Shown here: positions 1-64,000 of the stretch, piece by piece | Numbering within the stretch: position 1 is the stretch's first letter | Layout: each line of letters opens with the position of its first letter | Assembly: GCA_030603365.1 (NCBI GenBank) | Contig: JAUVXV010000006.1 | Span: 64,001 to 128,000, forward strand | Length of the DNA stretch: 64,000 bases | From: Candidatus Heimdallarchaeota archaeon | Lineage (GTDB): Archaea; Asgardarchaeota; Heimdallarchaeia; Heimdallarchaeales; Heimdallarchaeaceae | Direction of reading: 5' to 3' | Program-made: the position numbers and the translations under genes | Notes under the pieces: model-generated | What the model saw: only the letters and a program-made list of their open reading frames with translations | Told to the model about the DNA's origin: nothing | Database searches by the model: none

Positions 1-393
1 GCTCAAGCTACTGAATTTGTTTCTTCCAAAGAAGAAGGAATTGAAAGTGAGATTGCTCAAGGTGGAATGAATGTTTCAGGAGGGCAAAAACAAAGACTTT
101 CAATCGCTCGAGCTATGGTTAAGAAACCACCAATATATATTTTCGATGATAGCTTTTCGCAATTAGATTTCAAAACTGATGCAGCTTTACGTAGAGCACT
201 TAAGAAACATACTGGAGATACCACACTGCTTATTGTAACTCAAAGAGTTTCCACAATCAAGAATGCTGAACAAATAATTGTAATAGATGATGGAAAGATA
301 GTTTGTAAAGGAACACATGATGAGTTGTTGGAAACATGTGTGATTTATCGGGAGATAGCAACATCTCAACTTGAACTGGAGGAGAAATCATGA
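1..393 (+). CDS. ABC transporter ATP-binding/permease subunit, 3' part (truncated by window start)
   Basis: Open frame from base 1 (AQATEF...GGMNVSGGQKQR); signature SGGQ, degenerate Walker B IFDDSFS and Q-switch, typical of the degenerate half of a heterodimeric exporter. Confidence 0.9.
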   Translation, partial: AQATEFVSSKEEGIESEIAQGGMNVSGGQKQRLSIARAMVKKPPIYIFDDSFSQLDFKTDAALRRALKKHTGDTTLLIVTQRVSTIKNAEQIIVIDDGKIVCKGTHDELLETCVIYREIATSQLELEEKS

Positions 394-2276
394 GTCACGG
401 ACCACCATCAGGACGTGGAAGATCTTCAAGACAAAGAGGACCTATGGGTGCGATGATGAAAGGAGACAAAGCAAGTGATTTCAAAGGAACAATGAAGAAG
501 CTCATTAGATATCTTGGAAGATATAGAATAGTGATTCTCTTTGCGATTCTGATTGCAACAGCTTCCACAGCTGCCAGCATTTTTGGACCTAAAATCCTCG
601 GTCAGGCTACTACAACTCTGTTTGATGGGTTGATGGATGTTATAAGAGGAACAGGAGAAGTAGATTTTGAAGCAATAAAGTTGCTTATCTACTTCACACT
701 TGCACTCTATATTGGTTCAGGGATTCTCAGTTATATTCAGGGATGGATAATGGCTAGAGTATCAACAAACATCGCTTATCGTTTCCGCAGAGATATTGCT
801 GAAAAAATCAATAAAATGAAACTCAAATACTTTGACAAGACCACACAGGGAGAAATCCTTTCTCGCATCACTAATGATGTGGATACTATTAATCAAACCT
901 TGAGTCAAAGTCTCTCTCAAATCATCACTTCAGCTGTAACTGTAGTCGGTGTACTAGTGATGATGTTTACAATAAGTTGGATGATGACTCTGGTAGCAAT
1001 TGTAATTATCCCACTATCTGGATTAATAGTAGCTTTTATTGTTAAAAAATCACAAAAGCATTTCGACCAACAACAAGAGTACATCGGCCACGTCAATAGT
1101 CATGTGGAAGAAATGTATGGTGGGCATGTTGTAATGAAAGCATTCAACGGAGAGGAGAAAAGTCAAGAGAAATTCGAAGGCTACAATAAAACACTCTTCA
1201 AATCAGCTTGGAAATCTCAATTCTTTTCAGGATTGATGATGCCTATAATGACATTCGTTGGTAACTTAGGGTATGTTGGAATCGCTATATTAGGTGGATG
1301 GTTAGCTATACAAGATGCAATAGGGGTAGGAGACATCCAAGCTTTCATTCAATATGTCCGAAATTTTACACGACCTATTGCACAATTAGCTAATGTTTCT
1401 AATGTTCTTCAGCAAACAGCTGCAGCATCAGAAAGGGTGTTTGAATTTATAGAAGAACCAGAAGAAGTAGCCGAAACTACAGATCCACTTAAACTAAAAG
1501 AAGTAAAGGGACTCGTGGAGTTTAAGAATGTGAATTTTGGTTACGACCCAGAAAAAACAATCATACACAACTTTTCAGCAGTAGCTCAACCTGGACAAAA
1601 AGTTGCCATCGTTGGACCAACTGGTGCTGGGAAAACCACTATGGTCAAGTTACTTATGCGGTTTTATGATATCAATGATGGTGCTATCTTTGTAGACGGA
1701 AATAACATTTATGATTTCACCCGAACTGACTTACGAAATATGTTTGGAATGGTTCTTCAAGATACTTGGCTCTTCAATGGAACAATCCTTGAGAATATCC
1801 GTTATGGACGAGCTGATGCTACAGATGCAGAAGTTGTTACAGCAGCTGAAGCAGCACATGTTGACCACTTTGTTCACACCTTAGCTGGAGGTTACCATAT
1901 GGAACTGAATGAAGAAGTCACCAATATCTCTGAAGGTCAAAAACAGCTTCTTACTATTGCTAGAGCTGTATTAGCTGATCCCCCTATACTCATTCTAGAC
2001 GAAGCAACCAGTTCAGTGGATACCCGTACAGAAATACTTATCCAAAGAGCTATGGATGAACTGATGGAGAATAGAACAAGCTTTGTAATCGCTCATCGTT
2101 TGTCAACAATCCGCAATGCTGATCTTATTTTAGTTATGGATGAAGGCGATATTGTAGAACAAGGAAGTCATAAGGAATTGTTAGCACAATGCGGGTTCTA
2201 TGCAGATCTATACAATAGTCAGTTTGATGTTATTGAAGAAAATACTGAACCTTCAGTACTTGATGCATGTGATTAG
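390..2276 (+). CDS. ABC exporter, fused permease + ATPase (heterodimer partner)
   Basis: N-terminal TM domain, Walker A GPTGAGKTT, ISEGQKQ signature, ILDEATS, AHRL; 4-nt overlap with the upstream gene. Confidence 0.93.
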   Translation: MSHGPPSGRGRSSRQRGPMGAMMKGDKASDFKGTMKKLIRYLGRYRIVILFAILIATASTAASIFGPKILGQATTTLFDGLMDVIRGTGEVDFEAIKLLIYFTLALYIGSGILSYIQGWIMARVSTNIAYRFRRDIAEKINKMKLKYFDKTTQGEILSRITNDVDTINQTLSQSLSQIITSAVTVVGVLVMMFTISWMMTLVAIVIIPLSGLIVAFIVKKSQKHFDQQQEYIGHVNSHVEEMYGGHVVMKAFNGEEKSQEKFEGYNKTLFKSAWKSQFFSGLMMPIMTFVGNLGYVGIAILGGWLAIQDAIGVGDIQAFIQYVRNFTRPIAQLANVSNVLQQTAAASERVFEFIEEPEEVAETTDPLKLKEVKGLVEFKNVNFGYDPEKTIIHNFSAVAQPGQKVAIVGPTGAGKTTMVKLLMRFYDINDGAIFVDGNNIYDFTRTDLRNMFGMVLQDTWLFNGTILENIRYGRADATDAEVVTAAEAAHVDHFVHTLAGGYHMELNEEVTNISEGQKQLLTIARAVLADPPILILDEATSSVDTRTEILIQRAMDELMENRTSFVIAHRLSTIRNADLILVMDEGDIVEQGSHKELLAQCGFYADLYNSQFDVIEENTEPSVLDACD

Positions 2277-2278
2277 AA

Positions 2279-2312
2279 AAGAAGAGTTTGAATCTCTTCT
2301 TCTTTTTCTTTT
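2279..2312. terminator. Hairpin plus T-tract between convergent genes
   Basis: aagaagag-tttgaat-ctcttctt inverted repeat followed by ctttttctttt. Confidence 0.5.
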
Positions 2313-2399
2313 CATTCTTAAACAAAATGCTAATAAGAAAAATTGAATGAACATGAAAGAATACTTAGATGATATGAAAAAAGAAGAAAGGAGAATGAA

Positions 2400-3959
2400 T
2401 TATATGTTTTTCATTCGTTTCTTAGTTAATAGAGAGAGAGGAACTACTGCAACACCAAATAAAGAGAGTATGAATATTATCAGAATACCAGTTGAAAACT
2501 CTGAAATTGTGATAGGTCCTTGGGGATAGGGATCATTGTTATTTGCATCACCATCAAGAGGATAGGGTGATATACCAGTCCAATCTGACCACCAATTACC
2601 TTCCAGAGTTATAGTATCGAACCAGATATTGTTTGTCCCATCATCGTAACCTTGCGAATCTCCTCCTAAATTGTTATCAGTAAATTTGTTGTGATGCAAA
2701 ACATTGTCGTAGGAGTCAAAATTTAGATAAATTCCATACAGAAAACTATATTGTATATCATTGTAAGCAAGAAGACAAGAAGCAGAAGATTCAAGATAGA
2801 TACAAAAATAATTGCTACTGAGACAAGTATTATTTGTAACTATATTTCCTGAGCATGACCAAATATAGATGGCCGACAGTACATTCTCGATGTATGTGTT
2901 ATTGTAAACTATACAATCATGAGAAATAAATAGTCTCAATCCAGACTCAAAGTTGAAATTGCAAGTATTGTTCACAAAAGTAGATTCATAATCATACATT
3001 GTTTTGATTGCATCTTCGTTATTGTTACAAGTATTATTCACAATAATACTATAAGTAGAAGATTCAAGATAGATACCACATTGATTATAGCTACAAGTAT
3101 TATTCATGATATCAGCATAATCACAGTCATAAAGAAGCATACCTATCGCTGTATCTGACAAGTTTTGGTTGTATATTGTGGGTCTCTTACAGTTAACTAA
3201 AATGAGCTGACCATAGTCTGGATCTGTAAGGGTAAGGTCATCAATTCCCTTGTAATATCCTAATATCTTCCCATTTACCCAGTTATTCTCAAAACTAAAG
3301 TTAAGATAATTTGTTATACTAATATCATAGAAATAGACACCATCATTATAAAATACATTATTCGTTAATGTAGAGTTGTTGGAATGCCATAACTCAATCC
3401 CGTAATCACCATTGTCGGAAAGTGTATTATTTATAATAACAGCACCAGGAGAGTAAAATAACTCAATTCCATCCCAACCATTTTTTGTCATAGTACAATT
3501 AATAATTGAGACACTAGAAGAATATTCAAGGTATACGCCAATCAATCCAATTTCATTAAGTGTAGTATTGAGAATTGTAGCTGTTCCAGAGGCAATAGAT
3601 ACAAGATTGATACCAAAACCAGTTGCTTTAATGTAACAGTAACTAATAACGAAATGTTTGGTAGTATCTTTAATAAAAATTCCTTTGATTTCTGTTGTTG
3701 TAATGTTATAATCTGTAATGATATAAGGATCTTCAACTGTTCCTGCTCCATTAAACCCATAATCGGTAAAATTGTCATCAGAGATTATTTTGATAGGGGC
3801 ATGATCTACTAGAGCTTGAATCGAGGGTGAAGATTTTTCATTATCAATAAGAGATGAAGTTGTAATAGTTGAATTATTACTCGCAGAAAGAATGAGTAAC
3901 GAGGTCGTAATTAATATTAGTACAATTATTTTTGAAGGATTAATTTTTTTTGTCGTCAT
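2400..3959 (-). CDS. Secreted right-handed beta-helix (NosD/CASH-like) protein with PEF-CTERM-like anchor
   Basis: Signal peptide, many NNT/GIYL repeats, GNWWSD motif, C-terminal ISEF + TM helix + basic tail; paralogue of 15369-16943. Confidence 0.85.
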   Translation of the reverse strand: MTTKKINPSKIIVLILITTSLLILSASNNSTITTSSLIDNEKSSPSIQALVDHAPIKIISDDNFTDYGFNGAGTVEDPYIITDYNITTTEIKGIFIKDTTKHFVISYCYIKATGFGINLVSIASGTATILNTTLNEIGLIGVYLEYSSSVSIINCTMTKNGWDGIELFYSPGAVIINNTLSDNGDYGIELWHSNNSTLTNNVFYNDGVYFYDISITNYLNFSFENNWVNGKILGYYKGIDDLTLTDPDYGQLILVNCKRPTIYNQNLSDTAIGMLLYDCDYADIMNNTCSYNQCGIYLESSTYSIIVNNTCNNNEDAIKTMYDYESTFVNNTCNFNFESGLRLFISHDCIVYNNTYIENVLSAIYIWSCSGNIVTNNTCLSSNYFCIYLESSASCLLAYNDIQYSFLYGIYLNFDSYDNVLHHNKFTDNNLGGDSQGYDDGTNNIWFDTITLEGNWWSDWTGISPYPLDGDANNNDPYPQGPITISEFSTGILIIFILSLFGVAVVPLSLLTKKRMKNI

Positions 3960-3989
3960 TTTAACCTCAAAGTTAAGTTAACTCTCTTA

Positions 3990-4010
3990 TTGTATATAAG
4001 GATTTTACAG
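3990..4010 (-). promoter_or_regulatory. Putative archaeal BRE/TATA promoter shared by the two NosD paralogues
   Basis: Minus strand gtaaaatccttatata occurs about 35-50 nt upstream of this gene and again at about 16965-16980. Confidence 0.5.
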
Positions 4011-4117
4011 AAATTTGTGTTTCCCGAAGAGAAGAAACAAGAAAAGGAGATCTCTAAGTTTAAAAGAATGAAAATGGATTGATTACCTTTAAGAGTGCCT
4101 AAAAATATGTACTTTTT

Positions 4118-4245
4118 ATGCCATTTGTGGACAATAAAGGAATAAGAACTCACTACATCGTTGAAGGATAAGGGTCTCCTGTTGTTATGCTTCATGGAGG
4201 TTTTGGAAGTCATAGAGAATGGTATATGGCAGATTATGTTAGCAA
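4118..4245 (+). pseudogene. 5' relic of alpha/beta hydrolase (paralogue of 11130-11927)
   Basis: Translates MPFVDNKGIRTHYIVEG*GSPVVMLHGGFGSHREWY versus intact MPFVENKGVKLHYVVIGQGPPIVLIHGGFGSFQEWY; internal stop and truncated. Confidence 0.8.
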
Positions 4246-4294
4246 TATTCGATTAGTCTGCTTGAAAGACTTTACTGACAAGTTTGAGGAAAGA

Positions 4295-5137
4295 TTAAGC
4301 ATCTTTCAGAGTGATTATTTTTTGATAGTCAGTATTCTCCTTAGAATCCTTTATTTCAAGTACATCTGAAATGAATGATATAATATGATTCAAAATTTGT
4401 TCATTGAACTGAGATTTATGCACAGTGTGTGTGGCACCCTCAACTAATAATCCATATTTTTTCGGAGAGGAAATATATTCAAAATACTGTTCAATGGATT
4501 TTCTTTCTGTCAGTATTCCAGATGTACCATTTACTAGCATTATAGGACACTTAATATTACCCATTTTTTGTGACAGACCTTCTTTCTTCTGTTTATAGAG
4601 AGCTTTCAGGAGCATCTTAACTGGAACCTTAGGGAAACTTTCCATCTTCCAATCATAATACCCCGAAGGTAATAAAATTCTATCATATTCATTTACAAGA
4701 GGGTTTTTTATTGTCTTGACATTAAAAATACGTACTAGCCAGGTAAGTAAACCTAAATCCCAAGCTACGAACCCTCCTGTACCTAACATTATAGTTCCAT
4801 CGAGATCCCCACCCTTATTTGCGAGATAATCAAAAATAGTTCCTGCACCGAGAGAGATACCTAATCCTATTACTTTCTTGTATTTCTTCTTAAGATCACC
4901 AATGTAGTCCAATCCCCAATCATAGAAGACATCAGCTGTTTCTACACTACATAACAATTCTGAATCAACTCCATGGCGAGGGAGAAGAGGAACTTTGACA
5001 TCAACTTTAAGTTCAGCAATTCTAGCAGACCAGTTTTTCAGTTCAAAGGGAGTAGCAGATAAACCATGGAACAAAAACACGCAGATATCTGAGTCATTTG
5101 AGATGAATATATCTTTAGAGAATTCATTTGCTTGCAT
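4295..5137 (-). CDS. Alpha/beta hydrolase (carboxylesterase/monoacylglycerol lipase-like)
   Basis: HGLSATP, LPRHG, nucleophile elbow GISLG, C-terminal His (GATH). Confidence 0.8.
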   Translation of the reverse strand: MQANEFSKDIFISNDSDICVFLFHGLSATPFELKNWSARIAELKVDVKVPLLPRHGVDSELLCSVETADVFYDWGLDYIGDLKKKYKKVIGLGISLGAGTIFDYLANKGGDLDGTIMLGTGGFVAWDLGLLTWLVRIFNVKTIKNPLVNEYDRILLPSGYYDWKMESFPKVPVKMLLKALYKQKKEGLSQKMGNIKCPIMLVNGTSGILTERKSIEQYFEYISSPKKYGLLVEGATHTVHKSQFNEQILNHIISFISDVLEIKDSKENTDYQKIITLKDA

Positions 5138-5238
5138 GACAGTAGAGTATAATCAGTAAAATCTATTTAAGCTATATGCTTTGCCTAATTTGTTTGAATA
5201 ATGAAGTTGTGACAAGTTTATTCCTCGCTAGACTCAAC

Positions 5239-5475
5239 TTATTCTACATCTAAAGAAACTTCAGTTCCATTGATTTCTTTGTTTCTTCGAGATTTACCTG
5301 AAATTAGATCAAATAGGGAAAATATGAAGATCGCGGCAAGAACTGGTATCAAAACAAGAAAGACTATCTTATAGTCTTCGTAAAGACGCATTCCAAAGAA
5401 ATAGATTAGAGGTGCTCCTGCTACAGATAAAATAGCTATAAGTATCCAAATTTTGGTTTTTCTAGAAACTTCCAT
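5239..5475 (-). CDS. Small two-TM membrane protein (likely start MEVSRK at 5475)
   Basis: Two hydrophobic helices; FDLISGK resembles FDIISPK of the adjacent gene. Confidence 0.55.
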   Translation of the reverse strand: MEVSRKTKIWILIAILSVAGAPLIYFFGMRLYEDYKIVFLVLIPVLAAIFIFSLFDLISGKSRRNKEINGTEVSLDVE

Positions 5476-5707
5476 TGGAATCTCTTTTAGATCTATCTCT
5501 AGAAGGATTTTTTGGAGATATAATGTCAAAAATCCCTGCAACAGCTACTACAAAAACCACTGCAGATGCAACAATTAAAGCAATGTAACCAGATTCACCA
5601 GAAACTGCCATTTGGAGTATTCCTACTAGAATTCCAACAACTGCTCCTGTAGCAGTAGCGATACAAACTACTATAATTACACCTTTCTTAACAATTTTTG
5701 AGGTCAT
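5462..5707 (-). CDS. Small two-TM membrane protein
   Basis: 81 aa with two hydrophobic helices; TATA-like tatataaa upstream. Confidence 0.6.
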   Translation of the reverse strand: MTSKIVKKGVIIVVCIATATGAVVGILVGILQMAVSGESGYIALIVASAVVFVVAVAGIFDIISPKNPSRDRSKRDSNGSF

Positions 5708-5772
5708 AACAAACGCACGTTTTGTTAAATGTCGTAGATTCTCTCAAAGCTATTTATATATTGTTGAAAATT

Positions 5773-6704
5773 TCAAATTAATTCTTTTTCATAAATTCCC
5801 CATGTTGCTACCTTATCAAAACCAAGCTCCTCTAGCACATTCTCAAATTCTAGAAGTTTGCCAATAACATCAATTAAGAGGTACTTTCCGCCCTTTTCTA
5901 AGCAATCATTAATCACTTGTACTAGCAGTTGTCTTAAATAATTTTCACTAGATGCTTCAAGATGAAAAGTAGCTACTATATCTTTATTCAGTGAGTTGGG
6001 TAAGGCATAACAATACCCTTCAAGTTTACCTCCTTCTCGAATAACTAAGTGGCTGACTAAATCAGCAGAGTTATCTATTTCCAAGATATCTTTTTTTGCT
6101 TCATCATCCGAACTTTTAAAGAAATTAGATACACTTATCGAACAATCATCAATATCTCGATCAGGATCAAATCTCAGTACATTTGTTGTTTTCACATCAA
6201 CTCTTCCTTTTTTCAATTCATAATGATAGTAGAATTTGTACTCAAATGGAAAATCTGTATGTTCTTTAAAATTCCATCTTTCCACTAATTCAATACTATT
6301 AGTATGCATAGTGGAAGCTCTTGTTTGTATGAATGGAACATTCTTTGATTTCAATACTTCAATCATTTTTTCTATGAGTAAATCTTCAGCCTCCTCATTG
6401 TTTGGTAATATTCTAGGGAGATTCAAAGTTGCACCAAGTTGTTCTCCTCGTTCAACCCCTGGACCAATTACACCATCTTGAAAACCAATTCTAGCAGAAA
6501 TAAATCCAACCATTTCATCATCTTTGAAACAGAAAAGAGCGGTTTCAGGATCAAAATCTGGAGATGAATAGAATTGCTTTAAAAATTCAAGGTTATATTG
6601 AAATGGCCACACCCAATCTTCTATAACTTTGAAACTCACTTTTACCTGTTCTACTTCAAATCCTGATTCATAAGATTTGATAATGTATTTACACATGCAA
6701 AACA
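5773..6704 (-). CDS. GNAT-family acetyltransferase-like protein (two GNAT-like halves; start uncertain)
   Basis: DEMVGFI, GKLEGYC and LEELGF patterns of tandem GNAT folds. Confidence 0.6.
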
Positions 6705-6807
6705 GAAAGTAAAGACAGTTAAAAGTATTAACAAAAATCTTTCCCAAGACAGATTAATAAGCGTGTCAGAAATGTACAATTACAATGAGTATGGTTGAAG
6801 TGAGAAT

Positions 6808-7107
6808 ATGACTGAAATAAAAATCTCAGTATTGAAAACATTAGATCCAAAAGCAGTTTTTGGTGAAGAATTTCCCTTTAAAGAACCTGCATCCAGGTGC
6901 ACCTATTTCGAAGAGGGTCAGGAGTTTATCTCTAAACATGCAGAAAGACCTGAAGGTTTTGGTTGCACATGGGCATGGCATGATCTTTACAAGCAGGTAG
7001 TTTTCCTCTATTTCGGAGGAGTGTATTATAAAGGAGACCCAGATGTAGCTATCACTTGTTGTTCAGATGGTAAGAGACCAGTAATTTTCAAATTGGAAAG
7101 GGTCTAG
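6808..7107 (+). CDS. TIGR04076-family small Cys protein
   Basis: C..F.EGQEF...PEGF.C.WAW.D...CCSDG.RPVIFKLER pattern. Confidence 0.85.
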   Translation: MTEIKISVLKTLDPKAVFGEEFPFKEPASRCTYFEEGQEFISKHAERPEGFGCTWAWHDLYKQVVFLYFGGVYYKGDPDVAITCCSDGKRPVIFKLERV

Positions 7108-7124
7108 TTTCAATACTATTTTCT

Positions 7125-7676
7125 CTATCCTCTCTCTCCTCGTTTTAGTTTAGGTATAGGTAGCCATTTTCGAGTTGTAGTCTTATAATTGTTATAATCT
7201 TCTCCAAAATGAGCAATTAACAATTTCTCTTCAAATCTAGCTATATATTCGTAGAATGCTACAATTAGCACGAATAAACCTAATGAAGCTAGTGAAAGAG
7301 TGATGACGAGTAACCCTAGATATAGAAGTATCGACCCTAAATACATAGGATGTCTTACATACTCAAAAACTCCAGTTCTAATCACCTCTGGTGGGTCTCT
7401 TACTTCTTTGAAAACTTGCTGATGAGCTTTAAATGCAAAAAATCCTGCTAGTAGAAATATGACTCCGCCAATTGGAGCTGAAATGTAAATTGGTATGGTT
7501 TCAGTTAAGAATGTTGAAAAATGAAATACAAATGAATCTAATACCCAAAGAACAAGGAAGATTATTAAGAAGATTAGTTGACCTAAATCTGAGAATTTGT
7601 GTTCACCAATAATGTCCTCTCTTCCTTTATAATGGCCCATCTTATGTCCTTTGATATCTTTCTCTTCTGTGTTCAT
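7125..7676 (-). CDS. Isoprenylcysteine carboxyl methyltransferase (ICMT/PEMT)-family membrane protein
   Basis: TGVFEYVRHPMYLG and EEKLL..FGEDY motifs. Confidence 0.88.
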   Translation of the reverse strand: MNTEEKDIKGHKMGHYKGREDIIGEHKFSDLGQLIFLIIFLVLWVLDSFVFHFSTFLTETIPIYISAPIGGVIFLLAGFFAFKAHQQVFKEVRDPPEVIRTGVFEYVRHPMYLGSILLYLGLLVITLSLASLGLFVLIVAFYEYIARFEEKLLIAHFGEDYNNYKTTTRKWLPIPKLKRGERG

Positions 7677-7769
7677 TAATTTAATATGGTTACACTTCTA
7701 TTTATTTCTTGGTAAACAAAAATAGATTGTCATCAGAAAATATATGAATAAATCTTGAATTGTAATCTC

Positions 7770-9812
7770 ATGAGTTCTCCAAAAATGAAATACGCAACTC
7801 TATTTCTTTTAGTATTGATTAGTTTACAATTTGCTCCTGCAACCAATTCCTCAATTGCAGGAGATGATATTATAATTACTGAAGTACTTTACGATACTCC
7901 AGGAACTGATTCGGATGAAGAATGGTTTGAACTATTTAATCCCACAGATTCAACTGTCGATTTGACAGGATGGTCAGTTGATGATAATTACGCAAGTATT
8001 GGTTTAACAGGCACTATTCTAGCCAAAGGGTATTTTGTGGTTGCTAGTGATGCTGCAGCATTTAATACTCTATATGGTTATAGTCCTGATTTAAGTTTGG
8101 ATTGGGGAAGTTTTGCCTTAAGTAATTCAGGTGATATGCTCACTCTTAAAGATGATTTAAGTGCTGAAGTTGATTTTGTTGCATGGGAAAATGAAGTACC
8201 TGGTTGGTCCATTATTGCAGTTGATACAACTATCAGAAGAACGAATGTTGTTGACACTAATACAGTTGATGATTGGGAAAATAGTGGAACCATAGGTGAC
8301 CCCGGAGATGGTCCCTATGATGAAATGCTCCTAGATGTTATAGCTCCAATCGTTAACATAACAGCTCCTGTTAATGGTTCAACAGTATCAAGATTTGTAG
8401 ATATCAATGTTAATGCAACTGATGCAAACGGAATAGCTAGTTATGCTATATATGTTGATGGAGGATTAATTGCTACTACTAGTTCATATGTATGGGATTC
8501 TAGAAATGTGAATAATGGTTCTCATATAATATCTGCAATATGTAAAGATCCAGCAAATAATATTGGAGAACATAATATTACGGTAATAGTTGATAATGAA
8601 GACTTAATTTCAGACATAGATGCTATCAAAATCATGACCTACAACGTTGAAGAATCTGGTGCTAATCCAGACTGGAAGGAAGTAGTTAAGGAAGAAAATC
8701 CAGACATAGTTGTCTTTGTAGAAACTGGAGATTGGGATGATGGTTCAGATTTCTTACTTAACCAATATGTTGATGCATTTAATGCTTATTTTGTCGATGA
8801 AGAACCTTATGAAGGCTACACAGCTCAAGGTATTTCCTACAATACTGGAGGAGAAGCAATCATGAGCAGATTCCCAGTTTTAGAATCTGTCAGAATTCCT
8901 GAAGTACCTCTTGATAATGGTACAATGTATGATGTCACTCACGATTTCATGTTCTGGAATGTAAACATCTCTGGGACTGAAGTATATCTTATCGGTGTTC
9001 ATTTGAAAGCTATGGGCGGCATAGAAAACGAAGTAAGACGTGAGTATGAAACAGAAGGTATCATCAACTATATGGATGCGTTAGGGGAATACCCTATTCT
9101 GTACATGGGAGATTTGAACTCATTCTCACCTGAAGACACGGGTGCTTTAGCTCCAACAGGTGATCTAGGTTATGGACCATTGACTATGATGTTAGTTCCA
9201 GATGACCCAACCTATGGACAGTATTCATCGGAAGTACATAATTTTACAGATATCTATAGAACATTGAACCCAACTACTCCAGGGTTTACCTATCCATCCT
9301 ATGCTTCCAGAATCGATTTCATAATTGCCAATGATTACTTCGTAGATTACATGATTAACTCAACTGTTGGAGACACTGCAACAGCTAGTACAGGTTCTGA
9401 TCATTATTGTGTTGACTTCTTCTTGGATGCTTACTCTTTTGTGAATGAGCTAGACGTCAACCCACACGAAGTACAGGGATTGGATGCTGTTGCAATAAGT
9501 ACTACAGAGATTGATTTAACTTGGTATGCAAATATTGAGAGCGATTTGGACTATTATAGAGTCTTCAGAGACGGGGTGAACATAGCCAATACATCGAACA
9601 CTTACTATTCTGATAGTGGATTAACAGTAGGCACATGGTATGATTATGAGATAACAGCAGTTGATACAAGTGGTAAGGAAGGAGTACCTTCAAGCTCAGT
9701 ATCAATTAGGACACAGGATGTAGTACCAGAATTTCTAGTATTTGGAATAACAATACTATGTCTATTGGGAGTAAGTGCATTAGTTTCACTAATAATATTC
9801 AAAAGAAAGTAG
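7770..9812 (+). CDS. Surface-anchored nuclease/phosphatase: lamin-tail domain + Ig-like + EEP domain + FN3 + PEF-CTERM
   Basis: IIITEVLYD/EWFELFN (LTD), MTYNV, HLKA, GDLNS, RIDFI, SDH (EEP), FN3 YEITAVD, terminal VVPEF-TM-KRK. Confidence 0.85.
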   Translation: MSSPKMKYATLFLLVLISLQFAPATNSSIAGDDIIITEVLYDTPGTDSDEEWFELFNPTDSTVDLTGWSVDDNYASIGLTGTILAKGYFVVASDAAAFNTLYGYSPDLSLDWGSFALSNSGDMLTLKDDLSAEVDFVAWENEVPGWSIIAVDTTIRRTNVVDTNTVDDWENSGTIGDPGDGPYDEMLLDVIAPIVNITAPVNGSTVSRFVDINVNATDANGIASYAIYVDGGLIATTSSYVWDSRNVNNGSHIISAICKDPANNIGEHNITVIVDNEDLISDIDAIKIMTYNVEESGANPDWKEVVKEENPDIVVFVETGDWDDGSDFLLNQYVDAFNAYFVDEEPYEGYTAQGISYNTGGEAIMSRFPVLESVRIPEVPLDNGTMYDVTHDFMFWNVNISGTEVYLIGVHLKAMGGIENEVRREYETEGIINYMDALGEYPILYMGDLNSFSPEDTGALAPTGDLGYGPLTMMLVPDDPTYGQYSSEVHNFTDIYRTLNPTTPGFTYPSYASRIDFIIANDYFVDYMINSTVGDTATASTGSDHYCVDFFLDAYSFVNELDVNPHEVQGLDAVAISTTEIDLTWYANIESDLDYYRVFRDGVNIANTSNTYYSDSGLTVGTWYDYEITAVDTSGKEGVPSSSVSIRTQDVVPEFLVFGITILCLLGVSALVSLIIFKRK

Positions 9813-10005
9813 AATACCGAAGTCATTCTCTCTCTATTTTTTTCTTTTACATCTAATTTCTAAACAAGTTAAATATCATTCAAGTTTCACTATAAGATTT
9901 TTAACTCTGACAAGAGATAGCACTGAATTGATGATACGATTAATAGGTAAGAAAGAAGTGACAATATTCTTTTTGTTTCTCTTTCTGTTTTCGTTCAATG
10001 AATCT

Positions 10006-10128
10006 AATTATTTTGTTGAAGTTCAAAGTCCCCCAATAGTTATGCTTCATGGGTTTCTTGGAAGTCATCAAGAATGACGTACTTACGAGGATTCTTTGAA
10101 AGAGAGGTATCAGCCTATTATATTAATT
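10006..10128 (+). pseudogene. Second 5' relic of the alpha/beta hydrolase
   Basis: Translates NYFVEVQSPPIVMLHGFLGSHQE*RTYEDSLKERYQPII, colinear with the 11130 protein; W codon replaced by TGA. Confidence 0.7.
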
Positions 10129-10130
10129 AA

Positions 10131-10232
10131 AAGCGATCCGAAAGCCGTGCCTAAACGCACAGCGAACGGGGTAGGAGGATACGTGATGTATCCACTCAGA
10201 GTGAGTATAGAGCACTTGCATGCTCCTATATG
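10131..10232. other. GC-rich multi-hairpin element (candidate structured RNA or inserted palindromic element)
   Basis: Four adjacent stem-loops: ccg..gtgc/gcac..cgg, ggatac/gtatcc, actca/tgagt, tatagagca/tgctcctata. Confidence 0.4.
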
Positions 10233-10367
10233 ATGAACTCTAAGAAAGATATTAAACTTTCTTGTTACTATGACAAGATGACAAAACCACATCATGGAAA
10301 GAATCACTTAAAATATTTGATTCCATAGCTTTTAATAGTTTTAACATAACTATTATTCTAGTTCAAA

Positions 10368-10961
10368 ATGAAAATGTCCAAAACGGAAAAGAAGGTTGTC
10401 AACAGCAAAAAACATGGTCAAAGAAACATAGATTTGTATGAACAACTTTCTCAAAAAATAGATTTTACTGGAGTAAAGGATGTACTAGAAATAGGATGTG
10501 GTGCAGGCATTTTAGCTAACCACCTAAATGAGAAATATGGATTGGATGTAACTGGAATAGATATAGATCCAGAACAAATAGAACTAGCCAAAGAAAACCA
10601 AAAGAAAAAAGACAACCTACAATTTATGGTAGCTGATGCAACAAAGCTTAGTTTTAGTGAAGAAGAATCATATGATCTTACTATATCAACATATGTTTTA
10701 CATCACATAGGTAATTGGGAAGAAGCTTTAATGGAGATAAAACGAGTCTTAAAATCAAATGGGTTCTATATTTTCTACGATATGACTTACTCTAAGTTTA
10801 TAGTACAAATATTCAAGCCTATAGCGAAGAAATACGGGGTTTACACAGCTCGAGATATTAAGGGATTTTTTGAAAAAAATAATTTCAAAGTGCTATATGA
10901 AGAGAAACAAAAGCACTTTATATTTAAAAATTATATTTTCGTATTTCAAAAAACTGAATAA
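10368..10961 (+). CDS. Class I SAM-dependent methyltransferase
   Basis: VLEIGCGAG motif I, GIDID, YVLHH, RVLK.NG. Confidence 0.9.
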   Translation: MKMSKTEKKVVNSKKHGQRNIDLYEQLSQKIDFTGVKDVLEIGCGAGILANHLNEKYGLDVTGIDIDPEQIELAKENQKKKDNLQFMVADATKLSFSEEESYDLTISTYVLHHIGNWEEALMEIKRVLKSNGFYIFYDMTYSKFIVQIFKPIAKKYGVYTARDIKGFFEKNNFKVLYEEKQKHFIFKNYIFVFQKTE

Positions 10962-11129
10962 TTAAGATATAAAAATCATAAATAAGTTTTGAAAATAAAC
11001 TAGTAAATTATTTATAGTAATGATAGTAACTTATTCTTTGATATCATAAATTAAATCTAAATCATGGAATATTTGAAGACTGATTTTTTATTAACTAGCT
11101 TTATTAGTGCTCATTGCTCTTAACTTGTT

Positions 11130-11927
11130 ATGCCATTTGTTGAGAACAAAGGTGTAAAGCTTCATTATGTTGTTATTGGTCAAGGTCCGCCTATAGTTTT
11201 GATTCATGGCGGATTTGGAAGTTTCCAAGAGTGGTACATTGGTGGTTACGTTGATTCATTGAAAGATAACTATCAGCTTATTTTGGTTGACCTTCGAGGT
11301 CATGGACAAAGTGACAGACTTCATGATTCCCTATCCTATTCGACCAGAAATTTCACATCTGATATAATCGCTATACTAGATGATTTAAAAATAGATAAGG
11401 CACATTGTTGGGGATATTCTCTTGGAGGGCATCTAGCTTTCTGTTTATCTAGAGATTATCCTGAACGCTTTCTGAGTTTCATCATTGGTGGAATGTATCC
11501 TCAAGGACTAATTCAAAGAGATCTAGATAGAGAGAAACGTATAAGAGAACACTGTAAGGAAGGACCAGATGGTTTTATCAGATATTCAAAGGAAACGGGA
11601 CAAAATGTAACACCAGAGATGGAACGAGGAATAAGAACGATGGACTTCAAGTCAATTAATGCTTGGATAAACAGTGAGGACCTATTCCGTAAGGCAGATG
11701 AACATCTTCCAGATCTGGATATACCCTTCCTCTTGTATGCAGGAGAGCTAGACGAATGGGAACCCCATCCTCTTCTTGTTGAAGTAAGCAAGAAAATGAA
11801 AAATGCTGAGACAATACTGTTTGAAGGAAAAGGACATAATGTACAATTCGAACAAGGAGTAGTCCTTCCACATGTTTTAGAATTTCTAGAAGGGTTTATT
11901 AGCAATCATGAGAATGCATGTATTTGA
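11130..11927 (+). CDS. Alpha/beta fold hydrolase
   Basis: HGGFG, DLRGHGQS, GYSLGG nucleophile elbow, GELD, GKGH. Confidence 0.9.
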   Translation: MPFVENKGVKLHYVVIGQGPPIVLIHGGFGSFQEWYIGGYVDSLKDNYQLILVDLRGHGQSDRLHDSLSYSTRNFTSDIIAILDDLKIDKAHCWGYSLGGHLAFCLSRDYPERFLSFIIGGMYPQGLIQRDLDREKRIREHCKEGPDGFIRYSKETGQNVTPEMERGIRTMDFKSINAWINSEDLFRKADEHLPDLDIPFLLYAGELDEWEPHPLLVEVSKKMKNAETILFEGKGHNVQFEQGVVLPHVLEFLEGFISNHENACI

Positions 11928-12880
11928 TGCAAATGAAAGATTACAAAAAAATCTTAACATCTTTCTTTATTCTATTCTTATTTTCATCATTGACAGTAAG
12001 AAGCGAAATAGCACCAAATCTACTTGATCTGACGGAAGGGACAGTCATAATTGGAGATGTATACATGAATGAAATTTATGGGAAATTCAATTTCAGCGTA
12101 GATAGAATTTTCTATGACTCTTTCTTTGATGAAGATTTTGTTGAGCTAACAAGAGAAATGATTCATGAACCTCCATATAATCCAGTTAATGTAGTGAGAG
12201 AAATTGTTACATCACTTGTTGTAAATGATAATAGAACAGTTATCTTTCCGGTAGCATCCTACTACGTTGAAACTGTAGATTATAACGTCACTATATTTTT
12301 GGATTATACAGATGATTTAAACATGACTGAAGATGATTTAAAAGTCACTTACAATGGAACTACTTATATCTATAATGACTTAGACCCAGAAGAGCCTTTT
12401 TATGATAATGTTAGCTATTGGGCGTTTACTTGGGCAGTAGCAAACGTGTTTGAATTGCAAATGATGCCATTTATCAAATATGCTATCTCCCCTCAAGCAA
12501 CAATAGGGCAAGAAATCCTATATGGTCAATATAATGGAACAGTTGTAGGTTTCACGGAATATTACATTAGTGAAACAGAATATTTTGAAGCTATTGAAGT
12601 ACATCATGATGAAACAATAGTAATCATAGATATTTTCGGAACGGATGACCCATACACTTTAGGTGAAACCACTCTACTTTATGAAAAGAGTACGGGGATT
12701 GTTCTACACTGGATTGAATACAATTCTTTGCTAGACCATTATTATTACTACAATGCTACTGACGTTTTAGGTATTAATCCAATTATCGTTGTTCCAGAAT
12801 TTGCAGTACCCCTGATAATAGTACTAGGCAGTATTCTAATCGCCATACCAATTCTCACAAGTAGAAGAAAGAAAGAATAA
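11918..12880 (+). CDS. Secreted acidic protein with PEF-CTERM anchor (paralogue A)
   Basis: Signal peptide, VVPEF-TM-RRKKE; colinear with 13131-14087. Confidence 0.8.
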   Translation: MYLMQMKDYKKILTSFFILFLFSSLTVRSEIAPNLLDLTEGTVIIGDVYMNEIYGKFNFSVDRIFYDSFFDEDFVELTREMIHEPPYNPVNVVREIVTSLVVNDNRTVIFPVASYYVETVDYNVTIFLDYTDDLNMTEDDLKVTYNGTTYIYNDLDPEEPFYDNVSYWAFTWAVANVFELQMMPFIKYAISPQATIGQEILYGQYNGTVVGFTEYYISETEYFEAIEVHHDETIVIIDIFGTDDPYTLGETTLLYEKSTGIVLHWIEYNSLLDHYYYYNATDVLGINPIIVVPEFAVPLIIVLGSILIAIPILTSRRKKE

Positions 12881-13130
12881 TTTTTCTTTACCTTTTTCTT
12901 TTTTTTGTTTTCGAAGTAGTATAAAACTTAGCCAAAAATATTTTTTTAAAACTCTTAATAATTGTTCTTGAAAATAAAAGAAAAGTAAGGTAAAATTATA
13001 ATGTTATGCTGATAGTAACTGCAAAATTACAATCTGCTTTTGTTGCTTCAGATGTTTCATCACTAATTTCAATTCTGTTGTTTTTTTTATTTCTAGAAGG
13101 GTTTATTAGCAATCATGAGAATGCATATAT

Positions 13131-14087
13131 TTGATGCAAATGAGAAGTTACATCAAAATAACAGCTTGTTTTTGTATAGTATTCTTACTTTCATCATTAA
13201 CTGTGAGAAGCGAAACTGCTCCAAATCTACTAGAACTGACTGAAGGGATAGTTATAATAGGAGACACTCACCAAGAAGGACTCTTTGGTACAGCAAATTT
13301 TAGTGTAGATAAAATATGGTATGACCCCTTCTTCGATGAAGATATTGTAGAAATCTCTAGAGGTCTAGTACAAGATCCTCCATATGATCCGATTCTCAAT
13401 GTTTCTTCACAACAGATTAAATCATTGGTTGTAAAAGATAATAGAACAGTCTACATACCAGCAATTAGTTATGACATCAAAAGTGGAGATGATTTCATAA
13501 GTATATTTGTTAATTACACTGATGATTTGAATGTTACAGTAAATGATTTGATGGTCACTTACAATGGAATAACGTATGTTTATAATGAAATGGATCCTTA
13601 TTCAGCAGTTTATGAAAATGTTAGCTTTTGGATGATGAGCTGGGCAGTTGGGAATGTATTTGAATTACAGCTAATGCCTCTACTCAGATACGCAATTTCA
13701 CCTCAAGCAACGATTGGTCAAGAAATTGAATATGGCAAATTCACGGGAGAAGTAATGGGATTCACGGAATATTATATCAGCGAGACAGAATATTTTGAAG
13801 TTATCGAAGTACATCATAACGAAGAAATTGTTATCATTAATTTGTTCGGAACTGACCAGCCATATGTATTTGGAGATACCACTCTACTTTACGAAAAAAA
13901 TACCGGAATAATCTTACATTGGCTCGAATACAATTCTACATCATATGAATATTATTACTACAACGCAACAGAAGTAATAGGTATCAGTCCAATCAGTATA
14001 CCAGAATTTTCAGTACCCTTGATAATAGTACTAAGCAGTATTCTAATCGCTATACCAATTCTCATAAGTAGAAGAAAGAAAGAATAA
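13131..14087 (+). CDS. Secreted acidic protein with PEF-CTERM anchor (paralogue B)
   Basis: Signal peptide, SIPEF-TM-RRKKE; shares APNLL and YAISPQATIGQEI with paralogue A. Confidence 0.8.
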   Translation: MMQMRSYIKITACFCIVFLLSSLTVRSETAPNLLELTEGIVIIGDTHQEGLFGTANFSVDKIWYDPFFDEDIVEISRGLVQDPPYDPILNVSSQQIKSLVVKDNRTVYIPAISYDIKSGDDFISIFVNYTDDLNVTVNDLMVTYNGITYVYNEMDPYSAVYENVSFWMMSWAVGNVFELQLMPLLRYAISPQATIGQEIEYGKFTGEVMGFTEYYISETEYFEVIEVHHNEEIVIINLFGTDQPYVFGDTTLLYEKNTGIILHWLEYNSTSYEYYYYNATEVIGISPISIPEFSVPLIIVLSSILIAIPILISRRKKE

Positions 14088-14204
14088 TTTTTCTTTACCT
14101 TTTTCTTTTTTTTTGTTTTCGAAGTAGTACAAAACTTAGCCAAAAATATTTTTTTAAAAATCTTAATAAGTGTTCATGGTAATTAATGAAAGTAAGGTAA
14201 GAGT

Positions 14205-15296
14205 ATGAAGAAGCATGTATGTCTTTGTGTTTTGTTGATAATATTTGCAAATTACAATCTTATAGCTGTTTCCACTTATGCTAATAATCAAGAGGTGACG
14301 ATAACTAAAGTAGGAGAATTTGCAACCAATGCATTGTACTATCATATTGAAGTAATTGATGACATACTATACTTTACTGAATTTGATACAAAGAAATTTT
14401 GTTTGTTAGATGTACAAGATCCATCAAAACCCGTTTCATTAGCAAATTATTCTGTAACAGATGGACATGATTTCGAAATTAGGGGGGATATTGCTTATTT
14501 GAGTACATGGGAGTATGGGATAGAAATCACCGATATCTCGAATTCAACCAATCCAATAAAAATCAGTAATTACACAACAGGACCAATATCACATCTGAAT
14601 GTAATCGACAACTACATCTATGCAAGTCGTCACACTGAGAACAGATCTTATTATGAGATAATCGATGTAAGCAATCTTTTTGAACCTAAGTTAGTCAAAG
14701 AATTCTGTGAGGGACAGGGAGCTAAACCATTCATTGATAACAATTTAGCTCTCATATGTGTAAAGAATGTAACTTCGCTAGAGTGTTATTTTCGTTTATA
14801 CAATATTGAAGACCGTGAAAACCCTGAATTGGTTAGTGAGTATATTTCTAATGAAAATATATACTGCTATGACATCTTTTTAGAAAATGATTATGCCTAT
14901 TTTGCTTTAGCAGGTAAAGGGGTAATGATTATAGATTACAGTGACATCTATAACCCCATTTATGTGCACAGATTTGAAACTGGACATAATGTCTGGCGAT
15001 TGCATGTGGTTGAGGATATACTTTTCATAGCAAATGATGTTGCAGGAACAAAAATCATAGATGTTACAAGCAAAACCAATCCTATAGAACTAGCAAAATA
15101 TTATGATGGAGGATCAGCTTATAACTTGGATATGAAAGACAATCTCATCTTTGTTGCAGATGAGAATGATGCCATAGAAATTCTAGAAATTAAAGGATTA
15201 GAGATATTTGAAACATCATTTGTTTTATTGCATAGTTTGTTACTAATCCCTATTCTTATACTGCTTAAAAAAATACCAAAGAGTAAAAGGAAATAA
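14205..15296 (+). CDS. LVIVD-repeat beta-propeller surface protein
   Basis: Repeated (I/L)xDxS.P..P units, signal peptide, C-terminal TM + basic tail. Confidence 0.8.
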   Translation: MKKHVCLCVLLIIFANYNLIAVSTYANNQEVTITKVGEFATNALYYHIEVIDDILYFTEFDTKKFCLLDVQDPSKPVSLANYSVTDGHDFEIRGDIAYLSTWEYGIEITDISNSTNPIKISNYTTGPISHLNVIDNYIYASRHTENRSYYEIIDVSNLFEPKLVKEFCEGQGAKPFIDNNLALICVKNVTSLECYFRLYNIEDRENPELVSEYISNENIYCYDIFLENDYAYFALAGKGVMIIDYSDIYNPIYVHRFETGHNVWRLHVVEDILFIANDVAGTKIIDVTSKTNPIELAKYYDGGSAYNLDMKDNLIFVADENDAIEILEIKGLEIFETSFVLLHSLLLIPILILLKKIPKSKRK

Positions 15297-15368
15297 CAAA
15301 CAAGGTAGGCTAATGCAAGAAATTAGAATAAGATTTTAGTGATATTGAAAAAGAAAAAAAGAAAAAGA

Positions 15369-16943
15369 TCATACGTTCTTTAATCGTTTCTTAGTTATCA
15401 TAGAGAGAGGAACCAATGCTACAACAAACAAAGATAGTATGAATATGATCTGAATACCAGTTGATAACTCTGGAATTATTAAGGGTCCTGTGGGATAGGG
15501 GTCATTGTTATTAGCAGCACCATCAAGAGGATATGGAGGTATACCATTCCAATCTGACCACCAATTACCTTCTAACGTGATTGTATTAAACCAGATATTA
15601 TCTGTCCCATCGTCGTAACCTTGAGAAGTTCCTCCAAGATTGTTATCAGTTAAATAGTTGAGATACACCTCATTGTCAGAGGAGAAACCATTCAAGTAAA
15701 TTCCATAGTCTGCACAATTTTGAATAGTATTGTTCGTAATGAGACAAGAATCAGAAGATTGCAGATAGATACCCCAATGACTGCTAATGATACAAGTGTT
15801 ATTCATAATTGTGTTTCCAAAGCAACTCCATATATAGATGCTCAACCACACATTATTGTTGCAAGTATTATTGTTAACTATACAATTATCAGAAATAAAC
15901 AACCATAATCCATACCCACCATTATTATTACAGATATTGTTAGCAAATGTTGATCCTTGATCGTATACCGTCTCTAGTCCATCGTCAGAATTGTAACTAC
16001 AAGTATTGTTTACAACAGTACTGTAAGTGCAATCCTCAAGAATGATCCCATCAAAATTATTATTGCATGTATTATTCATGATCTCAGCATTGTCACACCA
16101 ATAAAGAAACATACCAGTTCTTGTATTTGATAGGTCTTGGTTGTATATAGTGGGTCTGTTACAGTAAATAAGGATGAGTTGACCATAATCAGGAGTTGTA
16201 AAGATAAGATCATCTGTATATGTATAATATCCTAAGATCTTCCCATTTACCCAGTTATTCTCAAAACTAAAGTTAAGGTAATTTGTTAGACTAATATCCT
16301 CGATATGAACACCACAATTGTAAAAAGCATTATTTGTAAGAGTAGAATTAGTGGAATGCCAAATAGTGATTCCACGACCACCACCATTATCACTAAGTGT
16401 GTTATTTATAATAATAGCACCGGGTGAGTAATATAAATTAATGCCATTAAAAGCATTGTTTGTCATTGTGCTATTTATGATTTTAACACTAGGAGAATAA
16501 TCTAGATATATGCCTTCCCAATTATTTTCATTAAGAGTAGTATTATAGATTGTAGCTGTTCCTGAAGTAACAGATTCAAAACTGATACCATATCCAACAG
16601 TTTCAATGTAACAATTACTGATAACAAAGTGTTTGGTTGTACCTTTTACGGATATACCATATGAGGTGGCTGTAATAATGTTGTAGCCAGTAATCATGTA
16701 AGGATCACTTCTTGTTCCAGTTCCAGAAAAACCATAGTCAGTAAAATTATTGTCAGATATTATTGTAAACGGAGCATGATCTAATAGAGCTTGAAATGAA
16801 GATGAAGATTCGTTGTGAACAACAGGAATTGCTAAGATAGAAGTTGAATTCTGATTAACTGAAAGAAAGAGTAGTGAGATAATAACTAGAAATACGATAC
16901 TTGTTTTTGAGAAATTATTTTTTTTATTCATTTTTAACCTCAA
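15369..16943 (-). CDS. Secreted right-handed beta-helix (NosD-like) protein with PEF-CTERM-like anchor
   Basis: Paralogue of 2400-3959 (shared NFSFENNWVNGKILGYY and GNWWSDW); ends IIPEL-TM-KKRLK. Confidence 0.85.
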   Translation of the reverse strand: MRLKMNKKNNFSKTSIVFLVIISLLFLSVNQNSTSILAIPVVHNESSSSFQALLDHAPFTIISDNNFTDYGFSGTGTRSDPYMITGYNIITATSYGISVKGTTKHFVISNCYIETVGYGISFESVTSGTATIYNTTLNENNWEGIYLDYSPSVKIINSTMTNNAFNGINLYYSPGAIIINNTLSDNGGGRGITIWHSTNSTLTNNAFYNCGVHIEDISLTNYLNFSFENNWVNGKILGYYTYTDDLIFTTPDYGQLILIYCNRPTIYNQDLSNTRTGMFLYWCDNAEIMNNTCNNNFDGIILEDCTYSTVVNNTCSYNSDDGLETVYDQGSTFANNICNNNGGYGLWLFISDNCIVNNNTCNNNVWLSIYIWSCFGNTIMNNTCIISSHWGIYLQSSDSCLITNNTIQNCADYGIYLNGFSSDNEVYLNYLTDNNLGGTSQGYDDGTDNIWFNTITLEGNWWSDWNGIPPYPLDGAANNNDPYPTGPLIIPELSTGIQIIFILSLFVVALVPLSMITKKRLKNV

Positions 16944-17155
16944 AGATTAGTTATAAATTCATATTATATAAGGATTTTACCAAGATTTTTAGTTCATTAC
17001 CTTACAAGAAGGTATGTTAACTAATCCTAGCAGCCTCTAGCTAACAATAACCGCATATACATCTTCTTGGAAGATATCTGATAAAGACAAGAAGGTGGGA
17101 TGTTGGAAAGACCTACTTATTATATGTCCTGTTTTCAGAAGAGATAAATAAAAAG

Positions 17156-17227
17156 TTAGCATCGGGATGCTAATGGAAACATTTAAATATTCGTGCAGAC
17201 AACATATAGTTAGCATCAAAATGCTAA
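17156..17227 (+). promoter_or_regulatory. Two palindromic sites flanking a TATA-like box upstream of the R-M operon
   Basis: TTAGCATCGGGATGCTAA (17156-17173) and TTAGCATCAAAATGCTAA (17210-17227), with TTTAAATA at 17182-17189. Confidence 0.65.
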
Positions 17228-17809
17228 GTGAATATCATGAAACTCAATAAACTTTCAATGATAAAGTCTGGATATTTATTCAAAACATCCTTAAAAGAGG
17301 ATAAGGAAGGCAATATGAGAGTAATTCTTCCAAAGAATCTCTCCGATGATGGTGTGCTAGATCTTTCGGAACTAATCAAAATAAGACTTGAAGAAAAAGA
17401 AACAATTATGGGTTTAGAAGAAAATCAAATAGTCTTCAAAGCAAAAAGTACAAAACCTGCGGCAAGTTTGATTAAGATGAGAATAGAAAATACTCTTGCA
17501 TCACATCATTTCTTCATCATTTCATTAACATCAGAAGAGGTCATACCAGAATATGTATGCTGGTATCTAAACCAACAACCAGCCCAGAGCTATTTTCGAA
17601 AAAATGCAATGGGTTCAAGAGTACCTATAATAAATAAAAGAACTTTGAGTGAGATAGACATACCTATCATCGATATGAATTCTCAGGCAAAAATTGTGAA
17701 AATATATAACAATTTTATGAAAGAGAAAGGATTAACTAAAAACTTATTACAGCTAAAAGAGAAAACTATGTCTCAAATGCTACTAAACTTCCTACAAGGT
17801 GTAAAGTAA
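17228..17809 (+). CDS. Half-size type I specificity-like subunit (single TRD)
   Basis: PEYVCWYLN...GSRVPIINK..L.EIDIP...Q.KI pattern of one HsdS TRD + helix; TAATG overlap with hsdM. Confidence 0.7.
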   Translation: MNIMKLNKLSMIKSGYLFKTSLKEDKEGNMRVILPKNLSDDGVLDLSELIKIRLEEKETIMGLEENQIVFKAKSTKPAASLIKMRIENTLASHHFFIISLTSEEVIPEYVCWYLNQQPAQSYFRKNAMGSRVPIINKRTLSEIDIPIIDMNSQAKIVKIYNNFMKEKGLTKNLLQLKEKTMSQMLLNFLQGVK

Positions 17810-19281
17810 TGGTTTCAATGAAACAAGAGGAAATATTTCAATTGATTTTTTCGGTCATGGATAGAATAAGAGGTTTTGTAGATTGCGAGGAGTATAAAGA
17901 TATTATACTCCCCCTCTTATTTTACAAGCACATTAGTGATGTATGGATTAAAAATAAAGATGAGGAAACAGGAAAAAATGAAATAAAAGAAACAATTAAA
18001 ATTTCTGACAATAACTCATTTTATGATATATTTGCAAAAATAGAGAAGGACAACAAAGTAAGGATTTTAGAAAAAGCTCTTCTTCTAATAGAGAAAGACA
18101 ATCCAGATGTTCTAAAGGGTGTATTTGAGTACACAATTTTAGAAGGATTAAGGAGGTCAAGAGATTCGCAAATTGAAACTGAAGCAATAATTGGAGCAAT
18201 TGAAATAATAAACCAAATAGATTTGAAACATGATTATGTGAATCAAAAAGAACATGTCAGTATTGGTGAAGTATTTGAAAACGCATTAAACATATTTGCA
18301 TCTATTTCAAGATTTGGTGAGTTTATGACTCCCATTGAGATATCACATTTATTTTCCGAGATTATTAAACCAAAGAAAGGAGATCAAATTTATGACCCAG
18401 CAATTGGCACAGGTTCTCTTCTGCTTAGAGTTTTAGATCATAAGAGAACAAGAAATTTTGAGATTTTTGGTCAAGAGGTAAATAAGCGTAATTGGGCATT
18501 ATGTAAGATGAATATGATTATTCATGGACATCTTGATGCTAATATTGCTTTAGGTAATACTTTATTGAACCCACAGTTTCTTCAGGGAGATAGTATTCAG
18601 AAATTTGATATTGTTATATCAAACCCACCATTTTCAGTGAAAAATTGGAATTATGAACATTTGCAAAAGGACCCATATAATCGTTATAAAAGAGGCATAC
18701 CTCCAGGATCAAATGCAGATTATGCATTTATATCTCACATGATAGAATCATTGAAGGAGAAGCAAGGAAGAATGGGGATTTTGGTTTCACATGGTGTGCT
18801 GTTTAAACGAAGAAAAGAAGGTGAAATCAGGAGAAAAATAGTTGAGGAAAATCTGATTGAAGCTGTAATAGGACTACCAGAGAAGATGCTCTATGGAACG
18901 AGCATACCAGTAGCAATAGTTATCTTGAAAAAGCAGAAAGAAGACACAGATATTTTGTTTATTGACGCTAGTAAAGGATTTGAGGAGGGTAAAAGCTTGA
19001 ACACATTAAGAGTGCAAGATATTAAAAGAATTGCATCAACTTACACTGAGAAAAAGGAAATTGAAAACTACTCTCGTATTGTGAAGATTGAAGAGATTAT
19101 TACGAATGAATATAATCTAAATATTCGACGATATGTTGATAGTTCAGAAATAAAGGAAAAAATTGATATAAAGTGGGCTATAAAGGAAATTGAACAGCTA
19201 GAATATGAATTAAATCAGACTAGAAATAGAACAACAGAATTAATAAAAGAGTTATATAAAATAATCAAGGAGCGAGAATAA
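17809..19281 (+). CDS. hsdM: Type I R-M methyltransferase subunit (copy 1)
   Basis: GEFMTP, YDPAIGTGS, GQE, SNPPF catalytic motif, YNLNIRRYV. Confidence 0.9.
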   Translation: MVSMKQEEIFQLIFSVMDRIRGFVDCEEYKDIILPLLFYKHISDVWIKNKDEETGKNEIKETIKISDNNSFYDIFAKIEKDNKVRILEKALLLIEKDNPDVLKGVFEYTILEGLRRSRDSQIETEAIIGAIEIINQIDLKHDYVNQKEHVSIGEVFENALNIFASISRFGEFMTPIEISHLFSEIIKPKKGDQIYDPAIGTGSLLLRVLDHKRTRNFEIFGQEVNKRNWALCKMNMIIHGHLDANIALGNTLLNPQFLQGDSIQKFDIVISNPPFSVKNWNYEHLQKDPYNRYKRGIPPGSNADYAFISHMIESLKEKQGRMGILVSHGVLFKRRKEGEIRRKIVEENLIEAVIGLPEKMLYGTSIPVAIVILKKQKEDTDILFIDASKGFEEGKSLNTLRVQDIKRIASTYTEKKEIENYSRIVKIEEIITNEYNLNIRRYVDSSEIKEKIDIKWAIKEIEQLEYELNQTRNRTTELIKELYKIIKERE

Positions 19282-19342
19282 TGGTTCAGAAGGAATTAGA
19301 TTTTGAAAAAAAGAACAAAATAAAGAGAGAAGAGGAAAAAAA

Positions 19343-20815
19343 ATGTCAAAACTAGATTTAGATAAACTAAAACCATTCTTGTTGAGTGCAGCAAATATCC
19401 TAAGAGGAAGTATTGACTCAGCTGAGTATAAGCATTACATCTTTGGTTTATTGTTTCTTAAACGTCTATCTGATCAATTTGATGATGAAAGAAAGGAAGT
19501 TAAAGGAAATCCAGAAGATCCTGATAATTACCAATTTTTTGTTCCCCAACGAGCTAGATGGTCATCAATTAGAAAAGTTTCAGAAGGAATAGGAAACGCA
19601 ATTGACAAAGGATTTGAAGCCCTAGAAGAGGATAATCCAATTCTGGAAGGAGTTCTAACTCCTATACAATATGAAGACCCAAGAAAGTTAAATGATGAAG
19701 CATTGAATAAATTGATAGTACATTTCAGTAAAGAAGGATACAATCTTGCTAATTCCAATCTTGCGGAACCAGATATACTTGGAAGAGCCTATGAATACTT
19801 AATAGCTGAATTTGCAGACGATGCCGGAAAGAAAGGTGGAGAATTTTATACTCCCAATGGAGTTGTAAGATTATTAGTTAGAATCCTTAAACCTGAAGAA
19901 GGTATCCGTATTTGTGATCCTGCTTGTGGTAGTGGAGGGATGTTAATAGAATGTACTCATTACTTGAAAGAGCAGGATAAGAATCATATGAATATTTCAC
20001 TTTTTGGTCAAGAAAAGAACCTTAACACCTGGGCAATTGCGAAAATGAATCTTCTTTTACATGGAATTCTAGATGCAAGAATTGAAAGAGGAGATACAAT
20101 GTCTGAACCTAAACTTGTTGAAGATAGTTTTTTAATGCTCTTTGATATAGTAATAGCAAATCCCATGTGGAATCAGAAAGAATGGAGTAGAGAGTTGTTT
20201 GAAGCTGGAGATCCATATGGGAGAGCTAAATATGGTGTTCCTTCAAAAAGTTCAGGAGACTGGATGTGGATTCAGCATATGTTAGCAACACTGAAATTTG
20301 ATGGCAGATTAGGTGTAGTTCTTGATAACGGAGCATTATTCAGAGGAGCTAAAGAGGGGAAAATAAGAAAAGGAATAATTGAAGATGATCTAATTGAAGG
20401 AATTATTGCTTTACCTGCTAACTTATTCATGAATACTGGATCGCCAGGTTGTTTAATAATTTTAAACAAACAAAAAGACAAAATATTAAGAAATAAAATC
20501 TTCTTTATTCATGCGGAAAATGAGTATGAAGAAGGAAAAGCACAGAATTTTCTAAGAGAACCACATATCAATAAAATTGCAGAAACATATCACAAGAAGA
20601 ATGTTAAAGAAAAATTCTCAGATTTGATAGATATAGAAGAAATAAAAGAAAATGATTACAATCTAAATGTCTCAAGATATGTTGATATCTTACCAGAAGA
20701 AGAACTAATTGATCTAGAACAGGTTTTGAAATCTTTAACAGAGATAAAACAAGAAAGAGAGAAACTAGAAGAGGAATTTCATAAAAATATGGTGGAACTA
20801 GGATATGAAAAGTAG
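19343..20815 (+). CDS. hsdM: Type I R-M methyltransferase subunit (copy 2, NPMW motif)
   Basis: ANILRG, GKKGGEFYTP, DPACGSGGML, ANPMWN in place of NPPF, YNLNVSRYV. Confidence 0.92.
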   Translation: MSKLDLDKLKPFLLSAANILRGSIDSAEYKHYIFGLLFLKRLSDQFDDERKEVKGNPEDPDNYQFFVPQRARWSSIRKVSEGIGNAIDKGFEALEEDNPILEGVLTPIQYEDPRKLNDEALNKLIVHFSKEGYNLANSNLAEPDILGRAYEYLIAEFADDAGKKGGEFYTPNGVVRLLVRILKPEEGIRICDPACGSGGMLIECTHYLKEQDKNHMNISLFGQEKNLNTWAIAKMNLLLHGILDARIERGDTMSEPKLVEDSFLMLFDIVIANPMWNQKEWSRELFEAGDPYGRAKYGVPSKSSGDWMWIQHMLATLKFDGRLGVVLDNGALFRGAKEGKIRKGIIEDDLIEGIIALPANLFMNTGSPGCLIILNKQKDKILRNKIFFIHAENEYEEGKAQNFLREPHINKIAETYHKKNVKEKFSDLIDIEEIKENDYNLNVSRYVDILPEEELIDLEQVLKSLTEIKQEREKLEEEFHKNMVELGYEK

Positions 20816-22079
20816 TTTCATTAACATAGAAATTCCAAAGGAATGGCAAGTCAAGAGAATCAAAGATGTCTGCATTATTAATTCTGAGAATTTAAACCTC
20901 GATAAACTAAATGATTTTGATGAAATTTGCTACATAGATATTTCTAGTATAGATACTCAAAACTACCGAATACAAAAATACCAAAAAATACCAAAATCAA
21001 CTTTACCGAGTAGAGCTAGGAGAATAACAAAGAAAAATAACATAATTATTTCAACAGTGAGACCATATCTAAAAGCAACTGCTAAGATTGAAGCCAAACA
21101 CGATTATTTTGTGTGTTCAACTGGATTTGCAGTACTAGAAGCTAAAAATCAAATTGACCATGATTTTCTTTTTCAATGGGTTCTAGGTGAGAAATTTGTT
21201 AATTATTTAATATCTAATATGGTTGGTTCGAACTATCCAGCTGTAAATACTAAGGATATTGAAGACGGTCCTGTAATATTACCTCCTTATTCTGAACAGC
21301 AAATTATTTCCTCTATTCTCTCCAATGTTGACTCCATCATCCACCAAACTCAACAACTCATCAATAATTTGCAGCTCTTGAAGAAAGGATTGATGCAACA
21401 GCTCTTCTCTCAAGGAATAGGGCATAAGGAGTTTCAAGATACGAAACAAGGAAGGATACCTAAAGAGTGGGAAGTTGTGAAACTCGAACAATTAATTGAA
21501 GTAAAAAGTGGTAAAAGACTTCCCAAAGGTGAAAAATTTTCTAAAATACAAACTAGTTATCCATATATAAGAGTTCTAGATTTCAAAGATGGAACAATCA
21601 ATCTTAATAATTTAGAATATTTAACCCCTCAACTAAAGAAGATTTTGAATAAATATACGATTTCATCTGAGGATGTTTATATCTCAATTGCAGGCTCAAT
21701 TGGGATTGTTGGTCTGGTTCCAAATGAACTAAATAATGCTAATCTTACAGAAAATGCAGCTAATCTATCAATTAAAGAAAAGAAAAAATTGACTAAGGAG
21801 TTTCTGTACTATTACCTTGATTCAAGCATTGGACAAAAAGAAATTCGACTCAGGAAAACTATAACAACATTACCAAAATTAGCCTTTAAAAGAATAGAAA
21901 AAATTCCAATCGTCTTACCATCCATTCATGAACAAAAACAATTAACCTCTTTTTTGATAAATTTAGATCGAATCATAGAAGAAGAAATAGTTAATCTAAA
22001 TGAACTTATGAAAATAAAACAGGGGCTTATGCAAAATCTACTCACTGGGAAGAAGAGAGTTCCGATATCATTAACATAA
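20805..22079 (+). CDS. hsdS: Type I R-M specificity subunit (two TRDs)
   Basis: IPKEW occurs twice, PP..EQ..I, LKKGLMQQL / KQGLMQNLLTG conserved regions. Confidence 0.93.
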   Translation: MKSSFINIEIPKEWQVKRIKDVCIINSENLNLDKLNDFDEICYIDISSIDTQNYRIQKYQKIPKSTLPSRARRITKKNNIIISTVRPYLKATAKIEAKHDYFVCSTGFAVLEAKNQIDHDFLFQWVLGEKFVNYLISNMVGSNYPAVNTKDIEDGPVILPPYSEQQIISSILSNVDSIIHQTQQLINNLQLLKKGLMQQLFSQGIGHKEFQDTKQGRIPKEWEVVKLEQLIEVKSGKRLPKGEKFSKIQTSYPYIRVLDFKDGTINLNNLEYLTPQLKKILNKYTISSEDVYISIAGSIGIVGLVPNELNNANLTENAANLSIKEKKKLTKEFLYYYLDSSIGQKEIRLRKTITTLPKLAFKRIEKIPIVLPSIHEQKQLTSFLINLDRIIEEEIVNLNELMKIKQGLMQNLLTGKKRVPISLT

Positions 22080-22211
22080 TATCTTATTTTGAAGGTTCAG
22101 CAATATTATTACTTGAGAATCTTAATAGCAATGCAAAATCTTACAAAACTTAAAATAGAGATATAAGATTTAAGTAAAATGTTAATTGATTAAGAAAATG
22201 CTGGTGATTTA

Positions 22212-25200
22212 GTGGATTTAGTCAAATGGAATGAAAAAAATGAATCAGAAGAGCCTGCACTAAAACTTCTAGAACAACTAGGATATCTAAGAAGGTTAGC
22301 TGATGAACTCACTAATTTATCATCAGAAGCTGAAAGAACTTCACTTAGGCAAGTAATTCTTTTAGAAACTCTTAAGCAAAAAATGAAGGATCTGAATCCT
22401 TGGATAGATGACACCAATATTAAGAATATAATTAGAGATTTAACTATTGTTTCTACATCCAGTCATACTGAATCCAATGAGCTAATCTGGCAATATTTCT
22501 CTAAGAAAGATAAGCTCTTTGTTGATCAAGACTTCAAAGACGGCAAAGGTCGTCGCAAGAGAGGAGTCACGTTAATTGATTGGGATAATCCAGAGAACAA
22601 TGATTTCACTGTTACTGATCAATTCAAAGTCAATGCTCCTAAAGGCAATCGTATTCCTGATATTGTTGTTTTCATTAATGGTCTACCTTTAATTGTCATC
22701 GAGTGTAAGAGTCCTATAATTACTAATCCTCTCACTCAAGCCATTCGTCAAGTACGAGAATATCAAAAAACAATTCCCAAACTCTTTCATTACAATCAAA
22801 TTATCATTGTTACTTCTGGACAATCTGCTAGATATGGTGTTATTGGTAATTCTTATGAAGAATACAAATCTTGGAAAGAACCTTATCCTATCAATATCTC
22901 AGAACTAGAAGAGATTGTTAAGAAGACAGGTAGGAAAAATCCTTCTCCTACTCCTCAAGATATCACTCTTTACGGTTTGTTGGAAAAACGAAATCTCCTA
23001 GATCTCATTCGTAATTTCATTATTTACGAAACTAGACATGGAAAGAAAGTAAAGAAAATAGCTCGATATCAGCAATTCCGAGCTGTTAACAAAACTGTGA
23101 ACAGAATACTTACTGAGAAAGATGTTCATCAAAGAGGTGGGACAATCTGGCACACTCAAGGTTCAGGTAAATCCCTTACTATGCTCTTTACTGCTATAAA
23201 GCTTAAAAGAGAAAAATCTCTTATGAATCCTCTTCTTGCCTTCGTTACTGATAGGATAGATCTTGTCAGACAACTCAGAGATACTTTCGATAATTGTGGT
23301 TTTTCAAATCCACAAAAAGCTAAGAATGTTGATCATCTGCAGGAATTAGTCAAAACAGGACAGGGGATTACTATTTTTACTACTATCCAGAAATTCCATA
23401 CTCGAGATGCTGATAGACGAACAGGCATTTCTAGAACTGGGATGGTTTTTCCTGAATTAAACAGTGATGAAAATATTATTGTTCTTGTTGATGAAGCTCA
23501 TCGTTCTCAATACAAGTACTTTGCAATTAATCTGAGAAAAAGCATGCCTAATGCAGCTTATATTGCTTATACTGGAACACCTTTAGCCAAAAATGAGAAA
23601 AACGAAAGAATGACAGTTGGTAAAGGAAAAACTGTTCGAACCTTTGGCTCATTCATAGATATTTATGATATCCGTCAATCTGTTGAAGATGAAGCAACTG
23701 TCAAGATTCTATACGAAAGTCGATTGTCTGATCTTCGCTTGGAAGGAGAAACCATTGATGAAATCTTCGAGAGAGTATTTGCAAATTTAACAGTTGCAGA
23801 ACGCGAGAAGATCAAGAATAAGTACGCAAACGTTGATGCTATACTTGCAGCTGAAGAACGAATTAAGAGAATAACTCTAGATATAGTTGAACATTACACA
23901 CAGCATATTTTACCTAATGACTTCAAAGCTCAGGTTGTGGTAAATAGTAGAGAACTAGCTGTTAGATACAAGAAATACCTTGAACGATTTAATGCCCCTG
24001 AATCTGTTGTGATAATATCTGCTAATCCTCGATATGATGAGGAGTTAAAGAAGAAATATGAAGTTGATTTTGTAACTGATAAGTCTAAACAAGATTTAAT
24101 GATTGACCGATTTAAAGATCCTGAAGACTCATTGAAAATTCTTGTTGTTTGCGATATGCTAATCACTGGTTTTGATGCCCCAATCGAGCAAGTCATGTAC
24201 TTGGATAAATCTTTAAGAGAACACACTCTGCTTCAAGCTATCGCAAGGGTTAACAGAACCTATGAAAATAAAACTCATGGTCTAATCGTTGATTACTATG
24301 GTGTCTCTAACAATCTTGAAGAGGCTTTAGAAATCTTTGATAAACCAGATATAGAAGGTTTCATGAAAGATATTAAGACCGAATTACCCAAACTTGAGCA
24401 ATATCATCGCAAAGCTATAAGCCACTTTGAGGGATTTGATTTAACTGATTTGAACAATTGTGTTTTAGTTTTGGAACCTGAGGATACTAGGGCTAGTTTC
24501 CATCATGATTGTAAGAAATTTGCACAAACCCTAGATATAGTACTACCTGATCCTGCTGGAGAGAAGTACTTGCCTGATCTTAAGAAACTTGGAGAGATAG
24601 TTATAGCTGCTCGTAATCGTTTTAGAGAAGAAAGTCTTGATATTGTAGGTTTTGGTGGTAAAGTACGAGAGATTATAGATGAACACATTCGCGCAACCAA
24701 GATAATCCAACTAGTTGAGCCTGTTTCTATTTTATCTGACAAATTCAATGAAGTTCTTGAAGCTCTGAAAGATGAAAAAGCTGTCGCAAGTGAGATGGAA
24801 CATGCCATAAAACATCAAATCACGATTAAGGTTATAGAAGACCCGGCATTTTATACGAGTTTAAGAAAAAGACTAGAAGAGATAATCAAAGAGTATAAAG
24901 AGCATCGAATAAGTCTTGCTGAAAAGATAAACAAACTCAAAGCAATTGCTCAAGATATAAAAGCTAGACCTGATGTAGCAAAATTTCTAGGTTTGAATAC
25001 AGCTGAGATGGCCTTCTATAATATTTTCAAGAGAGAGTTAGAAGAAATAGAAATAAGTGATAGCAGAGAGATAGTCAGGTTTACTTATGAGACCCTGGAG
25101 AGTATAGAACCCCTAGTCTCAATCGTTGATTGGCATCTCAAATCAGATATTCTAAGACAAATTAGAAGAGCCTGTAAGCAAAAGTTCTTTGAACTTCAAG

Positions 25201-25286
25201 AGGAATTTCCAATTCCATCAGAACTACATCAAGCTCTTTCGCAACAGATTGTTGAATTAGCTAAAGTCCACTTTGTTGCTAGTTAA
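22212..25286 (+). CDS. hsdR: Type I R-M restriction subunit
   Basis: PDIVVFINGLPLIVIECK nuclease motif, HTQGSGKS, DEAHRSQY, TGTP, QAIARVNR. Confidence 0.95.
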   Translation: MDLVKWNEKNESEEPALKLLEQLGYLRRLADELTNLSSEAERTSLRQVILLETLKQKMKDLNPWIDDTNIKNIIRDLTIVSTSSHTESNELIWQYFSKKDKLFVDQDFKDGKGRRKRGVTLIDWDNPENNDFTVTDQFKVNAPKGNRIPDIVVFINGLPLIVIECKSPIITNPLTQAIRQVREYQKTIPKLFHYNQIIIVTSGQSARYGVIGNSYEEYKSWKEPYPINISELEEIVKKTGRKNPSPTPQDITLYGLLEKRNLLDLIRNFIIYETRHGKKVKKIARYQQFRAVNKTVNRILTEKDVHQRGGTIWHTQGSGKSLTMLFTAIKLKREKSLMNPLLAFVTDRIDLVRQLRDTFDNCGFSNPQKAKNVDHLQELVKTGQGITIFTTIQKFHTRDADRRTGISRTGMVFPELNSDENIIVLVDEAHRSQYKYFAINLRKSMPNAAYIAYTGTPLAKNEKNERMTVGKGKTVRTFGSFIDIYDIRQSVEDEATVKILYESRLSDLRLEGETIDEIFERVFANLTVAEREKIKNKYANVDAILAAEERIKRITLDIVEHYTQHILPNDFKAQVVVNSRELAVRYKKYLERFNAPESVVIISANPRYDEELKKKYEVDFVTDKSKQDLMIDRFKDPEDSLKILVVCDMLITGFDAPIEQVMYLDKSLREHTLLQAIARVNRTYENKTHGLIVDYYGVSNNLEEALEIFDKPDIEGFMKDIKTELPKLEQYHRKAISHFEGFDLTDLNNCVLVLEPEDTRASFHHDCKKFAQTLDIVLPDPAGEKYLPDLKKLGEIVIAARNRFREESLDIVGFGGKVREIIDEHIRATKIIQLVEPVSILSDKFNEVLEALKDEKAVASEMEHAIKHQITIKVIEDPAFYTSLRKRLEEIIKEYKEHRISLAEKINKLKAIAQDIKARPDVAKFLGLNTAEMAFYNIFKRELEEIEISDSREIVRFTYETLESIEPLVSIVDWHLKSDILRQIRRACKQKFFELQEEFPIPSELHQALSQQIVELAKVHFVAS

Positions 25287-25324
25287 TATATGAAAGTGTC
25301 TATATACTATTAAGAGGAACTGCC

Positions 25325-26071
25325 ATGCCTAAGACTTCTCCAAAAATCAGTTTCGGTGAAACGAGTTTTGCTTATTCTATCATTAGAACAAATAGAACTA
25401 CAATAGCTATCATTGTTGAACCTGATGGTAGTGTTATAGTTCGAGCTCCTTATGATCTATCTGAAGAAACCGTTGAAGAAAAAGTAAGAGAGAAGAGGAG
25501 ATGGGTAGCAGAAAAACTCACTAAAACTGATGAAATAGTTAAACCTGTACCTAAGAGAAGAGAATTAGTAAGTGGGGAAAAGATCAAACTCAAGGACAAA
25601 CTAATCAGATTGAAAATTCACCATTTCGATAAAAGAAGAACTGTAGTAGAATTAGACAAAAATACTCTTCATATCTATATTAATAAGGATTTGAATGAAT
25701 TAGAAAGAAAAGAGGAATTGAAGAAAGTTCTCTTGAAATGGTATAAAGAACAAGCAAAAGATATCATTTCTACTAGAGTTGATAAATTCTCAAAATCATT
25801 TGATCTTAAACCAAACGGGATAGTTATTAGAAGTCAACAACTGAGATGGGGGAGCTGTACAAAGAATAACATATTGAACTTCAATTGGCGTATTGTAATG
25901 GCGCCTATTTCAGCAATAGATTATATTGTTGTTCATGAATTGTGTCATCTCAAAGAACCTCTTCATTCAATTGAATTTTGGAATTTGCTAGAATCACACT
26001 TCCCTGAATACAATAAATGGAAAGAGTGGTTAAGAATAAATGGTTTAACTCTTGATTTAAAATTTGAATAA
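25325..26071 (+). CDS. YgjP/DUF45 (M48-like) metal-dependent hydrolase, common neighbour of hsdR
   Basis: RWGSC, LNFNW, DYIVVHELCHL (HExxH), H...FW. Confidence 0.88.
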   Translation: MPKTSPKISFGETSFAYSIIRTNRTTIAIIVEPDGSVIVRAPYDLSEETVEEKVREKRRWVAEKLTKTDEIVKPVPKRRELVSGEKIKLKDKLIRLKIHHFDKRRTVVELDKNTLHIYINKDLNELERKEELKKVLLKWYKEQAKDIISTRVDKFSKSFDLKPNGIVIRSQQLRWGSCTKNNILNFNWRIVMAPISAIDYIVVHELCHLKEPLHSIEFWNLLESHFPEYNKWKEWLRINGLTLDLKFE

Positions 26072-26148
26072 TAGATGAAAACTAAGAAATTATTCTTAAT
26101 TTCTACTATATTTTTATAAACCTGAAAACAATATTAACTCTGATTAAA

Positions 26149-26694
26149 GTGTGTTTCAAACAAATTAAAAATATCTTGAAAAAGAAGAATAAACCAAGTA
26201 TTTATGATTACAATCTTACAGATAAGGAATACTATGGTAAGAGTAAAAAATCGTATGAAAAAGATAAATATCAAGATCACCTAATTGATCAATATCGGAT
26301 ATTAACTGATAAAGCTGATAGAATAAGTGATAAAAGAGCAGTTACAAATGGTTTTTTTCTAACACTAAACACAATTATTGGAACAGCCAGCATAGTTCTA
26401 ATTGACATAATTAGTAATTCTTTATTCATAATACCTCTAAGTGTAATTGGCATACTGTTCTCATTGCTTTGGTTTGGTATGATAAGGAATTATAAGAAAT
26501 TAAATACAGCAAAGTTCAATGTAATCAATAAGATTGAAGAGAAATTACCTATAAAAGGCTTTTATGCTGAATGGGAAATTTTAAAGAAAAAGATGAAATA
26601 TAAAGGATTATCAGAATTTGAAAAATGGATTCCTTGGTTCATTATACTAATGTATTGTGTGTTAATAGGATTCTCTATTTATTCATTTGTATAA
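26149..26694 (+). CDS. Three-TM membrane protein, candidate pore-forming effector (resembles RipA-like small integral membrane proteins)
   Basis: QY....ADRISDKR..TNGFFLTLNT, two TM helices, Y..LN.AKF.VI..IEEKLP...F..EW, terminal TM helix. Confidence 0.65.
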   Translation: MCFKQIKNILKKKNKPSIYDYNLTDKEYYGKSKKSYEKDKYQDHLIDQYRILTDKADRISDKRAVTNGFFLTLNTIIGTASIVLIDIISNSLFIIPLSVIGILFSLLWFGMIRNYKKLNTAKFNVINKIEEKLPIKGFYAEWEILKKKMKYKGLSEFEKWIPWFIILMYCVLIGFSIYSFV

Positions 26695-26750
26695 TTGAAT
26701 CTCATAAATAGCTAGAAAGTTTTTTATTTACAGTATCTATTAGCTAAATT

Positions 26751-27152
26751 ATGGCAATGATTTATGTTTGCTATGAGAGTGGAGATATAAAATATAGAAA
26801 TGATTTCGCTAGCATGATGCTTAATCAAAATAATCAAATTACAGATATACCTGTTACAGATAAAGAAAATAAACGTCCAGAAGGTCCTGAAGCTGTTAAG
26901 AGATATATTTTAAGCTTAATGAGAGATTGTGCTGCAGTAGCTGTATTAGTTGGTAGAAACACACACAATGCTCCGGTTGTCCGATGGGAACTTGAAGTGG
27001 CAAATTCTCAAAACAAGAAAATACTCGCGATTAAAATTCCTACTACTTCAGGAGGACTTCCTCCTTTATTAAAAACGATTGGAATTCAAACAATTGAGTG
27101 GGATCCACAACTGATTGAGGAAGAATTATCCAGATTATTCGGTAGAGAATAG
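26751..27152 (+). CDS. TIR-like domain protein (DUF1863/ThsB-like), copy 1
   Basis: IYVCY, VAVLVGRNTH...VRWELEVA with the catalytic-position Glu, IEWD. Confidence 0.8.
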   Translation: MAMIYVCYESGDIKYRNDFASMMLNQNNQITDIPVTDKENKRPEGPEAVKRYILSLMRDCAAVAVLVGRNTHNAPVVRWELEVANSQNKKILAIKIPTTSGGLPPLLKTIGIQTIEWDPQLIEEELSRLFGRE

Positions 27153-27168
27153 AATAAATGTGATTGAT

Positions 27169-27423
27169 ATGATGGATAAGAAATGTATGTTTCGAAAACC
27201 TGAATCGCCTAAATGTCAAGAAGAAGGGTTCAATTGTTTAGAACTGAAAATGTTTCATCCTCTAACTGAGAGAAATTCAAAACAAATTTGGTTTTTATGT
27301 GATGAGCACCTAGATAAATTTCTTAAGACAGATGGGAAGGATTGGATTAAATGGAAGAAGGAGGAGAAAAACAAAATGAGCATTAGCTATGTATTGGATT
27401 TCAAAATTAATTATCTACTCTAG
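27169..27423 (+). CDS. Small Cys/His (putative Zn-binding) protein
   Basis: In-frame ATG at 27169; C-x9-C-x6-C...CDEH; lies within a co-directional cluster. Confidence 0.5.
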   Translation: MMDKKCMFRKPESPKCQEEGFNCLELKMFHPLTERNSKQIWFLCDEHLDKFLKTDGKDWIKWKKEEKNKMSISYVLDFKINYLL

Positions 27424-27444
27424 AGAATCCAACTGAATAATTAG

Positions 27445-28044
27445 GTGCAAAGAATGGAAAAAGTAGTAGTTTTGATGTCAGGTGGCATAGATTCTTTTCT
27501 AATGTGTAAAATTCTTTCTGAAAATTATGAACTATATCCCCTTTTTGTGGATTATGGGCATTTAGCAGCTAATCAAGAACAAAAAACTGTTTTGAAACAA
27601 ATAAAATTTCTCAATCTTAATTCAGCAAAATTGGTTAAAATCCCTGACTTAGGACTTAAAAATAGTTTAACTTTAGAAGAAGAATATAAAGATGATTTTT
27701 ATCCAGGAAGGAATCTTCTCTTGCTTATAATAGCTGCACAATTCGCCATAGGAATGAATATAGAAAGGATTGCTTTGGGTATAATAAGGAGCGAAAGAGT
27801 TTTTTCAGATTCCACTTCGTTTTTCATTCAAAGAGCTGAACAATTAATTTCTGATAGCGTTAATAAACAAATGACTATTTTCACTCCAATTTCTGATTTA
27901 CAAAAGAATGAAGTTGTAGAGTTAGCTAAAGAGCTAGAACTACCTCTTAGTCATTCCTACTCTTGTCAAAAAGGAGATTTGAAAGAATGTGGCAAATGTC
28001 TTTCATGTCTGGAATTAGATAAAGCTATTTTAGAAAATAAATGA
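27445..28044 (+). CDS. QueC-like (7-cyano-7-deazaguanine synthase family; Cap9-like) PP-loop ATPase
   Basis: SGGIDS PP-loop, DYGH, YPGRNLLL, SYSC...CGKCLSC Zn site; only 199 aa, with FSDST where canonical QueC has YPDC. Confidence 0.88.
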   Translation: MQRMEKVVVLMSGGIDSFLMCKILSENYELYPLFVDYGHLAANQEQKTVLKQIKFLNLNSAKLVKIPDLGLKNSLTLEEEYKDDFYPGRNLLLLIIAAQFAIGMNIERIALGIIRSERVFSDSTSFFIQRAEQLISDSVNKQMTIFTPISDLQKNEVVELAKELELPLSHSYSCQKGDLKECGKCLSCLELDKAILENK

Positions 28045-28120
28045 TTTTCATTCTTTTGGACAGAAAGATTTTAATTTTATAATTAGTTATATTATTAAAC
28101 AAAAAGGATGTGGAGGATTA

Positions 28121-29017
28121 ATGAAAATACTTAAGCAATTCGGATATGGGAGAATAGTTGAATTGAAAATTAATAATCTTCAGAGATACACTCCAATGTT
28201 TATTCCTGCTTTATCGAGTGCAAGTAGAAAAAACGATTTCTTAAATGCTAAAAGATGGGTAAAAAGAGTAAAACCTGTGGATTTCTTAATTTCAGCTTAT
28301 GATTACATAGAAGATTTTAAGGATCTAAAGATTAAGAAAGATTCTTTTGTAACATTAGACAGTGGGGGTTATGAGCTCAGAAACATCATAAAACCAAAAC
28401 AATGGACTCTTGATTCTTATTTAGAGATAATTGATAAAATCCATCCAGATATGATTATATCCCTTGATCATCCTGAAAACAACTTTACTCAATCAATTAG
28501 CTGTTTTGAGCAAATAAAAGAAAGCTATTCTAACAATTCTTATCTACAATTCGTAATTGCTGAAACTAAAAAAGAAAAGATCCCAGATTCAGTAATAAAT
28601 ACTTTACAACTGATTGAACTAGATGTTATTGGGATTCCAGAAGTGAATCTAGGAAAAAATCTAGAAGAAAGATTACAAAGTATTCAGTCTATAGTTAAGA
28701 TTCTTAGCTCTATGCAGAATCCAACCCTTCTACATATCTTAGGCTGCAGTGATCCTGAGATGATTAAGAAATATGCATTATCTGGAGCAGATATATTTGA
28801 TGGGCTAGGTTGGTATAGACAAGTTGTTGATATTTCAGATAATGAAAACTTTAAATTCACTAATTTCGCAAATTTGGATAGTGATTGTGAATGTAAAGCA
28901 TGTAAATTAACACTAACTGAAGACTATGAAGAAAAGGTTTTTGCTCACAACTACTTAGCTTATTATGCTTTGATGGAACAAATAAGAGAGATGATTATCA
29001 AAGGAAGTGAAATCTAA
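28121..29017 (+). CDS. tRNA-guanine transglycosylase-like protein (Cap10-like)
   Basis: TPMFIP, DSGGY, LHILG, ADIFDG, CECKAC...HN Zn site; lacks the C-terminal PUA domains of archaeal ArcTGT. Confidence 0.82.
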   Translation: MKILKQFGYGRIVELKINNLQRYTPMFIPALSSASRKNDFLNAKRWVKRVKPVDFLISAYDYIEDFKDLKIKKDSFVTLDSGGYELRNIIKPKQWTLDSYLEIIDKIHPDMIISLDHPENNFTQSISCFEQIKESYSNNSYLQFVIAETKKEKIPDSVINTLQLIELDVIGIPEVNLGKNLEERLQSIQSIVKILSSMQNPTLLHILGCSDPEMIKKYALSGADIFDGLGWYRQVVDISDNENFKFTNFANLDSDCECKACKLTLTEDYEEKVFAHNYLAYYALMEQIREMIIKGSEI

Positions 29018-29538
29018 TGGGTGGAGGAAGCAGTGGAGTATATAATCCACCAAGTAGATCGGCGACATATGGAAAAGATTTAAAGAATCAAGCAAATGAA
29101 AGTATAAGAAACACAGAAATGAGATTGCAAAGGAGACTTACTGATTTTTCCTATGAACCCCGTAATGTGTTCATCAGCTTTCATACTGTGGATGAAATGC
29201 AAGTAAAGCTCTTAAGATACCAAGCAAAGGATGATAGATTCGATTTTGCTTTTCGGGATTATTCAGTTCAAGAACCTTTCTCAGATAAATGGAAAACGAG
29301 AGTAAAAGAGAGAATAAAGAGAAGTGATTATACTATTTGCTTGATTGGTGAAGATACACATTCTAGAGAAGCTGTTAATTGGGAATTGAATCAAAGCTAT
29401 AAAATGGATAAGAAGGTAGTTGGTGTTAGAATTTATCGTGATGCAAAACACAAAATACCAGAACCAATAAAGAGAAATAAATCAAAAGTAGTTGACTGGA
29501 ATCTTGGAGATATCATGGAGCAATTATCTGAAGAATAA
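29017..29538 (+). CDS. TIR-like domain protein (DUF1863/ThsB-like), copy 2, with Gly-rich N-terminal extension
   Basis: Starts MGGGSSGVY; RNVFISF, DYSV.EPF, TICLIGEDTHSREAVNWEL, VVDW; TAATG overlap with the TGT-like gene. Confidence 0.85.
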   Translation: MGGGSSGVYNPPSRSATYGKDLKNQANESIRNTEMRLQRRLTDFSYEPRNVFISFHTVDEMQVKLLRYQAKDDRFDFAFRDYSVQEPFSDKWKTRVKERIKRSDYTICLIGEDTHSREAVNWELNQSYKMDKKVVGVRIYRDAKHKIPEPIKRNKSKVVDWNLGDIMEQLSEE

Positions 29539-29572
29539 AATTCAATAAGAAAAAAGATGATTCACAAACTTA

Positions 29573-30922
29573 TCAAAAATGTAAGTTTAAATCATCAAAA
29601 TTGGCAAGATATAGATTTTCCTTTGTTTGTTTGAGTATGCCCTCCTTAGTAAAAGAATTTAATACATTATAATAGGTTGAATAATTCAGAATATTTATTC
29701 CGAAAGGAAAGCTTGCTGCTATAATTTCAGATACTGAAGCTTTTTTAACAGTATATAAATAAAATAAGATAAACTCTTCTACAGTTTGTGTCAAATTACT
29801 CTGAATATGATGCCATTGAGGAACATCATCTTCTGAAGGAATTTGAAGAGCTTTGATCTCTTTTCTTACTACCATTGACCAAAAGTTTTTCACTTGTTCA
29901 TCTGTTGGAAAACCATTGTGAAAATCTTGAAAACAATCTTTCACATGGAGAAACATAAAATAGTAAGCATTTATAGCTCTTTTAATTTCGTAAGCCATAC
30001 TCGTGTATTCTTCCCAAGATGCAGATGAAACATTAGATTCATGAAATAGTGCTCCTCTAACTTTAAACCATCTATCAATATTTCTAAGATAAAAGATTAC
30101 TGTTTTCTCAACATCTAAGGGGATTGTTTTATATTTTTCTTTATAGAGCTCTATGAGTTTTTTAAATTGTATAATTACTTTATCCTTGATTGGCATATAG
30201 GTATTATCTATCGCATCTAGAACATTGTTGTGCACCTGATTGAGCACTTTCTGTTCTGCTTGTATTTCTCCTTCCTTTATTATTTTCTCTATTGCTTGCT
30301 TAGAAAGTTCTTTCATTTTTTCTCGAAAAATACACCAAATACTTGTAGGAGCTTCTATATTTTTTAGCTTAGTATTAATAAAAAGTGATTCTAATGCTAT
30401 GACAATATTCTCAAAAAATTCTATTGAGTGTTTCTCATTATCTAGTGCAATACGGTATTTTCTTAATGATCTAAGAAATCTTTGTATAGATTCATTATCC
30501 TCTTCTTCACTTAATTTATCAATTTTTGTTGTTAGAGTGTGATACAAAGTATGATAATCTTGTGGAAAAACCCTTTGACTTCTATCATAAGAAATACGAA
30601 AACCACCTTCATTTTCTTTTCTTACTAGTGGCATAAAAACTTGAAATGAAGAGGAAAAACCTAGAGCAAAGGCATCCATCAAAGGTGAAAAACTTTTCAT
30701 CACTTTCTTTGTTCTTTCATCACCTGGGATGAAATCTTCTACCATCATTGTTTCTTCATCTTTTTTCAATTTCATCTTAAAACTAATATTGCGTTGAGGT
30801 CTTTCTTCAGTTTGGTATACAATAACTTCAATTTTGGAGAAATCATAAAAGCCTTCAGGAGGTAAATTACCAAAAGGATAACTTCTGAACTCACCTATCA
30901 AAGGACGTTTCTCATCAGACAT
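29573..30922 (-). CDS. HEPN-domain protein (ApeA/MauJ-like) with possible C-terminal wHTH
   Basis: LRKYRIAL...IALESL and R-x4-H motif VRGALFHE. Confidence 0.6.
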   Translation of the reverse strand: MSDEKRPLIGEFRSYPFGNLPPEGFYDFSKIEVIVYQTEERPQRNISFKMKLKKDEETMMVEDFIPGDERTKKVMKSFSPLMDAFALGFSSSFQVFMPLVRKENEGGFRISYDRSQRVFPQDYHTLYHTLTTKIDKLSEEEDNESIQRFLRSLRKYRIALDNEKHSIEFFENIVIALESLFINTKLKNIEAPTSIWCIFREKMKELSKQAIEKIIKEGEIQAEQKVLNQVHNNVLDAIDNTYMPIKDKVIIQFKKLIELYKEKYKTIPLDVEKTVIFYLRNIDRWFKVRGALFHESNVSSASWEEYTSMAYEIKRAINAYYFMFLHVKDCFQDFHNGFPTDEQVKNFWSMVVRKEIKALQIPSEDDVPQWHHIQSNLTQTVEEFILFYLYTVKKASVSEIIAASFPFGINILNYSTYYNVLNSFTKEGILKQTKENLYLANFDDLNLHF

Positions 30923-31568
30923 AGTAACTAGAGTAAATATAGAAATATAAATCTACTCTCTAGCAATCTTTTTAGAATAATGTTTTACACCCTATTATCT
31001 TCCATTTTGGTTATGAATTAAGAATATGATGAACTTTCAGATTCTGATAAACTATAAAAAGAATAGGTCCACTTGTTCAAGATTATCTAAAAACCAGTCT
31101 AGAATCGCTAATTGATGAAATTGAGAATATAATCAGTAATTCTTGTTATGGTTATGATGATATTGCTAAAGCTATTGCAGAAAAAATTGATGGAAAAACT
31201 ATATCTTCTAAACAGTGGTCAACTCTTCTGGACCTATTAATAGTTCAGTAAATGGTGCTGATCCAGATATGGGAGTTTATGAGGAATTGGAAAGTAAGGA
31301 TTATATTTTTGAAGGTTTGAAAATAGCTTATGTTATTATAATCAGTGGTAATATTACAATCCTCATGTAAGCACCTATTCATGTAGAAGTGAAGATTAAT
31401 AATGTAGTGATTAAGAAATGAGCGGTAGTACCTTGAAGAGAATTCCAGAACTATTTATATTTATAAAATCAAATGCAAACTAATTTATCAACATGTTATG
31501 ATTCTTACTTTGGTGCAGAAAAGAGCATTTTTCAACAATGGAGACTTAACAAAATTGGAAAAAACTGC

Positions 31569-32360
31569 TCACAAGCTATTAAATGTTTGAATTAGAATAT
31601 TTAGAATGAATTCCAAATTTTTTTTGTACTTTTTCATATCATCTTTAGTTAAATCGACTTCTATTGTATGAGCACTACTATTTCCTGCCTCTCGATATTT
31701 GTTAAGTTCTTTAATTAAATCATTGTTCAGGGGAGGAAAAACATCAAAATCCTTTTCTTTAATTTTTGAATCTAAATTCTTTATTATAGTGTTAAGTGGT
31801 TTAAACTGTTTTCTATCCGTATTAAAATACAAATTAACATTATCCTTTGTTTTAGAACCATATTTTTTTCTTAAAATTCCAATTACAAGATTTTCAATCA
31901 ATTTTCTTAGAAGAATTAAAACTGCTGAATATATTTCATATGTATATGCCAAATTTATGTCTTTTTGTAGCTTACGATAGAAATCGCTTGGATAAGTATG
32001 AATATTGATGAATTTTTGAAGCTTCTTCTTTTCAGGAACAATTTTTGTAACAGTTTTTACATTTGAAGATCTTTGTGTTTGTGGAATTTGTTGTTCTAAT
32101 TGTGATTTTTTCATTTCGTAATCACGAATTTCCTTTAGATTTCTTTCAACTTCTGGAAGTTCTTGTTTGGAAACAAATCTTCTAAAATTTACATCGTAGT
32201 AATAATTCGCAATAGCAAATGTTGAAATTCTTTTGTCCACAAAACCCAACTCTTTCATTTTTTTGTCAAGAATTCGATGAACATGTCTTGGTGTAATCGG
32301 TTGTTCTGTGTTACTCATTTTTTTGCATAGCTGTTCCATTAATTCCTTTTCTATGTACAT
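31569..32360 (-). CDS. HEPN (DUF4145-like) domain protein with uncharacterised N-terminal domain
   Basis: DINLAY....SAVLILLRKLIENL and REAGNSSAH motif. Confidence 0.65.
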   Translation of the reverse strand: MYIEKELMEQLCKKMSNTEQPITPRHVHRILDKKMKELGFVDKRISTFAIANYYYDVNFRRFVSKQELPEVERNLKEIRDYEMKKSQLEQQIPQTQRSSNVKTVTKIVPEKKKLQKFINIHTYPSDFYRKLQKDINLAYTYEIYSAVLILLRKLIENLVIGILRKKYGSKTKDNVNLYFNTDRKQFKPLNTIIKNLDSKIKEKDFDVFPPLNNDLIKELNKYREAGNSSAHTIEVDLTKDDMKKYKKNLEFILNILIQTFNSL

Positions 32361-32391
32361 ATTAAATCACTTAGCCTGCAATCACGTTTTT

Positions 32392-32751
32392 CTATATAGA
32401 TATACTAGATATAATTAATAAATCAATTAAGGAATCAATAGAAATTGGATATTTTTCCTTTCCTCTTAATATCCCAAATACAATTTTTTCTGCAACCATT
32501 GCTTGAATATGTTCTGAGATTGTTGGTTTGCTCTTCTTCAGTATTTTTGAAATATCAGTATTATTATTTGACCCATTACATAAATCCCAAACAGCTTTTT
32601 TTGCTTTACTTGAAGTTGTATTAGTAATTCTATCCGCAATATTTTTTCGGTAATCCATTAAAGAACTTAGCAATAATGCATTTGATATTTTCTCTAGATT
32701 TTGAGAAAGAATTTCTAAAATTCTAGAAGTATGTTTCTCTGAATCATTCAA
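32392..32751 (-). CDS. Winged HTH protein (ArsR-like)
   Basis: NNTDISKILKKSKPTISEHIQAM..EKIV. Confidence 0.65.
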   Translation of the reverse strand: MNDSEKHTSRILEILSQNLEKISNALLLSSLMDYRKNIADRITNTTSSKAKKAVWDLCNGSNNNTDISKILKKSKPTISEHIQAMVAEKIVFGILRGKEKYPISIDSLIDLLIISSISI

Positions 32752-32974
32752 TTTCTTCTTCTCCTTTTACTTTGCTTTTGTCTGTCCTCATTCTGGATAT
32801 AGTCATCCCTACTGCTGTTTTGGTAGTGTTTAAAATTACTGCTACATCAGTATTTGAAAATCCCATTGCATGTAGTAGCCATATTTTTTGTTTTTTATCT
32901 TCTATATCTTTTATAGTAAAAATCGCAAATGTTTTAGCTAAAATGTTTAAACTCTCTGATAGCTCCTCATTCAT
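32744..32974 (-). CDS. Small HTH protein (sigma70 region 4-like)
   Basis: GFSNTDVAVILNTTKTAVGMTISRMR; 8-nt overlaps on both sides. Confidence 0.65.
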   Translation of the reverse strand: MNEELSESLNILAKTFAIFTIKDIEDKKQKIWLLHAMGFSNTDVAVILNTTKTAVGMTISRMRTDKSKVKGEEEIE

Positions 32975-33455
32975 TCAAATCTTCTCCTTGTCTTTCATTT
33001 TGATAATCTTTCAATTCTAAATTTAGTTTTTCTAAAATATAGTTTAATCCTTCTGTGGTTAATACTATTTTTTCACTTTCAGTTGTTTCTATGTAATCTG
33101 TTCTGTCTCTTATTATGCCGCGTAATGAGCTCTGGCTTATATTATAGCTCCAAATTTCACTTCTGGATGTTTCAAAGGAGTGATTGTTAAATAATATTAA
33201 TAAAACTCTTTCCCATAATGCCCAGGTATTTTCATTATAGTGAATTATCAATTCTTGTGGCAATATAGAATATATTTGCGAAAACTTATCTCTTAACTCA
33301 AAAATAGAATTAATTCTATACAGAAAATCAGCCATTCTATAGAAATCTTCCTGTTCTTTACTTAATTCTTCAAAAGAATCAACTCCAATTTTGATTTCAG
33401 CTGATTTTGTATTAAAGCTAATACTTATTTTTTTTATTTCATTCTCTTCTCTCAC
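32967..33455 (-). CDS. Hypothetical protein, possible C-terminal wHTH
   Basis: 162-aa ORF with a LTTEGLNY wing-like motif; overlaps the next gene. Confidence 0.5.
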   Translation of the reverse strand: MREENEIKKISISFNTKSAEIKIGVDSFEELSKEQEDFYRMADFLYRINSIFELRDKFSQIYSILPQELIIHYNENTWALWERVLLILFNNHSFETSRSEIWSYNISQSSLRGIIRDRTDYIETTESEKIVLTTEGLNYILEKLNLELKDYQNERQGEDLNE

Positions 33456-33790
33456 TTAATTCTCATCCCCTAAACTACTAAAATTGATTTTGTAATCAAT
33501 TCATCCTATAAAGATAATTCTTTATTTTATAAATTCACCTGAATCAATGGTAATTAGATATATCATTGAAATACTATTATGATAAGAGTAAGCAAGATCC
33601 TTTAATAAATGGAATCTTAAAGCATAAATACTAGACATCGATTTTAGATAAAGAAGAATCACTTAAAGGTATTTTCAAAATGAATTAAAATGGTAATAAA
33701 TGTTTGAAATTATACTATTTTCTTTCAACTAAAGAAAATTTAAGAATGCTTTCTGTAGCTTTTGATTAAATTATTAATAATAAAGTATCA

Positions 33791-34402
33791 TTGAAGGTTG
33801 AAATTATGGATTTAATGCAATTGTTTAAAGGATTTATAAGAAATTATTCTACTTTAATGTTTCATAGAGAAGACAGAACATTGAAGAAATTCACAGAAAG
33901 AGAGCTAGGTTTTTTTGCAAAAGCTGGAGAAATGATGGGATATTACACTTTTCAAGAAGAAAAAGTAGAAATAAAAGGTAAAAAAAGACATGCTGATTTG
34001 GTATGGACCACATATAATCATGAGATAGAAGAATACTCTTTTCTGCTTCATTTGGAGCATGAAAATGATTTATCAGTAAAAGAAACTTTGGAACAAAAAC
34101 TATCAAATAGTCCTAATCTCATAGCAATTAACTGGTCTAAACCTGAAGATTATCCAACAAATATTTTATCAGCAAAAGATAAATTCAAAGAATCAGAAGA
34201 TATTAAAAGAATACTTCTCATTTTACAAACTAAGCTTAGTGAAGTGTTTCTATTGCATGCCATTGAGTTTACAAGAAAAAAGAGAGACATAGAACTCAGA
34301 GAATGTGATGCTCTAATAAAACAAGATGAAGCTGGTTTCTTCTATGGATTATTAAAAACAGAGATAGATACTTCTCAATGGGAAGAATTGATTTCTTTGT
34401 AG
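33791..34402 (+). CDS. Putative PD-(D/E)xK-fold nuclease-like protein
   Basis: E...ADLVW...LHLEHEN variant of the D...ExK motif. Confidence 0.5.
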   Translation: MKVEIMDLMQLFKGFIRNYSTLMFHREDRTLKKFTERELGFFAKAGEMMGYYTFQEEKVEIKGKKRHADLVWTTYNHEIEEYSFLLHLEHENDLSVKETLEQKLSNSPNLIAINWSKPEDYPTNILSAKDKFKESEDIKRILLILQTKLSEVFLLHAIEFTRKKRDIELRECDALIKQDEAGFFYGLLKTEIDTSQWEELISL

Positions 34403-34436
34403 GTTATGGATAAGATCTCAAGTTTTTATATAGCAT

Positions 34437-34724
34437 CCATAAATCTTTTTCTGGCTCATAGTCACTCATTTTCCCGAATAAAGAATATTTTCTGTTGATA
34501 ACATTCCTAGATGTATCAGACATCTTTTGAACGTGAAAACTGTTGAATGAGTTATTGTTTCTCTTAAAACTCTCACTTCTTCACAGATACTCTTTTCGTC
34601 CACCTTCTGATACATTCTCAATACTTCTTCTTTCTTATTCTTTTGACAGAAGAGATTTATGAACAGATTTGGTTTATCTTTACTATTTCTTCTACTAACT
34701 CCTTAAAACTCATCTCTTTCCTTT
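34437..34724 (-). pseudogene. Degraded copy of the 3' end of the 38684-39844 gene
   Basis: Near-identical to 36265-36555 and similar to 38700-38985, with small deletions causing frameshifts. Confidence 0.85.
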
Positions 34725-35067
34725 CCAATAGGATTCCTTTTTTAGGAGGTTGTATTCTTCTAACTTTGAATAAAATGTACCTGAATAAACCATTTTCTTT
34801 CCTGAAATCATTAATATCCTAATCCTATCTATGAATCTAATGATTTTTTCCTTGGTTCCTATGTGATGCTTAATCCTCTTGGTCGTTTCTTTAAGAACTC
34901 TAATGGTTTCATTGAAACAGTCGATCTATTCTAGAAGTAGACCCTTTAGAAGCTCTAGAAGAAGTTGATTGGGGTAGAGAAAAATGCCTAAGTAGAGGAG
35001 GGATTTATGATTGGTAAAAGAAATTGAGTTCTTAGTTCTTTTAGATTAATTTCTTGTTCCTAGTTTT

Positions 35068-35466
35068 CTAACTCAAGAGTATTTTTGTTATTATTTTATA
35101 AATAAATTGGATAGTTCGATATGGGAAATTACTATAAGTTTTATTTTCGAAATTATCTCCTGTTACTTCTTTAGAAATTTTTACACCAAAGGTTGTTACT
35201 TCCCATAATACTTTGTGTACTTCCATTTCCAATTGCTGGATATCTTGAAAATATTCATTAATCCTCTCCTGTAAAGATGGAGCTTTGAAGGAAACTCCAA
35301 TGATTATAGGAGTTTGTTGCAGATGAGGTATTCTCTTTTGTAAGAAGCTGTTCCATCTGTACTTAAAGAAATCAAGTCTTTCAAAACACAATTCTGAATT
35401 TCTTATTTCTTTCAATTCTCTTCTGAATATCATTATCATATTTATTATCTTTTTTTTATTGTTCAT
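35068..35466 (-). CDS. Hypothetical protein
   Basis: 132-aa ORF only. Confidence 0.4.
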   Translation of the reverse strand: MNNKKKIINMIMIFRRELKEIRNSELCFERLDFFKYRWNSFLQKRIPHLQQTPIIIGVSFKAPSLQERINEYFQDIQQLEMEVHKVLWEVTTFGVKISKEVTGDNFENKTYSNFPYRTIQFIYKIITKILLS

Positions 35467-35611
35467 GTGTTCTCAGTAAACTTATAGATAAAAAAGCATA
35501 TAAGGAAATGAATCTTTTTGAATTTCTTAATTAGACATCAAGAAAAGGTCAAAAATGGCAAACTAGAATATCATAAATGTTGAAATATAACTATGTGTGT
35601 AGTTAGAATGG

Positions 35612-36013
35612 GTGTTAAGATTGCCAAGGATAAAGAAAGAAAAGCAAAAAAGAATTATTAATAGTTTTAGAAGATATCTTAAAGGTTATGTGAATTTGGA
35701 TTTTACTCATATAAATGAAGAAATTTCTAAAATAAAACTTAAGTTACATATACCTGGATCGAAAATGATTCTTTGCTTAAGATGTGGAGAGATTGGTACT
35801 GATAAACAGATGTTATTAAAACTCGCAAATAATCATTTCCATCTTTGTAAAGAAAGAGACACAATAATTAATGTTCCATGTTCTATATATGTAAGAACTT
35901 CATTTTTAAGGATTGAAAAAGTTTTAACAAACAAAATTAAGTCAGACGAATATCATTTATTAAAACATGAAAATTTGGATGATGATACTGAAATCTGCGT
36001 ATCACATGAATAA
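35612..36013 (+). CDS. Hypothetical protein with possible Zn finger
   Basis: CLRCG...HFHLC. Confidence 0.45.
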   Translation: MLRLPRIKKEKQKRIINSFRRYLKGYVNLDFTHINEEISKIKLKLHIPGSKMILCLRCGEIGTDKQMLLKLANNHFHLCKERDTIINVPCSIYVRTSFLRIEKVLTNKIKSDEYHLLKHENLDDDTEICVSHE

Positions 36014-36243
36014 ATAGTTGTGTGAAAAAGAATGAAAATCAAGGAATCATTCAAATAGTTACAAACTAGAAGCGGTGTACAGCTTGATTTTTTTTAGTGA
36101 ATAAATCCATAACTAAGCTTTTGATTTTTTATCATTAACCTCCTTTGAGAAAATTAACTAAGTTTGTATTATTTCTATAACCATTCTTTCTAACTAATTT
36201 TTCGTGTTTGTCATCATTTCTAAAACAACAATTTCTGTTTTGA

Positions 36244-36780
36244 TTACAATGAAGTTTCTAGAAACCATAAATCCTCTTCTAGATCATAGTCACTCATTTT
36301 TCCTGAATGTAGAATATTTTTTGTTGATAATATTCCTAGATGTATCAGATGTTTCTTAAATGTAAAAACTGTTGAATGAGTTATTTTTTCTCTTAAAACT
36401 CTCTCTTCCTCATAGATACTCTTTTCTTCACCCTTTTGATACATTCTCAATACTTCTTCTTTCTTGTTCTTTTGACAGAAAAGATTTATGAACAGATTTG
36501 GTTTATTCTTTACTATTTCTTCTACTAACTCCTTAAAACTCATCTCTTTCCTTTTCTGCTTTTCAAACACTTTCAGTAATTCCATAAACAGCTCATTTTT
36601 GTTATACAATAATTTCAACGTTATAGCTATCTCTGGATACTCTGTCATCAGTGATACTCCCTTCTTTCTACTCATTTCTTTCTTTATCGCTTCCAATTCC
36701 TCTAAACTATCTAATCCTCTAACTGTAAAGTATTCCTTATAATCTAATATGATATACCCTATAGAATTTGATAGAATCAT
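36244..36780 (-). pseudogene. Orphan C-terminal fragment of the 38684-39844 gene (open frame, unrelated first about 22 aa)
   Basis: Shares SRKKGVSLMTEYPEIAITLK...ITHSTVFTFKKHLIHLGILST with the intact gene. Confidence 0.8.
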
Positions 36781-36840
36781 TGAGTATGTTTAGAAAAATT
36801 AATAATGAGTTTTTAATATATATATTGTAGGTTATTAGAA

Positions 36841-37743
36841 ATGTTTACCAAGAAACAGGTTGATATTGTTAGAAGATTGGAGAATTTTTCGCAGATCTAT
36901 GCTCACTATGCTCTTGAAGGTGAAAAACCAAAAAAAGAGCAATTTGAAGAAGATAATAACTATTTAGCTTTGCTTTTATTTATTAAATATGCTTATGAAA
37001 GGAATATTGATCTTACAAATTATAGAACTTGTGCCTTGGATACATTAGAACAATATAGGAAGAAAATTAACTGGACAAAATCTCTCTATCATAAAGCTGT
37101 GGAAGATATCTGGAAAACTTACCAAGAGATTGCAAAGAAAAAGTATGAAGGATTGAAAGTTAATGAAAAAAATAATCCAATGAATTCTAAAGAAGGGGTA
37201 CTAAATCGTCTCTCAGAAGAATCTATCATAAATTTAACAAAATATGCAAGAAAAAAATTAATTGAACAAAATACTCAAGAAATATATGATTTCATCTGTA
37301 GTATAAGAGGTGTTAAATATAAAATTGCTTCTTTCTATTTACGGGATCTAGCATTTTTCCTTGAAATAGATGAAAATCAAATCAAAGATCTTTACCTCTT
37401 GCAACCTATTGATATATGGTTAGAGAGGGTAGGTAAAATACTTTTTAAGGAATGGAAACCAATTTCATATTCAAAAAAAGTAATTGTTGAAAAACAAAAA
37501 AAAATACTTACTCTTTGTAAACAAGCTGAGGTTTCATCTATTTCTTTCAATCAGGGCACTTGGGAATTTGGAGCAAGAATAGCCAAATCTGAAAGGAAAT
37601 TCGAAAAAGCTCTCAATAATGAAGATTATATGGAAGATCTAGTCAAATATCGAAAGGATGAACTAAGGGACGAAATAACAAGATATGAAGAATGGATGAA
37701 AGATAATGAGAATTATTTAAATTTACTTCAAAAACGAAATTGA
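36841..37743 (+). CDS. HhH-GPD-like DNA glycosylase/lyase family protein
   Basis: IRGVKYKIASFYLRD helix-hairpin-helix with Lys, followed by QPIDIWLERV (catalytic Asp position). Confidence 0.6.
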   Translation: MFTKKQVDIVRRLENFSQIYAHYALEGEKPKKEQFEEDNNYLALLLFIKYAYERNIDLTNYRTCALDTLEQYRKKINWTKSLYHKAVEDIWKTYQEIAKKKYEGLKVNEKNNPMNSKEGVLNRLSEESIINLTKYARKKLIEQNTQEIYDFICSIRGVKYKIASFYLRDLAFFLEIDENQIKDLYLLQPIDIWLERVGKILFKEWKPISYSKKVIVEKQKKILTLCKQAEVSSISFNQGTWEFGARIAKSERKFEKALNNEDYMEDLVKYRKDELRDEITRYEEWMKDNENYLNLLQKRN

Positions 37744-37875
37744 TTACAAATATCTATGAAACAATATGAAGAAAGTGAATGAGCTCTTCAATGTACCGAT
37801 AAATAATTATCTTACAGTTAATTCTGGATTTTCTTCTGTTTTTCCCTGATTTTTCCAATAGTTTAAGCTCTGGAT

Positions 37876-38060
37876 TGGAATGACATAGTTTATACAGATA
37901 TATTCAACCAATTTTTATAAACGAGAAAATTCATACCACAATAAACACATTCTAAGCCATACTACCTAAAAACAGGTATGCCATAATCTTTTCTTGAAGA
38001 ACCTTTGTAGATAATTTCACCTTATAGTCTTTTTCCTTCATATTTATCAAATGGATTCAT
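37876..38060 (-). pseudogene. HNH endonuclease relic
   Basis: MNPFDKYEGKRL*GE..GSSRKDYGIPVFR*YGLECVYCG...WLNISV, then YVIP in another frame; in-frame stops and a frameshift. Confidence 0.55.
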
Positions 38061-38077
38061 ATCAAAACCATCTTACA

Positions 38078-38665
38078 TCACTCTTTTAATCTTAAATCCT
38101 CTTGTTCCAATTCTTTGTCTTTGAGTAAATCAATTACTCTTATTTTTTCCCCTAAATATCTTTTCCATCCTACGGCTTCTTTAACGAGTTTTGAATGTTC
38201 TTCTTTTTCTATTACACAAGCAATAACAATCTCAAGCGAAGAAATAACATGTCTACTGTCAGTTGGATTTTTAATAATCTCATTTATTATCTTCTTTTTC
38301 TCATAAACATGTTCGTGTCTTAACCTCTGATATAATTCCTTCCCTCTTTTCCCTTCTTCTAAATTCGTTAAATAGCATTCAATTGCTTCAGTTGTCCAAT
38401 ACCTTTGACCTGAATACTTAGTATCTTTTCTAGGACCAGGAGATTCTGTTATTTTCCATATCCACGTGTCAATTATATCATCTATAACCCAATCAATAAT
38501 AATATCTTGAGGTATATTCTTAGCAAGATAGACTATATTTTTAGTTGCTAAGTCAGTAATAAAACACTTCTTAGCTAAATACTCTTCGTATATTTCTTTT
38601 GTTTTATTAAATAATATTTCTTCCTTCTCATTTCTAATTAGATATTGCTTCATTTTAAGACACAC
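38078..38665 (-). CDS. Hypothetical protein, possible HNH-like (HEHV) nuclease
   Basis: LRHEHVYE...CVIEKEEH..L...GWKRY pattern. Confidence 0.45.
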   Translation of the reverse strand: MCLKMKQYLIRNEKEEILFNKTKEIYEEYLAKKCFITDLATKNIVYLAKNIPQDIIIDWVIDDIIDTWIWKITESPGPRKDTKYSGQRYWTTEAIECYLTNLEEGKRGKELYQRLRHEHVYEKKKIINEIIKNPTDSRHVISSLEIVIACVIEKEEHSKLVKEAVGWKRYLGEKIRVIDLLKDKELEQEDLRLKE

Positions 38666-38683
38666 TCTTTATTACTTATTTAC

Positions 38684-39844
38684 TTAAGATAAAATCCACG
38701 AATCTTCATCAGACTTATATTCGATTAGTTTTCCAGAATATATTGTGTTCTCTGTCGATAATATGCCTAGATGTATCAGATGTTTCTTGAACGTGAAAAC
38801 GGTCGAATGAGTTATTTTTTCTCTTAAAACTCTCTCTTCTTCATAGATACTCTTCTCTTCGCCCTTCTGATACATTAGCAGCACTTCTTCTTTCTTATTC
38901 TTTGGACAGAAGAGGCTTATGAACATATTTGGTTTATTCTTTACTATTTCTTCTACTAACTCCTTAAAGCTCATCTCTCTCCTTTTCTGCTTTTCAAATA
39001 CTTTCAGTAATTCCATAAACAGCTCATTTTTGTTATATAGCATTTTCAACGTTATCGCTATTTCTGGATACTCTGTCATCAACGATACTCCCTTCTTTCT
39101 ACTCGTCTCTTTCTTTATCTCTTCTAACTTCTCTAAACTATCTATCTCTTCTAATTGCATGATTTTCTTTAAAACGAACCCTTCATCTGTTATCCTTACC
39201 TCTCCCCCTTGTTCCTTTATCAAACCTATTATTATTGCACCTCTAACTAACTCTGAAGTGTTTTGAATATTGTAATCCTGAAGTTTCTCTTCTACTGTTC
39301 TTTTTTCAACCCAATTCGAATCTATGAACAGTATAGGAGCTAGATAGTTTACTATGTGATTTCTTGTTAAATCTGTTAATCTTTTCTGGGAAGAGACCAT
39401 ATCTTTGCTTAGAATGAATAACTCTCTTCTTGTATCATCTATAAAATGAGCTCTAAATTGTTCTATTGGATCTATCTTCCTTACTTCTTTTTCTGAAACC
39501 AATATTGAACCTATATTCCCTTGTTTTAAAGCTACATCAAATCTAGTCAAAGATTCTTTTTCAGCTGCTAGATAGACGACATTTGAACCCTCTTTGTATG
39601 TTAAAGCTTGTCCTATACCTTTCTGAATATCCTTTGTTCCTTTAGCTTCAATAGCGATTATATCTTCAAACTGATTGAAACCTATCAAATCAGGAATAAA
39701 TCCTTTAATTGTTATATTATGTCTAGGATAGTCTTTAGGATGAAGTTTTGCATAAGCTGGGTGGTTATCTATCCATAACTGATAGTTTGATTCTTCAAAT
39801 AAGAAATCGAATGTTCGTTTAACTACTTCTACTTCTTCCATCAC
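38684..39844 (-). CDS. PD-(D/E)xK nuclease fused to wHTH-like domains
   Basis: PDLIG...IAIEAKG...GIGQALTY; ITDEG wing motif. Confidence 0.7.
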   Translation of the reverse strand: MMEEVEVVKRTFDFLFEESNYQLWIDNHPAYAKLHPKDYPRHNITIKGFIPDLIGFNQFEDIIAIEAKGTKDIQKGIGQALTYKEGSNVVYLAAEKESLTRFDVALKQGNIGSILVSEKEVRKIDPIEQFRAHFIDDTRRELFILSKDMVSSQKRLTDLTRNHIVNYLAPILFIDSNWVEKRTVEEKLQDYNIQNTSELVRGAIIIGLIKEQGGEVRITDEGFVLKKIMQLEEIDSLEKLEEIKKETSRKKGVSLMTEYPEIAITLKMLYNKNELFMELLKVFEKQKRREMSFKELVEEIVKNKPNMFISLFCPKNKKEEVLLMYQKGEEKSIYEEERVLREKITHSTVFTFKKHLIHLGILSTENTIYSGKLIEYKSDEDSWILS

Positions 39845-40078
39845 GAATGATAAAAGCAGGCTAATATAAATAATTCTGAAATTGATTGAGAATGGTAATT
39901 TCTTTCATGAAAATTACAATTTTTATTAAAAATTAAATAGTTTAAATAATTGTTATGAATCACACACTCGTGACTCAGGAAAATTTGTTTCAAGAAGTAA
40001 TTTATAAAATAAAACCTTCAGAAGCTGAAAGAGAAAAAACCAGAGGTCACGCAACTTAAAGATAATGGAGATTATATC

Positions 40079-40957
40079 ATGCAAAATGGACCGAAATGGG
40101 ATCATTACAATATTAGTATTGATTCTAATACAAAAACGAAGAGAATTTCTAGTAGAAAAGAGAAGATTTTAGGATTAGAATTTTTTAGAAGTGATTTAGA
40201 AGAGATTCAAGATTTGAAATTATTACAACATGGTGGAATTTATCTATTAATAAATGTTGATTTTTCAAGTGAAACTAAATACCAGATGTATATAGGTGAA
40301 TGCAGTAGTCTTATGAAAAGAATAAAACAGCATAACTCAAATAAGGCTTTCTGGAATAGAGGGCTTATTTTTACAAAAGATGATGATACCTTAGACAGAG
40401 GTGAAAATAGATATCTTGAAACAAAATTATTTGAATTTCTGAATGAACTTGATAGATTTCAATTTGTGAATAAAATAGATCCTAGTGAAGAACCTAAAGA
40501 TTCGATCATACGCGAGATTTGTGACAGTTATTTAGAAAGTATTGAGGTAATTCTACATTTGTTCAACTATATTGAACCTGCTGATTTTGAAGACACGGAA
40601 AGCAAAACTAATCAAAATGAGAATTACATAGAAATCCAACTAGGTGCTTCCAAAAGTGGAAAAACTCCTAGATGGAAAAGGTATAACTTAATTCCTTTAA
40701 ATACAGAAATAAGAAAATTCTTTCCGAAATATAAAGAGGATTTCATATTTGAAACAGATATTGGAGAGATTTCCTCTTATGTTACAAGTAGATCAGGTAA
40801 ATCAGATTATGACCCTGAAGTTGAAGGAAAATACATTGCAAAAGGAATATTCGAATGGTATAGGGAACATGAAGAATTAGAACCAGGAGATTTCTTAATT
40901 ATCAAGGAATTAATACCAAAAAAACGCTACCACTTGAGTTGTAGAAAGAACAAATAA
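40079..40957 (+). CDS. GIY-YIG nuclease with C-terminal beta-barrel-like domain
   Basis: GIYLL...YIGE...RIKQH...FW...YLE; C-terminal LEPGDFLII. Confidence 0.78.
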   Translation: MQNGPKWDHYNISIDSNTKTKRISSRKEKILGLEFFRSDLEEIQDLKLLQHGGIYLLINVDFSSETKYQMYIGECSSLMKRIKQHNSNKAFWNRGLIFTKDDDTLDRGENRYLETKLFEFLNELDRFQFVNKIDPSEEPKDSIIREICDSYLESIEVILHLFNYIEPADFEDTESKTNQNENYIEIQLGASKSGKTPRWKRYNLIPLNTEIRKFFPKYKEDFIFETDIGEISSYVTSRSGKSDYDPEVEGKYIAKGIFEWYREHEELEPGDFLIIKELIPKKRYHLSCRKNK

Positions 40958-41067
40958 TACATTGAGTTAAGAAAAACATATTATGCAAGATAATTTTCAA
41001 TTAATGTCATGATCTTGCATATCTGGATTTCCCTTTATATGAGCTGAAGAACAAAAGAGATGATATT

Positions 41068-41781
41068 ATGGATTTCTCAAAGATATTTAATGACCGTAAA
41101 GATGTAGAATACCTTTATGATTTAGAAGAATTATATATTCTTGCTCTTAAAATATTCAAGCAGTACGAAAATGAATTTTCGAAACCAGTATGTATTATTA
41201 TTAAAGCCAAAGAATCTCAGTTATTTAAACTCAGTAGAATGATACATTCACTTTTTCTTATCAAGAAACAAATTAGTTTAGAAACTTTACTTCCTGTCGA
41301 TTCTATTGGTTCTCTTTCTAATTTTTCTATTGCTGATGAAGAAGGAAAATATGATTATTTGCTCTGTAACATTTCGATTATGTTAGATATTATTTTACTA
41401 GTTGAACTTTCTAAAGACATTCTTCAAGTAGTTATAGAAGCTATGTTGAAGAAACTGTATGAGAAGAATTGCTCAATAATAAATTATGTAACAACTGAAA
41501 GCGAATTAGAGGATAAATTAAGATTCTTTAGAAAAACTGGTTATCAAGTAGAAATTTTTGATACAAATGAAATCAAGGAATATACCAGGGATAAGTACCA
41601 GTCAATTTTACAAGATTTACAGTTTACTCTTACTATACTTACATGGAGAGAAATGATTGAAAACAGTGAAAATCCTAACTACATCAAGGAAATAGCAATG
41701 AAAAGTATAAACATCTTAGACTTAGGATTTACTCTGGAGCAGATAAATTTTGACGAACTATTAGAAAGCAATAAAATCTAG
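41068..41781 (+). CDS. Hypothetical protein
   Basis: 237-aa ORF only. Confidence 0.5.
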   Translation: MDFSKIFNDRKDVEYLYDLEELYILALKIFKQYENEFSKPVCIIIKAKESQLFKLSRMIHSLFLIKKQISLETLLPVDSIGSLSNFSIADEEGKYDYLLCNISIMLDIILLVELSKDILQVVIEAMLKKLYEKNCSIINYVTTESELEDKLRFFRKTGYQVEIFDTNEIKEYTRDKYQSILQDLQFTLTILTWREMIENSENPNYIKEIAMKSINILDLGFTLEQINFDELLESNKI

Positions 41782-41821
41782 GAATATTGTAAGAAACGTA
41801 AGAAATTTGCTTTTTTTCGTT

Positions 41822-42262
41822 TCAAAATCGAATACAAAAACTGTTGAATGAGATATCATCCCCTATCCTCTGATCATAGTAACCATAATGCTTACATCTA
41901 TCTACTAGTTCATACTGTATCATTCTGTTCCTATTTGGGAAAGCTTGAACAGCTTCAAGGAAAGGTCTGAGTAATAATCCTCTCTCCATCATCTCATCTA
42001 TGAACTCATTTGCTACATATACTAAAGATTCTGAAGGATTCTGATAGTCTCCTTTGATAAGTATCTTTGATTGCTCCTGGTTCTTCTCTTCTAATAGTCC
42101 AAAATGGTCTAGTATTCCTACCATTCCCTTAATATCTGCTTTCTGTCTTTTGTGACCTAGTTTGAGTAATTTTTGAGATATCAACTCTGTTTCAGAACTT
42201 TGTTCTTTCAGTATTATTTCTAATACTTTGTGTGAGGAAGTTCGATGAATGAAATTGACCAT
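41822..42262 (-). CDS. Hypothetical wHTH-like protein, possibly truncated
   Basis: 146-aa ORF; ILDHFGLLEE helix-wing pattern. Confidence 0.4.
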   Translation of the reverse strand: MVNFIHRTSSHKVLEIILKEQSSETELISQKLLKLGHKRQKADIKGMVGILDHFGLLEEKNQEQSKILIKGDYQNPSESLVYVANEFIDEMMERGLLLRPFLEAVQAFPNRNRMIQYELVDRCKHYGYYDQRIGDDISFNSFCIRF

Positions 42263-42350
42263 ATAGCTTTACTTTCACTGTGTAACTTATAATTATGTTT
42301 TGCAAAAAGATAAATAGTATAGCAATAAATTTCTCTGGTTGGTGTTATAA

Positions 42351-43442
42351 GTGAAAAGAGAAGATATAGTAAAATACTTTAAACTTGAAAATAATGAAGA
42401 CCTTTTTGAAATCGCAATTAAGCCCCCTTCATGCGGAGGTGGGAGTGAGTTTGATAATCTTGCCTTAGAAGGAGATAGAGTATTAGACCAAGCTTTTGAA
42501 TCTATCTTGAATTCTATGGAAATATTAACCAAAGGAGATAAAGCCAGATATAGAGCTAGTTTTCATAATAGCATCACATTGAGTAATATTGGTAGAACCC
42601 TAGGATTTGATCGCATGTTATCCCCTTTAGATTCCACTTATGTTATCCAGATAAAAGATTTAAAAGAAATGGTTGAAGCACTGTTAGGGGCAAGTTTTCG
42701 AATTAATGGACTTGATTCTTGTATATCTATTGTTAAAAATATATTTGATTTAGCTTTGAAACACAATCTTCTGATAGAAAATTTCAAAGGACTGTTGTTA
42801 CAATTTAATGATCAACAATCGAATTTCACTGATATTGTGATACATGATCCAGTAAGAGTGGGTGGAGAAGATCATGCACTATTATTCAAAGCAACAATAA
42901 GTGGAAAGTTCAAGGGGATTAAATATGAAATTGAGAGTTCAGAAAAACGAACTAAGGGAGGAGCAGAACAAGATGCTGCAAGGAAATATCTAGAATTAGA
43001 ATTTGGAAGTTTACAAGGATCAATCAGTCTTCCTGAAACAGAGCAACCTGTGAAAGTTCAAAAAAGTGTAGTTCAATCTCTTTCTGTAAGAGAGATTTTA
43101 TTCTCAAAAACAGATCTACAACTGAAAGATAAAATTGAACTTGATACTGTGAAAGGTGAGTTACTTACGGAGTATTTTTGGCGTAAAGCTAAGAAAAATC
43201 CGTATGGAGCTTTAATGTTGTTGAACGCTCATCTTCCTGAGATTAAAGGAGCAGCTTGGTATGCAACTATAGACTGTAGAGAACTTTGTCTCTATAATAT
43301 TGAAATAGATGGAGAGAGTTATTTTGAGATTGGATTAGGGCTATCAAAATCCAAAGCAAGAAAACAAGCTGCTCAGAAAATTATTAATTCAAGTCAACTA
43401 GCTTTCTGGTTACAAAAGAATCATGAAAATACGATAATATGA
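42351..43442 (+). CDS. Ribonuclease III domain protein with two dsRBD-like domains
   Basis: DNLALEGDRVL (cf. ERLEFLGD), EMVEALLGA; dsRBD helices TKGGAEQDAARKYL and GLGLSKSKARKQAAQKII. Confidence 0.75.
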   Translation: MKREDIVKYFKLENNEDLFEIAIKPPSCGGGSEFDNLALEGDRVLDQAFESILNSMEILTKGDKARYRASFHNSITLSNIGRTLGFDRMLSPLDSTYVIQIKDLKEMVEALLGASFRINGLDSCISIVKNIFDLALKHNLLIENFKGLLLQFNDQQSNFTDIVIHDPVRVGGEDHALLFKATISGKFKGIKYEIESSEKRTKGGAEQDAARKYLELEFGSLQGSISLPETEQPVKVQKSVVQSLSVREILFSKTDLQLKDKIELDTVKGELLTEYFWRKAKKNPYGALMLLNAHLPEIKGAAWYATIDCRELCLYNIEIDGESYFEIGLGLSKSKARKQAAQKIINSSQLAFWLQKNHENTII

Positions 43443-43543
43443 TCTAACAATAGCTTTTCAGGACAAATGTTAGCATTCAATTTAAATATACACTTAAATA
43501 ATCTTATAAAATCTCTTAGAACAATAAAAAGAAGGTAGAGAGT

Positions 43544-43984
43544 TTGAACAATAAAGAAACAGAAGAACCAATTCTTCTTAACGAAGAAGAGATGAACAAA
43601 ATTGAAGTACTTTGTTTAGAGTTGAAATATCAGTTAAAGATCTTAAAAGAGATGATAGTGTCTTCCAATGAGAAGAAGAAGAAAATCTCACTATATGAAC
43701 CTCAGACTTCTCACCTTACTGAACTTACATCACTTGTTTATCCATTGATTAAAAACGAAGTGGAAATAATAGAAACATTACAGCAAATTAGAGGAAACAT
43801 TTCAGCTTTGAAACAGCATTTTAACATGTTTATTCCAATCTTTGGGTCTACTTCTATCTTTTTGAATAGAAGAAAGATTATTTCAAACTATAATCAATTT
43901 ATTGACGAAATAGCAGAAAAAACTATAATTCTAATAAATAAATCACTAGATATTCTGATAAACAGATTTAGCTTAGAGACATAA
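43544..43984 (+). CDS. Hypothetical helical protein
   Basis: 146-aa ORF only. Confidence 0.4.
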   Translation: MNNKETEEPILLNEEEMNKIEVLCLELKYQLKILKEMIVSSNEKKKKISLYEPQTSHLTELTSLVYPLIKNEVEIIETLQQIRGNISALKQHFNMFIPIFGSTSIFLNRRKIISNYNQFIDEIAEKTIILINKSLDILINRFSLET

Positions 43985-44086
43985 TTAATTGCTGGTTTTT
44001 TATTGAATTAAATAGAGAAAATTATCGAGAAAATAGTTAGTAAGAAACCATATAACAAGTATGTATCTATATAGAGTAGAGGAAAT

Positions 44087-44638
44087 ATGAAAACTTTAGT
44101 TGCAATAATTGGAGACTCAAATATCTCTCAAGAATCAATCAAATATAAATTATCTTATAGATTAGGAAGATTATTGGTGGATAATAAGTATGTAATAATT
44201 ACAGGAGGTCGAGGGGGAGTTATGAAAGCTGCAAGAAAAGGAGGAAGAAGTTCACATAATTATAAAATTGGATCAATAATCGACATTTTACCTTATTTTG
44301 ATCCAAACAAGGGTGATTCCAGCAGTGATTTAATCATATCTACAGGTCTGGATATATTTAGAAACACAATAGTGGCAAATAGTTATGCAGTAATAGCAAT
44401 AGGTGGTGGAGCAGGAACATTATCTGAAATTGCTTACGCATGGCAATTAAAACGAATGATAATTGCATATAAGGTAGAAGGTTGGAGTGGTAAACTTGCT
44501 AATACTAAAATCGACGAGAGAAAAAGAATTGACTGGGAAGGAGATAAAGTGTTTGGTGTTGAAACCGCTGAGGAAACACTATCTATTTTACTTAATTACA
44601 AAGGATATTATCTGAAATGGCATAAACGTATATCATGA
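44087..44638 (+). CDS. SLOG/LOG-family protein (TIGR00725-like)
   Basis: TGGRGGVM.AA..G, TGL...RN.IV, GGGAGTLSEIAYAW. Confidence 0.85.
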   Translation: MKTLVAIIGDSNISQESIKYKLSYRLGRLLVDNKYVIITGGRGGVMKAARKGGRSSHNYKIGSIIDILPYFDPNKGDSSSDLIISTGLDIFRNTIVANSYAVIAIGGGAGTLSEIAYAWQLKRMIIAYKVEGWSGKLANTKIDERKRIDWEGDKVFGVETAEETLSILLNYKGYYLKWHKRIS

Positions 44639-44731
44639 TATTTTTAGAAATATTTAGTAATTAAAAATCTGTTGTGTTTAAAATTGAAAAAAAAATAAGT
44701 AAAAGGAATAGTAAGCTAGTTCTTGCAATTC

Positions 44732-44953
44732 TTAATATCTTCTTGGTTTTTGCTGTTGAAAGCACTCTCTACAATAAACTGGTCTTGAACCGTCAGGTTT
44801 GAAAGGAACTTCTGTTTCTTGCTTACATTTAGCACAAGTAGCTTTATGGAGTTCTACTGGTCTCCTTTGACCAAATCCTGAACTTCTACCTCTATTTCCA
44901 CTTCTATTGTTTGACCTACCGCCACTTCTATTTCGATTATCTCTATATGACAT
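44732..44953 (-). CDS. CxxC-x17-CxxC domain protein with RG-rich N-terminus
   Basis: CAKCKQETEVPFKPDGSRPVYCREC. Confidence 0.88.
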   Translation of the reverse strand: MSYRDNRNRSGGRSNNRSGNRGRSSGFGQRRPVELHKATCAKCKQETEVPFKPDGSRPVYCRECFQQQKPRRY

Positions 44954-45244
44954 TGTTTTTACCTTTGTTTCTTTTTTGCAGCTAACCGATAGCAAAATTA
45001 GTTAATCTATGCAAAAAAACTGTCCTACTTTGTTCATTTCAACCAGTTTCTCATAAAATACCTAGTTCTAGCTACTTGAATTCTCTACAATTCATCAAAA
45101 AAATCTCTGCTATTTAAACAATTATATCTGACTGGAGTTTCTCCTTACCATTCTTTGGATGAATTTATCACAAACACTAAGGAGTTTCTTTAGGAGGATT
45201 GAGGAAGAATTAAATAATCAAGTACATTCAATTGTACGAGAAAC

Positions 45245-45787
45245 ATGAAATTAAGAATTCAGAGAAATATGTGGAAAATTTCAGCAAGCGAAAGAGTTAC
45301 AGATAAACCTGCTTTTTGGGAGGAGTTTCGAGACAATAATATTATTGCATTTGGAACCTACGGTGAAGGTGATATCCAGCATTATGATAATGTTAGTGAT
45401 CTTGAAAAGAAAATTTCAGAACTTAAAAATACCAAACATAGTAGCCCAACAGCTAATTTCTGTTTCGAATTTAGAGATGAAGTCGAATCAGGAGACATAG
45501 TGATTGTTTATGCTAGAAAGACAATTTTTGGAATAGGATATGTAATCAGTGGATATTACTACAAAGAGGATGAACTAGGGAAAGGAAAAGGAGAGAAGGA
45601 GGAATTTGGTTACAAAGATGGAATCCCTAATAGAAGAGATGTAAAATGGATTGTAACAAATAGTATAAAGGATGAAAAGTTAGCAATACTAAGTAAACCT
45701 CAAATCACTTTCTTTAAGCTCAACAAAGAACAAGAAAAAACCGTAATAAAGGTATTGAAAAAACAGCAAATCTTAGATAGAGATTAA
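45245..45787 (+). CDS. Standalone PUA/EVE-like domain resembling N-termini of McrB/Mrr-type proteins
   Basis: WKIS...WEEF..NNIIAFG...F.DEVESGDIVIVY...GIG.V.S.YYY...RRDVKW. Confidence 0.6.
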   Translation: MKLRIQRNMWKISASERVTDKPAFWEEFRDNNIIAFGTYGEGDIQHYDNVSDLEKKISELKNTKHSSPTANFCFEFRDEVESGDIVIVYARKTIFGIGYVISGYYYKEDELGKGKGEKEEFGYKDGIPNRRDVKWIVTNSIKDEKLAILSKPQITFFKLNKEQEKTVIKVLKKQQILDRD

Positions 45788-45860
45788 TTTAGTAGTGGAA
45801 AAAATTAGAAAGAAGTCCTAAAAGTCTTCGTTGAAGAAAATATCTTTGATTTACATAGGA

Positions 45861-47054
45861 TCAGATTAAATCATTATTTATTCCTTTTATCTGCTCAATT
45901 ATTAGCTTAATTGATTTATCTAGTGAATCCATTTCCAACAATTCCGCTTCTTTTCCACCCAGTATTAGCAGTTCTTCTGGATTTTCTTTGAAATAACTCA
46001 ACCATACTCTGAGATAATTGCTCAATCTCCTCTGCATCTTTTTCTCTAGTTCAACTATTTTGTCAGATTTCTTACTATTACATGATTTACATGTTGGGAA
46101 CAGGTTCCAGAATCTATCTACAGGATATTTTGACCAGGGTATAAAATGGTCTAGATCAAATGATTTAATCTCTTTCTCACAATAGATACAGTGCATGGGT
46201 TCAAATATCTGTAAAGCGATCTTTCTCAGTTTATTCATCTTCAGTGTTTCCCTCTCAGGTTCTTTCTTATGAAGATTTAATCCATTAAATAGAGCATATA
46301 TTGCTTTTGAATCATTCTGTAAATAATTCTCAACAGAATATTCTAACCATCTCTTTATTATAGCGTCCTTTATGAAAAATCTTGATTTTGCTAATTCTCT
46401 ATAAGTATAATGTCCCATTTGGATGAATAGTGTTTCTTCTCTCTCCAACTCAAACCAAGACATCTCTCCTCTTTTTCCCTTCCAAGCAGTAGACTTTGAA
46501 CGAATACTCTGATAATCCTCTAATTCTCCTGAAAGTAGAGTATTATTATACAATCCAAACAAAGCAAAAGATTCTTCTTTGAACTTAACACCAGAAGTTA
46601 GTTCTTCCTGAAGATTTCTGTTACTTGCTATTTTGATATACTGTAAAGGTTGATCAATTATCTGATACCTGATTTTAATTAGAAGAGAGGTGAGTTCTTT
46701 ATCCAATATCTCATCAGCTTCGATTTTCTCTTTTATTTTCAAAATTGCTTCTGGAGTTAGATATGAAAAGGATTTATCCTGCTGCTTTTCTACAAATTCC
46801 CTTATTATTTTGTGTAGTGAGATTTGTGCTGGTCCTTGTTTGATTCCTTTTTCTCCATAAATCATTAAAGGGTAGTAATAGTATAACCATTGCTTAGCTA
46901 GATAGACTATGGGTATATTATGAAATCCGTTTTGAGGATATTCATTAGGGTTTTCAATGATATAATCCACCAATGCAGATATCAGTGCAAATTTGTATGT
47001 ACTGGATTTCTTCTCGCTAAATAGAACTGATTCAATTCCTATCAAAACTTCCAT
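45861..47054 (-). CDS. HNH endonuclease with N-terminal STYKFAL domain
   Basis: CIYC...LDHFIPWS....WNLFPTCKSCNSKKSD. Confidence 0.85.
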   Translation of the reverse strand: MEVLIGIESVLFSEKKSSTYKFALISALVDYIIENPNEYPQNGFHNIPIVYLAKQWLYYYYPLMIYGEKGIKQGPAQISLHKIIREFVEKQQDKSFSYLTPEAILKIKEKIEADEILDKELTSLLIKIRYQIIDQPLQYIKIASNRNLQEELTSGVKFKEESFALFGLYNNTLLSGELEDYQSIRSKSTAWKGKRGEMSWFELEREETLFIQMGHYTYRELAKSRFFIKDAIIKRWLEYSVENYLQNDSKAIYALFNGLNLHKKEPERETLKMNKLRKIALQIFEPMHCIYCEKEIKSFDLDHFIPWSKYPVDRFWNLFPTCKSCNSKKSDKIVELEKKMQRRLSNYLRVWLSYFKENPEELLILGGKEAELLEMDSLDKSIKLIIEQIKGINNDLI

Positions 47055-47179
47055 AGATTCAAAGAAGATTCTTTCAATAAAAATCTAGTGTAGTTTTATT
47101 ATATAGGTAAGAATTTAGCAAAATAATACCATTCACAGACATTTTAACCATTTTTTTATTAAGTTAAAAGCAATTTTAT

Positions 47180-47638
47180 GTGTCTCTAATGTCCGATAAT
47201 AGCATTTCCAGAAAGGTTGATATAAGTTGGGGATTTGAGCTCACTATAATAGATACCCCGAACACATTATATAGTTCAGTTTATGAATCTGAAAGAACAG
47301 AAGAAGCTTTATTAGAGATGCTAAAAAATAAGAGAAATAGATATTTCTATATTGTTAGTACTCCGAAAATGCGAATTGAATCAAGATCTTTTATTCAGAA
47401 GTTAATGCAATTAAAGGATAAACTAAGAAATTTTGAATTTGTTTTTGTTAAAGGAAACAAGGATCCTGATGAAGAAATATTAAACTTGGCTTTATCACTA
47501 AAATGTCCAGTTATTTCTAATGATAAATTTAAACAGAGACATTACGATCGGTTTAGAAATAAAAAAATTGAGATATGGAGATTCAAAATTAATAAGAAGA
47601 CAAATTGTTTGAAAATATATGAAAAATGGAGACTATAG
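47180..47638 (+). CDS. NYN/PIN (Zc3h12a-like) ribonuclease domain protein
   Basis: IIDTPN, DPDEEILNLA, VISNDKF acidic motifs. Confidence 0.7.
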   Translation: MSLMSDNSISRKVDISWGFELTIIDTPNTLYSSVYESERTEEALLEMLKNKRNRYFYIVSTPKMRIESRSFIQKLMQLKDKLRNFEFVFVKGNKDPDEEILNLALSLKCPVISNDKFKQRHYDRFRNKKIEIWRFKINKKTNCLKIYEKWRL

Positions 47639-47659
47639 TAATCAAATATGGGTGTTTAG

Positions 47660-48319
47660 ATGGTTTATCAAATAAGAAGGATAGAAGCAGAGGACGATAT
47701 AGCAGGGTTAAGTCTTGGTTTAGCAATTCTCCTACCTGTTTATAGTTATGATTTACTATTTGGTTTTACTATACAAAAATCAGGTTCAGAAACTCTAAGA
47801 ATCTGTAAATATAGACCTATAGAAGAAAAGATAAAGATGTATAGCAACATTGATTTTGCTAAACATGATATCAAAGAAGAACTATTGATCAAGATAACAG
47901 ACTCTCTGGATTATGTTCTTGAAGAATATAGTACTTTAGATGAAATATTTGCATATAGGAAAAATCAAATTTTAGATTCAAGTTTGAAAGGAGGAAATTT
48001 GAGTAACTTAGTGTATTCTGTTTGTTATTATGAGAATAAACGACACTTCGGATTTTGCTTTATGAGAGATGAGAGAGATGAGCCAATATTACGATTCTTT
48101 AGAGTTGATGTTGATTATGGATCAGTATATCCAAGATCTCTTAGAAAAGACTATTATGAAGAACATAGATACTTTGGAATATCTCTAAGAGATTTAAAAT
48201 ACCGAGATTTTATGAAAGCTTTACTTGAAATACTCTTAGAAACACTTGAAATTATCCAAGAAGGAGAACCTAGTTTCAGAGAATTTCATAAGTATGCTGA
48301 TAAATTCACACTCTTTTAA
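47660..48319 (+). CDS. Hypothetical protein
   Basis: 219-aa ORF; possible weak internal repeat (FGF...LR twice). Confidence 0.5.
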   Translation: MVYQIRRIEAEDDIAGLSLGLAILLPVYSYDLLFGFTIQKSGSETLRICKYRPIEEKIKMYSNIDFAKHDIKEELLIKITDSLDYVLEEYSTLDEIFAYRKNQILDSSLKGGNLSNLVYSVCYYENKRHFGFCFMRDERDEPILRFFRVDVDYGSVYPRSLRKDYYEEHRYFGISLRDLKYRDFMKALLEILLETLEIIQEGEPSFREFHKYADKFTLF

Positions 48320-48327
48320 TTTTTTGT

Positions 48328-48711
48328 TTATAAATTTTCTCTTCTATAATTCACATCATCTTCATGTTGATCATCAAAATCATTTTCTGATAAAAGAACT
48401 AGATCAAATTTAGCTCCAGATTGAAAATCAAGATGAACAACATTGTAATTGCTTCCAGGATAAACATTATCAGCTTTAAAATTTGATTTTAAAACTGAAA
48501 TTAATCTAGGATAAAAAGACTCTTCTGAAGGATTACCTGTAACAGAGAATATTACATCCATATCACTATCTGGTCTGTGTGTCCTAAGAGCTCGTGATCC
48601 AGCTTGAGCTATTCTAGAAATTTTCAGATTTGATTTTGTCATTACATTAACTATACTCTTCCATAGTCTATGATAATGAGCTTCACTATTCTTATTATTA
48701 TTAAATGTCAT
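48328..48711 (-). CDS. Minimal pol-beta-like nucleotidyltransferase
   Basis: AGSRALRTHRPDSDMD (GS...DxD) and third Asp in FDLV; 127 aa, no C-lobe. Confidence 0.8.
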   Translation of the reverse strand: MTFNNNKNSEAHYHRLWKSIVNVMTKSNLKISRIAQAGSRALRTHRPDSDMDVIFSVTGNPSEESFYPRLISVLKSNFKADNVYPGSNYNVVHLDFQSGAKFDLVLLSENDFDDQHEDDVNYRRENL

Positions 48712-48813
48712 GACAAAGTAATTGTTATTAAATTATAAAAAGCTTTAGAATTCCATTGCAGTTATACTGAAAACACATACAACAAAACCAAGTTTTTTAG
48801 ATGCAACAAGATT

Positions 48814-49584
48814 CTATTTGAAAATAAAGGTTTCATCAATTGGATTAGTCTTTATCTTCTTGTATGCGTTTTTCGATTCACTTAAAAGAAATTCTTTTTT
48901 TGGGAAACTGAAATTATATGAAACTAGTGATCTATTCCTAGAATCAAACAATTGCAGATTATCCTTTAGTTCAGAATCTTTAATATATTCAAAAAACAAC
49001 TTCAGAGAATCTGTAAAAGTTTCAGGTTCATTGCTTTTGAAACAACGTACTAGTATTAATTCAATTGCAAAAGAAGGAATATTTCCAGTATTAGGAGAAT
49101 TTTCAGGTAAATCTCTCCAATATTTTAGAATTCTAGCAGATCCTTTAAACAGATCACCATAACCTGCTATTTCAGCAACTTCTTTCATTGATCTTTGTGC
49201 TCTTCCCAGATCATCAGTTAAACCATATTTAGTTGGTAAAACATCCATATGAACTCCTCTTACAGTTATATTTACTGATCTCTTACGTATTATAGATTGT
49301 GTTGTAGAACAGCCTTTGAGAGTTGTTTGAAATCTTTCTAATATTTTTTCCATATCTTGTTTTGGGGAAAGCAGAACTACAGCATCAAGATCACTTTGTC
49401 CTTTGATTCCTGTTCCCTTACCTATGGAACCACATTTCCAAATTTCTACCTTAAGGATATTCTTATTACCATCTAGACATTTGGAAACCGAATTTAAAGC
49501 TGCATTATAATTTCTTATATCAGATATACTAGGTTTCAATTTCTTTGCTAAACTGACTAATCTATCTTCAAAACTCATTTTCAA
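48814..49584 (-). CDS. CD-NTase/OAS-like (SMODS) nucleotidyltransferase
   Basis: GSIGKGT.I...SDLD, MDVLP, RILKYWR, IPSFAIEL C-lobe motifs. Confidence 0.8.
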   Translation of the reverse strand: MKMSFEDRLVSLAKKLKPSISDIRNYNAALNSVSKCLDGNKNILKVEIWKCGSIGKGTGIKGQSDLDAVVLLSPKQDMEKILERFQTTLKGCSTTQSIIRKRSVNITVRGVHMDVLPTKYGLTDDLGRAQRSMKEVAEIAGYGDLFKGSARILKYWRDLPENSPNTGNIPSFAIELILVRCFKSNEPETFTDSLKLFFEYIKDSELKDNLQLFDSRNRSLVSYNFSFPKKEFLLSESKNAYKKIKTNPIDETFIFK

Positions 49585-49588
49585 TTCC

Positions 49589-50518
49589 TCAACTATACTT
49601 CTTTACAATATTCCTTACTAAGGATTCTAGTTCTAATAAATCTTTTTGGACGAATTTTTGTTCACTTTTTTCCTGAGGATGTATAAAAAATGTCAAGACT
49701 TTATTAGATGCTAGCATTGAATCCTTATCAATAAAGTTTACAACATGCTTATCAAATAAATGGTGAATAATACTTCCAAATGTTTTAGTTTTAAACAAGT
49801 CAACAAGGAAATTTGAGTAATTATCTTTTAAAACACTCTCCATAGAATATCTAAAAAGAAATGCTCCAATTGCTAAACCATAGTCATCGTTCCTATTTAT
49901 TTCTTCTATTGCTAAATCAATCATACTGTTTCTTCGTTCTTGTACTAATTGATTTTCTATGAATTTTATCTTGTTCTTTGCTTCGTGTATAAGGTATGGT
50001 GAGGTAAGAATTGCTTTTATCTTTAGTTCGATTTCTCTCAATTTCTTCTTATACCCATTTTTAACAGAATTACTAATTATATTATCTTGTTCAGATTCTT
50101 CATTTAATTCTGTCAAAATATAGAAATCTTCGTATTTTCTATGATATAAAATTGTTTTCCCTTCTTGATTTCTCTTTGAATAACCCCAATCAGTAAAGTA
50201 CCAAGGTTTCTTAACTAGAATCATATTGAAAAGACTTTTTTTATCTGAAGGACTTGTCAATTCTTGAAAAAGCTGATAGAGATAATCTTCTGAATATTTC
50301 TTCAGATATGCTGCTGTAGTTATTTGCCAGTGTATAAACTGTTCAAATAATTTATCACTGAGAAAAATGTCAGAAATTACTGGCTGAATTTTTACATAAT
50401 CAGAATTAGATGATTCATCTCTTGTTGTCAATGTAAGCTTCTTAATACTCTCAATTAGCAAATCATTTATTTCCTGAAATTCCTTAAGCTGTTCCGCAAA
50501 TAGTGTTACAATATCCAT
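49589..50518 (-). CDS. Hypothetical protein with degenerate C-terminal HEPN-like domain
   Basis: AIGAFLFRYSMESVLK...FGSII..L...FIHP; no Arg at the R-x4-6-H position. Confidence 0.45.
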   Translation of the reverse strand: MDIVTLFAEQLKEFQEINDLLIESIKKLTLTTRDESSNSDYVKIQPVISDIFLSDKLFEQFIHWQITTAAYLKKYSEDYLYQLFQELTSPSDKKSLFNMILVKKPWYFTDWGYSKRNQEGKTILYHRKYEDFYILTELNEESEQDNIISNSVKNGYKKKLREIELKIKAILTSPYLIHEAKNKIKFIENQLVQERRNSMIDLAIEEINRNDDYGLAIGAFLFRYSMESVLKDNYSNFLVDLFKTKTFGSIIHHLFDKHVVNFIDKDSMLASNKVLTFFIHPQEKSEQKFVQKDLLELESLVRNIVKKYS

Positions 50519-50586
50519 CCGTTTTAAGCTCCGTCTTATAATAACTGATGTTAAAATTATACTTACTAGTTCATTAATGTATTTTG

Positions 50587-51006
50587 TTATTTCCTGAAAT
50601 CATCAATTGCTTTGTTAGCTAATTTATCTGCTTCTTTATTTTCTTCTCTCCGAATATGAGAATACGAAACCTTTTCAAAATAAGTTTCTTTCTTTTTTAC
50701 TTCTTCAAAGAGCTCTTTTAGTTTTTCATTTCTTATTCTATATACACCTGTAAGATGATTAACAAGTAATTCAGAATCACTTAGAACATGTACTTTTCCT
50801 CTACAAACGCCTGCACACATGTCAAGCCCATAAATTAATGCGTTGTATTCAGCTTGATTATTTGTTAAACGGTTTCCAAGATATTTTGAACCTTTTTCTA
50901 ATATGTTTCCTGACATATCTTTAATTATAAATCCTCCACCAGCTTTACCAGGATTACCTCTAGAACATCCGTCTACAAATAATCTAACCTCAAAACACTT
51001 CTTCAT
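50587..51006 (-). CDS. rnhA: Ribonuclease HI family protein
   Basis: DGCSRGNPG, TNNQAEY, DSELLV, HIRREENKEADKLAN. Confidence 0.9.
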   Translation of the reverse strand: MKKCFEVRLFVDGCSRGNPGKAGGGFIIKDMSGNILEKGSKYLGNRLTNNQAEYNALIYGLDMCAGVCRGKVHVLSDSELLVNHLTGVYRIRNEKLKELFEEVKKKETYFEKVSYSHIRREENKEADKLANKAIDDFRK

Positions 51007-51201
51007 CTCGAGTATACGTTTTTTAGGAAACAAATTAAAGGTTTTACTAAAATAAATGATAATTGTAAAAAATATCTATAAAATTACCTTTTATTCTTCA
51101 AATTCCTAAATGTTTAATTAATAAAGTTCTAAAACTAAATAGGTAAGAAGAACTTAAAATTATGGACTCGGAGAGATCAGTATACCAAATAAAAATTCTA
51201 G

Positions 51202-52236
51202 CTAACGTTCCAGATCTCTTAATTTCTGAAAAATTTTATCAGTCAGAATTTCTCTTTCTTTGCTATGATGAAATCTTTGATGGCAATTTGGACATACAGC
51301 AACAACATTATCGGGAGAATCTGTTCCACCATCACTTAAGGGAACCAAATGATGTATCTCTAAAAAAGGTTCCTCATTTTCAGTTATGAAAGGCGCTGGA
51401 CTATCGCAGCATTCACACTTACCCTTTGATCGTATCTTAGCATACTTGCGGACATTATGATCCCTTAAGTATTGTATAGTTTCAATTGTACTTTTCCTGA
51501 TATTTTCTAGTTTGCTTCTTATGATTTCTAACAGATCACCCAAGTTTTTTTCTTCAACTATTTGTTCGATTAATTTCTCATAACTCTGAAGAATATCAGT
51601 AGAAACGGCACTAGTGTCATATATCATTGATTTATCTTCATTCTCAGCGATATTAACTAACCAAGGATTAACCAATCTTAACAGATTTGTTTTCATTTCT
51701 ATAAAAGTTTCTTCGTTCAGAACAGGATGTAGAAGTTTGATCTCTTGTGGAATGCTTAATTTGTAATAATAGTTTCGACCTCTCTTTCCTTTACTTAGAA
51801 GGCCTTCTTCAATTCTCTTAGTTATCTTATAAACTCTAAAAATAGCTAGATATCCTTGTTCTTGATTCTCAAAATAATTAAATGGAGCAATTGGATCCCA
51901 GACTTGAAAGAATCTGTTGCACAGATTTTCAAACATTTCATAATTAACATTAACCTTTAGATAAGAATCAATGAAGGCAACATATTCCAAAGGGAAAGGT
52001 TCATTCAAGATACTGTTTTCATTTAATGAACCTAAAGAAGATAGTTTGAATGTTGCTTTTGTTAATTTAGTATCAAGTAAGAAAGGACCGATATGAGGAT
52101 TCATTTCCTTTTTACAGAGCAGTATTTGATGGTTTTTATATAAATTCTCAAAACCAAATGTCATAGAAAAGATATTTACAATCTCATCGCGTAATGCATA
52201 TATTAGTTCCATGACATTCACCTTACTTAGTCTCAA
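51202..52236 (-). CDS. McrA-like HNH endonuclease with uncharacterised N-terminal domain (probable ATG at 52212)
   Basis: CECC..PAPF...PFLEIHHLVPLSDGG.D...NVVAVCPNCH; GGTGA upstream of the 52212 ATG. Confidence 0.85.
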   Translation of the reverse strand: MRLSKVNVMELIYALRDEIVNIFSMTFGFENLYKNHQILLCKKEMNPHIGPFLLDTKLTKATFKLSSLGSLNENSILNEPFPLEYVAFIDSYLKVNVNYEMFENLCNRFFQVWDPIAPFNYFENQEQGYLAIFRVYKITKRIEEGLLSKGKRGRNYYYKLSIPQEIKLLHPVLNEETFIEMKTNLLRLVNPWLVNIAENEDKSMIYDTSAVSTDILQSYEKLIEQIVEEKNLGDLLEIIRSKLENIRKSTIETIQYLRDHNVRKYAKIRSKGKCECCDSPAPFITENEEPFLEIHHLVPLSDGGTDSPDNVVAVCPNCHQRFHHSKEREILTDKIFQKLRDLER

Positions 52237-55200
52237 ACATTCTTTACTGACCTTCCACCATGTGTTGTTGATCGAGGTCTTATTTTTATTTTCTTCATTC
52301 CCATTGTAAAATCTAAGCGGTTTGCTTCTTTAGCCCATATTAGTGCCTCACCTTTCTCAAGATTAGAAAGTTCTTTTATGTCAACATCTTCCATGCTACT
52401 TAGTTTCTTCTTAAGAATTTTCAACCAATCTGGAACAACAGTTTTATGAATTATTACAATTTCAGAAAGCTCAATTATTGTATCAGCTATAGATTTAGGA
52501 TCTTGAGATGATACAACTAGAGAAACTCCTCTATGTCTTACTTCTCTATTTAATGTAACTATTTCTTCTTTCATTGAAGTTGAGAAGTATTTGTGAGCTT
52601 CATCAAACACTATTAATTTATTCCCCTCCCCTCGTTCAGATGCTACTCTAGCAAAAATCAAGAATAAGGACATAGCAGTATTCTTATCCATTAGTTTTTC
52701 TCTAACATCTACAATAACTGTATCACCCTTGTTGATGTACTTAAATGCATGATTTTCTTTAGAGATATATCTCCTGGCAAGATTAATCCTTCGTTTTGCT
52801 AATTTCTTTTGATTTAGACTTAATTCATCATCTTCTTCAACAAGTTTTAGTAAATTGGTAGGTGTAAGTTCACTCTCTCCGTAATATAATTCATTCAGAA
52901 ATTCATGTATAACTTGAATATATAAGGAATCATTTGAATCAGCAAAAAGCAACAGTCTCCAGCCATCAATTCCTAAGTCTTCAGGATGGAAGAAAAGAGG
53001 AAATACATCGATTTTTGATTCATTCTCATATATTTTCTTTTGTTCTTCATAAGATCTAGGAGTAACAAACACCTTGATTTTCTCTAGAGGAACTGCATGT
53101 TGGTTATATTTCAATAACAAAGCATTCAATTCGTCTTCATTATCGTTTTTATCAATTAAGCTTAGATATTCAGGGGCATATGAAGTGTCTTGATGAAAAT
53201 GGAAAATTATGGTCTGGAGTTTAGAATGAATATTATTCAAACCAGGAGGCAAATTTTGAGCAGCTTCTATAATTACTCCTGTTGTATAACTCTTACCACT
53301 TCCTTTAGCTCCCAGTATTACTGTAGTCAGAGGTTCATTCATGTTTACTGCTACTTTCTTATTCTGATATTCTCCAATAATGCCCCATTCTTCAGCAACA
53401 CTATCACCAGTTGTACCAAGCATTATTTCTGGGTCCAAAACTGGTGCAATACTTATTTCCGCTGTAACTTCCTCTAGCTCATCTTTTAATTTTGTTACTG
53501 GTTCTTCAACTTCAATTGGTTTTATTTCCATTACATCTTCTAGTGTTTCATCTTCAATAACTTCAAGTGCAGTAAAACTTTCTTGAGATGTTATTATAGG
53601 AGTTTCTGTTACTGCTTCTAATGCTTCTTTTTCAATTACTTCAATTTCATCCACAATATCAAGTAGAACAGCTATTTTCTCAAGTCCAAATAAGAAAATT
53701 CCATCCAGTTCTAATTCAGGATCTATATCTTCTGCAGAAACATAAGGGTCAAAACCAAACACTTTGCCATACAGCAGTTTATTTTCTGTTTTATAACCAA
53801 AAAATGTCTCATAATTCTGTCTTTGAATTTTTTCAATGACATCTATAAGAAATTCATGTACAATTAATGCTTTATCTGTTTCAAAATATCTAAAGAATCT
53901 TCTAACATTTTTCTCCAATAATTGAGCTAATTCTAGATCTCTCAAACTAGAATTATAATCTCCAAATCTATGAAATCTATGTTTAAGGATGAGATATGCA
54001 GATTCAATTTGTTCCTTAGCACCTGATATTACATCTCTTTTACTTGCACTTTCACCATGCTTAGCTTCAATTGGAATCATAGTTATATTTATTTTCTCAA
54101 GATCTTGTCCATCTCTCTCTATTACGATCTCAAGCAAATCATCACTTAGTTTAGAGAATTTCTCAGAATCATCATTTTTCCAAGCTTCGATATAATGATA
54201 ATTAGAAATCACAATTCGGATTGATTTTATATCTCCATTTTCAATTTTCACTAGAGGTTGATTTTGATTCCCCTTTAGTAGTTCGAATAGTGCTAGTACT
54301 TCTCCTAACTTTCCTGTTAAATTTGGATATTCATCCTTTAGTGCAGATAATGCCCAACTCCCTGCTAGATAGTTAAGAGACGATAGCAACATGTTCATTG
54401 TTTTTTCTTTGTGTATCTCATGTTGACAAAGAAGTTTTAGCTGGTTTTTCATAATGGCCAATATATAATCAATTTGTTCAGTTGTGACTATAACATTGGA
54501 ATGATTAATTTGGCTTTCAAATGGTGGAGAAAAATCTATTAAATATTCAACCTGGTCATTTAAAGCACGATCAAATAACTCAACCCCTAGATCTTGATCA
54601 ATAAAACATGCCCAATCAGTGTTTTGATGTAATGAAGTTATAATATCTTTCATTTTAGGCTCAATCTGTAGCATCAAAGATAATAAATTATTCTCATCAT
54701 AGGTTTGATGAATTGACGCTGAAAAACAAGTCATTGTGTGAAGTAGTTGGTTATATATTACAGTAAAATCAGAATCAGAATTTGGAATTGCTTGAATATT
54801 GTTTGTTGGATATGTAAACATACCTCTATAAAATCGACTATCTGAAGGATCAAATTTGGTATCATAATAGCTAAATATACTCGATTGTGTAGAACTAAAA
54901 CGATTTGCTTTTGGAGTACTAACACGTATTGAATCATGAAAAATACCAGAAATGAATGTCAAATGGGAATACGGAAGATTCTCTATCACTTTTATAGTCT
55001 CACTTAGTTCACTTCTTTTGTCAGGTGAAACATTTGAAATAACGTATGAGATGGAACTCATCATTTGTGCTTCAAAATCATTAGGATTAGGCTTCGAAAA
55101 GAATTCTACAAAACTTCTTCCTAATTCATAACTAGGAACATCTTCTCTTGAAAAAAGACTGATATTATATTTGAGTTCCAAATCACGATATCTTTTCTTT

Positions 55201-57884
55201 CTGTTTAGTTTCAGAAGCGCATCAAGAAGATGTTGTCCACGTGATGGATTAATAAAATTAATACTAATAGTTGTATTTTTTTGAAGTAGATATGGATGAG
55301 ATACAAGATAATTTTCGATTTTATCATGAATAATCTTGGTTAAATCAAGACCTTGTTCTAGAGACGAGAAGTCTAATATTTCATTTATAATGGATTCTCC
55401 TTCAATTCTTTGATTCTGCTCATAACCTTTTCTCTTTTCAGCAAGAGAGATATAAATTCCCCAAGAATCATATTTCGAGGTTAATTTTAAATAAGTAGTA
55501 TCTAGGAGTGTATCTGCTTCAGTATTCTGTCCCAAATTTAGAAGAAGGGGTATAGAGCTTCTCTTAATTTTGTCAACATCATACCTTGAAATCTTACTGA
55601 TTTTATTATCAGTTTCAAACCATGAGTAAAACTGTTTTTGTTTAAGCAATAAATTAAGTAACATCAAAGGATGAAGAGGTGTCATCAGACCTATATAGGG
55701 ATCATTTTCCTTATTCTGAATGAAAATAAAATCAAAGAATAACAGAATAGATCTGTAATCAAATACTTTCTCTTCCTTTTGATAAATATTCTTTTCACTA
55801 GAAAGAAGTGAAAGATATGTAAATGCATATTCATAGATTATATTTTCATAGGGAATCAGGTTAATAGTAAAGATTGGTAGATTCAGAGTTTTAATTCTGT
55901 CCTCGATTTTTTTAAATAATGTTTTTCTACAATTGATGAAACTTTCAAATTCTGTCATTTCTTTAATTGTGTTTATTCTATCTGCTGCCCAACTATGATT
56001 AATCAGATCTAATTCAATTTCAGAATTAGGTATAAAATTAAGTTGTTCTATTCTTTTACATGAAGGAAAGGGGTTCATTTCTTTTTCAGAAAGAATCCAT
56101 TTTTCAAGTTCAAATAGATCCGAAGAATATTCAATTACATATGTTTCATTTGTTTTCTGATTCTTCAATGTGAGAGATTTATTTACATATGATATATAAT
56201 CAATTAAAGGCTCTCCGAATTTCATGAAATCTAGACTATCAATATTAACATTAAAAATATCTCCTAGTTGAATTTGACTAGATTCCTTGTTAAATTGTGA
56301 TTCAAAGAGTATATCGTAAATGGACTCACTTCTTTCTGCATAGTCTTTATCTCTATAAATCTTATAATTCAGATAGACAGATTCATTTTTATATTTTATT
56401 TGAAGAGTTCCTTCATCTTCCAATTCATCAGTTGATATTACAATTTGTTTTCTCTCAGTTATAAATTTGAAACTAACTTCTAAATCCTCAGGAGATTCAT
56501 CTTCATATGCTTCTTTCAATACATTGAAAGAATCTGAGGTTTCTCCTATTATTGCAAGTATTAGGGAATCATTAACATTGTCATCAATATAGAAATTATT
56601 TTTTTCAAGGTTTCCATTAATTTCATAAACTTCCCAATTTCTAAGACCACTATTGTAAATGAAATAGTAATTAATGGGTTCACGAACTTTAGATCTTGCT
56701 GTAGGCTTATAACTAAAAGTGATATAATTCAATCCATCATGCCAATTCTTTTTCTTGATCGAAAAGGTAAAATCAGTTTCATTTTTTGGAACTGGAAGTG
56801 TCTGTTTAGTTGAAGATTCATTAATTGTAAATAGTAATTGTTCTTGACCAGACAAGTATCTGGATATAGTAAACTTTAGACTAAGAGAATCTTCAGTTAC
56901 ATTAAAAATGCTCTGTAATGAGGTTGAAAATATGCACTCACTTGAACTGTGCTTTGTTTTATCCAATTCTATATTCAAAAAAGAGAACTTCTGAGCTACT
57001 TCTGAAGGTTTTTCAAGTTTTGATACTATTTTAGAGAGGAGTAATTCTTCAGGCCAATTTCTGAAAATTTCATTAATTTCTGAAGTAGATTGGTGTCTAA
57101 TCCAAGAATCCACTTCTTGAGCTTTGGAGGGGTCACAATAATCTTCAAGTATGTAAAAAACACTATCTCCCGATTGTATTGCTTCTTTTATATTTCTTGA
57201 GATTTTCATATTAATTTCTAAATATTCATGAGTATTCACAGAAAATTTAGTAAATGAAAGCTCATCATCTCTAATCAGACCAATCAAATGAAGTTTCTTA
57301 GCGAAATCAACTTCAGAATCTGCAGATAATATTTTTTGAATAAAATTAAATAGATCACTGAAATTCTTATAAACAAAATTATCAGATTTGCTTTCTAGAT
57401 AATTTTTCAAAAAATCCAAATATGAACTCATAGGTTTATCATGCAATTTGTCTATTTGATTCATCAAAATTTCTCTTCTAGATAGAAAAGATTTGGAAAT
57501 CATCAAACCAGCTGTAGCTAAAGAGTCTAGATTTAGCATATTTGGAGTAGCAATATAGAGTAGTGTTTTATCTGTTTGTCTTGAAAGATCTCGTATCTTA
57601 ACTGCAAATCCTTGAGAACAATTATACTTTGAGTCAATCAAATCATCTGTAATCAAACAAACTGCGACATCAGAATCTTTTGCCCAACTATTCAAATGAT
57701 TATTTTCCGGAAAAGAGAGTTTTTCGCTTTTCCCTGTATTTGTTAATAGATCATACAAAGATTCCAGAATTTTTCCATCAGTATCAGCAAATAGCAATAT
57801 TGATTTTGAGACAGTTTCTTTATTATCTTCTAAAATTTCCTCAATAGCTTTTGCGATTTCTGTATGTATTTTTTGATATTTCAT
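52233..57884 (-). CDS. Large DptH/MAD8-like ATPase (HerA/FtsK-type C-terminus, internal PD-(D/E)xK-like motif)
   Basis: TPLHPL, DWACFID.DLGVELFD, SDDLL...IEAK, GAKGSGKS, FDEAHKY, REVRHRG, SQDP, RPRSTTHGG. Confidence 0.72.
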   Translation of the reverse strand: MKYQKIHTEIAKAIEEILEDNKETVSKSILLFADTDGKILESLYDLLTNTGKSEKLSFPENNHLNSWAKDSDVAVCLITDDLIDSKYNCSQGFAVKIRDLSRQTDKTLLYIATPNMLNLDSLATAGLMISKSFLSRREILMNQIDKLHDKPMSSYLDFLKNYLESKSDNFVYKNFSDLFNFIQKILSADSEVDFAKKLHLIGLIRDDELSFTKFSVNTHEYLEINMKISRNIKEAIQSGDSVFYILEDYCDPSKAQEVDSWIRHQSTSEINEIFRNWPEELLLSKIVSKLEKPSEVAQKFSFLNIELDKTKHSSSECIFSTSLQSIFNVTEDSLSLKFTISRYLSGQEQLLFTINESSTKQTLPVPKNETDFTFSIKKKNWHDGLNYITFSYKPTARSKVREPINYYFIYNSGLRNWEVYEINGNLEKNNFYIDDNVNDSLILAIIGETSDSFNVLKEAYEDESPEDLEVSFKFITERKQIVISTDELEDEGTLQIKYKNESVYLNYKIYRDKDYAERSESIYDILFESQFNKESSQIQLGDIFNVNIDSLDFMKFGEPLIDYISYVNKSLTLKNQKTNETYVIEYSSDLFELEKWILSEKEMNPFPSCKRIEQLNFIPNSEIELDLINHSWAADRINTIKEMTEFESFINCRKTLFKKIEDRIKTLNLPIFTINLIPYENIIYEYAFTYLSLLSSEKNIYQKEEKVFDYRSILLFFDFIFIQNKENDPYIGLMTPLHPLMLLNLLLKQKQFYSWFETDNKISKISRYDVDKIKRSSIPLLLNLGQNTEADTLLDTTYLKLTSKYDSWGIYISLAEKRKGYEQNQRIEGESIINEILDFSSLEQGLDLTKIIHDKIENYLVSHPYLLQKNTTISINFINPSRGQHLLDALLKLNRKKRYRDLELKYNISLFSREDVPSYELGRSFVEFFSKPNPNDFEAQMMSSISYVISNVSPDKRSELSETIKVIENLPYSHLTFISGIFHDSIRVSTPKANRFSSTQSSIFSYYDTKFDPSDSRFYRGMFTYPTNNIQAIPNSDSDFTVIYNQLLHTMTCFSASIHQTYDENNLLSLMLQIEPKMKDIITSLHQNTDWACFIDQDLGVELFDRALNDQVEYLIDFSPPFESQINHSNVIVTTEQIDYILAIMKNQLKLLCQHEIHKEKTMNMLLSSLNYLAGSWALSALKDEYPNLTGKLGEVLALFELLKGNQNQPLVKIENGDIKSIRIVISNYHYIEAWKNDDSEKFSKLSDDLLEIVIERDGQDLEKINITMIPIEAKHGESASKRDVISGAKEQIESAYLILKHRFHRFGDYNSSLRDLELAQLLEKNVRRFFRYFETDKALIVHEFLIDVIEKIQRQNYETFFGYKTENKLLYGKVFGFDPYVSAEDIDPELELDGIFLFGLEKIAVLLDIVDEIEVIEKEALEAVTETPIITSQESFTALEVIEDETLEDVMEIKPIEVEEPVTKLKDELEEVTAEISIAPVLDPEIMLGTTGDSVAEEWGIIGEYQNKKVAVNMNEPLTTVILGAKGSGKSYTTGVIIEAAQNLPPGLNNIHSKLQTIIFHFHQDTSYAPEYLSLIDKNDNEDELNALLLKYNQHAVPLEKIKVFVTPRSYEEQKKIYENESKIDVFPLFFHPEDLGIDGWRLLLFADSNDSLYIQVIHEFLNELYYGESELTPTNLLKLVEEDDELSLNQKKLAKRRINLARRYISKENHAFKYINKGDTVIVDVREKLMDKNTAMSLFLIFARVASERGEGNKLIVFDEAHKYFSTSMKEEIVTLNREVRHRGVSLVVSSQDPKSIADTIIELSEIVIIHKTVVPDWLKILKKKLSSMEDVDIKELSNLEKGEALIWAKEANRLDFTMGMKKIKIRPRSTTHGGRSVKNV

Positions 57885-59665
57885 TGTTTCATCGCCAACC
57901 CATAAACAAATTGTGCCTCTTTAGCATCCGAAGCCTCATAAAATAGACCTAACTTACTTAAAGCTGCTTTCAATCCCTTATTCTCTATACTATCTGGATC
58001 TTCAACAAACGATATTATAATTCCTCGATTTTTCAAGAAGTCCTTAAAATCATCAAAAACAATAATATTATTGTTATTCAGAGTTGAGATTTGTGCAAAA
58101 ATCTGAATCAATGTGTCTGATAATGTATAGTAATTACCTACGCCTCTTCTTTTCTGCATGAAACCAGTTCCACCAGAATAAGACATATTTCTGAAGAATG
58201 CAAAGAAATGTTTTCTAGAATCATTTGCTGAGGTTTGCTTATTATAATGTGCCATTATTACATCAAAGAGTCTTTTGATGTTAGTACCTTTATTGAATTC
58301 ATTTTTCTGTAACTCTTGGAAATAATCCTTTTTTCTTTCAACTGTTATATTCTGAAGTTCCAAATATCTAGAAATACATAAACCAAAATAGATTTCAACA
58401 AAATTCCTGAAATCTTCTTCCGATTCATATGATTCATGAAAATCACTAAACGAATAGAATTGATTTGTGCTATAGTACTTGTTCATACAGGATCTGATAT
58501 GATTGAAAATTATTGAATAGGGAGCTAATTTTAGAACTAGATTTGCATCTTCCTTACATTTTTCTAGATAAGCAGTTTTTTTGTGAACTACTGGATCATC
58601 ATCAATTTTAGGATAAATTCTTGGTGTGCATTCACAATTTTGAATGTCATTTCTAGTAAATTGACATTTTGAACAATCTATTACATCTAATTGTCTTCTT
58701 TTTGCTGGAGACATTTTAAAAATCTCACTCATATTCTTTTCAAAAATGTATGATAATCTTAAAATGTATAAAGCTAGATGAGAAGATAAAACAGTATAGA
58801 ACCAGTGTATTATAGTCTCTTTATTAAAGGATTCTCCCATATTCAAGATGTTCAACAGATCAGAGCGTATTTGATCAGTATGTAGTTCGCAAATTGGAGA
58901 TTCTAATGAATCCACAACACCAAGAAGTTTTGTGCGTGATTCTTGCAAGTTCGGTAAGTTTAATTTATTGATTCTTTCCTGAATTGAGTTAATTAGAACT
59001 TTACCTAAAATTCCTAGAGAATCAATATTTTCCTTAGCAAGAAATGAACGTAGTTTTTCCAAAACCTGTATTTTGTTTATACCCTCCTTCTTTTGGTTAG
59101 TCAAAAGCTGTAGTAACAAATTCTTAATTCTGATAGCTTCCTTAACACCCCAAATTATGCTTATTTTAACATTAAATGGAAAGAGAGTTATGAATTTATT
59201 ATCAATTTTAGCAGGTTTATCTTCTCTATACATTGCCCAATTTTCAAAAATCCATTGGTTAAGTATTGTTTTTGCTCTTTCTTGTTTTATTTGAGAGTCT
59301 TTGGATTCATGGAAATCAATTTCTATTATTTCATCTTCATAATCCTTAAAATCTTCGAAATTCATATTTTCTAGCATCAATTCTGAGACAGAAGTAACAT
59401 CCAAAGGATTCTTCGGATTTCGTTTGAAATGCTGACCAGTATGTGACAATTGAACTAACAAAGTAAAAACCTCACACACATTAACACCAAGAGGTGAGGA
59501 AGGTAGAATATCTCTCGAAGTTCTAGCATGAAATTCTCTTTCTGAATATGGAATGCTAATTTCGGTTTTATTCTTCCAGATAAATTCTGTATCATCTTTG
59601 AGATGACTTATTTTATCAACATGTTTTTTGTAATACTTTCTAATCATCAACATTGTAACCTCCAA
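57881..59665 (-). CDS. DptG/MAD7-like protein
   Basis: C-terminal YYTLSD.L...FLKNRGI...LSKLGL...SDAKEAQFV resembles the DptG SDSGDAQYV end; overlaps both neighbours. Confidence 0.65.
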   Translation of the reverse strand: MEVTMLMIRKYYKKHVDKISHLKDDTEFIWKNKTEISIPYSEREFHARTSRDILPSSPLGVNVCEVFTLLVQLSHTGQHFKRNPKNPLDVTSVSELMLENMNFEDFKDYEDEIIEIDFHESKDSQIKQERAKTILNQWIFENWAMYREDKPAKIDNKFITLFPFNVKISIIWGVKEAIRIKNLLLQLLTNQKKEGINKIQVLEKLRSFLAKENIDSLGILGKVLINSIQERINKLNLPNLQESRTKLLGVVDSLESPICELHTDQIRSDLLNILNMGESFNKETIIHWFYTVLSSHLALYILRLSYIFEKNMSEIFKMSPAKRRQLDVIDCSKCQFTRNDIQNCECTPRIYPKIDDDPVVHKKTAYLEKCKEDANLVLKLAPYSIIFNHIRSCMNKYYSTNQFYSFSDFHESYESEEDFRNFVEIYFGLCISRYLELQNITVERKKDYFQELQKNEFNKGTNIKRLFDVIMAHYNKQTSANDSRKHFFAFFRNMSYSGGTGFMQKRRGVGNYYTLSDTLIQIFAQISTLNNNNIIVFDDFKDFLKNRGIIISFVEDPDSIENKGLKAALSKLGLFYEASDAKEAQFVYGLAMKQ

Positions 59666-61566
59666 GAGAAAAATGAACCTTTTTCATCCGTATTAATCTT
59701 TAAAGTACACATGTCTTGTGCAATTAAATCTAATTTATAATCCTTTGAAGAAGCTAAATAGAGTAGTTTTCTTTTAATTAATTCAATTTCTTCATATTTT
59801 CTTTGATCCAGAGTACTTGGACGATAACCGTAAGCCATTTTAAAAAGAAAATAATAGGTTTTGAAATCTAGCTCAAAACTGATAGGTTTATCTCCATTAA
59901 CTCGCAAAATAATTTGGATTCTTATCGGTAACTGTGCAAAAACGTCTCGAAATTCATATGAAAAAGGTATTCTTATTTCTGATTTTCGCATATCTATAGA
60001 TAACCTAACTAAAGATGAAACTGAAGGAATACGGTTTAATCTAAGAATTTTTTTCTGTAAAACTATTTCATTTGGTTCTTTGTTGAACTTTTGTAATGTA
60101 TCAGCGTAAGAGTCACTTAAAGAAAGTGCTCTACAAATTCTTCTGATCAGTCTAAACTTCAGCTTATCAGGGATTTCATTATTAGCTTCATTTTTGTATC
60201 TGACAAGATTTCTAAATTCATCTAAACATTGAGATTTAATGTCTTGATCTTTTATTTGAGTTTCAGGTATAGGAAATTGCTGAAAGAAAAATTGACGTTG
60301 AATTATATACTGAAAGGATTCGCTCTTTAACGATCTTAATTCATTCATAACTGATTTAATATAGCGTTGATTTTGATTTTCTCTACCAATTAGTTCTTCT
60401 TCCATTTCAGCAATATCTTTCTGTAATCTTATGAAAAAGATCTCTTCAAGAGAATCGAAATTTTCCTTCATTCTTCCAATTTCGGAAACTAAACTTGCAA
60501 AACTATAAGACATGTAATTTATCCAATTTTTCGTAGATAGAAAAATCGGACGATAATTTTTGAAGAAATCAAGTGTTTTAAGATCAATTAATTTGTATAG
60601 TGCCTTTTCGTTTAGCAAGAATATCTTATTGTAGAATAAATGATCAAATTGAGATCTGTCTCCGCTTTCATCAAATTCTCTTTTAAATTCAATAATTTCT
60701 TCCTGACATGTTTGAAATTTATACTCACTAAAATGGCCTGCTATTAGATAAGAGATTGTTTCTAAGAATAAACGTAGAGTAATATGTGAGGTTTCTTCGA
60801 TTTCATATTTCATGAATAAATTTTTTATTTGCTCTTTTACTGTATCATTATTATTTATCATTGAAATATTGGAAATTAAATAGCAGTAATTTCTAACAGA
60901 ACATTCTTGACATTGAGAGGATAAAACAACTTTTTCATTTAGATTTGTTATTATTGAATCGAATATCGAATCATTACCAGCAAAAATATCTCTAATAGAC
61001 AAGTCAATAAATGATACATTCCACACAGGTTCTTTTGTTGTTGGTTTTTCTTGTTTAATAGGCAAATTAAGATTCTTTAGTGTAAAATATTCAAGCCATT
61101 TATACTTTTGTACTGTATCTTTCATATTCTTGAAAAAGTGCATTAACATACCAGTGTTAATTGCAATCATCTTTAGTACCTTAGGTTTATTTTGGATAGA
61201 TGAATCACTATACTCTCTAAAGAATATTTTAAGATCATCTAATTGGTTTTTATCTGGTTTATCTGCATGACTTGCATCTAGATTATATTCAATTCTTCTT
61301 CCATTTATCGTATTGCCAATTAATTCTTTAAACTTCGAAAGAAAAACTGTTTTTCCATCACCTGCTGTTCCAGAAATAATTATCAAATCAATTTGATTAG
61401 ATGTATTTTCTTTTTCAGTTATAATTTGAACAAGTTTTTCCTCAAAAGTAGGTACATATAAAAGTTCTTGATCACCTAATAATTCAGTTCCAGCGACAAC
61501 ATTAGATCCACCTTTATTAAAACTACTAATTATCTGTAAATAATTCTTCATTTTCCCCACCAGCAT
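59647..61566 (-). CDS. DptF-like P-loop protein
   Basis: ISGTAGDGKT Walker A, DASH, IAINTGML, C..C....C, GYRP near the C-terminus. Confidence 0.68.
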   Translation of the reverse strand: MLVGKMKNYLQIISSFNKGGSNVVAGTELLGDQELLYVPTFEEKLVQIITEKENTSNQIDLIIISGTAGDGKTVFLSKFKELIGNTINGRRIEYNLDASHADKPDKNQLDDLKIFFREYSDSSIQNKPKVLKMIAINTGMLMHFFKNMKDTVQKYKWLEYFTLKNLNLPIKQEKPTTKEPVWNVSFIDLSIRDIFAGNDSIFDSIITNLNEKVVLSSQCQECSVRNYCYLISNISMINNNDTVKEQIKNLFMKYEIEETSHITLRLFLETISYLIAGHFSEYKFQTCQEEIIEFKREFDESGDRSQFDHLFYNKIFLLNEKALYKLIDLKTLDFFKNYRPIFLSTKNWINYMSYSFASLVSEIGRMKENFDSLEEIFFIRLQKDIAEMEEELIGRENQNQRYIKSVMNELRSLKSESFQYIIQRQFFFQQFPIPETQIKDQDIKSQCLDEFRNLVRYKNEANNEIPDKLKFRLIRRICRALSLSDSYADTLQKFNKEPNEIVLQKKILRLNRIPSVSSLVRLSIDMRKSEIRIPFSYEFRDVFAQLPIRIQIILRVNGDKPISFELDFKTYYFLFKMAYGYRPSTLDQRKYEEIELIKRKLLYLASSKDYKLDLIAQDMCTLKINTDEKGSFFSWRLQC

Positions 61567-61683
61567 TTATGAGTTTATTTCTAAGGCAAATTCAAGCCTT
61601 GTATACTAAAAAGAAATGATTGTTAATTAATAAGTTTAATTGAGAGTAGATAGATATGGTATTTTTTTAAATAATTATAACCA

Positions 61684-62556
61684 TTAAGTTTGCAAATCAA
61701 AAACCATTGTTCTTGAATCTTTTGCTGATTTTGCTTTTCCAAGTACATCTAGTATGTAAAAGGCATTTTGAAACGCAAATCCTTTATCTCTGTCTTCAAC
61801 ATCAGGAAAATATCTATTTGCTTCATCCAATCTGGTTGAGACTCTATCAATAACATCATTTTTGTAATCTTTGTAGATGGATTCTACTAATTTTATTGGT
61901 ATTTTACTTGTTTCTAAGTTTAATCTTGAACCACTGAAAAGATAGTGATATTTATTTGAAGAATAAAGATGAAAGAAGCTTCTAGTTCTGAAACCTTTGG
62001 TTGTTCCAACATATTTTATGTCTTCTTTTTTCTTTGAAAAAGAAAGATCCTCTGGCATAAAAAAAGAGGTAACTTCAATGATAAGACCATGTCCTTCTCT
62101 AGTTATAACAGCATAATCTGAAGATGCTAAGAAAAGAAACACATTTTGTAATGCATATCCCCCTTTTATTGAATTCAAATTAGGGAAGTAATTTTTTGCT
62201 ATCTTTTTTCTAATAGTTGCATACTGCATTTTCTTTCCTAGAAAATCCTTAGCTACTTCAAAAATCAAACTCTTATCTATTATTCCAGATTTTATATCCA
62301 AGATCTTATTACATAAGCAGTGAATAGTTTCTTTTGTGTGATAGAATTCATATACGCTTCTGAAGCCATAAATATCCGATATTCTATCCAAAGTAAAACT
62401 ACTAGGCAAAAATTCTAATATATTCTTAACAGATTCTTTTTCTCTATATTCACTTGATGTTCTAGGAATAATATCACTTTTCTTCTTATTTCCACATTTA
62501 CATCTTTGAGGAAGATAACCACATTCTGGACAGAAAATAAATGGATCTTCGGACAT
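61684..62556 (-). CDS. Zn-ribbon protein with tandemly duplicated domain
   Basis: CPECG...CKCG; GFR...YFP...G(Y/F)A(L/F)QN(V/A)F occurs twice. Confidence 0.6.
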   Translation of the reverse strand: MSEDPFIFCPECGYLPQRCKCGNKKKSDIIPRTSSEYREKESVKNILEFLPSSFTLDRISDIYGFRSVYEFYHTKETIHCLCNKILDIKSGIIDKSLIFEVAKDFLGKKMQYATIRKKIAKNYFPNLNSIKGGYALQNVFLFLASSDYAVITREGHGLIIEVTSFFMPEDLSFSKKKEDIKYVGTTKGFRTRSFFHLYSSNKYHYLFSGSRLNLETSKIPIKLVESIYKDYKNDVIDRVSTRLDEANRYFPDVEDRDKGFAFQNAFYILDVLGKAKSAKDSRTMVFDLQT

Positions 62557-62711
62557 AACAATCAGCTTTGATCATCTATTATCCTAAGAATTTTAAAATG
62601 TAGCTTAAAATTATAAGTATTGTAAAAACTGGAAAGAGAAATACCATTTTCTGATACCATTCCAATCCTCTATATCTTACTTAAACAAAAGGAACTCTTT
62701 ATCTTATTAAT

Positions 62712-63977
62712 TCATAATCCTCTTAATCTTGCATGGATGTAGTCATCTTTTTCATTGACTGAATAAAGAAATTCAGCTCTACCTTTTTCTGTTTGTTTTA
62801 TATTTACTAAATTTTTCCTATTTAGATCTGCAAGTGGTTTTGGAGGTTTTCTCTTCAGTTCATTTTCAGTAATTAAATTCTGATTTATTCTTTTTTGTAT
62901 CAGCCATTTTTTAATTTCAATTCGAATTCCGTATGCACTCATAGAACCTAAAGGTTTTGGAGTTTGTAGCTTTAAACCAGATATTCCTTTATTAACAACA
63001 TCTTCTTTATATTTATCAAGAAGAAAATCAAGAATAACCTTTTCTTTTTGAGTTAAAATTGGTTCAGTAATTTGGTTTCTTTCTAAATCATAGTTCTTTC
63101 TTATTTTATTTATAATAGTATTTCCGCGTGACAGAAACATTACCTGTTCTCTTAGTTCCCAAGTTTTAATCTTACTAATGATTATCTCTTGTATCTTATC
63201 ACTGTATTTTTGATAGGCTAATATTTCTGCTGATTTCTTAAATAATACCCTTTGATAATGCTTTGGTAAAATTTTCAAATTTTCGAGAGATGAATAATAA
63301 ATGACATCGAACACAGCTAGTGAGTACTCAAAAAATTCGAACTTTTTTTCAATCGGTTTTTCATTAATTTCTTCCTTATTCAAAATGTCTATCGTTCTAT
63401 CTGCTAAAACACGTAACATGAAAATAAGATTAATAGCATGTTTTATCCTTTCAAGGAATAATTTACTGTAGTTCTTCTCACGAATTAATAGAATTTTATT
63501 AAAATCCAGAAAAACTATATTTACATCATTTATTTTGATTTTTTTCTTGTTTCTTAAATCAAAATTAAGTTTCTTTAGATTTTTAGAATTTACTTCAATC
63601 ATAGTATGAGTATTTGATTCCATAACATGAAACTTACTAAAATCAGTGAAAACAGCTGATAAAATATCCATTTTTTCTGAAGTTTTTTCTCTGTTGCAAA
63701 TTTTTGCGATTTTATCTAACTTTTCTTGTATCTTTTTTGTTTCAGTATTTACTTCTAGTGATACTTTTTTTGTTATAGTTCCAATAAGAGAAGGAAAAAT
63801 CTCAACTCGTTTTCTAGGTTTCAATAATTCTAAGTCATTTTCATTAATAATCCATTTAATATAGTTAGAAACAAAAGCAATAAGTGGTCGAATTGGTTCT
63901 TTGTCACAAATATAACCTCTTGTATTTCTATAATAATTGTATGATTCAGTTGTTAACCCAATTTTGACTTTCCCCAT
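62712..63977 (-). CDS. Hypothetical protein with C-terminal wHTH-like region
   Basis: LTQKEKVILDFL...LADLNRKNLVNIK...GRAEFLYSV. Confidence 0.5.
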   Translation of the reverse strand: MGKVKIGLTTESYNYYRNTRGYICDKEPIRPLIAFVSNYIKWIINENDLELLKPRKRVEIFPSLIGTITKKVSLEVNTETKKIQEKLDKIAKICNREKTSEKMDILSAVFTDFSKFHVMESNTHTMIEVNSKNLKKLNFDLRNKKKIKINDVNIVFLDFNKILLIREKNYSKLFLERIKHAINLIFMLRVLADRTIDILNKEEINEKPIEKKFEFFEYSLAVFDVIYYSSLENLKILPKHYQRVLFKKSAEILAYQKYSDKIQEIIISKIKTWELREQVMFLSRGNTIINKIRKNYDLERNQITEPILTQKEKVILDFLLDKYKEDVVNKGISGLKLQTPKPLGSMSAYGIRIEIKKWLIQKRINQNLITENELKRKPPKPLADLNRKNLVNIKQTEKGRAEFLYSVNEKDDYIHARLRGL

Positions 63978-64000
63978 CTTAGGAACGAAAAAATCGTGAT

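Follow-up and report, generated by a model that had tools for sequence, protein, structure and literature searches.

A six-gene cluster in a Heimdallarchaeota archaeon raises the question of whether a QueC- and TGT-like pair resembling that of type IV CBASS can serve a TIR protein instead of a CD-NTase. The analysed window, a DNA stretch of 64,000 nucleotides, carries six co-directional open reading frames at positions 26149-29538 of the forward strand, and ORF and Pfam analysis found them directly behind a type I restriction-modification locus, where a first-pass annotation had placed them. The cassette begins 78 bp past the YgjP-like peptidase gene (25325-26071; PF01863, E 3e-56) that closes this locus; the type I genes and the peptidase (17228-26071, forward strand, assigned from ORFs and methylase/helicase motifs) form the upstream context and lie outside the cassette. 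The GC content of the cassette (30.6%) equals that of the window and is only a little lower than that of the genome (33.3%), and thus gives no sign of foreign origin. Promoter and terminator scans gave chance-level results (19 versus 19.5). We regard it as probable that the cassette encodes a Thoeris-type antiviral system, consisting of a TIR signal enzyme and an 8xMP effector, which carries a type IV CBASS-like add-on that deazaguanylates the second TIR protein, TIR-2.

The cassette is real and not a chance arrangement, because the start of TIR-2 is unique in the genome and the full set of six turns up again at four other loci (L001, L003 of a Heimdallarchaeota MAG, L004/L005 and L006), which also bears out the conservation elsewhere on which the annotation depended. 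The order of TIR-1, the small gene, QueC, TGT and TIR-2 is kept in all five loci, and 8xMP sits at the opposite end in three of the four relatives; TIR-1 therefore travels with the QueC block and not with 8xMP. A CD-NTase was found in none of the five. QueC also adjoins the TIR in 38 further distinct loci of the TIR-2 family, mostly in the order TGT-OGG-QueC-TIR-8xMP.

The QueC-like enzyme (27454-28044, forward strand; QueC, E 1.2e-31) comprises 196 residues from its likely start at ATG 27454 (199 from GTG 27445) and keeps the PP-loop and zinc site described at first reading, the latter with all four cysteines, as well as the YPGRN motif. Its best PDB match is Cap9 (9nto, E 2e-14), ahead of QueC (3e-9), and Cap9 residues S18/D22/S23, R86, Y115 and D117 correspond to S12/D16/S17, R89, F120 and D122 of the cassette enzyme. 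By analogy with Cap9, it is predicted to be the ligase attaching CDG to Gly2 of TIR-2. Phylogenetic analysis placed both enzymes of the pair with TIR-linked proteins (support 96/94 for QueC and 98 for TGT), with the cassette QueC apart from housekeeping QueC (100/97), in line with the annotation's separation of the pair from housekeeping archaeosine enzymes. The host's own queD and queC lie on contig C1, together with queE-like and GTP cyclohydrolase-like genes, and it has a separate full-length archaeal TGT; the cassette enzymes do not branch with these archaeosine enzymes, and neither queD nor queE adjoins them.

The TGT-like protein (28121-29017, forward strand; 298 aa; TGT, E 6.3e-10) is compact, with the DSGG, DIFD and CxCxxC...H zinc motifs kept (C256, C258, C261 and H276 conserved) and PUA domains absent, as first reported. 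Its sole significant PDB match is Cap10 (9ntn, E 4.5e-11), whose D73, S74, D122, H226 and D248 correspond to D80, S81, D116, H205 and D227; the position of Cap10 K154 appears as Gln147. The zinc site is intact, as the annotation had it, but it sets the protein apart from the solved CBASS Cap10, which has none, and the motif is kept in most TIR-linked TGTs and absent from CD-NTase-linked ones. The same site aids nucleic acid binding in canonical TGTs and thereby lends something to the idea that QueC and TGT insert 7-deazaguanine into DNA or RNA in a Dpd-like or tRNA-like manner, tied to the adjoining restriction-modification genes and with the TIRs as bystanders. A weak DpdA match (E 0.004) points the same way, yet we hold this reading very improbable: dpdB/C and queD/E are absent from the cassette, the related loci have different neighbours yet always a tailed TIR, and the closest structural relative by sequence is Cap10.

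The predicted client of the pair, TIR-2 (29017-29538, forward strand), is a ThsB-type protein of 173 aa (PF08937, ThsB_TIR, E 2e-16) with an invariant catalytic Glu123, and would be the modified signalling enzyme. Its coupling to the TGT gene and its MGGGSSG start, both read at first pass, were found as described: the start codon shares one base with the TGT stop (TAATG), and the coupling recurs in L001, L003, L004 and L006. Motif and model together predict an N-terminal extension (29017-29127, forward strand) made of a Gly-rich acceptor tail (residues 1-15) and a docking helix (residues 16-37). The tail matches 4 of the 6 positions of the CD-NTase motif M(G/S)G(G/S)GG, and among 3157 genome ORFs of at least 100 aa TIR-2 alone begins with MGG[G/S], one other beginning with MSGG. 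Clade variation occurs, with MNSGG replacing MGG in one locus (L004, L006). Of the 76 TIRs that adjoin a TGT-fold protein or a QueC, 70 fit a strict tail pattern, versus 0 of the 12 lacking such a neighbour, counts that include relatives and are thus not independent; the six TIRs that fail the pattern despite such a neighbour also bear Gly-rich extensions, and at least four changes are needed on the TIR tree to account for the tail-less forms.

Modelling of the TGT and TIR-2 complex gave an ipSAE of 0.80 (best control 0.20) with residues 16-37 as the interface, in a model that leaves tail residues 1-15 unplaced, uses alignments built in-house and may owe something to the solved Cap10-CdnD complex. 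Among solved pairs 58 of 80 attained the mark for such scores, and among mismatched pairs 2 of 110; the model runs had at least 50% of contacts in common, with a partner pLDDT of at least 68. That the modelled interface is the helix and not the tail would also suit a TGT acting as a chaperone or inhibitor that binds the tail and helix of TIR-2 and involves no covalent deazaguanylation, with QueC making a free deazaguanine ligand or using another substrate. In 32 loci a Gly-tailed TIR stands beside a degenerate TGT-fold protein (hhalign 92%, E 5.5e-7) and QueC is missing in cis, so that binding may be the role of the tail just as well as accepting the base. Furthermore, QatC, a related enzyme, failed to activate CDG in vitro, and the annotation's statement that QatC acts similarly on QatB is accordingly not established. 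Nevertheless, every residue examined is kept, both those with which Cap9 contacts NDG and those with which Cap10 reads the base and catalyses, and the preQ0 pathway of the host makes a second small-molecule synthase unnecessary; we consider the non-covalent alternative quite unlikely.

The first gene of the cassette (26149-26694, forward strand) encodes a protein of 181 aa of the 8xMP family (Pfam PF24838, E 1.6e-35), whose three hydrophobic segments agree with the 3-TM membrane protein first noted. Members of this family adjoin TIR-2 family proteins in 130 of 142 loci, and 8xMP is predicted to be a Thoeris effector. Its model is helical (pLDDT 89.5); sequence and fold searches returned no solved relative, with only generic helical bundles among the fold matches. 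Compared with the effectors of the verified Thoeris types I-XI, it hit none of the Pfam models for SIR2, Macro, caspase, DUF2270 and SLATT. TIR-1 (26751-27152, forward strand; 133 aa; PF08937, ThsB_TIR, E 1.2e-11) is of the ThsB type without an N-terminal tail, keeps its catalytic Glu in a WEL motif, matches the PADLOC profiles ThsB and PDC-M50B and is conserved in L001, L003, L004 and L006. Tail-less TIR and 8xMP pairs occur without QueC or TGT in 12 loci, and the QueC/TGT module is therefore an add-on. These pairs would also fit two modules sharing one effector, with 8xMP and TIR-1 as a plain Thoeris pair defending alone and QueC, TGT and TIR-2 as a separately acquired second sensor arm. The two TIRs are distant from each other (29% identity over 63 aa), and multi-TIR Thoeris islands are known. 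Against such a division, which we judge unlikely, it is 8xMP that moves among the five loci and not TIR-1, and the N-terminal deazaguanine on TIR-2 would be kept even so.

Between TIR-1 and QueC lies a Cys/His protein of 84 aa (27169-27423, forward strand) common to all five six-gene loci and of no known family. Its start is most likely an ATG at about 27169-27172 rather than TTG 27115, and it is probably a zinc binder via C5, C15, C43 and H46, numbered from ATG 27172. The family counts 61 representatives at 50% identity, one of them a spurious repeat protein, and also adjoins CD-NTase-type modules. Its model (pLDDT 90.9) found a best fold match of only Z 4.8 and TM of at most 0.55, with no viral match below E 0.001; Pfam held no family for it, the Atlas gave only weakly recognised, unnamed archaeal clusters, and viral contigs yielded no match. 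These blank searches do not prove a new fold. The small gene, taken as a marker, was present in 0 of 24 same-genus genomes, indicating patchy spread.

Cap11/OGG was found neither in the cassette nor in its four relatives, and PF22175 was not found in the genome (89% complete). A glycosylase-like gene at 36841 was ruled out as Cap11, being 7 kb away with a score of 9 bits. In two loci (L007, L179) the candidate client is a Gly-tailed metallo-beta-lactamase-fold enzyme. A broader reading, which we put forward as doubtful, takes Cap9/Cap10 as a module for N-terminal tagging that is portable among clients of three kinds or more (CD-NTase, TIR and this enzyme); in this Asgard lineage the small zinc protein would replace Cap11 as infection sensor or adaptor, both where the client is a TIR and where it is a CD-NTase, and the TGT, its zinc site kept, would still bind nucleic acid and transfer the NDG-tagged TIR onto it. 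Were it true, the acceptor of NDG transfer would be named.

[quoted passage not shown] The chance of this is slight in the extreme: the SMODS protein lacks a Gly-rich N-terminus, unlike true type IV CD-NTases (L178, L210), and none of the other four loci with the six genes, which lie on short contigs, yielded a SMODS call. This gene, the sole SMODS match in the genome, was ruled out as a client for want of a Gly tail.

The preferred reading, a Cap9/Cap10-like module serving a TIR and not a CD-NTase and coupled to a membrane effector, is the one proposed at first pass, and conservation, phylogeny, tail motif and complex model all back it. By analogy with the solved CBASS case, Met1 of TIR-2 would be removed and QueC would activate CDG, supplied by the host archaeosine operon, with ATP and join it to Gly2, yielding an N-terminal deazaguanine (NDG). 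According to the model, TGT would then bind helix 16-37 with NDG in its base pocket and keep TIR-2 primed. Upon infection TIR-2, aided or paralleled by TIR-1, may convert NAD+ to an ADP-ribose-derived signal, which would open an 8xMP oligomer, damage the membrane and abort the infection; the small zinc protein would be an accessory.

Type IV CBASS consists of Cap9, Cap10 and CdnD (Wassarman et al., bioRxiv 10.1101/2025.04.06.647259; Science 2025), with Cap11 optional. The cassette shares with it a compact QueC and TGT with NDG-forming and NDG-reading residues, including the Cap9 motif set (PP-loop, RN, YxD, zinc), and a client that has a Gly-rich tail ahead of a docking helix and is encoded by a gene coupled to that of TGT. 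The client is a CD-NTase in CBASS and, by prediction, a TIR in the cassette, with no SMODS gene among the six; its zinc-keeping TGT and its QueC represent lineages separate from the CBASS Cap10 and Cap9 sampled. A deazaguanylation client would bear a covalent +176 Da adduct on Gly2, and TIR-2 carries the motif for it. With Thoeris in general the cassette shares ThsB-type TIRs with the catalytic Glu, and with types V and VII the pairing of such a TIR with a small multi-helix membrane protein; their effectors are ThsF/DUF2270 and ThsH/SLATT, whereas 0 of 50 8xMP homologues match either family in Pfam. In QatABCD, too, a defence enzyme of the QueC family acts on the N-terminal Gly motif of a partner, as predicted here, but QatC has about 400-450 aa and a remodelled active site and matches the cassette QueC only at E 5e-7, and the Qat ATPase and TatD are absent from the cassette.

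The supposition that the architecture was uncatalogued does not hold. Thoeris operons with cap9/cap10/cap11 appear in Fig. 6G and S10B of a December 2025 preprint (Yirmiya et al., bioRxiv 10.64898/2025.12.03.692087), where they are reported without a test or a type name; the general layout being already there, the cassette is a variant and not a new system. These operons likewise combine a TIR, an effector and Cap9-/Cap10-like genes with no CD-NTase, and a TIR-Cap10 contact was modelled for an example from Pseudomonadales (AF3 ipTM 0.79, beside the ipSAE of the cassette). The preprint also places TIR-2-like sequences in TIR cluster 2635319349 and gives an unverified '3TM' effector class. The features specific to the present locus are its Heimdallarchaeia (Asgard) host, the absence of Cap11/OGG, a second, tail-less TIR, a zinc-keeping Cap10 and the small protein; relative to the operons depicted there, its order is QueC-TGT-TIR and not TGT-OGG-QueC-TIR. 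Literature searches found no experiment on any TIR-Cap9/Cap10 operon, nothing on Asgard, TIR and QueC in combination, no older QueC/TGT/TIR/SLATT description and no report linking 8xMP with Thoeris.

Since the concept is already in the preprint, what the cassette contributes is a variant on which the idea can be tested, and not a discovery. The type IV CBASS cyclase is so far the single client in which deazaguanylation has been shown, and the compact TIR version offers a second, biochemically simpler test case, with tail-less TIR and 8xMP pairs and QueC-less tailed forms as natural controls. It would add 8xMP as a Thoeris effector and would extend TIR signalling with protein modification to the Asgard archaea, the prokaryotes most closely related to eukaryotes.

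All six co-directional open reading frames that the first-pass annotation had placed at 26149-29538 were present as stated. The membrane protein belongs to the 8xMP family (Pfam, E 1.6e-35), TIR-1 and TIR-2 both belong to ThsB_TIR (E 1.2e-11 and 2e-16), and the cassette QueC and TGT were assigned to their Pfam families at E 1.2e-31 and 6.3e-10; the Pfam scan returned no family for the small Cys/His protein. PADLOC profiles named QueC and TGT were matched at E 4e-34 and 2e-31, and the QatC profile more weakly (E 5e-7); the modification of QatB by QatC, earlier cited as established, is not established. The closest solved structures by sequence are Cap9 (9nto, E 2e-14) and Cap10 (9ntn, E 4.5e-11), both of type IV CBASS. 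The TIR-2 start codon shares one base with the stop codon of TGT, and TIR-2 is alone among 3157 ORFs of the genome in starting with MGG[G/S].

The cassette is real and conserved. The same six genes were found at four other loci (L001, L003, L004/L005 and L006), and the order TIR-1, small gene, QueC, TGT, TIR-2 is constant across the six-gene loci, with TGT duplicated in L003. The position of 8xMP varies: two loci have it upstream and three have it downstream, on the opposite strand. Of 400 genomes from the phylum, 3 carried the small gene, which served as a marker, and of 24 from the genus none did, a patchy spread of the pattern expected of defence cargo.

The host genome (3.65 Mb, completeness 89%) carries, apart from the cassette, a cluster of queE-like, GTP cyclohydrolase-like, queD and queC genes, along with an archaeal TGT of 524 aa and another TGT-family gene, similar in size to ArcS. 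Because of these separate pathway genes and the archaeal TGT, CDG is likely available in the host, and the cassette QueC and TGT represent extra copies. The housekeeping QueC (G000:C1:140597-141271, L168) and its same-genus copies lack the YxQxHxxE motif, have FPDN replacing YPDC and form a long branch; a same-genus genome also encodes a divergent QueC (L208:1336-3698, G015:C171) amid phage-like nucleotide-metabolism genes (MazG-like, dCMP deaminase-like).

Phylogenetic analysis bore out the separation from housekeeping enzymes on which the earlier proposal depended. The cassette QueC clusters with those of the four other six-gene loci (100/99). This cluster is nested in a wider group (96/94) of QueCs linked to TIRs or lactamases, from which the 13 housekeeping QueCs and the three Cap9s of CBASS type are excluded. 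In a quick-search TGT tree, with the very long-branched host archaeal TGT as outgroup, the TIR-linked TGTs fall together (SH-aLRT 98) and are separate from the zinc-less CBASS-type Cap10s. Since few CBASS sequences were sampled and both roots are weak, no order of events is claimed.

The Cap9 residues binding pyrophosphate and the N-terminal deazaguanine (S18, D22, S23, R86, Y115, D117) correspond to S12, D16, S17, R89, F120 and D122 in the cassette QueC, and Cap10 D73, S74, D122, H226 and D248 to D80, S81, D116, H205 and D227 in the cassette TGT, which, unlike the solved Cap10, retains its zinc site. Both TIRs keep the catalytic Glu. A complex model of TGT with TIR-2 scored 0.80, against 0.20 for the best control, with at least half of the contacts agreeing between runs and partner pLDDT of at least 68; part of this score may reflect similarity to the Cap10-CdnD complex, whose structure is solved. 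Of the solved complexes, 58 of 80 reached the mark used, as did 2 of 110 mismatched pairs; these rates hold only roughly here because our own alignments were supplied. In the model, TIR-2 residues 16-37 pack against the N-terminal strands and C-terminal helix of TGT, paralleling the role of CdnD helix alpha1 in type IV CBASS, and the tail itself is unplaced.

The small protein, confidently modelled (pLDDT 90.9) and with about 60 relatives, gave no match in a fold search; its invariant Cys/His positions suggest the binding of one zinc. Ten gene contexts were compared: the five six-gene loci; L210 (3-2784), a type IV CBASS with a poly-Gly (Gly-tailed) SMODS cyclase; L211 (3-3401), where a mini nucleotidyltransferase and a SAVED effector gene are the neighbours; and L207, L216 and L217, without a nearby QueC. 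In L210 and L211 the gene stands head-to-head with the QueC-TGT block. The QueC-linked share of these contexts is biased, since the initial searches were seeded from QueC loci. The protein is a recurring accessory with a putative mechanistic role. In L207 (681-8775, G048:C80) its homologue closes a run of large uncharacterised genes (a 1230-aa repeat-rich membrane-anchored protein, a 522-aa membrane protein and a 622-aa P-loop ATPase), which looks like an integrated mobile element, perhaps viral.

Relatives of TIR-2 were gathered from genomes and metagenomes, and 8xMP adjoins them in 130 of 142 loci. After removal of duplicates and of loci without upstream sequence, 88 remained. QueC was present in 38, mostly as TGT-OGG-QueC-TIR-8xMP, from Nitrososphaerales, Bathyarchaeia, Thermoplasmata, Thorarchaeota and some bacteria; the other classes comprised 5 six-gene loci, 32 loci in which a degenerate TGT-fold protein occurs and QueC is missing, a single locus whose only partner gene is TGT, and 12 that lack any ancillary gene. 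The Gly-rich tail (strict pattern) occurred in 70 of 76 TIRs with a partner and 0 of 12 without, counts inflated by kinship, and on the TIR tree no fewer than four changes are needed to account for the tail-less forms, one group of which is nested among QueC-linked TIRs; the tail is therefore tied to the TGT-fold partner, and TIR with 8xMP forms the core, able to stand alone. In the three-gene class, seen at L009:2513-4268 and at 31 loci like it (among them Methanosarcina hadiensis L050), QueC is missing in cis, and 8xMP is combined with a TIR whose MGGG tail is Arg-rich and with the degenerate TGT-fold protein (~270-330 aa; hhalign 92%, E 5.5e-7), which lacks DSGG and zinc. At L007:8663-14635 and L179:4664-8782, the genes after OGG, QueC and TGT encode a metallo-beta-lactamase-fold protein whose N-terminus is Gly-rich (MGGGGGGSG and MGRSGG, respectively) and a membrane protein, and neither locus holds a TIR or CD-NTase; the lactamase-fold protein is likely a third client of the deazaguanylation module.

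Further genes of the window were also recorded. At 48328-49584 (minus strand) a SMODS-domain nucleotidyltransferase (256 aa, without Gly tail) is followed by a 127-aa minimal nucleotidyltransferase resembling that of L211, with no obvious effector beside the pair; the same island encodes a stand-alone SLOG cluster 4 protein (44087-44638; PF18306, E 3e-29). At 36841-39844 lie two nuclease-like ORFs and, facing them, a 300-aa protein whose HhH/OGG-like motif is weak (9 bits, own OGG profile); a second copy of the C-terminal half of 38684-39844 lies at 36244-36780. The type I R-M locus (17228-22079) has two methylase-like genes preceded by a short specificity-like gene. Three large genes (1883, 594 and 639 aa; two P-loop ATPases) at 52233-61566 (minus strand) resemble a Dnd/Dpd-associated type of defence operon.

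The absence of a cyclase means that the cassette is not a CBASS, although it is predicted to work like type IV CBASS. The view that its architecture has no known precedent stands only in part: Thoeris operons with cap9, cap10 and cap11 are reported by Yirmiya et al. (bioRxiv 10.64898/2025.12.03.692087), who give AF3 ipTM values of 0.79 for TIR-Cap10 and 0.62 for TIR-Cap9 and include no such operon among the 30 that they tested. The cassette is predicted to work like that class, but lacks Cap11 and adds TIR-1 and the small protein. We favour, with fair confidence, a Thoeris system whose TIR-2 is predicted to be N-terminally deazaguanylated. The cassette, probably antiviral by prediction, belongs to an already known, so far only predicted kind, of which it is a new variant.

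Follow-up and report, generated by a model that had tools for sequence, protein, structure and literature searches.

A glycine-tipped ThsB-like TIR protein beside Cap9- and Cap10-like genes in a Heimdallarchaeota genome is a candidate acceptor for deazaguanylation

The 64,000-nucleotide stretch of Candidatus Heimdallarchaeota DNA analysed here (the window) contains six co-oriented genes, which encode an 8xMP membrane protein, a TIR protein (TIR-1), a small Cys/His protein, a QueC-like enzyme, a TGT-like enzyme and a second TIR protein with a glycine-rich N terminus (TIR-2). We asked whether this N terminus could be the substrate of the two enzymes, given that in type IV CBASS the modification NDG is carried on Gly2 of CdnD (bioRxiv 10.1101/2025.04.06.647259), and whether related loci support such a role.

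The TIR-2 extension and its operon

TIR-2 begins with MGGGSSGVYNPPSRS (MGGGSSGVY), and a preliminary description of the locus had assigned its start to an ATG that overlaps the TGT stop codon. This assignment was borne out. The Shine-Dalgarno-like GGAAGTGA has a pairing energy of −9.3 kcal/mol with the host anti-SD, placing it in the top 1.1% of plus-strand ATGs in the window (n=1196), and overlap or abutment of the TGT and TIR-2 genes recurs in syntenic loci. The internal in-frame Met of the tail is residue 35, and translation from this codon, so that the extension would never be made, is scarcely credible and was rejected: the region upstream of the Met35 ATG pairs with the anti-SD at only −0.1 kcal/mol, the closest orthologue (L157, 87% identical) has GAA (Glu) at codon 35, and L150 has no internal start ahead of the TIR fold. 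Comparison of codons 2–35 in TIR-2 and L157 gives 10 synonymous changes and 6 non-synonymous ones, most of them in the third codon position. As judged from sequence, the extension is real, translated from Met1 and under purifying selection.

The ThsB_TIR domain (PF08937, E 2e-16) spans residues 52–141 in Pfam and the first strand of the fold lies at residue 49 in the AlphaFold2 model, and thus 48 residues precede the fold, matching the earlier estimate of about 48. The same model predicts a helix at residues 18–40 (pLDDT about 60). PADLOC also assigns TIR-2 to ThsB, ThsB TIRs are the top Foldseek matches of its model and E123 is invariant in sets of 75 and 47 homologues. Among 3427 host-genome ORFs of at least 100 amino acids the MGGG start is unique to TIR-2, and starts of this type dominate among 120 TIR-2 homologues. 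TIR-1 had been described as tailless, and its fold indeed begins at residue 3–5 both here and in six syntenic loci; neither TIR-1 nor the small Cys/His protein carries a Gly tip. The proposed likeness of the TIR-2 tail to the tip and helix of type IV CBASS holds in part. The tip resembles the CdnD acceptor and a helix follows, and Gly2 lies behind Met1 on a disordered tail as in an NDG substrate, Met1 being predicted to be removed, but MGGGSS departs from the strict motif M(G/S)G(G/S)GG at positions 5–6. Only 6/56 QueC-linked TIR tails match that motif.

The best PDB match of the operon QueC is Cap9 (9NTO, E 2e-14), ahead of canonical QueC, and that of the operon TGT is Cap10 (9NTN, E 4.5e-11), with PADLOC matches of 4e-34 and 2e-31, respectively. 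The QueC keeps the SGGIDS loop (S12–S17), R89–N90, F120/D122 and the zinc cysteines C174/182/185/188. F120/D122 occupy the positions of Cap9 Y115/D117, with Phe in place of Tyr and with D122 invariant in 42 homologues, and the enzyme reads FSDS where Cap9 reads YYDC. The TGT keeps D80, S81, D116, H205 and D227, corresponding to Cap10 D73, S74, D122, H226 and D248, together with the zinc site, and the base-reading Asp/Ser and the nucleophile are kept across its subclade. Its Ala147 falls in a column that holds Lys in CBASS-linked relatives and Ser, Asn or Pro in orthologues; Cap10 K154 itself lies in an unaligned gap of the Cap10 (9NTN) alignment, so that K154 is mapped to Ala147 only indirectly. 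A weak match to DpdA (E 0.004) was also found. In trees the operon QueC groups with defence-type QueCs apart from the housekeeping QueC of the host, and specifically with TIR-linked QueCs and a set linked to MBL-fold proteins (support 97), and the operon TGT groups with CBASS Cap10s and the MBL-linked set (98 SH-aLRT).

Two variants of enzyme arrangement were seen in related loci. A second TGT paralogue, with DSGG and the catalytic Asp kept, directly follows TIR-2 in four of them (L001:6512-7465, L152:588-1526, L158:4310-5248 and L160:2917-3855), and a TGT–QueC fusion in one reading frame lies upstream of a tailed TIR at L120:1350-2831.

An 8xMP homologue adjoins 72/78 well-flanked TIR-2 relatives. 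The small Cys/His protein is a possible zinc binder, fixed between TIR-1 and QueC in a subclade that lacks Cap11/OGG. Pfam and PADLOC searches detected no OGG-like (cap11) gene among the six operon genes and no CD-NTase gene in the operon or flanking genes; only about one in three type IV CBASS systems carries cap11, which was not treated as essential. Directly upstream of the operon lies a complete type I restriction-modification set (M, S and R by motif and size; window positions 19343–26071) with a YgjP-like metallopeptidase, forming a defence island.

The host shares its GTDB class with Candidatus Heimdallarchaeota HM7_B34 (G072, locus L001). With this query, only one genome besides the host, among 83 of the class, yielded a full-length orthologue, and 0/24 congeners did, so the cassette is patchy. 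A host cluster at C1:140561-144196 contains queC, queD, GTP cyclohydrolase IB and a queE-like gene, so CDG should be available, and the host also encodes an archaeal TGT and two MetAP-like genes. Since separate canonical copies exist, we rejected the idea that the operon QueC and TGT are housekeeping archaeosine genes.

Features of the operon and of TIR-2, in window coordinates
Feature	Position	Strand	Remark
8xMP (PF24838) membrane protein	26149..26694	+	Likely effector
TIR-1, ThsB-like, tailless, WE motif	26751..27152	+	
Small Cys/His protein	27115..27423	+	No family match; same position in six syntenic loci
Cap9-like QueC	27445..28044	+	199 aa; true start perhaps Met4
Cap10-like TGT	28121..29017	+	
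Shine-Dalgarno-like GGAAGTGA	29003..29010	+	Within TGT gene end, 6 nt ahead of TIR-2 ATG
TAATG stop/start overlap	29015..29019	+	Couples TGT to TIR-2; one base shared
TIR-2 ORF	29017-29538	+	173 aa
TIR-2 residues 1–17, Gly-rich tip	29017..29067	+	Disordered, pLDDT <50
Gly2, predicted deazaguanylation site after Met removal	29020-29022	+	Putative acceptor, by analogy with CdnD
TIR-2 residues 18–41, helix	29068..29139	+	Predicted to dock in QueC/Cap9 cleft
ThsB-like TIR domain of TIR-2	29161..29538	+	Glu123 at 29383-29385

Distribution of tip and helix in related loci

Related loci were recovered by an alignment search (a single-sequence genome scan gave none), and 146 of them, including some near-duplicates (for example L015/L122), were classified by our own thresholds. 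All 57 loci with a QueC nearby, the window included, encode a Gly-rich extension, nearly always with a helix-forming stretch. The 50 distinct tails of this class have an aromatic residue at positions 6–11 in 47 cases. About 40 loci have a TGT-like gene and no QueC nearby; 22 of them offer at least 2.5 kb of upstream sequence (for 16 of these the flanks reach at least 4.4 kb on the upstream side and 3 kb on the downstream side) and 18 are short. Their TIR proteins start with MGGG, with Gly2 in 34/37 tails, and the tails are Arg-rich in 33/37; the tail of one such relative formed no helix in a low-confidence model. The TGT-like proteins of these loci form a separate clade that lacks equivalents of D80, H205 and D227 as well as the zinc site. 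Where neither gene is present, a Gly-rich tail occurs in 0/27 loci. Tip and helix therefore follow different partners, the tip tracking TGT and the helix tracking QueC.

The preliminary description had proposed testing whether MGG correlates with a neighbouring queC, and the correlation fails, because MGGG is kept in loci that have only a degenerate TGT-like gene. The conservation of Gly2 itself is mixed. Residue 2 is Gly in 37/50 QueC-linked tails, but Ser, Ala, Thr or Val in the other 13, and among nine close orthologues seven start with MGGG and two with MNSGG. In these two loci (L155:6001-6519 and L159:2574-3092) the QueC and TGT motifs look intact and Met is probably retained.

Compared with profiles of the two classes of tail, the window tail reaches 19.9 bits with the QueC-linked profile and 8.0 bits with the QueC-less one, and by sequence it is of the QueC-linked rather than the Arg-rich type. 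A simple helix-propensity score is an imperfect discriminator of the two types of tail (medians 0.36 and 0.43, with a p-value that ignores relatedness). In a tree of TIR cores (FastTree, few columns) all tailed proteins fall on one side of a branch with support 85. This corresponds to about one gain, and the counts of tails and accessory genes are therefore not independent evidence. In this tree the tail dates back to the ancestor of a broad ThsB clade whose members are mostly archaeal, and since a single branch splits tailed from tailless TIRs, a recent graft in the window lineage was rejected.

The QueC-less loci (L002, L004, L011, L012, L042 and about 35 more, mostly archaeal) share a module of degenerate TGT-like protein, Arg-rich MGGG TIR and 8xMP. 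In two MAGs carrying it no full-length QueC was found genome-wide, which for MAGs is not proof of absence. In Methanosarcina hadiensis (L169, G083:C1:1933896-1934417) a second Cap9-like QueC, of the CBASS type, lies roughly 0.5 Mb away from the QueC-less TIR module, on which it may act in trans.

The idea that a portable tag had been grafted onto a TIR thus survives only in its first half: the tail is ancestral rather than newly acquired, but a similar tip and helix occur on CD-NTases and on MBL-fold proteins. The window TIR core is sister to the TIRs of common TGT-OGG-QueC-TIR operons, and the archaeal type IV CBASS loci L162 and L163 have the same QueC-TGT-partner order as the window. In four further loci an OGG-QueC-TGT cassette precedes an MBL-fold hydrolase (L161:4663-10635, L174:4664-8782, L175:674-6615 and L176:613-6554) that has an HxHxDH motif and an N terminus of MG and a Gly/Ser tip followed by a predicted helix-like stretch. 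A beta-propeller or SIR2 gene sometimes lies before the MBL gene, and a membrane protein gene lies after it. These cassettes are a candidate undescribed deazaguanylation system whose acceptor is neither a TIR nor a CD-NTase. The occurrence of tip and helix on both CD-NTases and MBL-fold proteins is consistent with a portable tag without establishing one. A wider and decidedly tentative scheme would make tip plus helix a transferable tag read by one QueC/TGT family on three or more unrelated signalling folds, namely CD-NTase, TIR and MBL-fold hydrolase, with the helix as the address for Cap9 and the tip as the ligand for Cap10. The sister TIR clade would then have kept the tip after losing QueC, helix and TGT catalysis, to become a tag-free switch, and the MBL cassette would be a deazaguanylation-controlled defence.

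Predicted tagging of TIR-2 and its alternatives

To the question of what the extension does, the answer we consider probable, largely by analogy, is that Gly2 of TIR-2 is deazaguanylated and that the extension serves the Cap9/Cap10-like pair as a substrate tag in two parts. We modelled QueC with TIR-2 (residues 2–173), ATP and zinc. The complex reached an ipSAE of 0.75, compared with 0.01 for the best of three controls. The score mark used is reached by 58/80 solved complexes and by 2/110 mismatched pairs, counts that are only roughly valid here because we supplied our own alignments and small molecules. The runs share at least 65% of contacts with a partner pLDDT of at least 73, and the confident interface sets TIR-2 18–41 against QueC 20–27, 107–108 and 142–164. 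QueC residues I23, R108 and Q142 align with or adjoin Cap9 M29, L104 and S135, mutation of which abolishes CBASS defence. In the model the TIR-2 helix thus docks in the QueC cleft where helix 1 of CdnD binds Cap9, although the score may be owed in part to likeness to the solved Cap9–CdnD complex. Residues 2–17 were placed without confidence, so the model does not bear on entry of the tip into the QueC active site.

A plausible sequence of events can be outlined. Met aminopeptidase would remove Met1 by its general rule and expose Gly2, and helix 18–41 would dock in the QueC-like cleft. QueC would then activate host CDG with ATP and ligate the base to the Gly2 amine to give NDG. The tagged tip may enter the base pocket of the TGT-like protein, with TIR-2 held inactive or primed until infection, and the TGT-like protein may transfer tagged TIR-2 to a target through Asp227. 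Active TIR-2 would, as in Thoeris, use Glu123 to turn NAD+ into a signal that opens the 8xMP effector. What the sequence itself shows is the start codon, the bipartite tail, the retained catalytic residues and the linkage of the genes; the docking comes from the model, and the other steps are drawn from type IV CBASS. Besides CdnD, an NDG peptide has been detected on QatB, by peptide MS only and not by intact mass, and without reconstitution with CDG (PMC13279940, PMC13639016). Several features speak against tagging. The MNSGG orthologues have intact-looking QueC and TGT, the TGT subclade appears to have no Lys154 counterpart, FSDS replaces YYDC in the QueC, and MGGGSS departs from the strict CBASS motif. 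As MGGG persists in about 40 QueC-less loci, a Gly tip alone does not imply tagging chemistry.

This last observation would suit an explanation that we regard as unlikely, in which the Gly tip serves mainly, and without modification, as a peptide ligand through which the TGT-like partner holds or senses. QueC would then bind the helix as scaffold or regulator and leave the tip untagged. The tip tracks the presence of TGT rather than QueC, MGGG is strongly kept where the TGT-like partner lacks catalytic residues and zinc site, the two QueC-less MAGs yielded no full-length QueC, and the window TGT appears to have no Lys154 equivalent. Yet the window tail belongs to the QueC-linked and not the Arg-rich type. 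None of the ATP loop, the Asp and aromatic residue that bind the base, or the zinc site has been lost from the window QueC, and throughout its subclade the TGT retains the Asp/Ser residues that read the base, along with the nucleophile. The exceptions at residue 2 could instead mean that QueC acylates an N-terminal amine that need not belong to Gly2, or uses a base other than CDG, whether a different carboxylate or an archaeal variant of 7-deazaguanine. MNSGG starts, the 13 of 50 tails with Ser, Ala, Thr or Val, the altered pocket residues (QueC FSDS and TGT Ala147) and the failed reconstitution of QatC with CDG would all be accommodated. We give this version little credence: unlike QatC, the window QueC keeps the Cap9 Y115/D117 pair as F120/D122, the Asp of which is invariant in its homologues, and Gly2 is present in the window copy and in 7/9 orthologues.

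Very improbable is a tail that is only a relic or plain linker, with QueC and TGT acting on free preQ0, on tRNA or DNA (as Dpd does) or on the small Cys/His protein, and TIR-2 an ordinary ThsB. The weak DpdA match and the single inheritance of the tail, which allows passive carry-along, would suit it. Against it, no other dpd gene was seen among the neighbours of these loci, the host has a housekeeping QueC and an archaeal TGT besides the operon copies, a Gly tip is absent from both TIR-1 and the small protein, selection on the tail is purifying, and the controlled model supports binding of the TIR-2 helix by QueC.

Should deazaguanylation of TIR-2 be confirmed, the protein would become the first NDG-bearing TIR to be tested and a first example from archaea. 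With a 173-residue enzyme and an NAD+ read-out, it would also provide a small system for studying the function of NDG and the target to which Cap10 transfers it. Natural variants (the QueC-less MGGG loci, the MNSGG orthologues and the MBL-tailed cassettes) would serve as ready controls.

Relation to known systems

By sequence, the window cassette is not QatABCD. In both, a QueC-family enzyme has a disordered Gly tip at the N terminus of a partner protein as its likely substrate, the tail MGTS of QatB sits in the QatC active site (PMC13279940, PMC13639016), and the QatB tip likewise departs from the strict CD-NTase motif. In contrast, QatC has about 20 kDa of additional mass and its pocket is remodelled, QatABCD has neither TGT nor TIR, the window QueC scores 26 bits against the QatC profile (cut-off 280), and PADLOC found no qatA or qatD in the operon.

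The cassette is not type IV CBASS (bioRxiv 10.1101/2025.04.06.647259; Wassarman et al., Science 2025) either, because it has no CD-NTase. With that system it shares a Gly tip followed by a predicted Cap9-docking helix, the QueC ATP loop and base pocket, the TGT Asp/Ser/Asp, His and nucleophile Asp, and the gene order of the archaeal loci L162 and L163. It differs in placing the predicted tag on a TIR, in its MGGGSS tip, and in a TGT with apparently no Lys154 equivalent and with a zinc site that is absent from Rhizobiales Cap10. The QueC-less TGT-like/TIR/8xMP module (for example L002, L011 and L042) has the same TIR clade, MGGG tip and 8xMP effector, but an Arg-rich, helix-less tail, a TGT-like partner without catalytic residues, and no QueC.

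The closest description concerns Thoeris operons with cap9, cap10 and cap11 (Fig. 6G and S10B of bioRxiv 10.64898/2025.12.03.692087), for which, in the available parts of that preprint, AlphaFold3 predicts TIR–Cap9 and TIR–Cap10 contacts like those of the CD-NTase. There as here, a ThsB-type TIR and an effector are linked to cap9 and cap10 homologues, and the predicted TIR–Cap9 complex resembles CdnD–Cap9. The window lacks cap11/OGG and has a second, tailless TIR and the small Cys/His protein, a QueC-TGT-TIR order, an 8xMP (PF24838) effector and a host in the class of Heimdallarchaeota HM7_B34. The available parts of the preprint contain no analysis of the tail or of a QueC-less form, and its supplements, as far as available, list no Cap9, 8xMP or Heimdall entries. 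A literature search found no experimental test of Cap9/Cap10 Thoeris operons, and an Asgard defensome paper does not mention QueC. As the arrangement was already predicted in that preprint, the surprise is limited and the window cassette is a further example rather than a new system. What the present comparison appears to add is that the tag divides into a tip linked to TGT and a helix linked to QueC, together with natural exceptions and the lead provided by the MBL-tailed cassettes.
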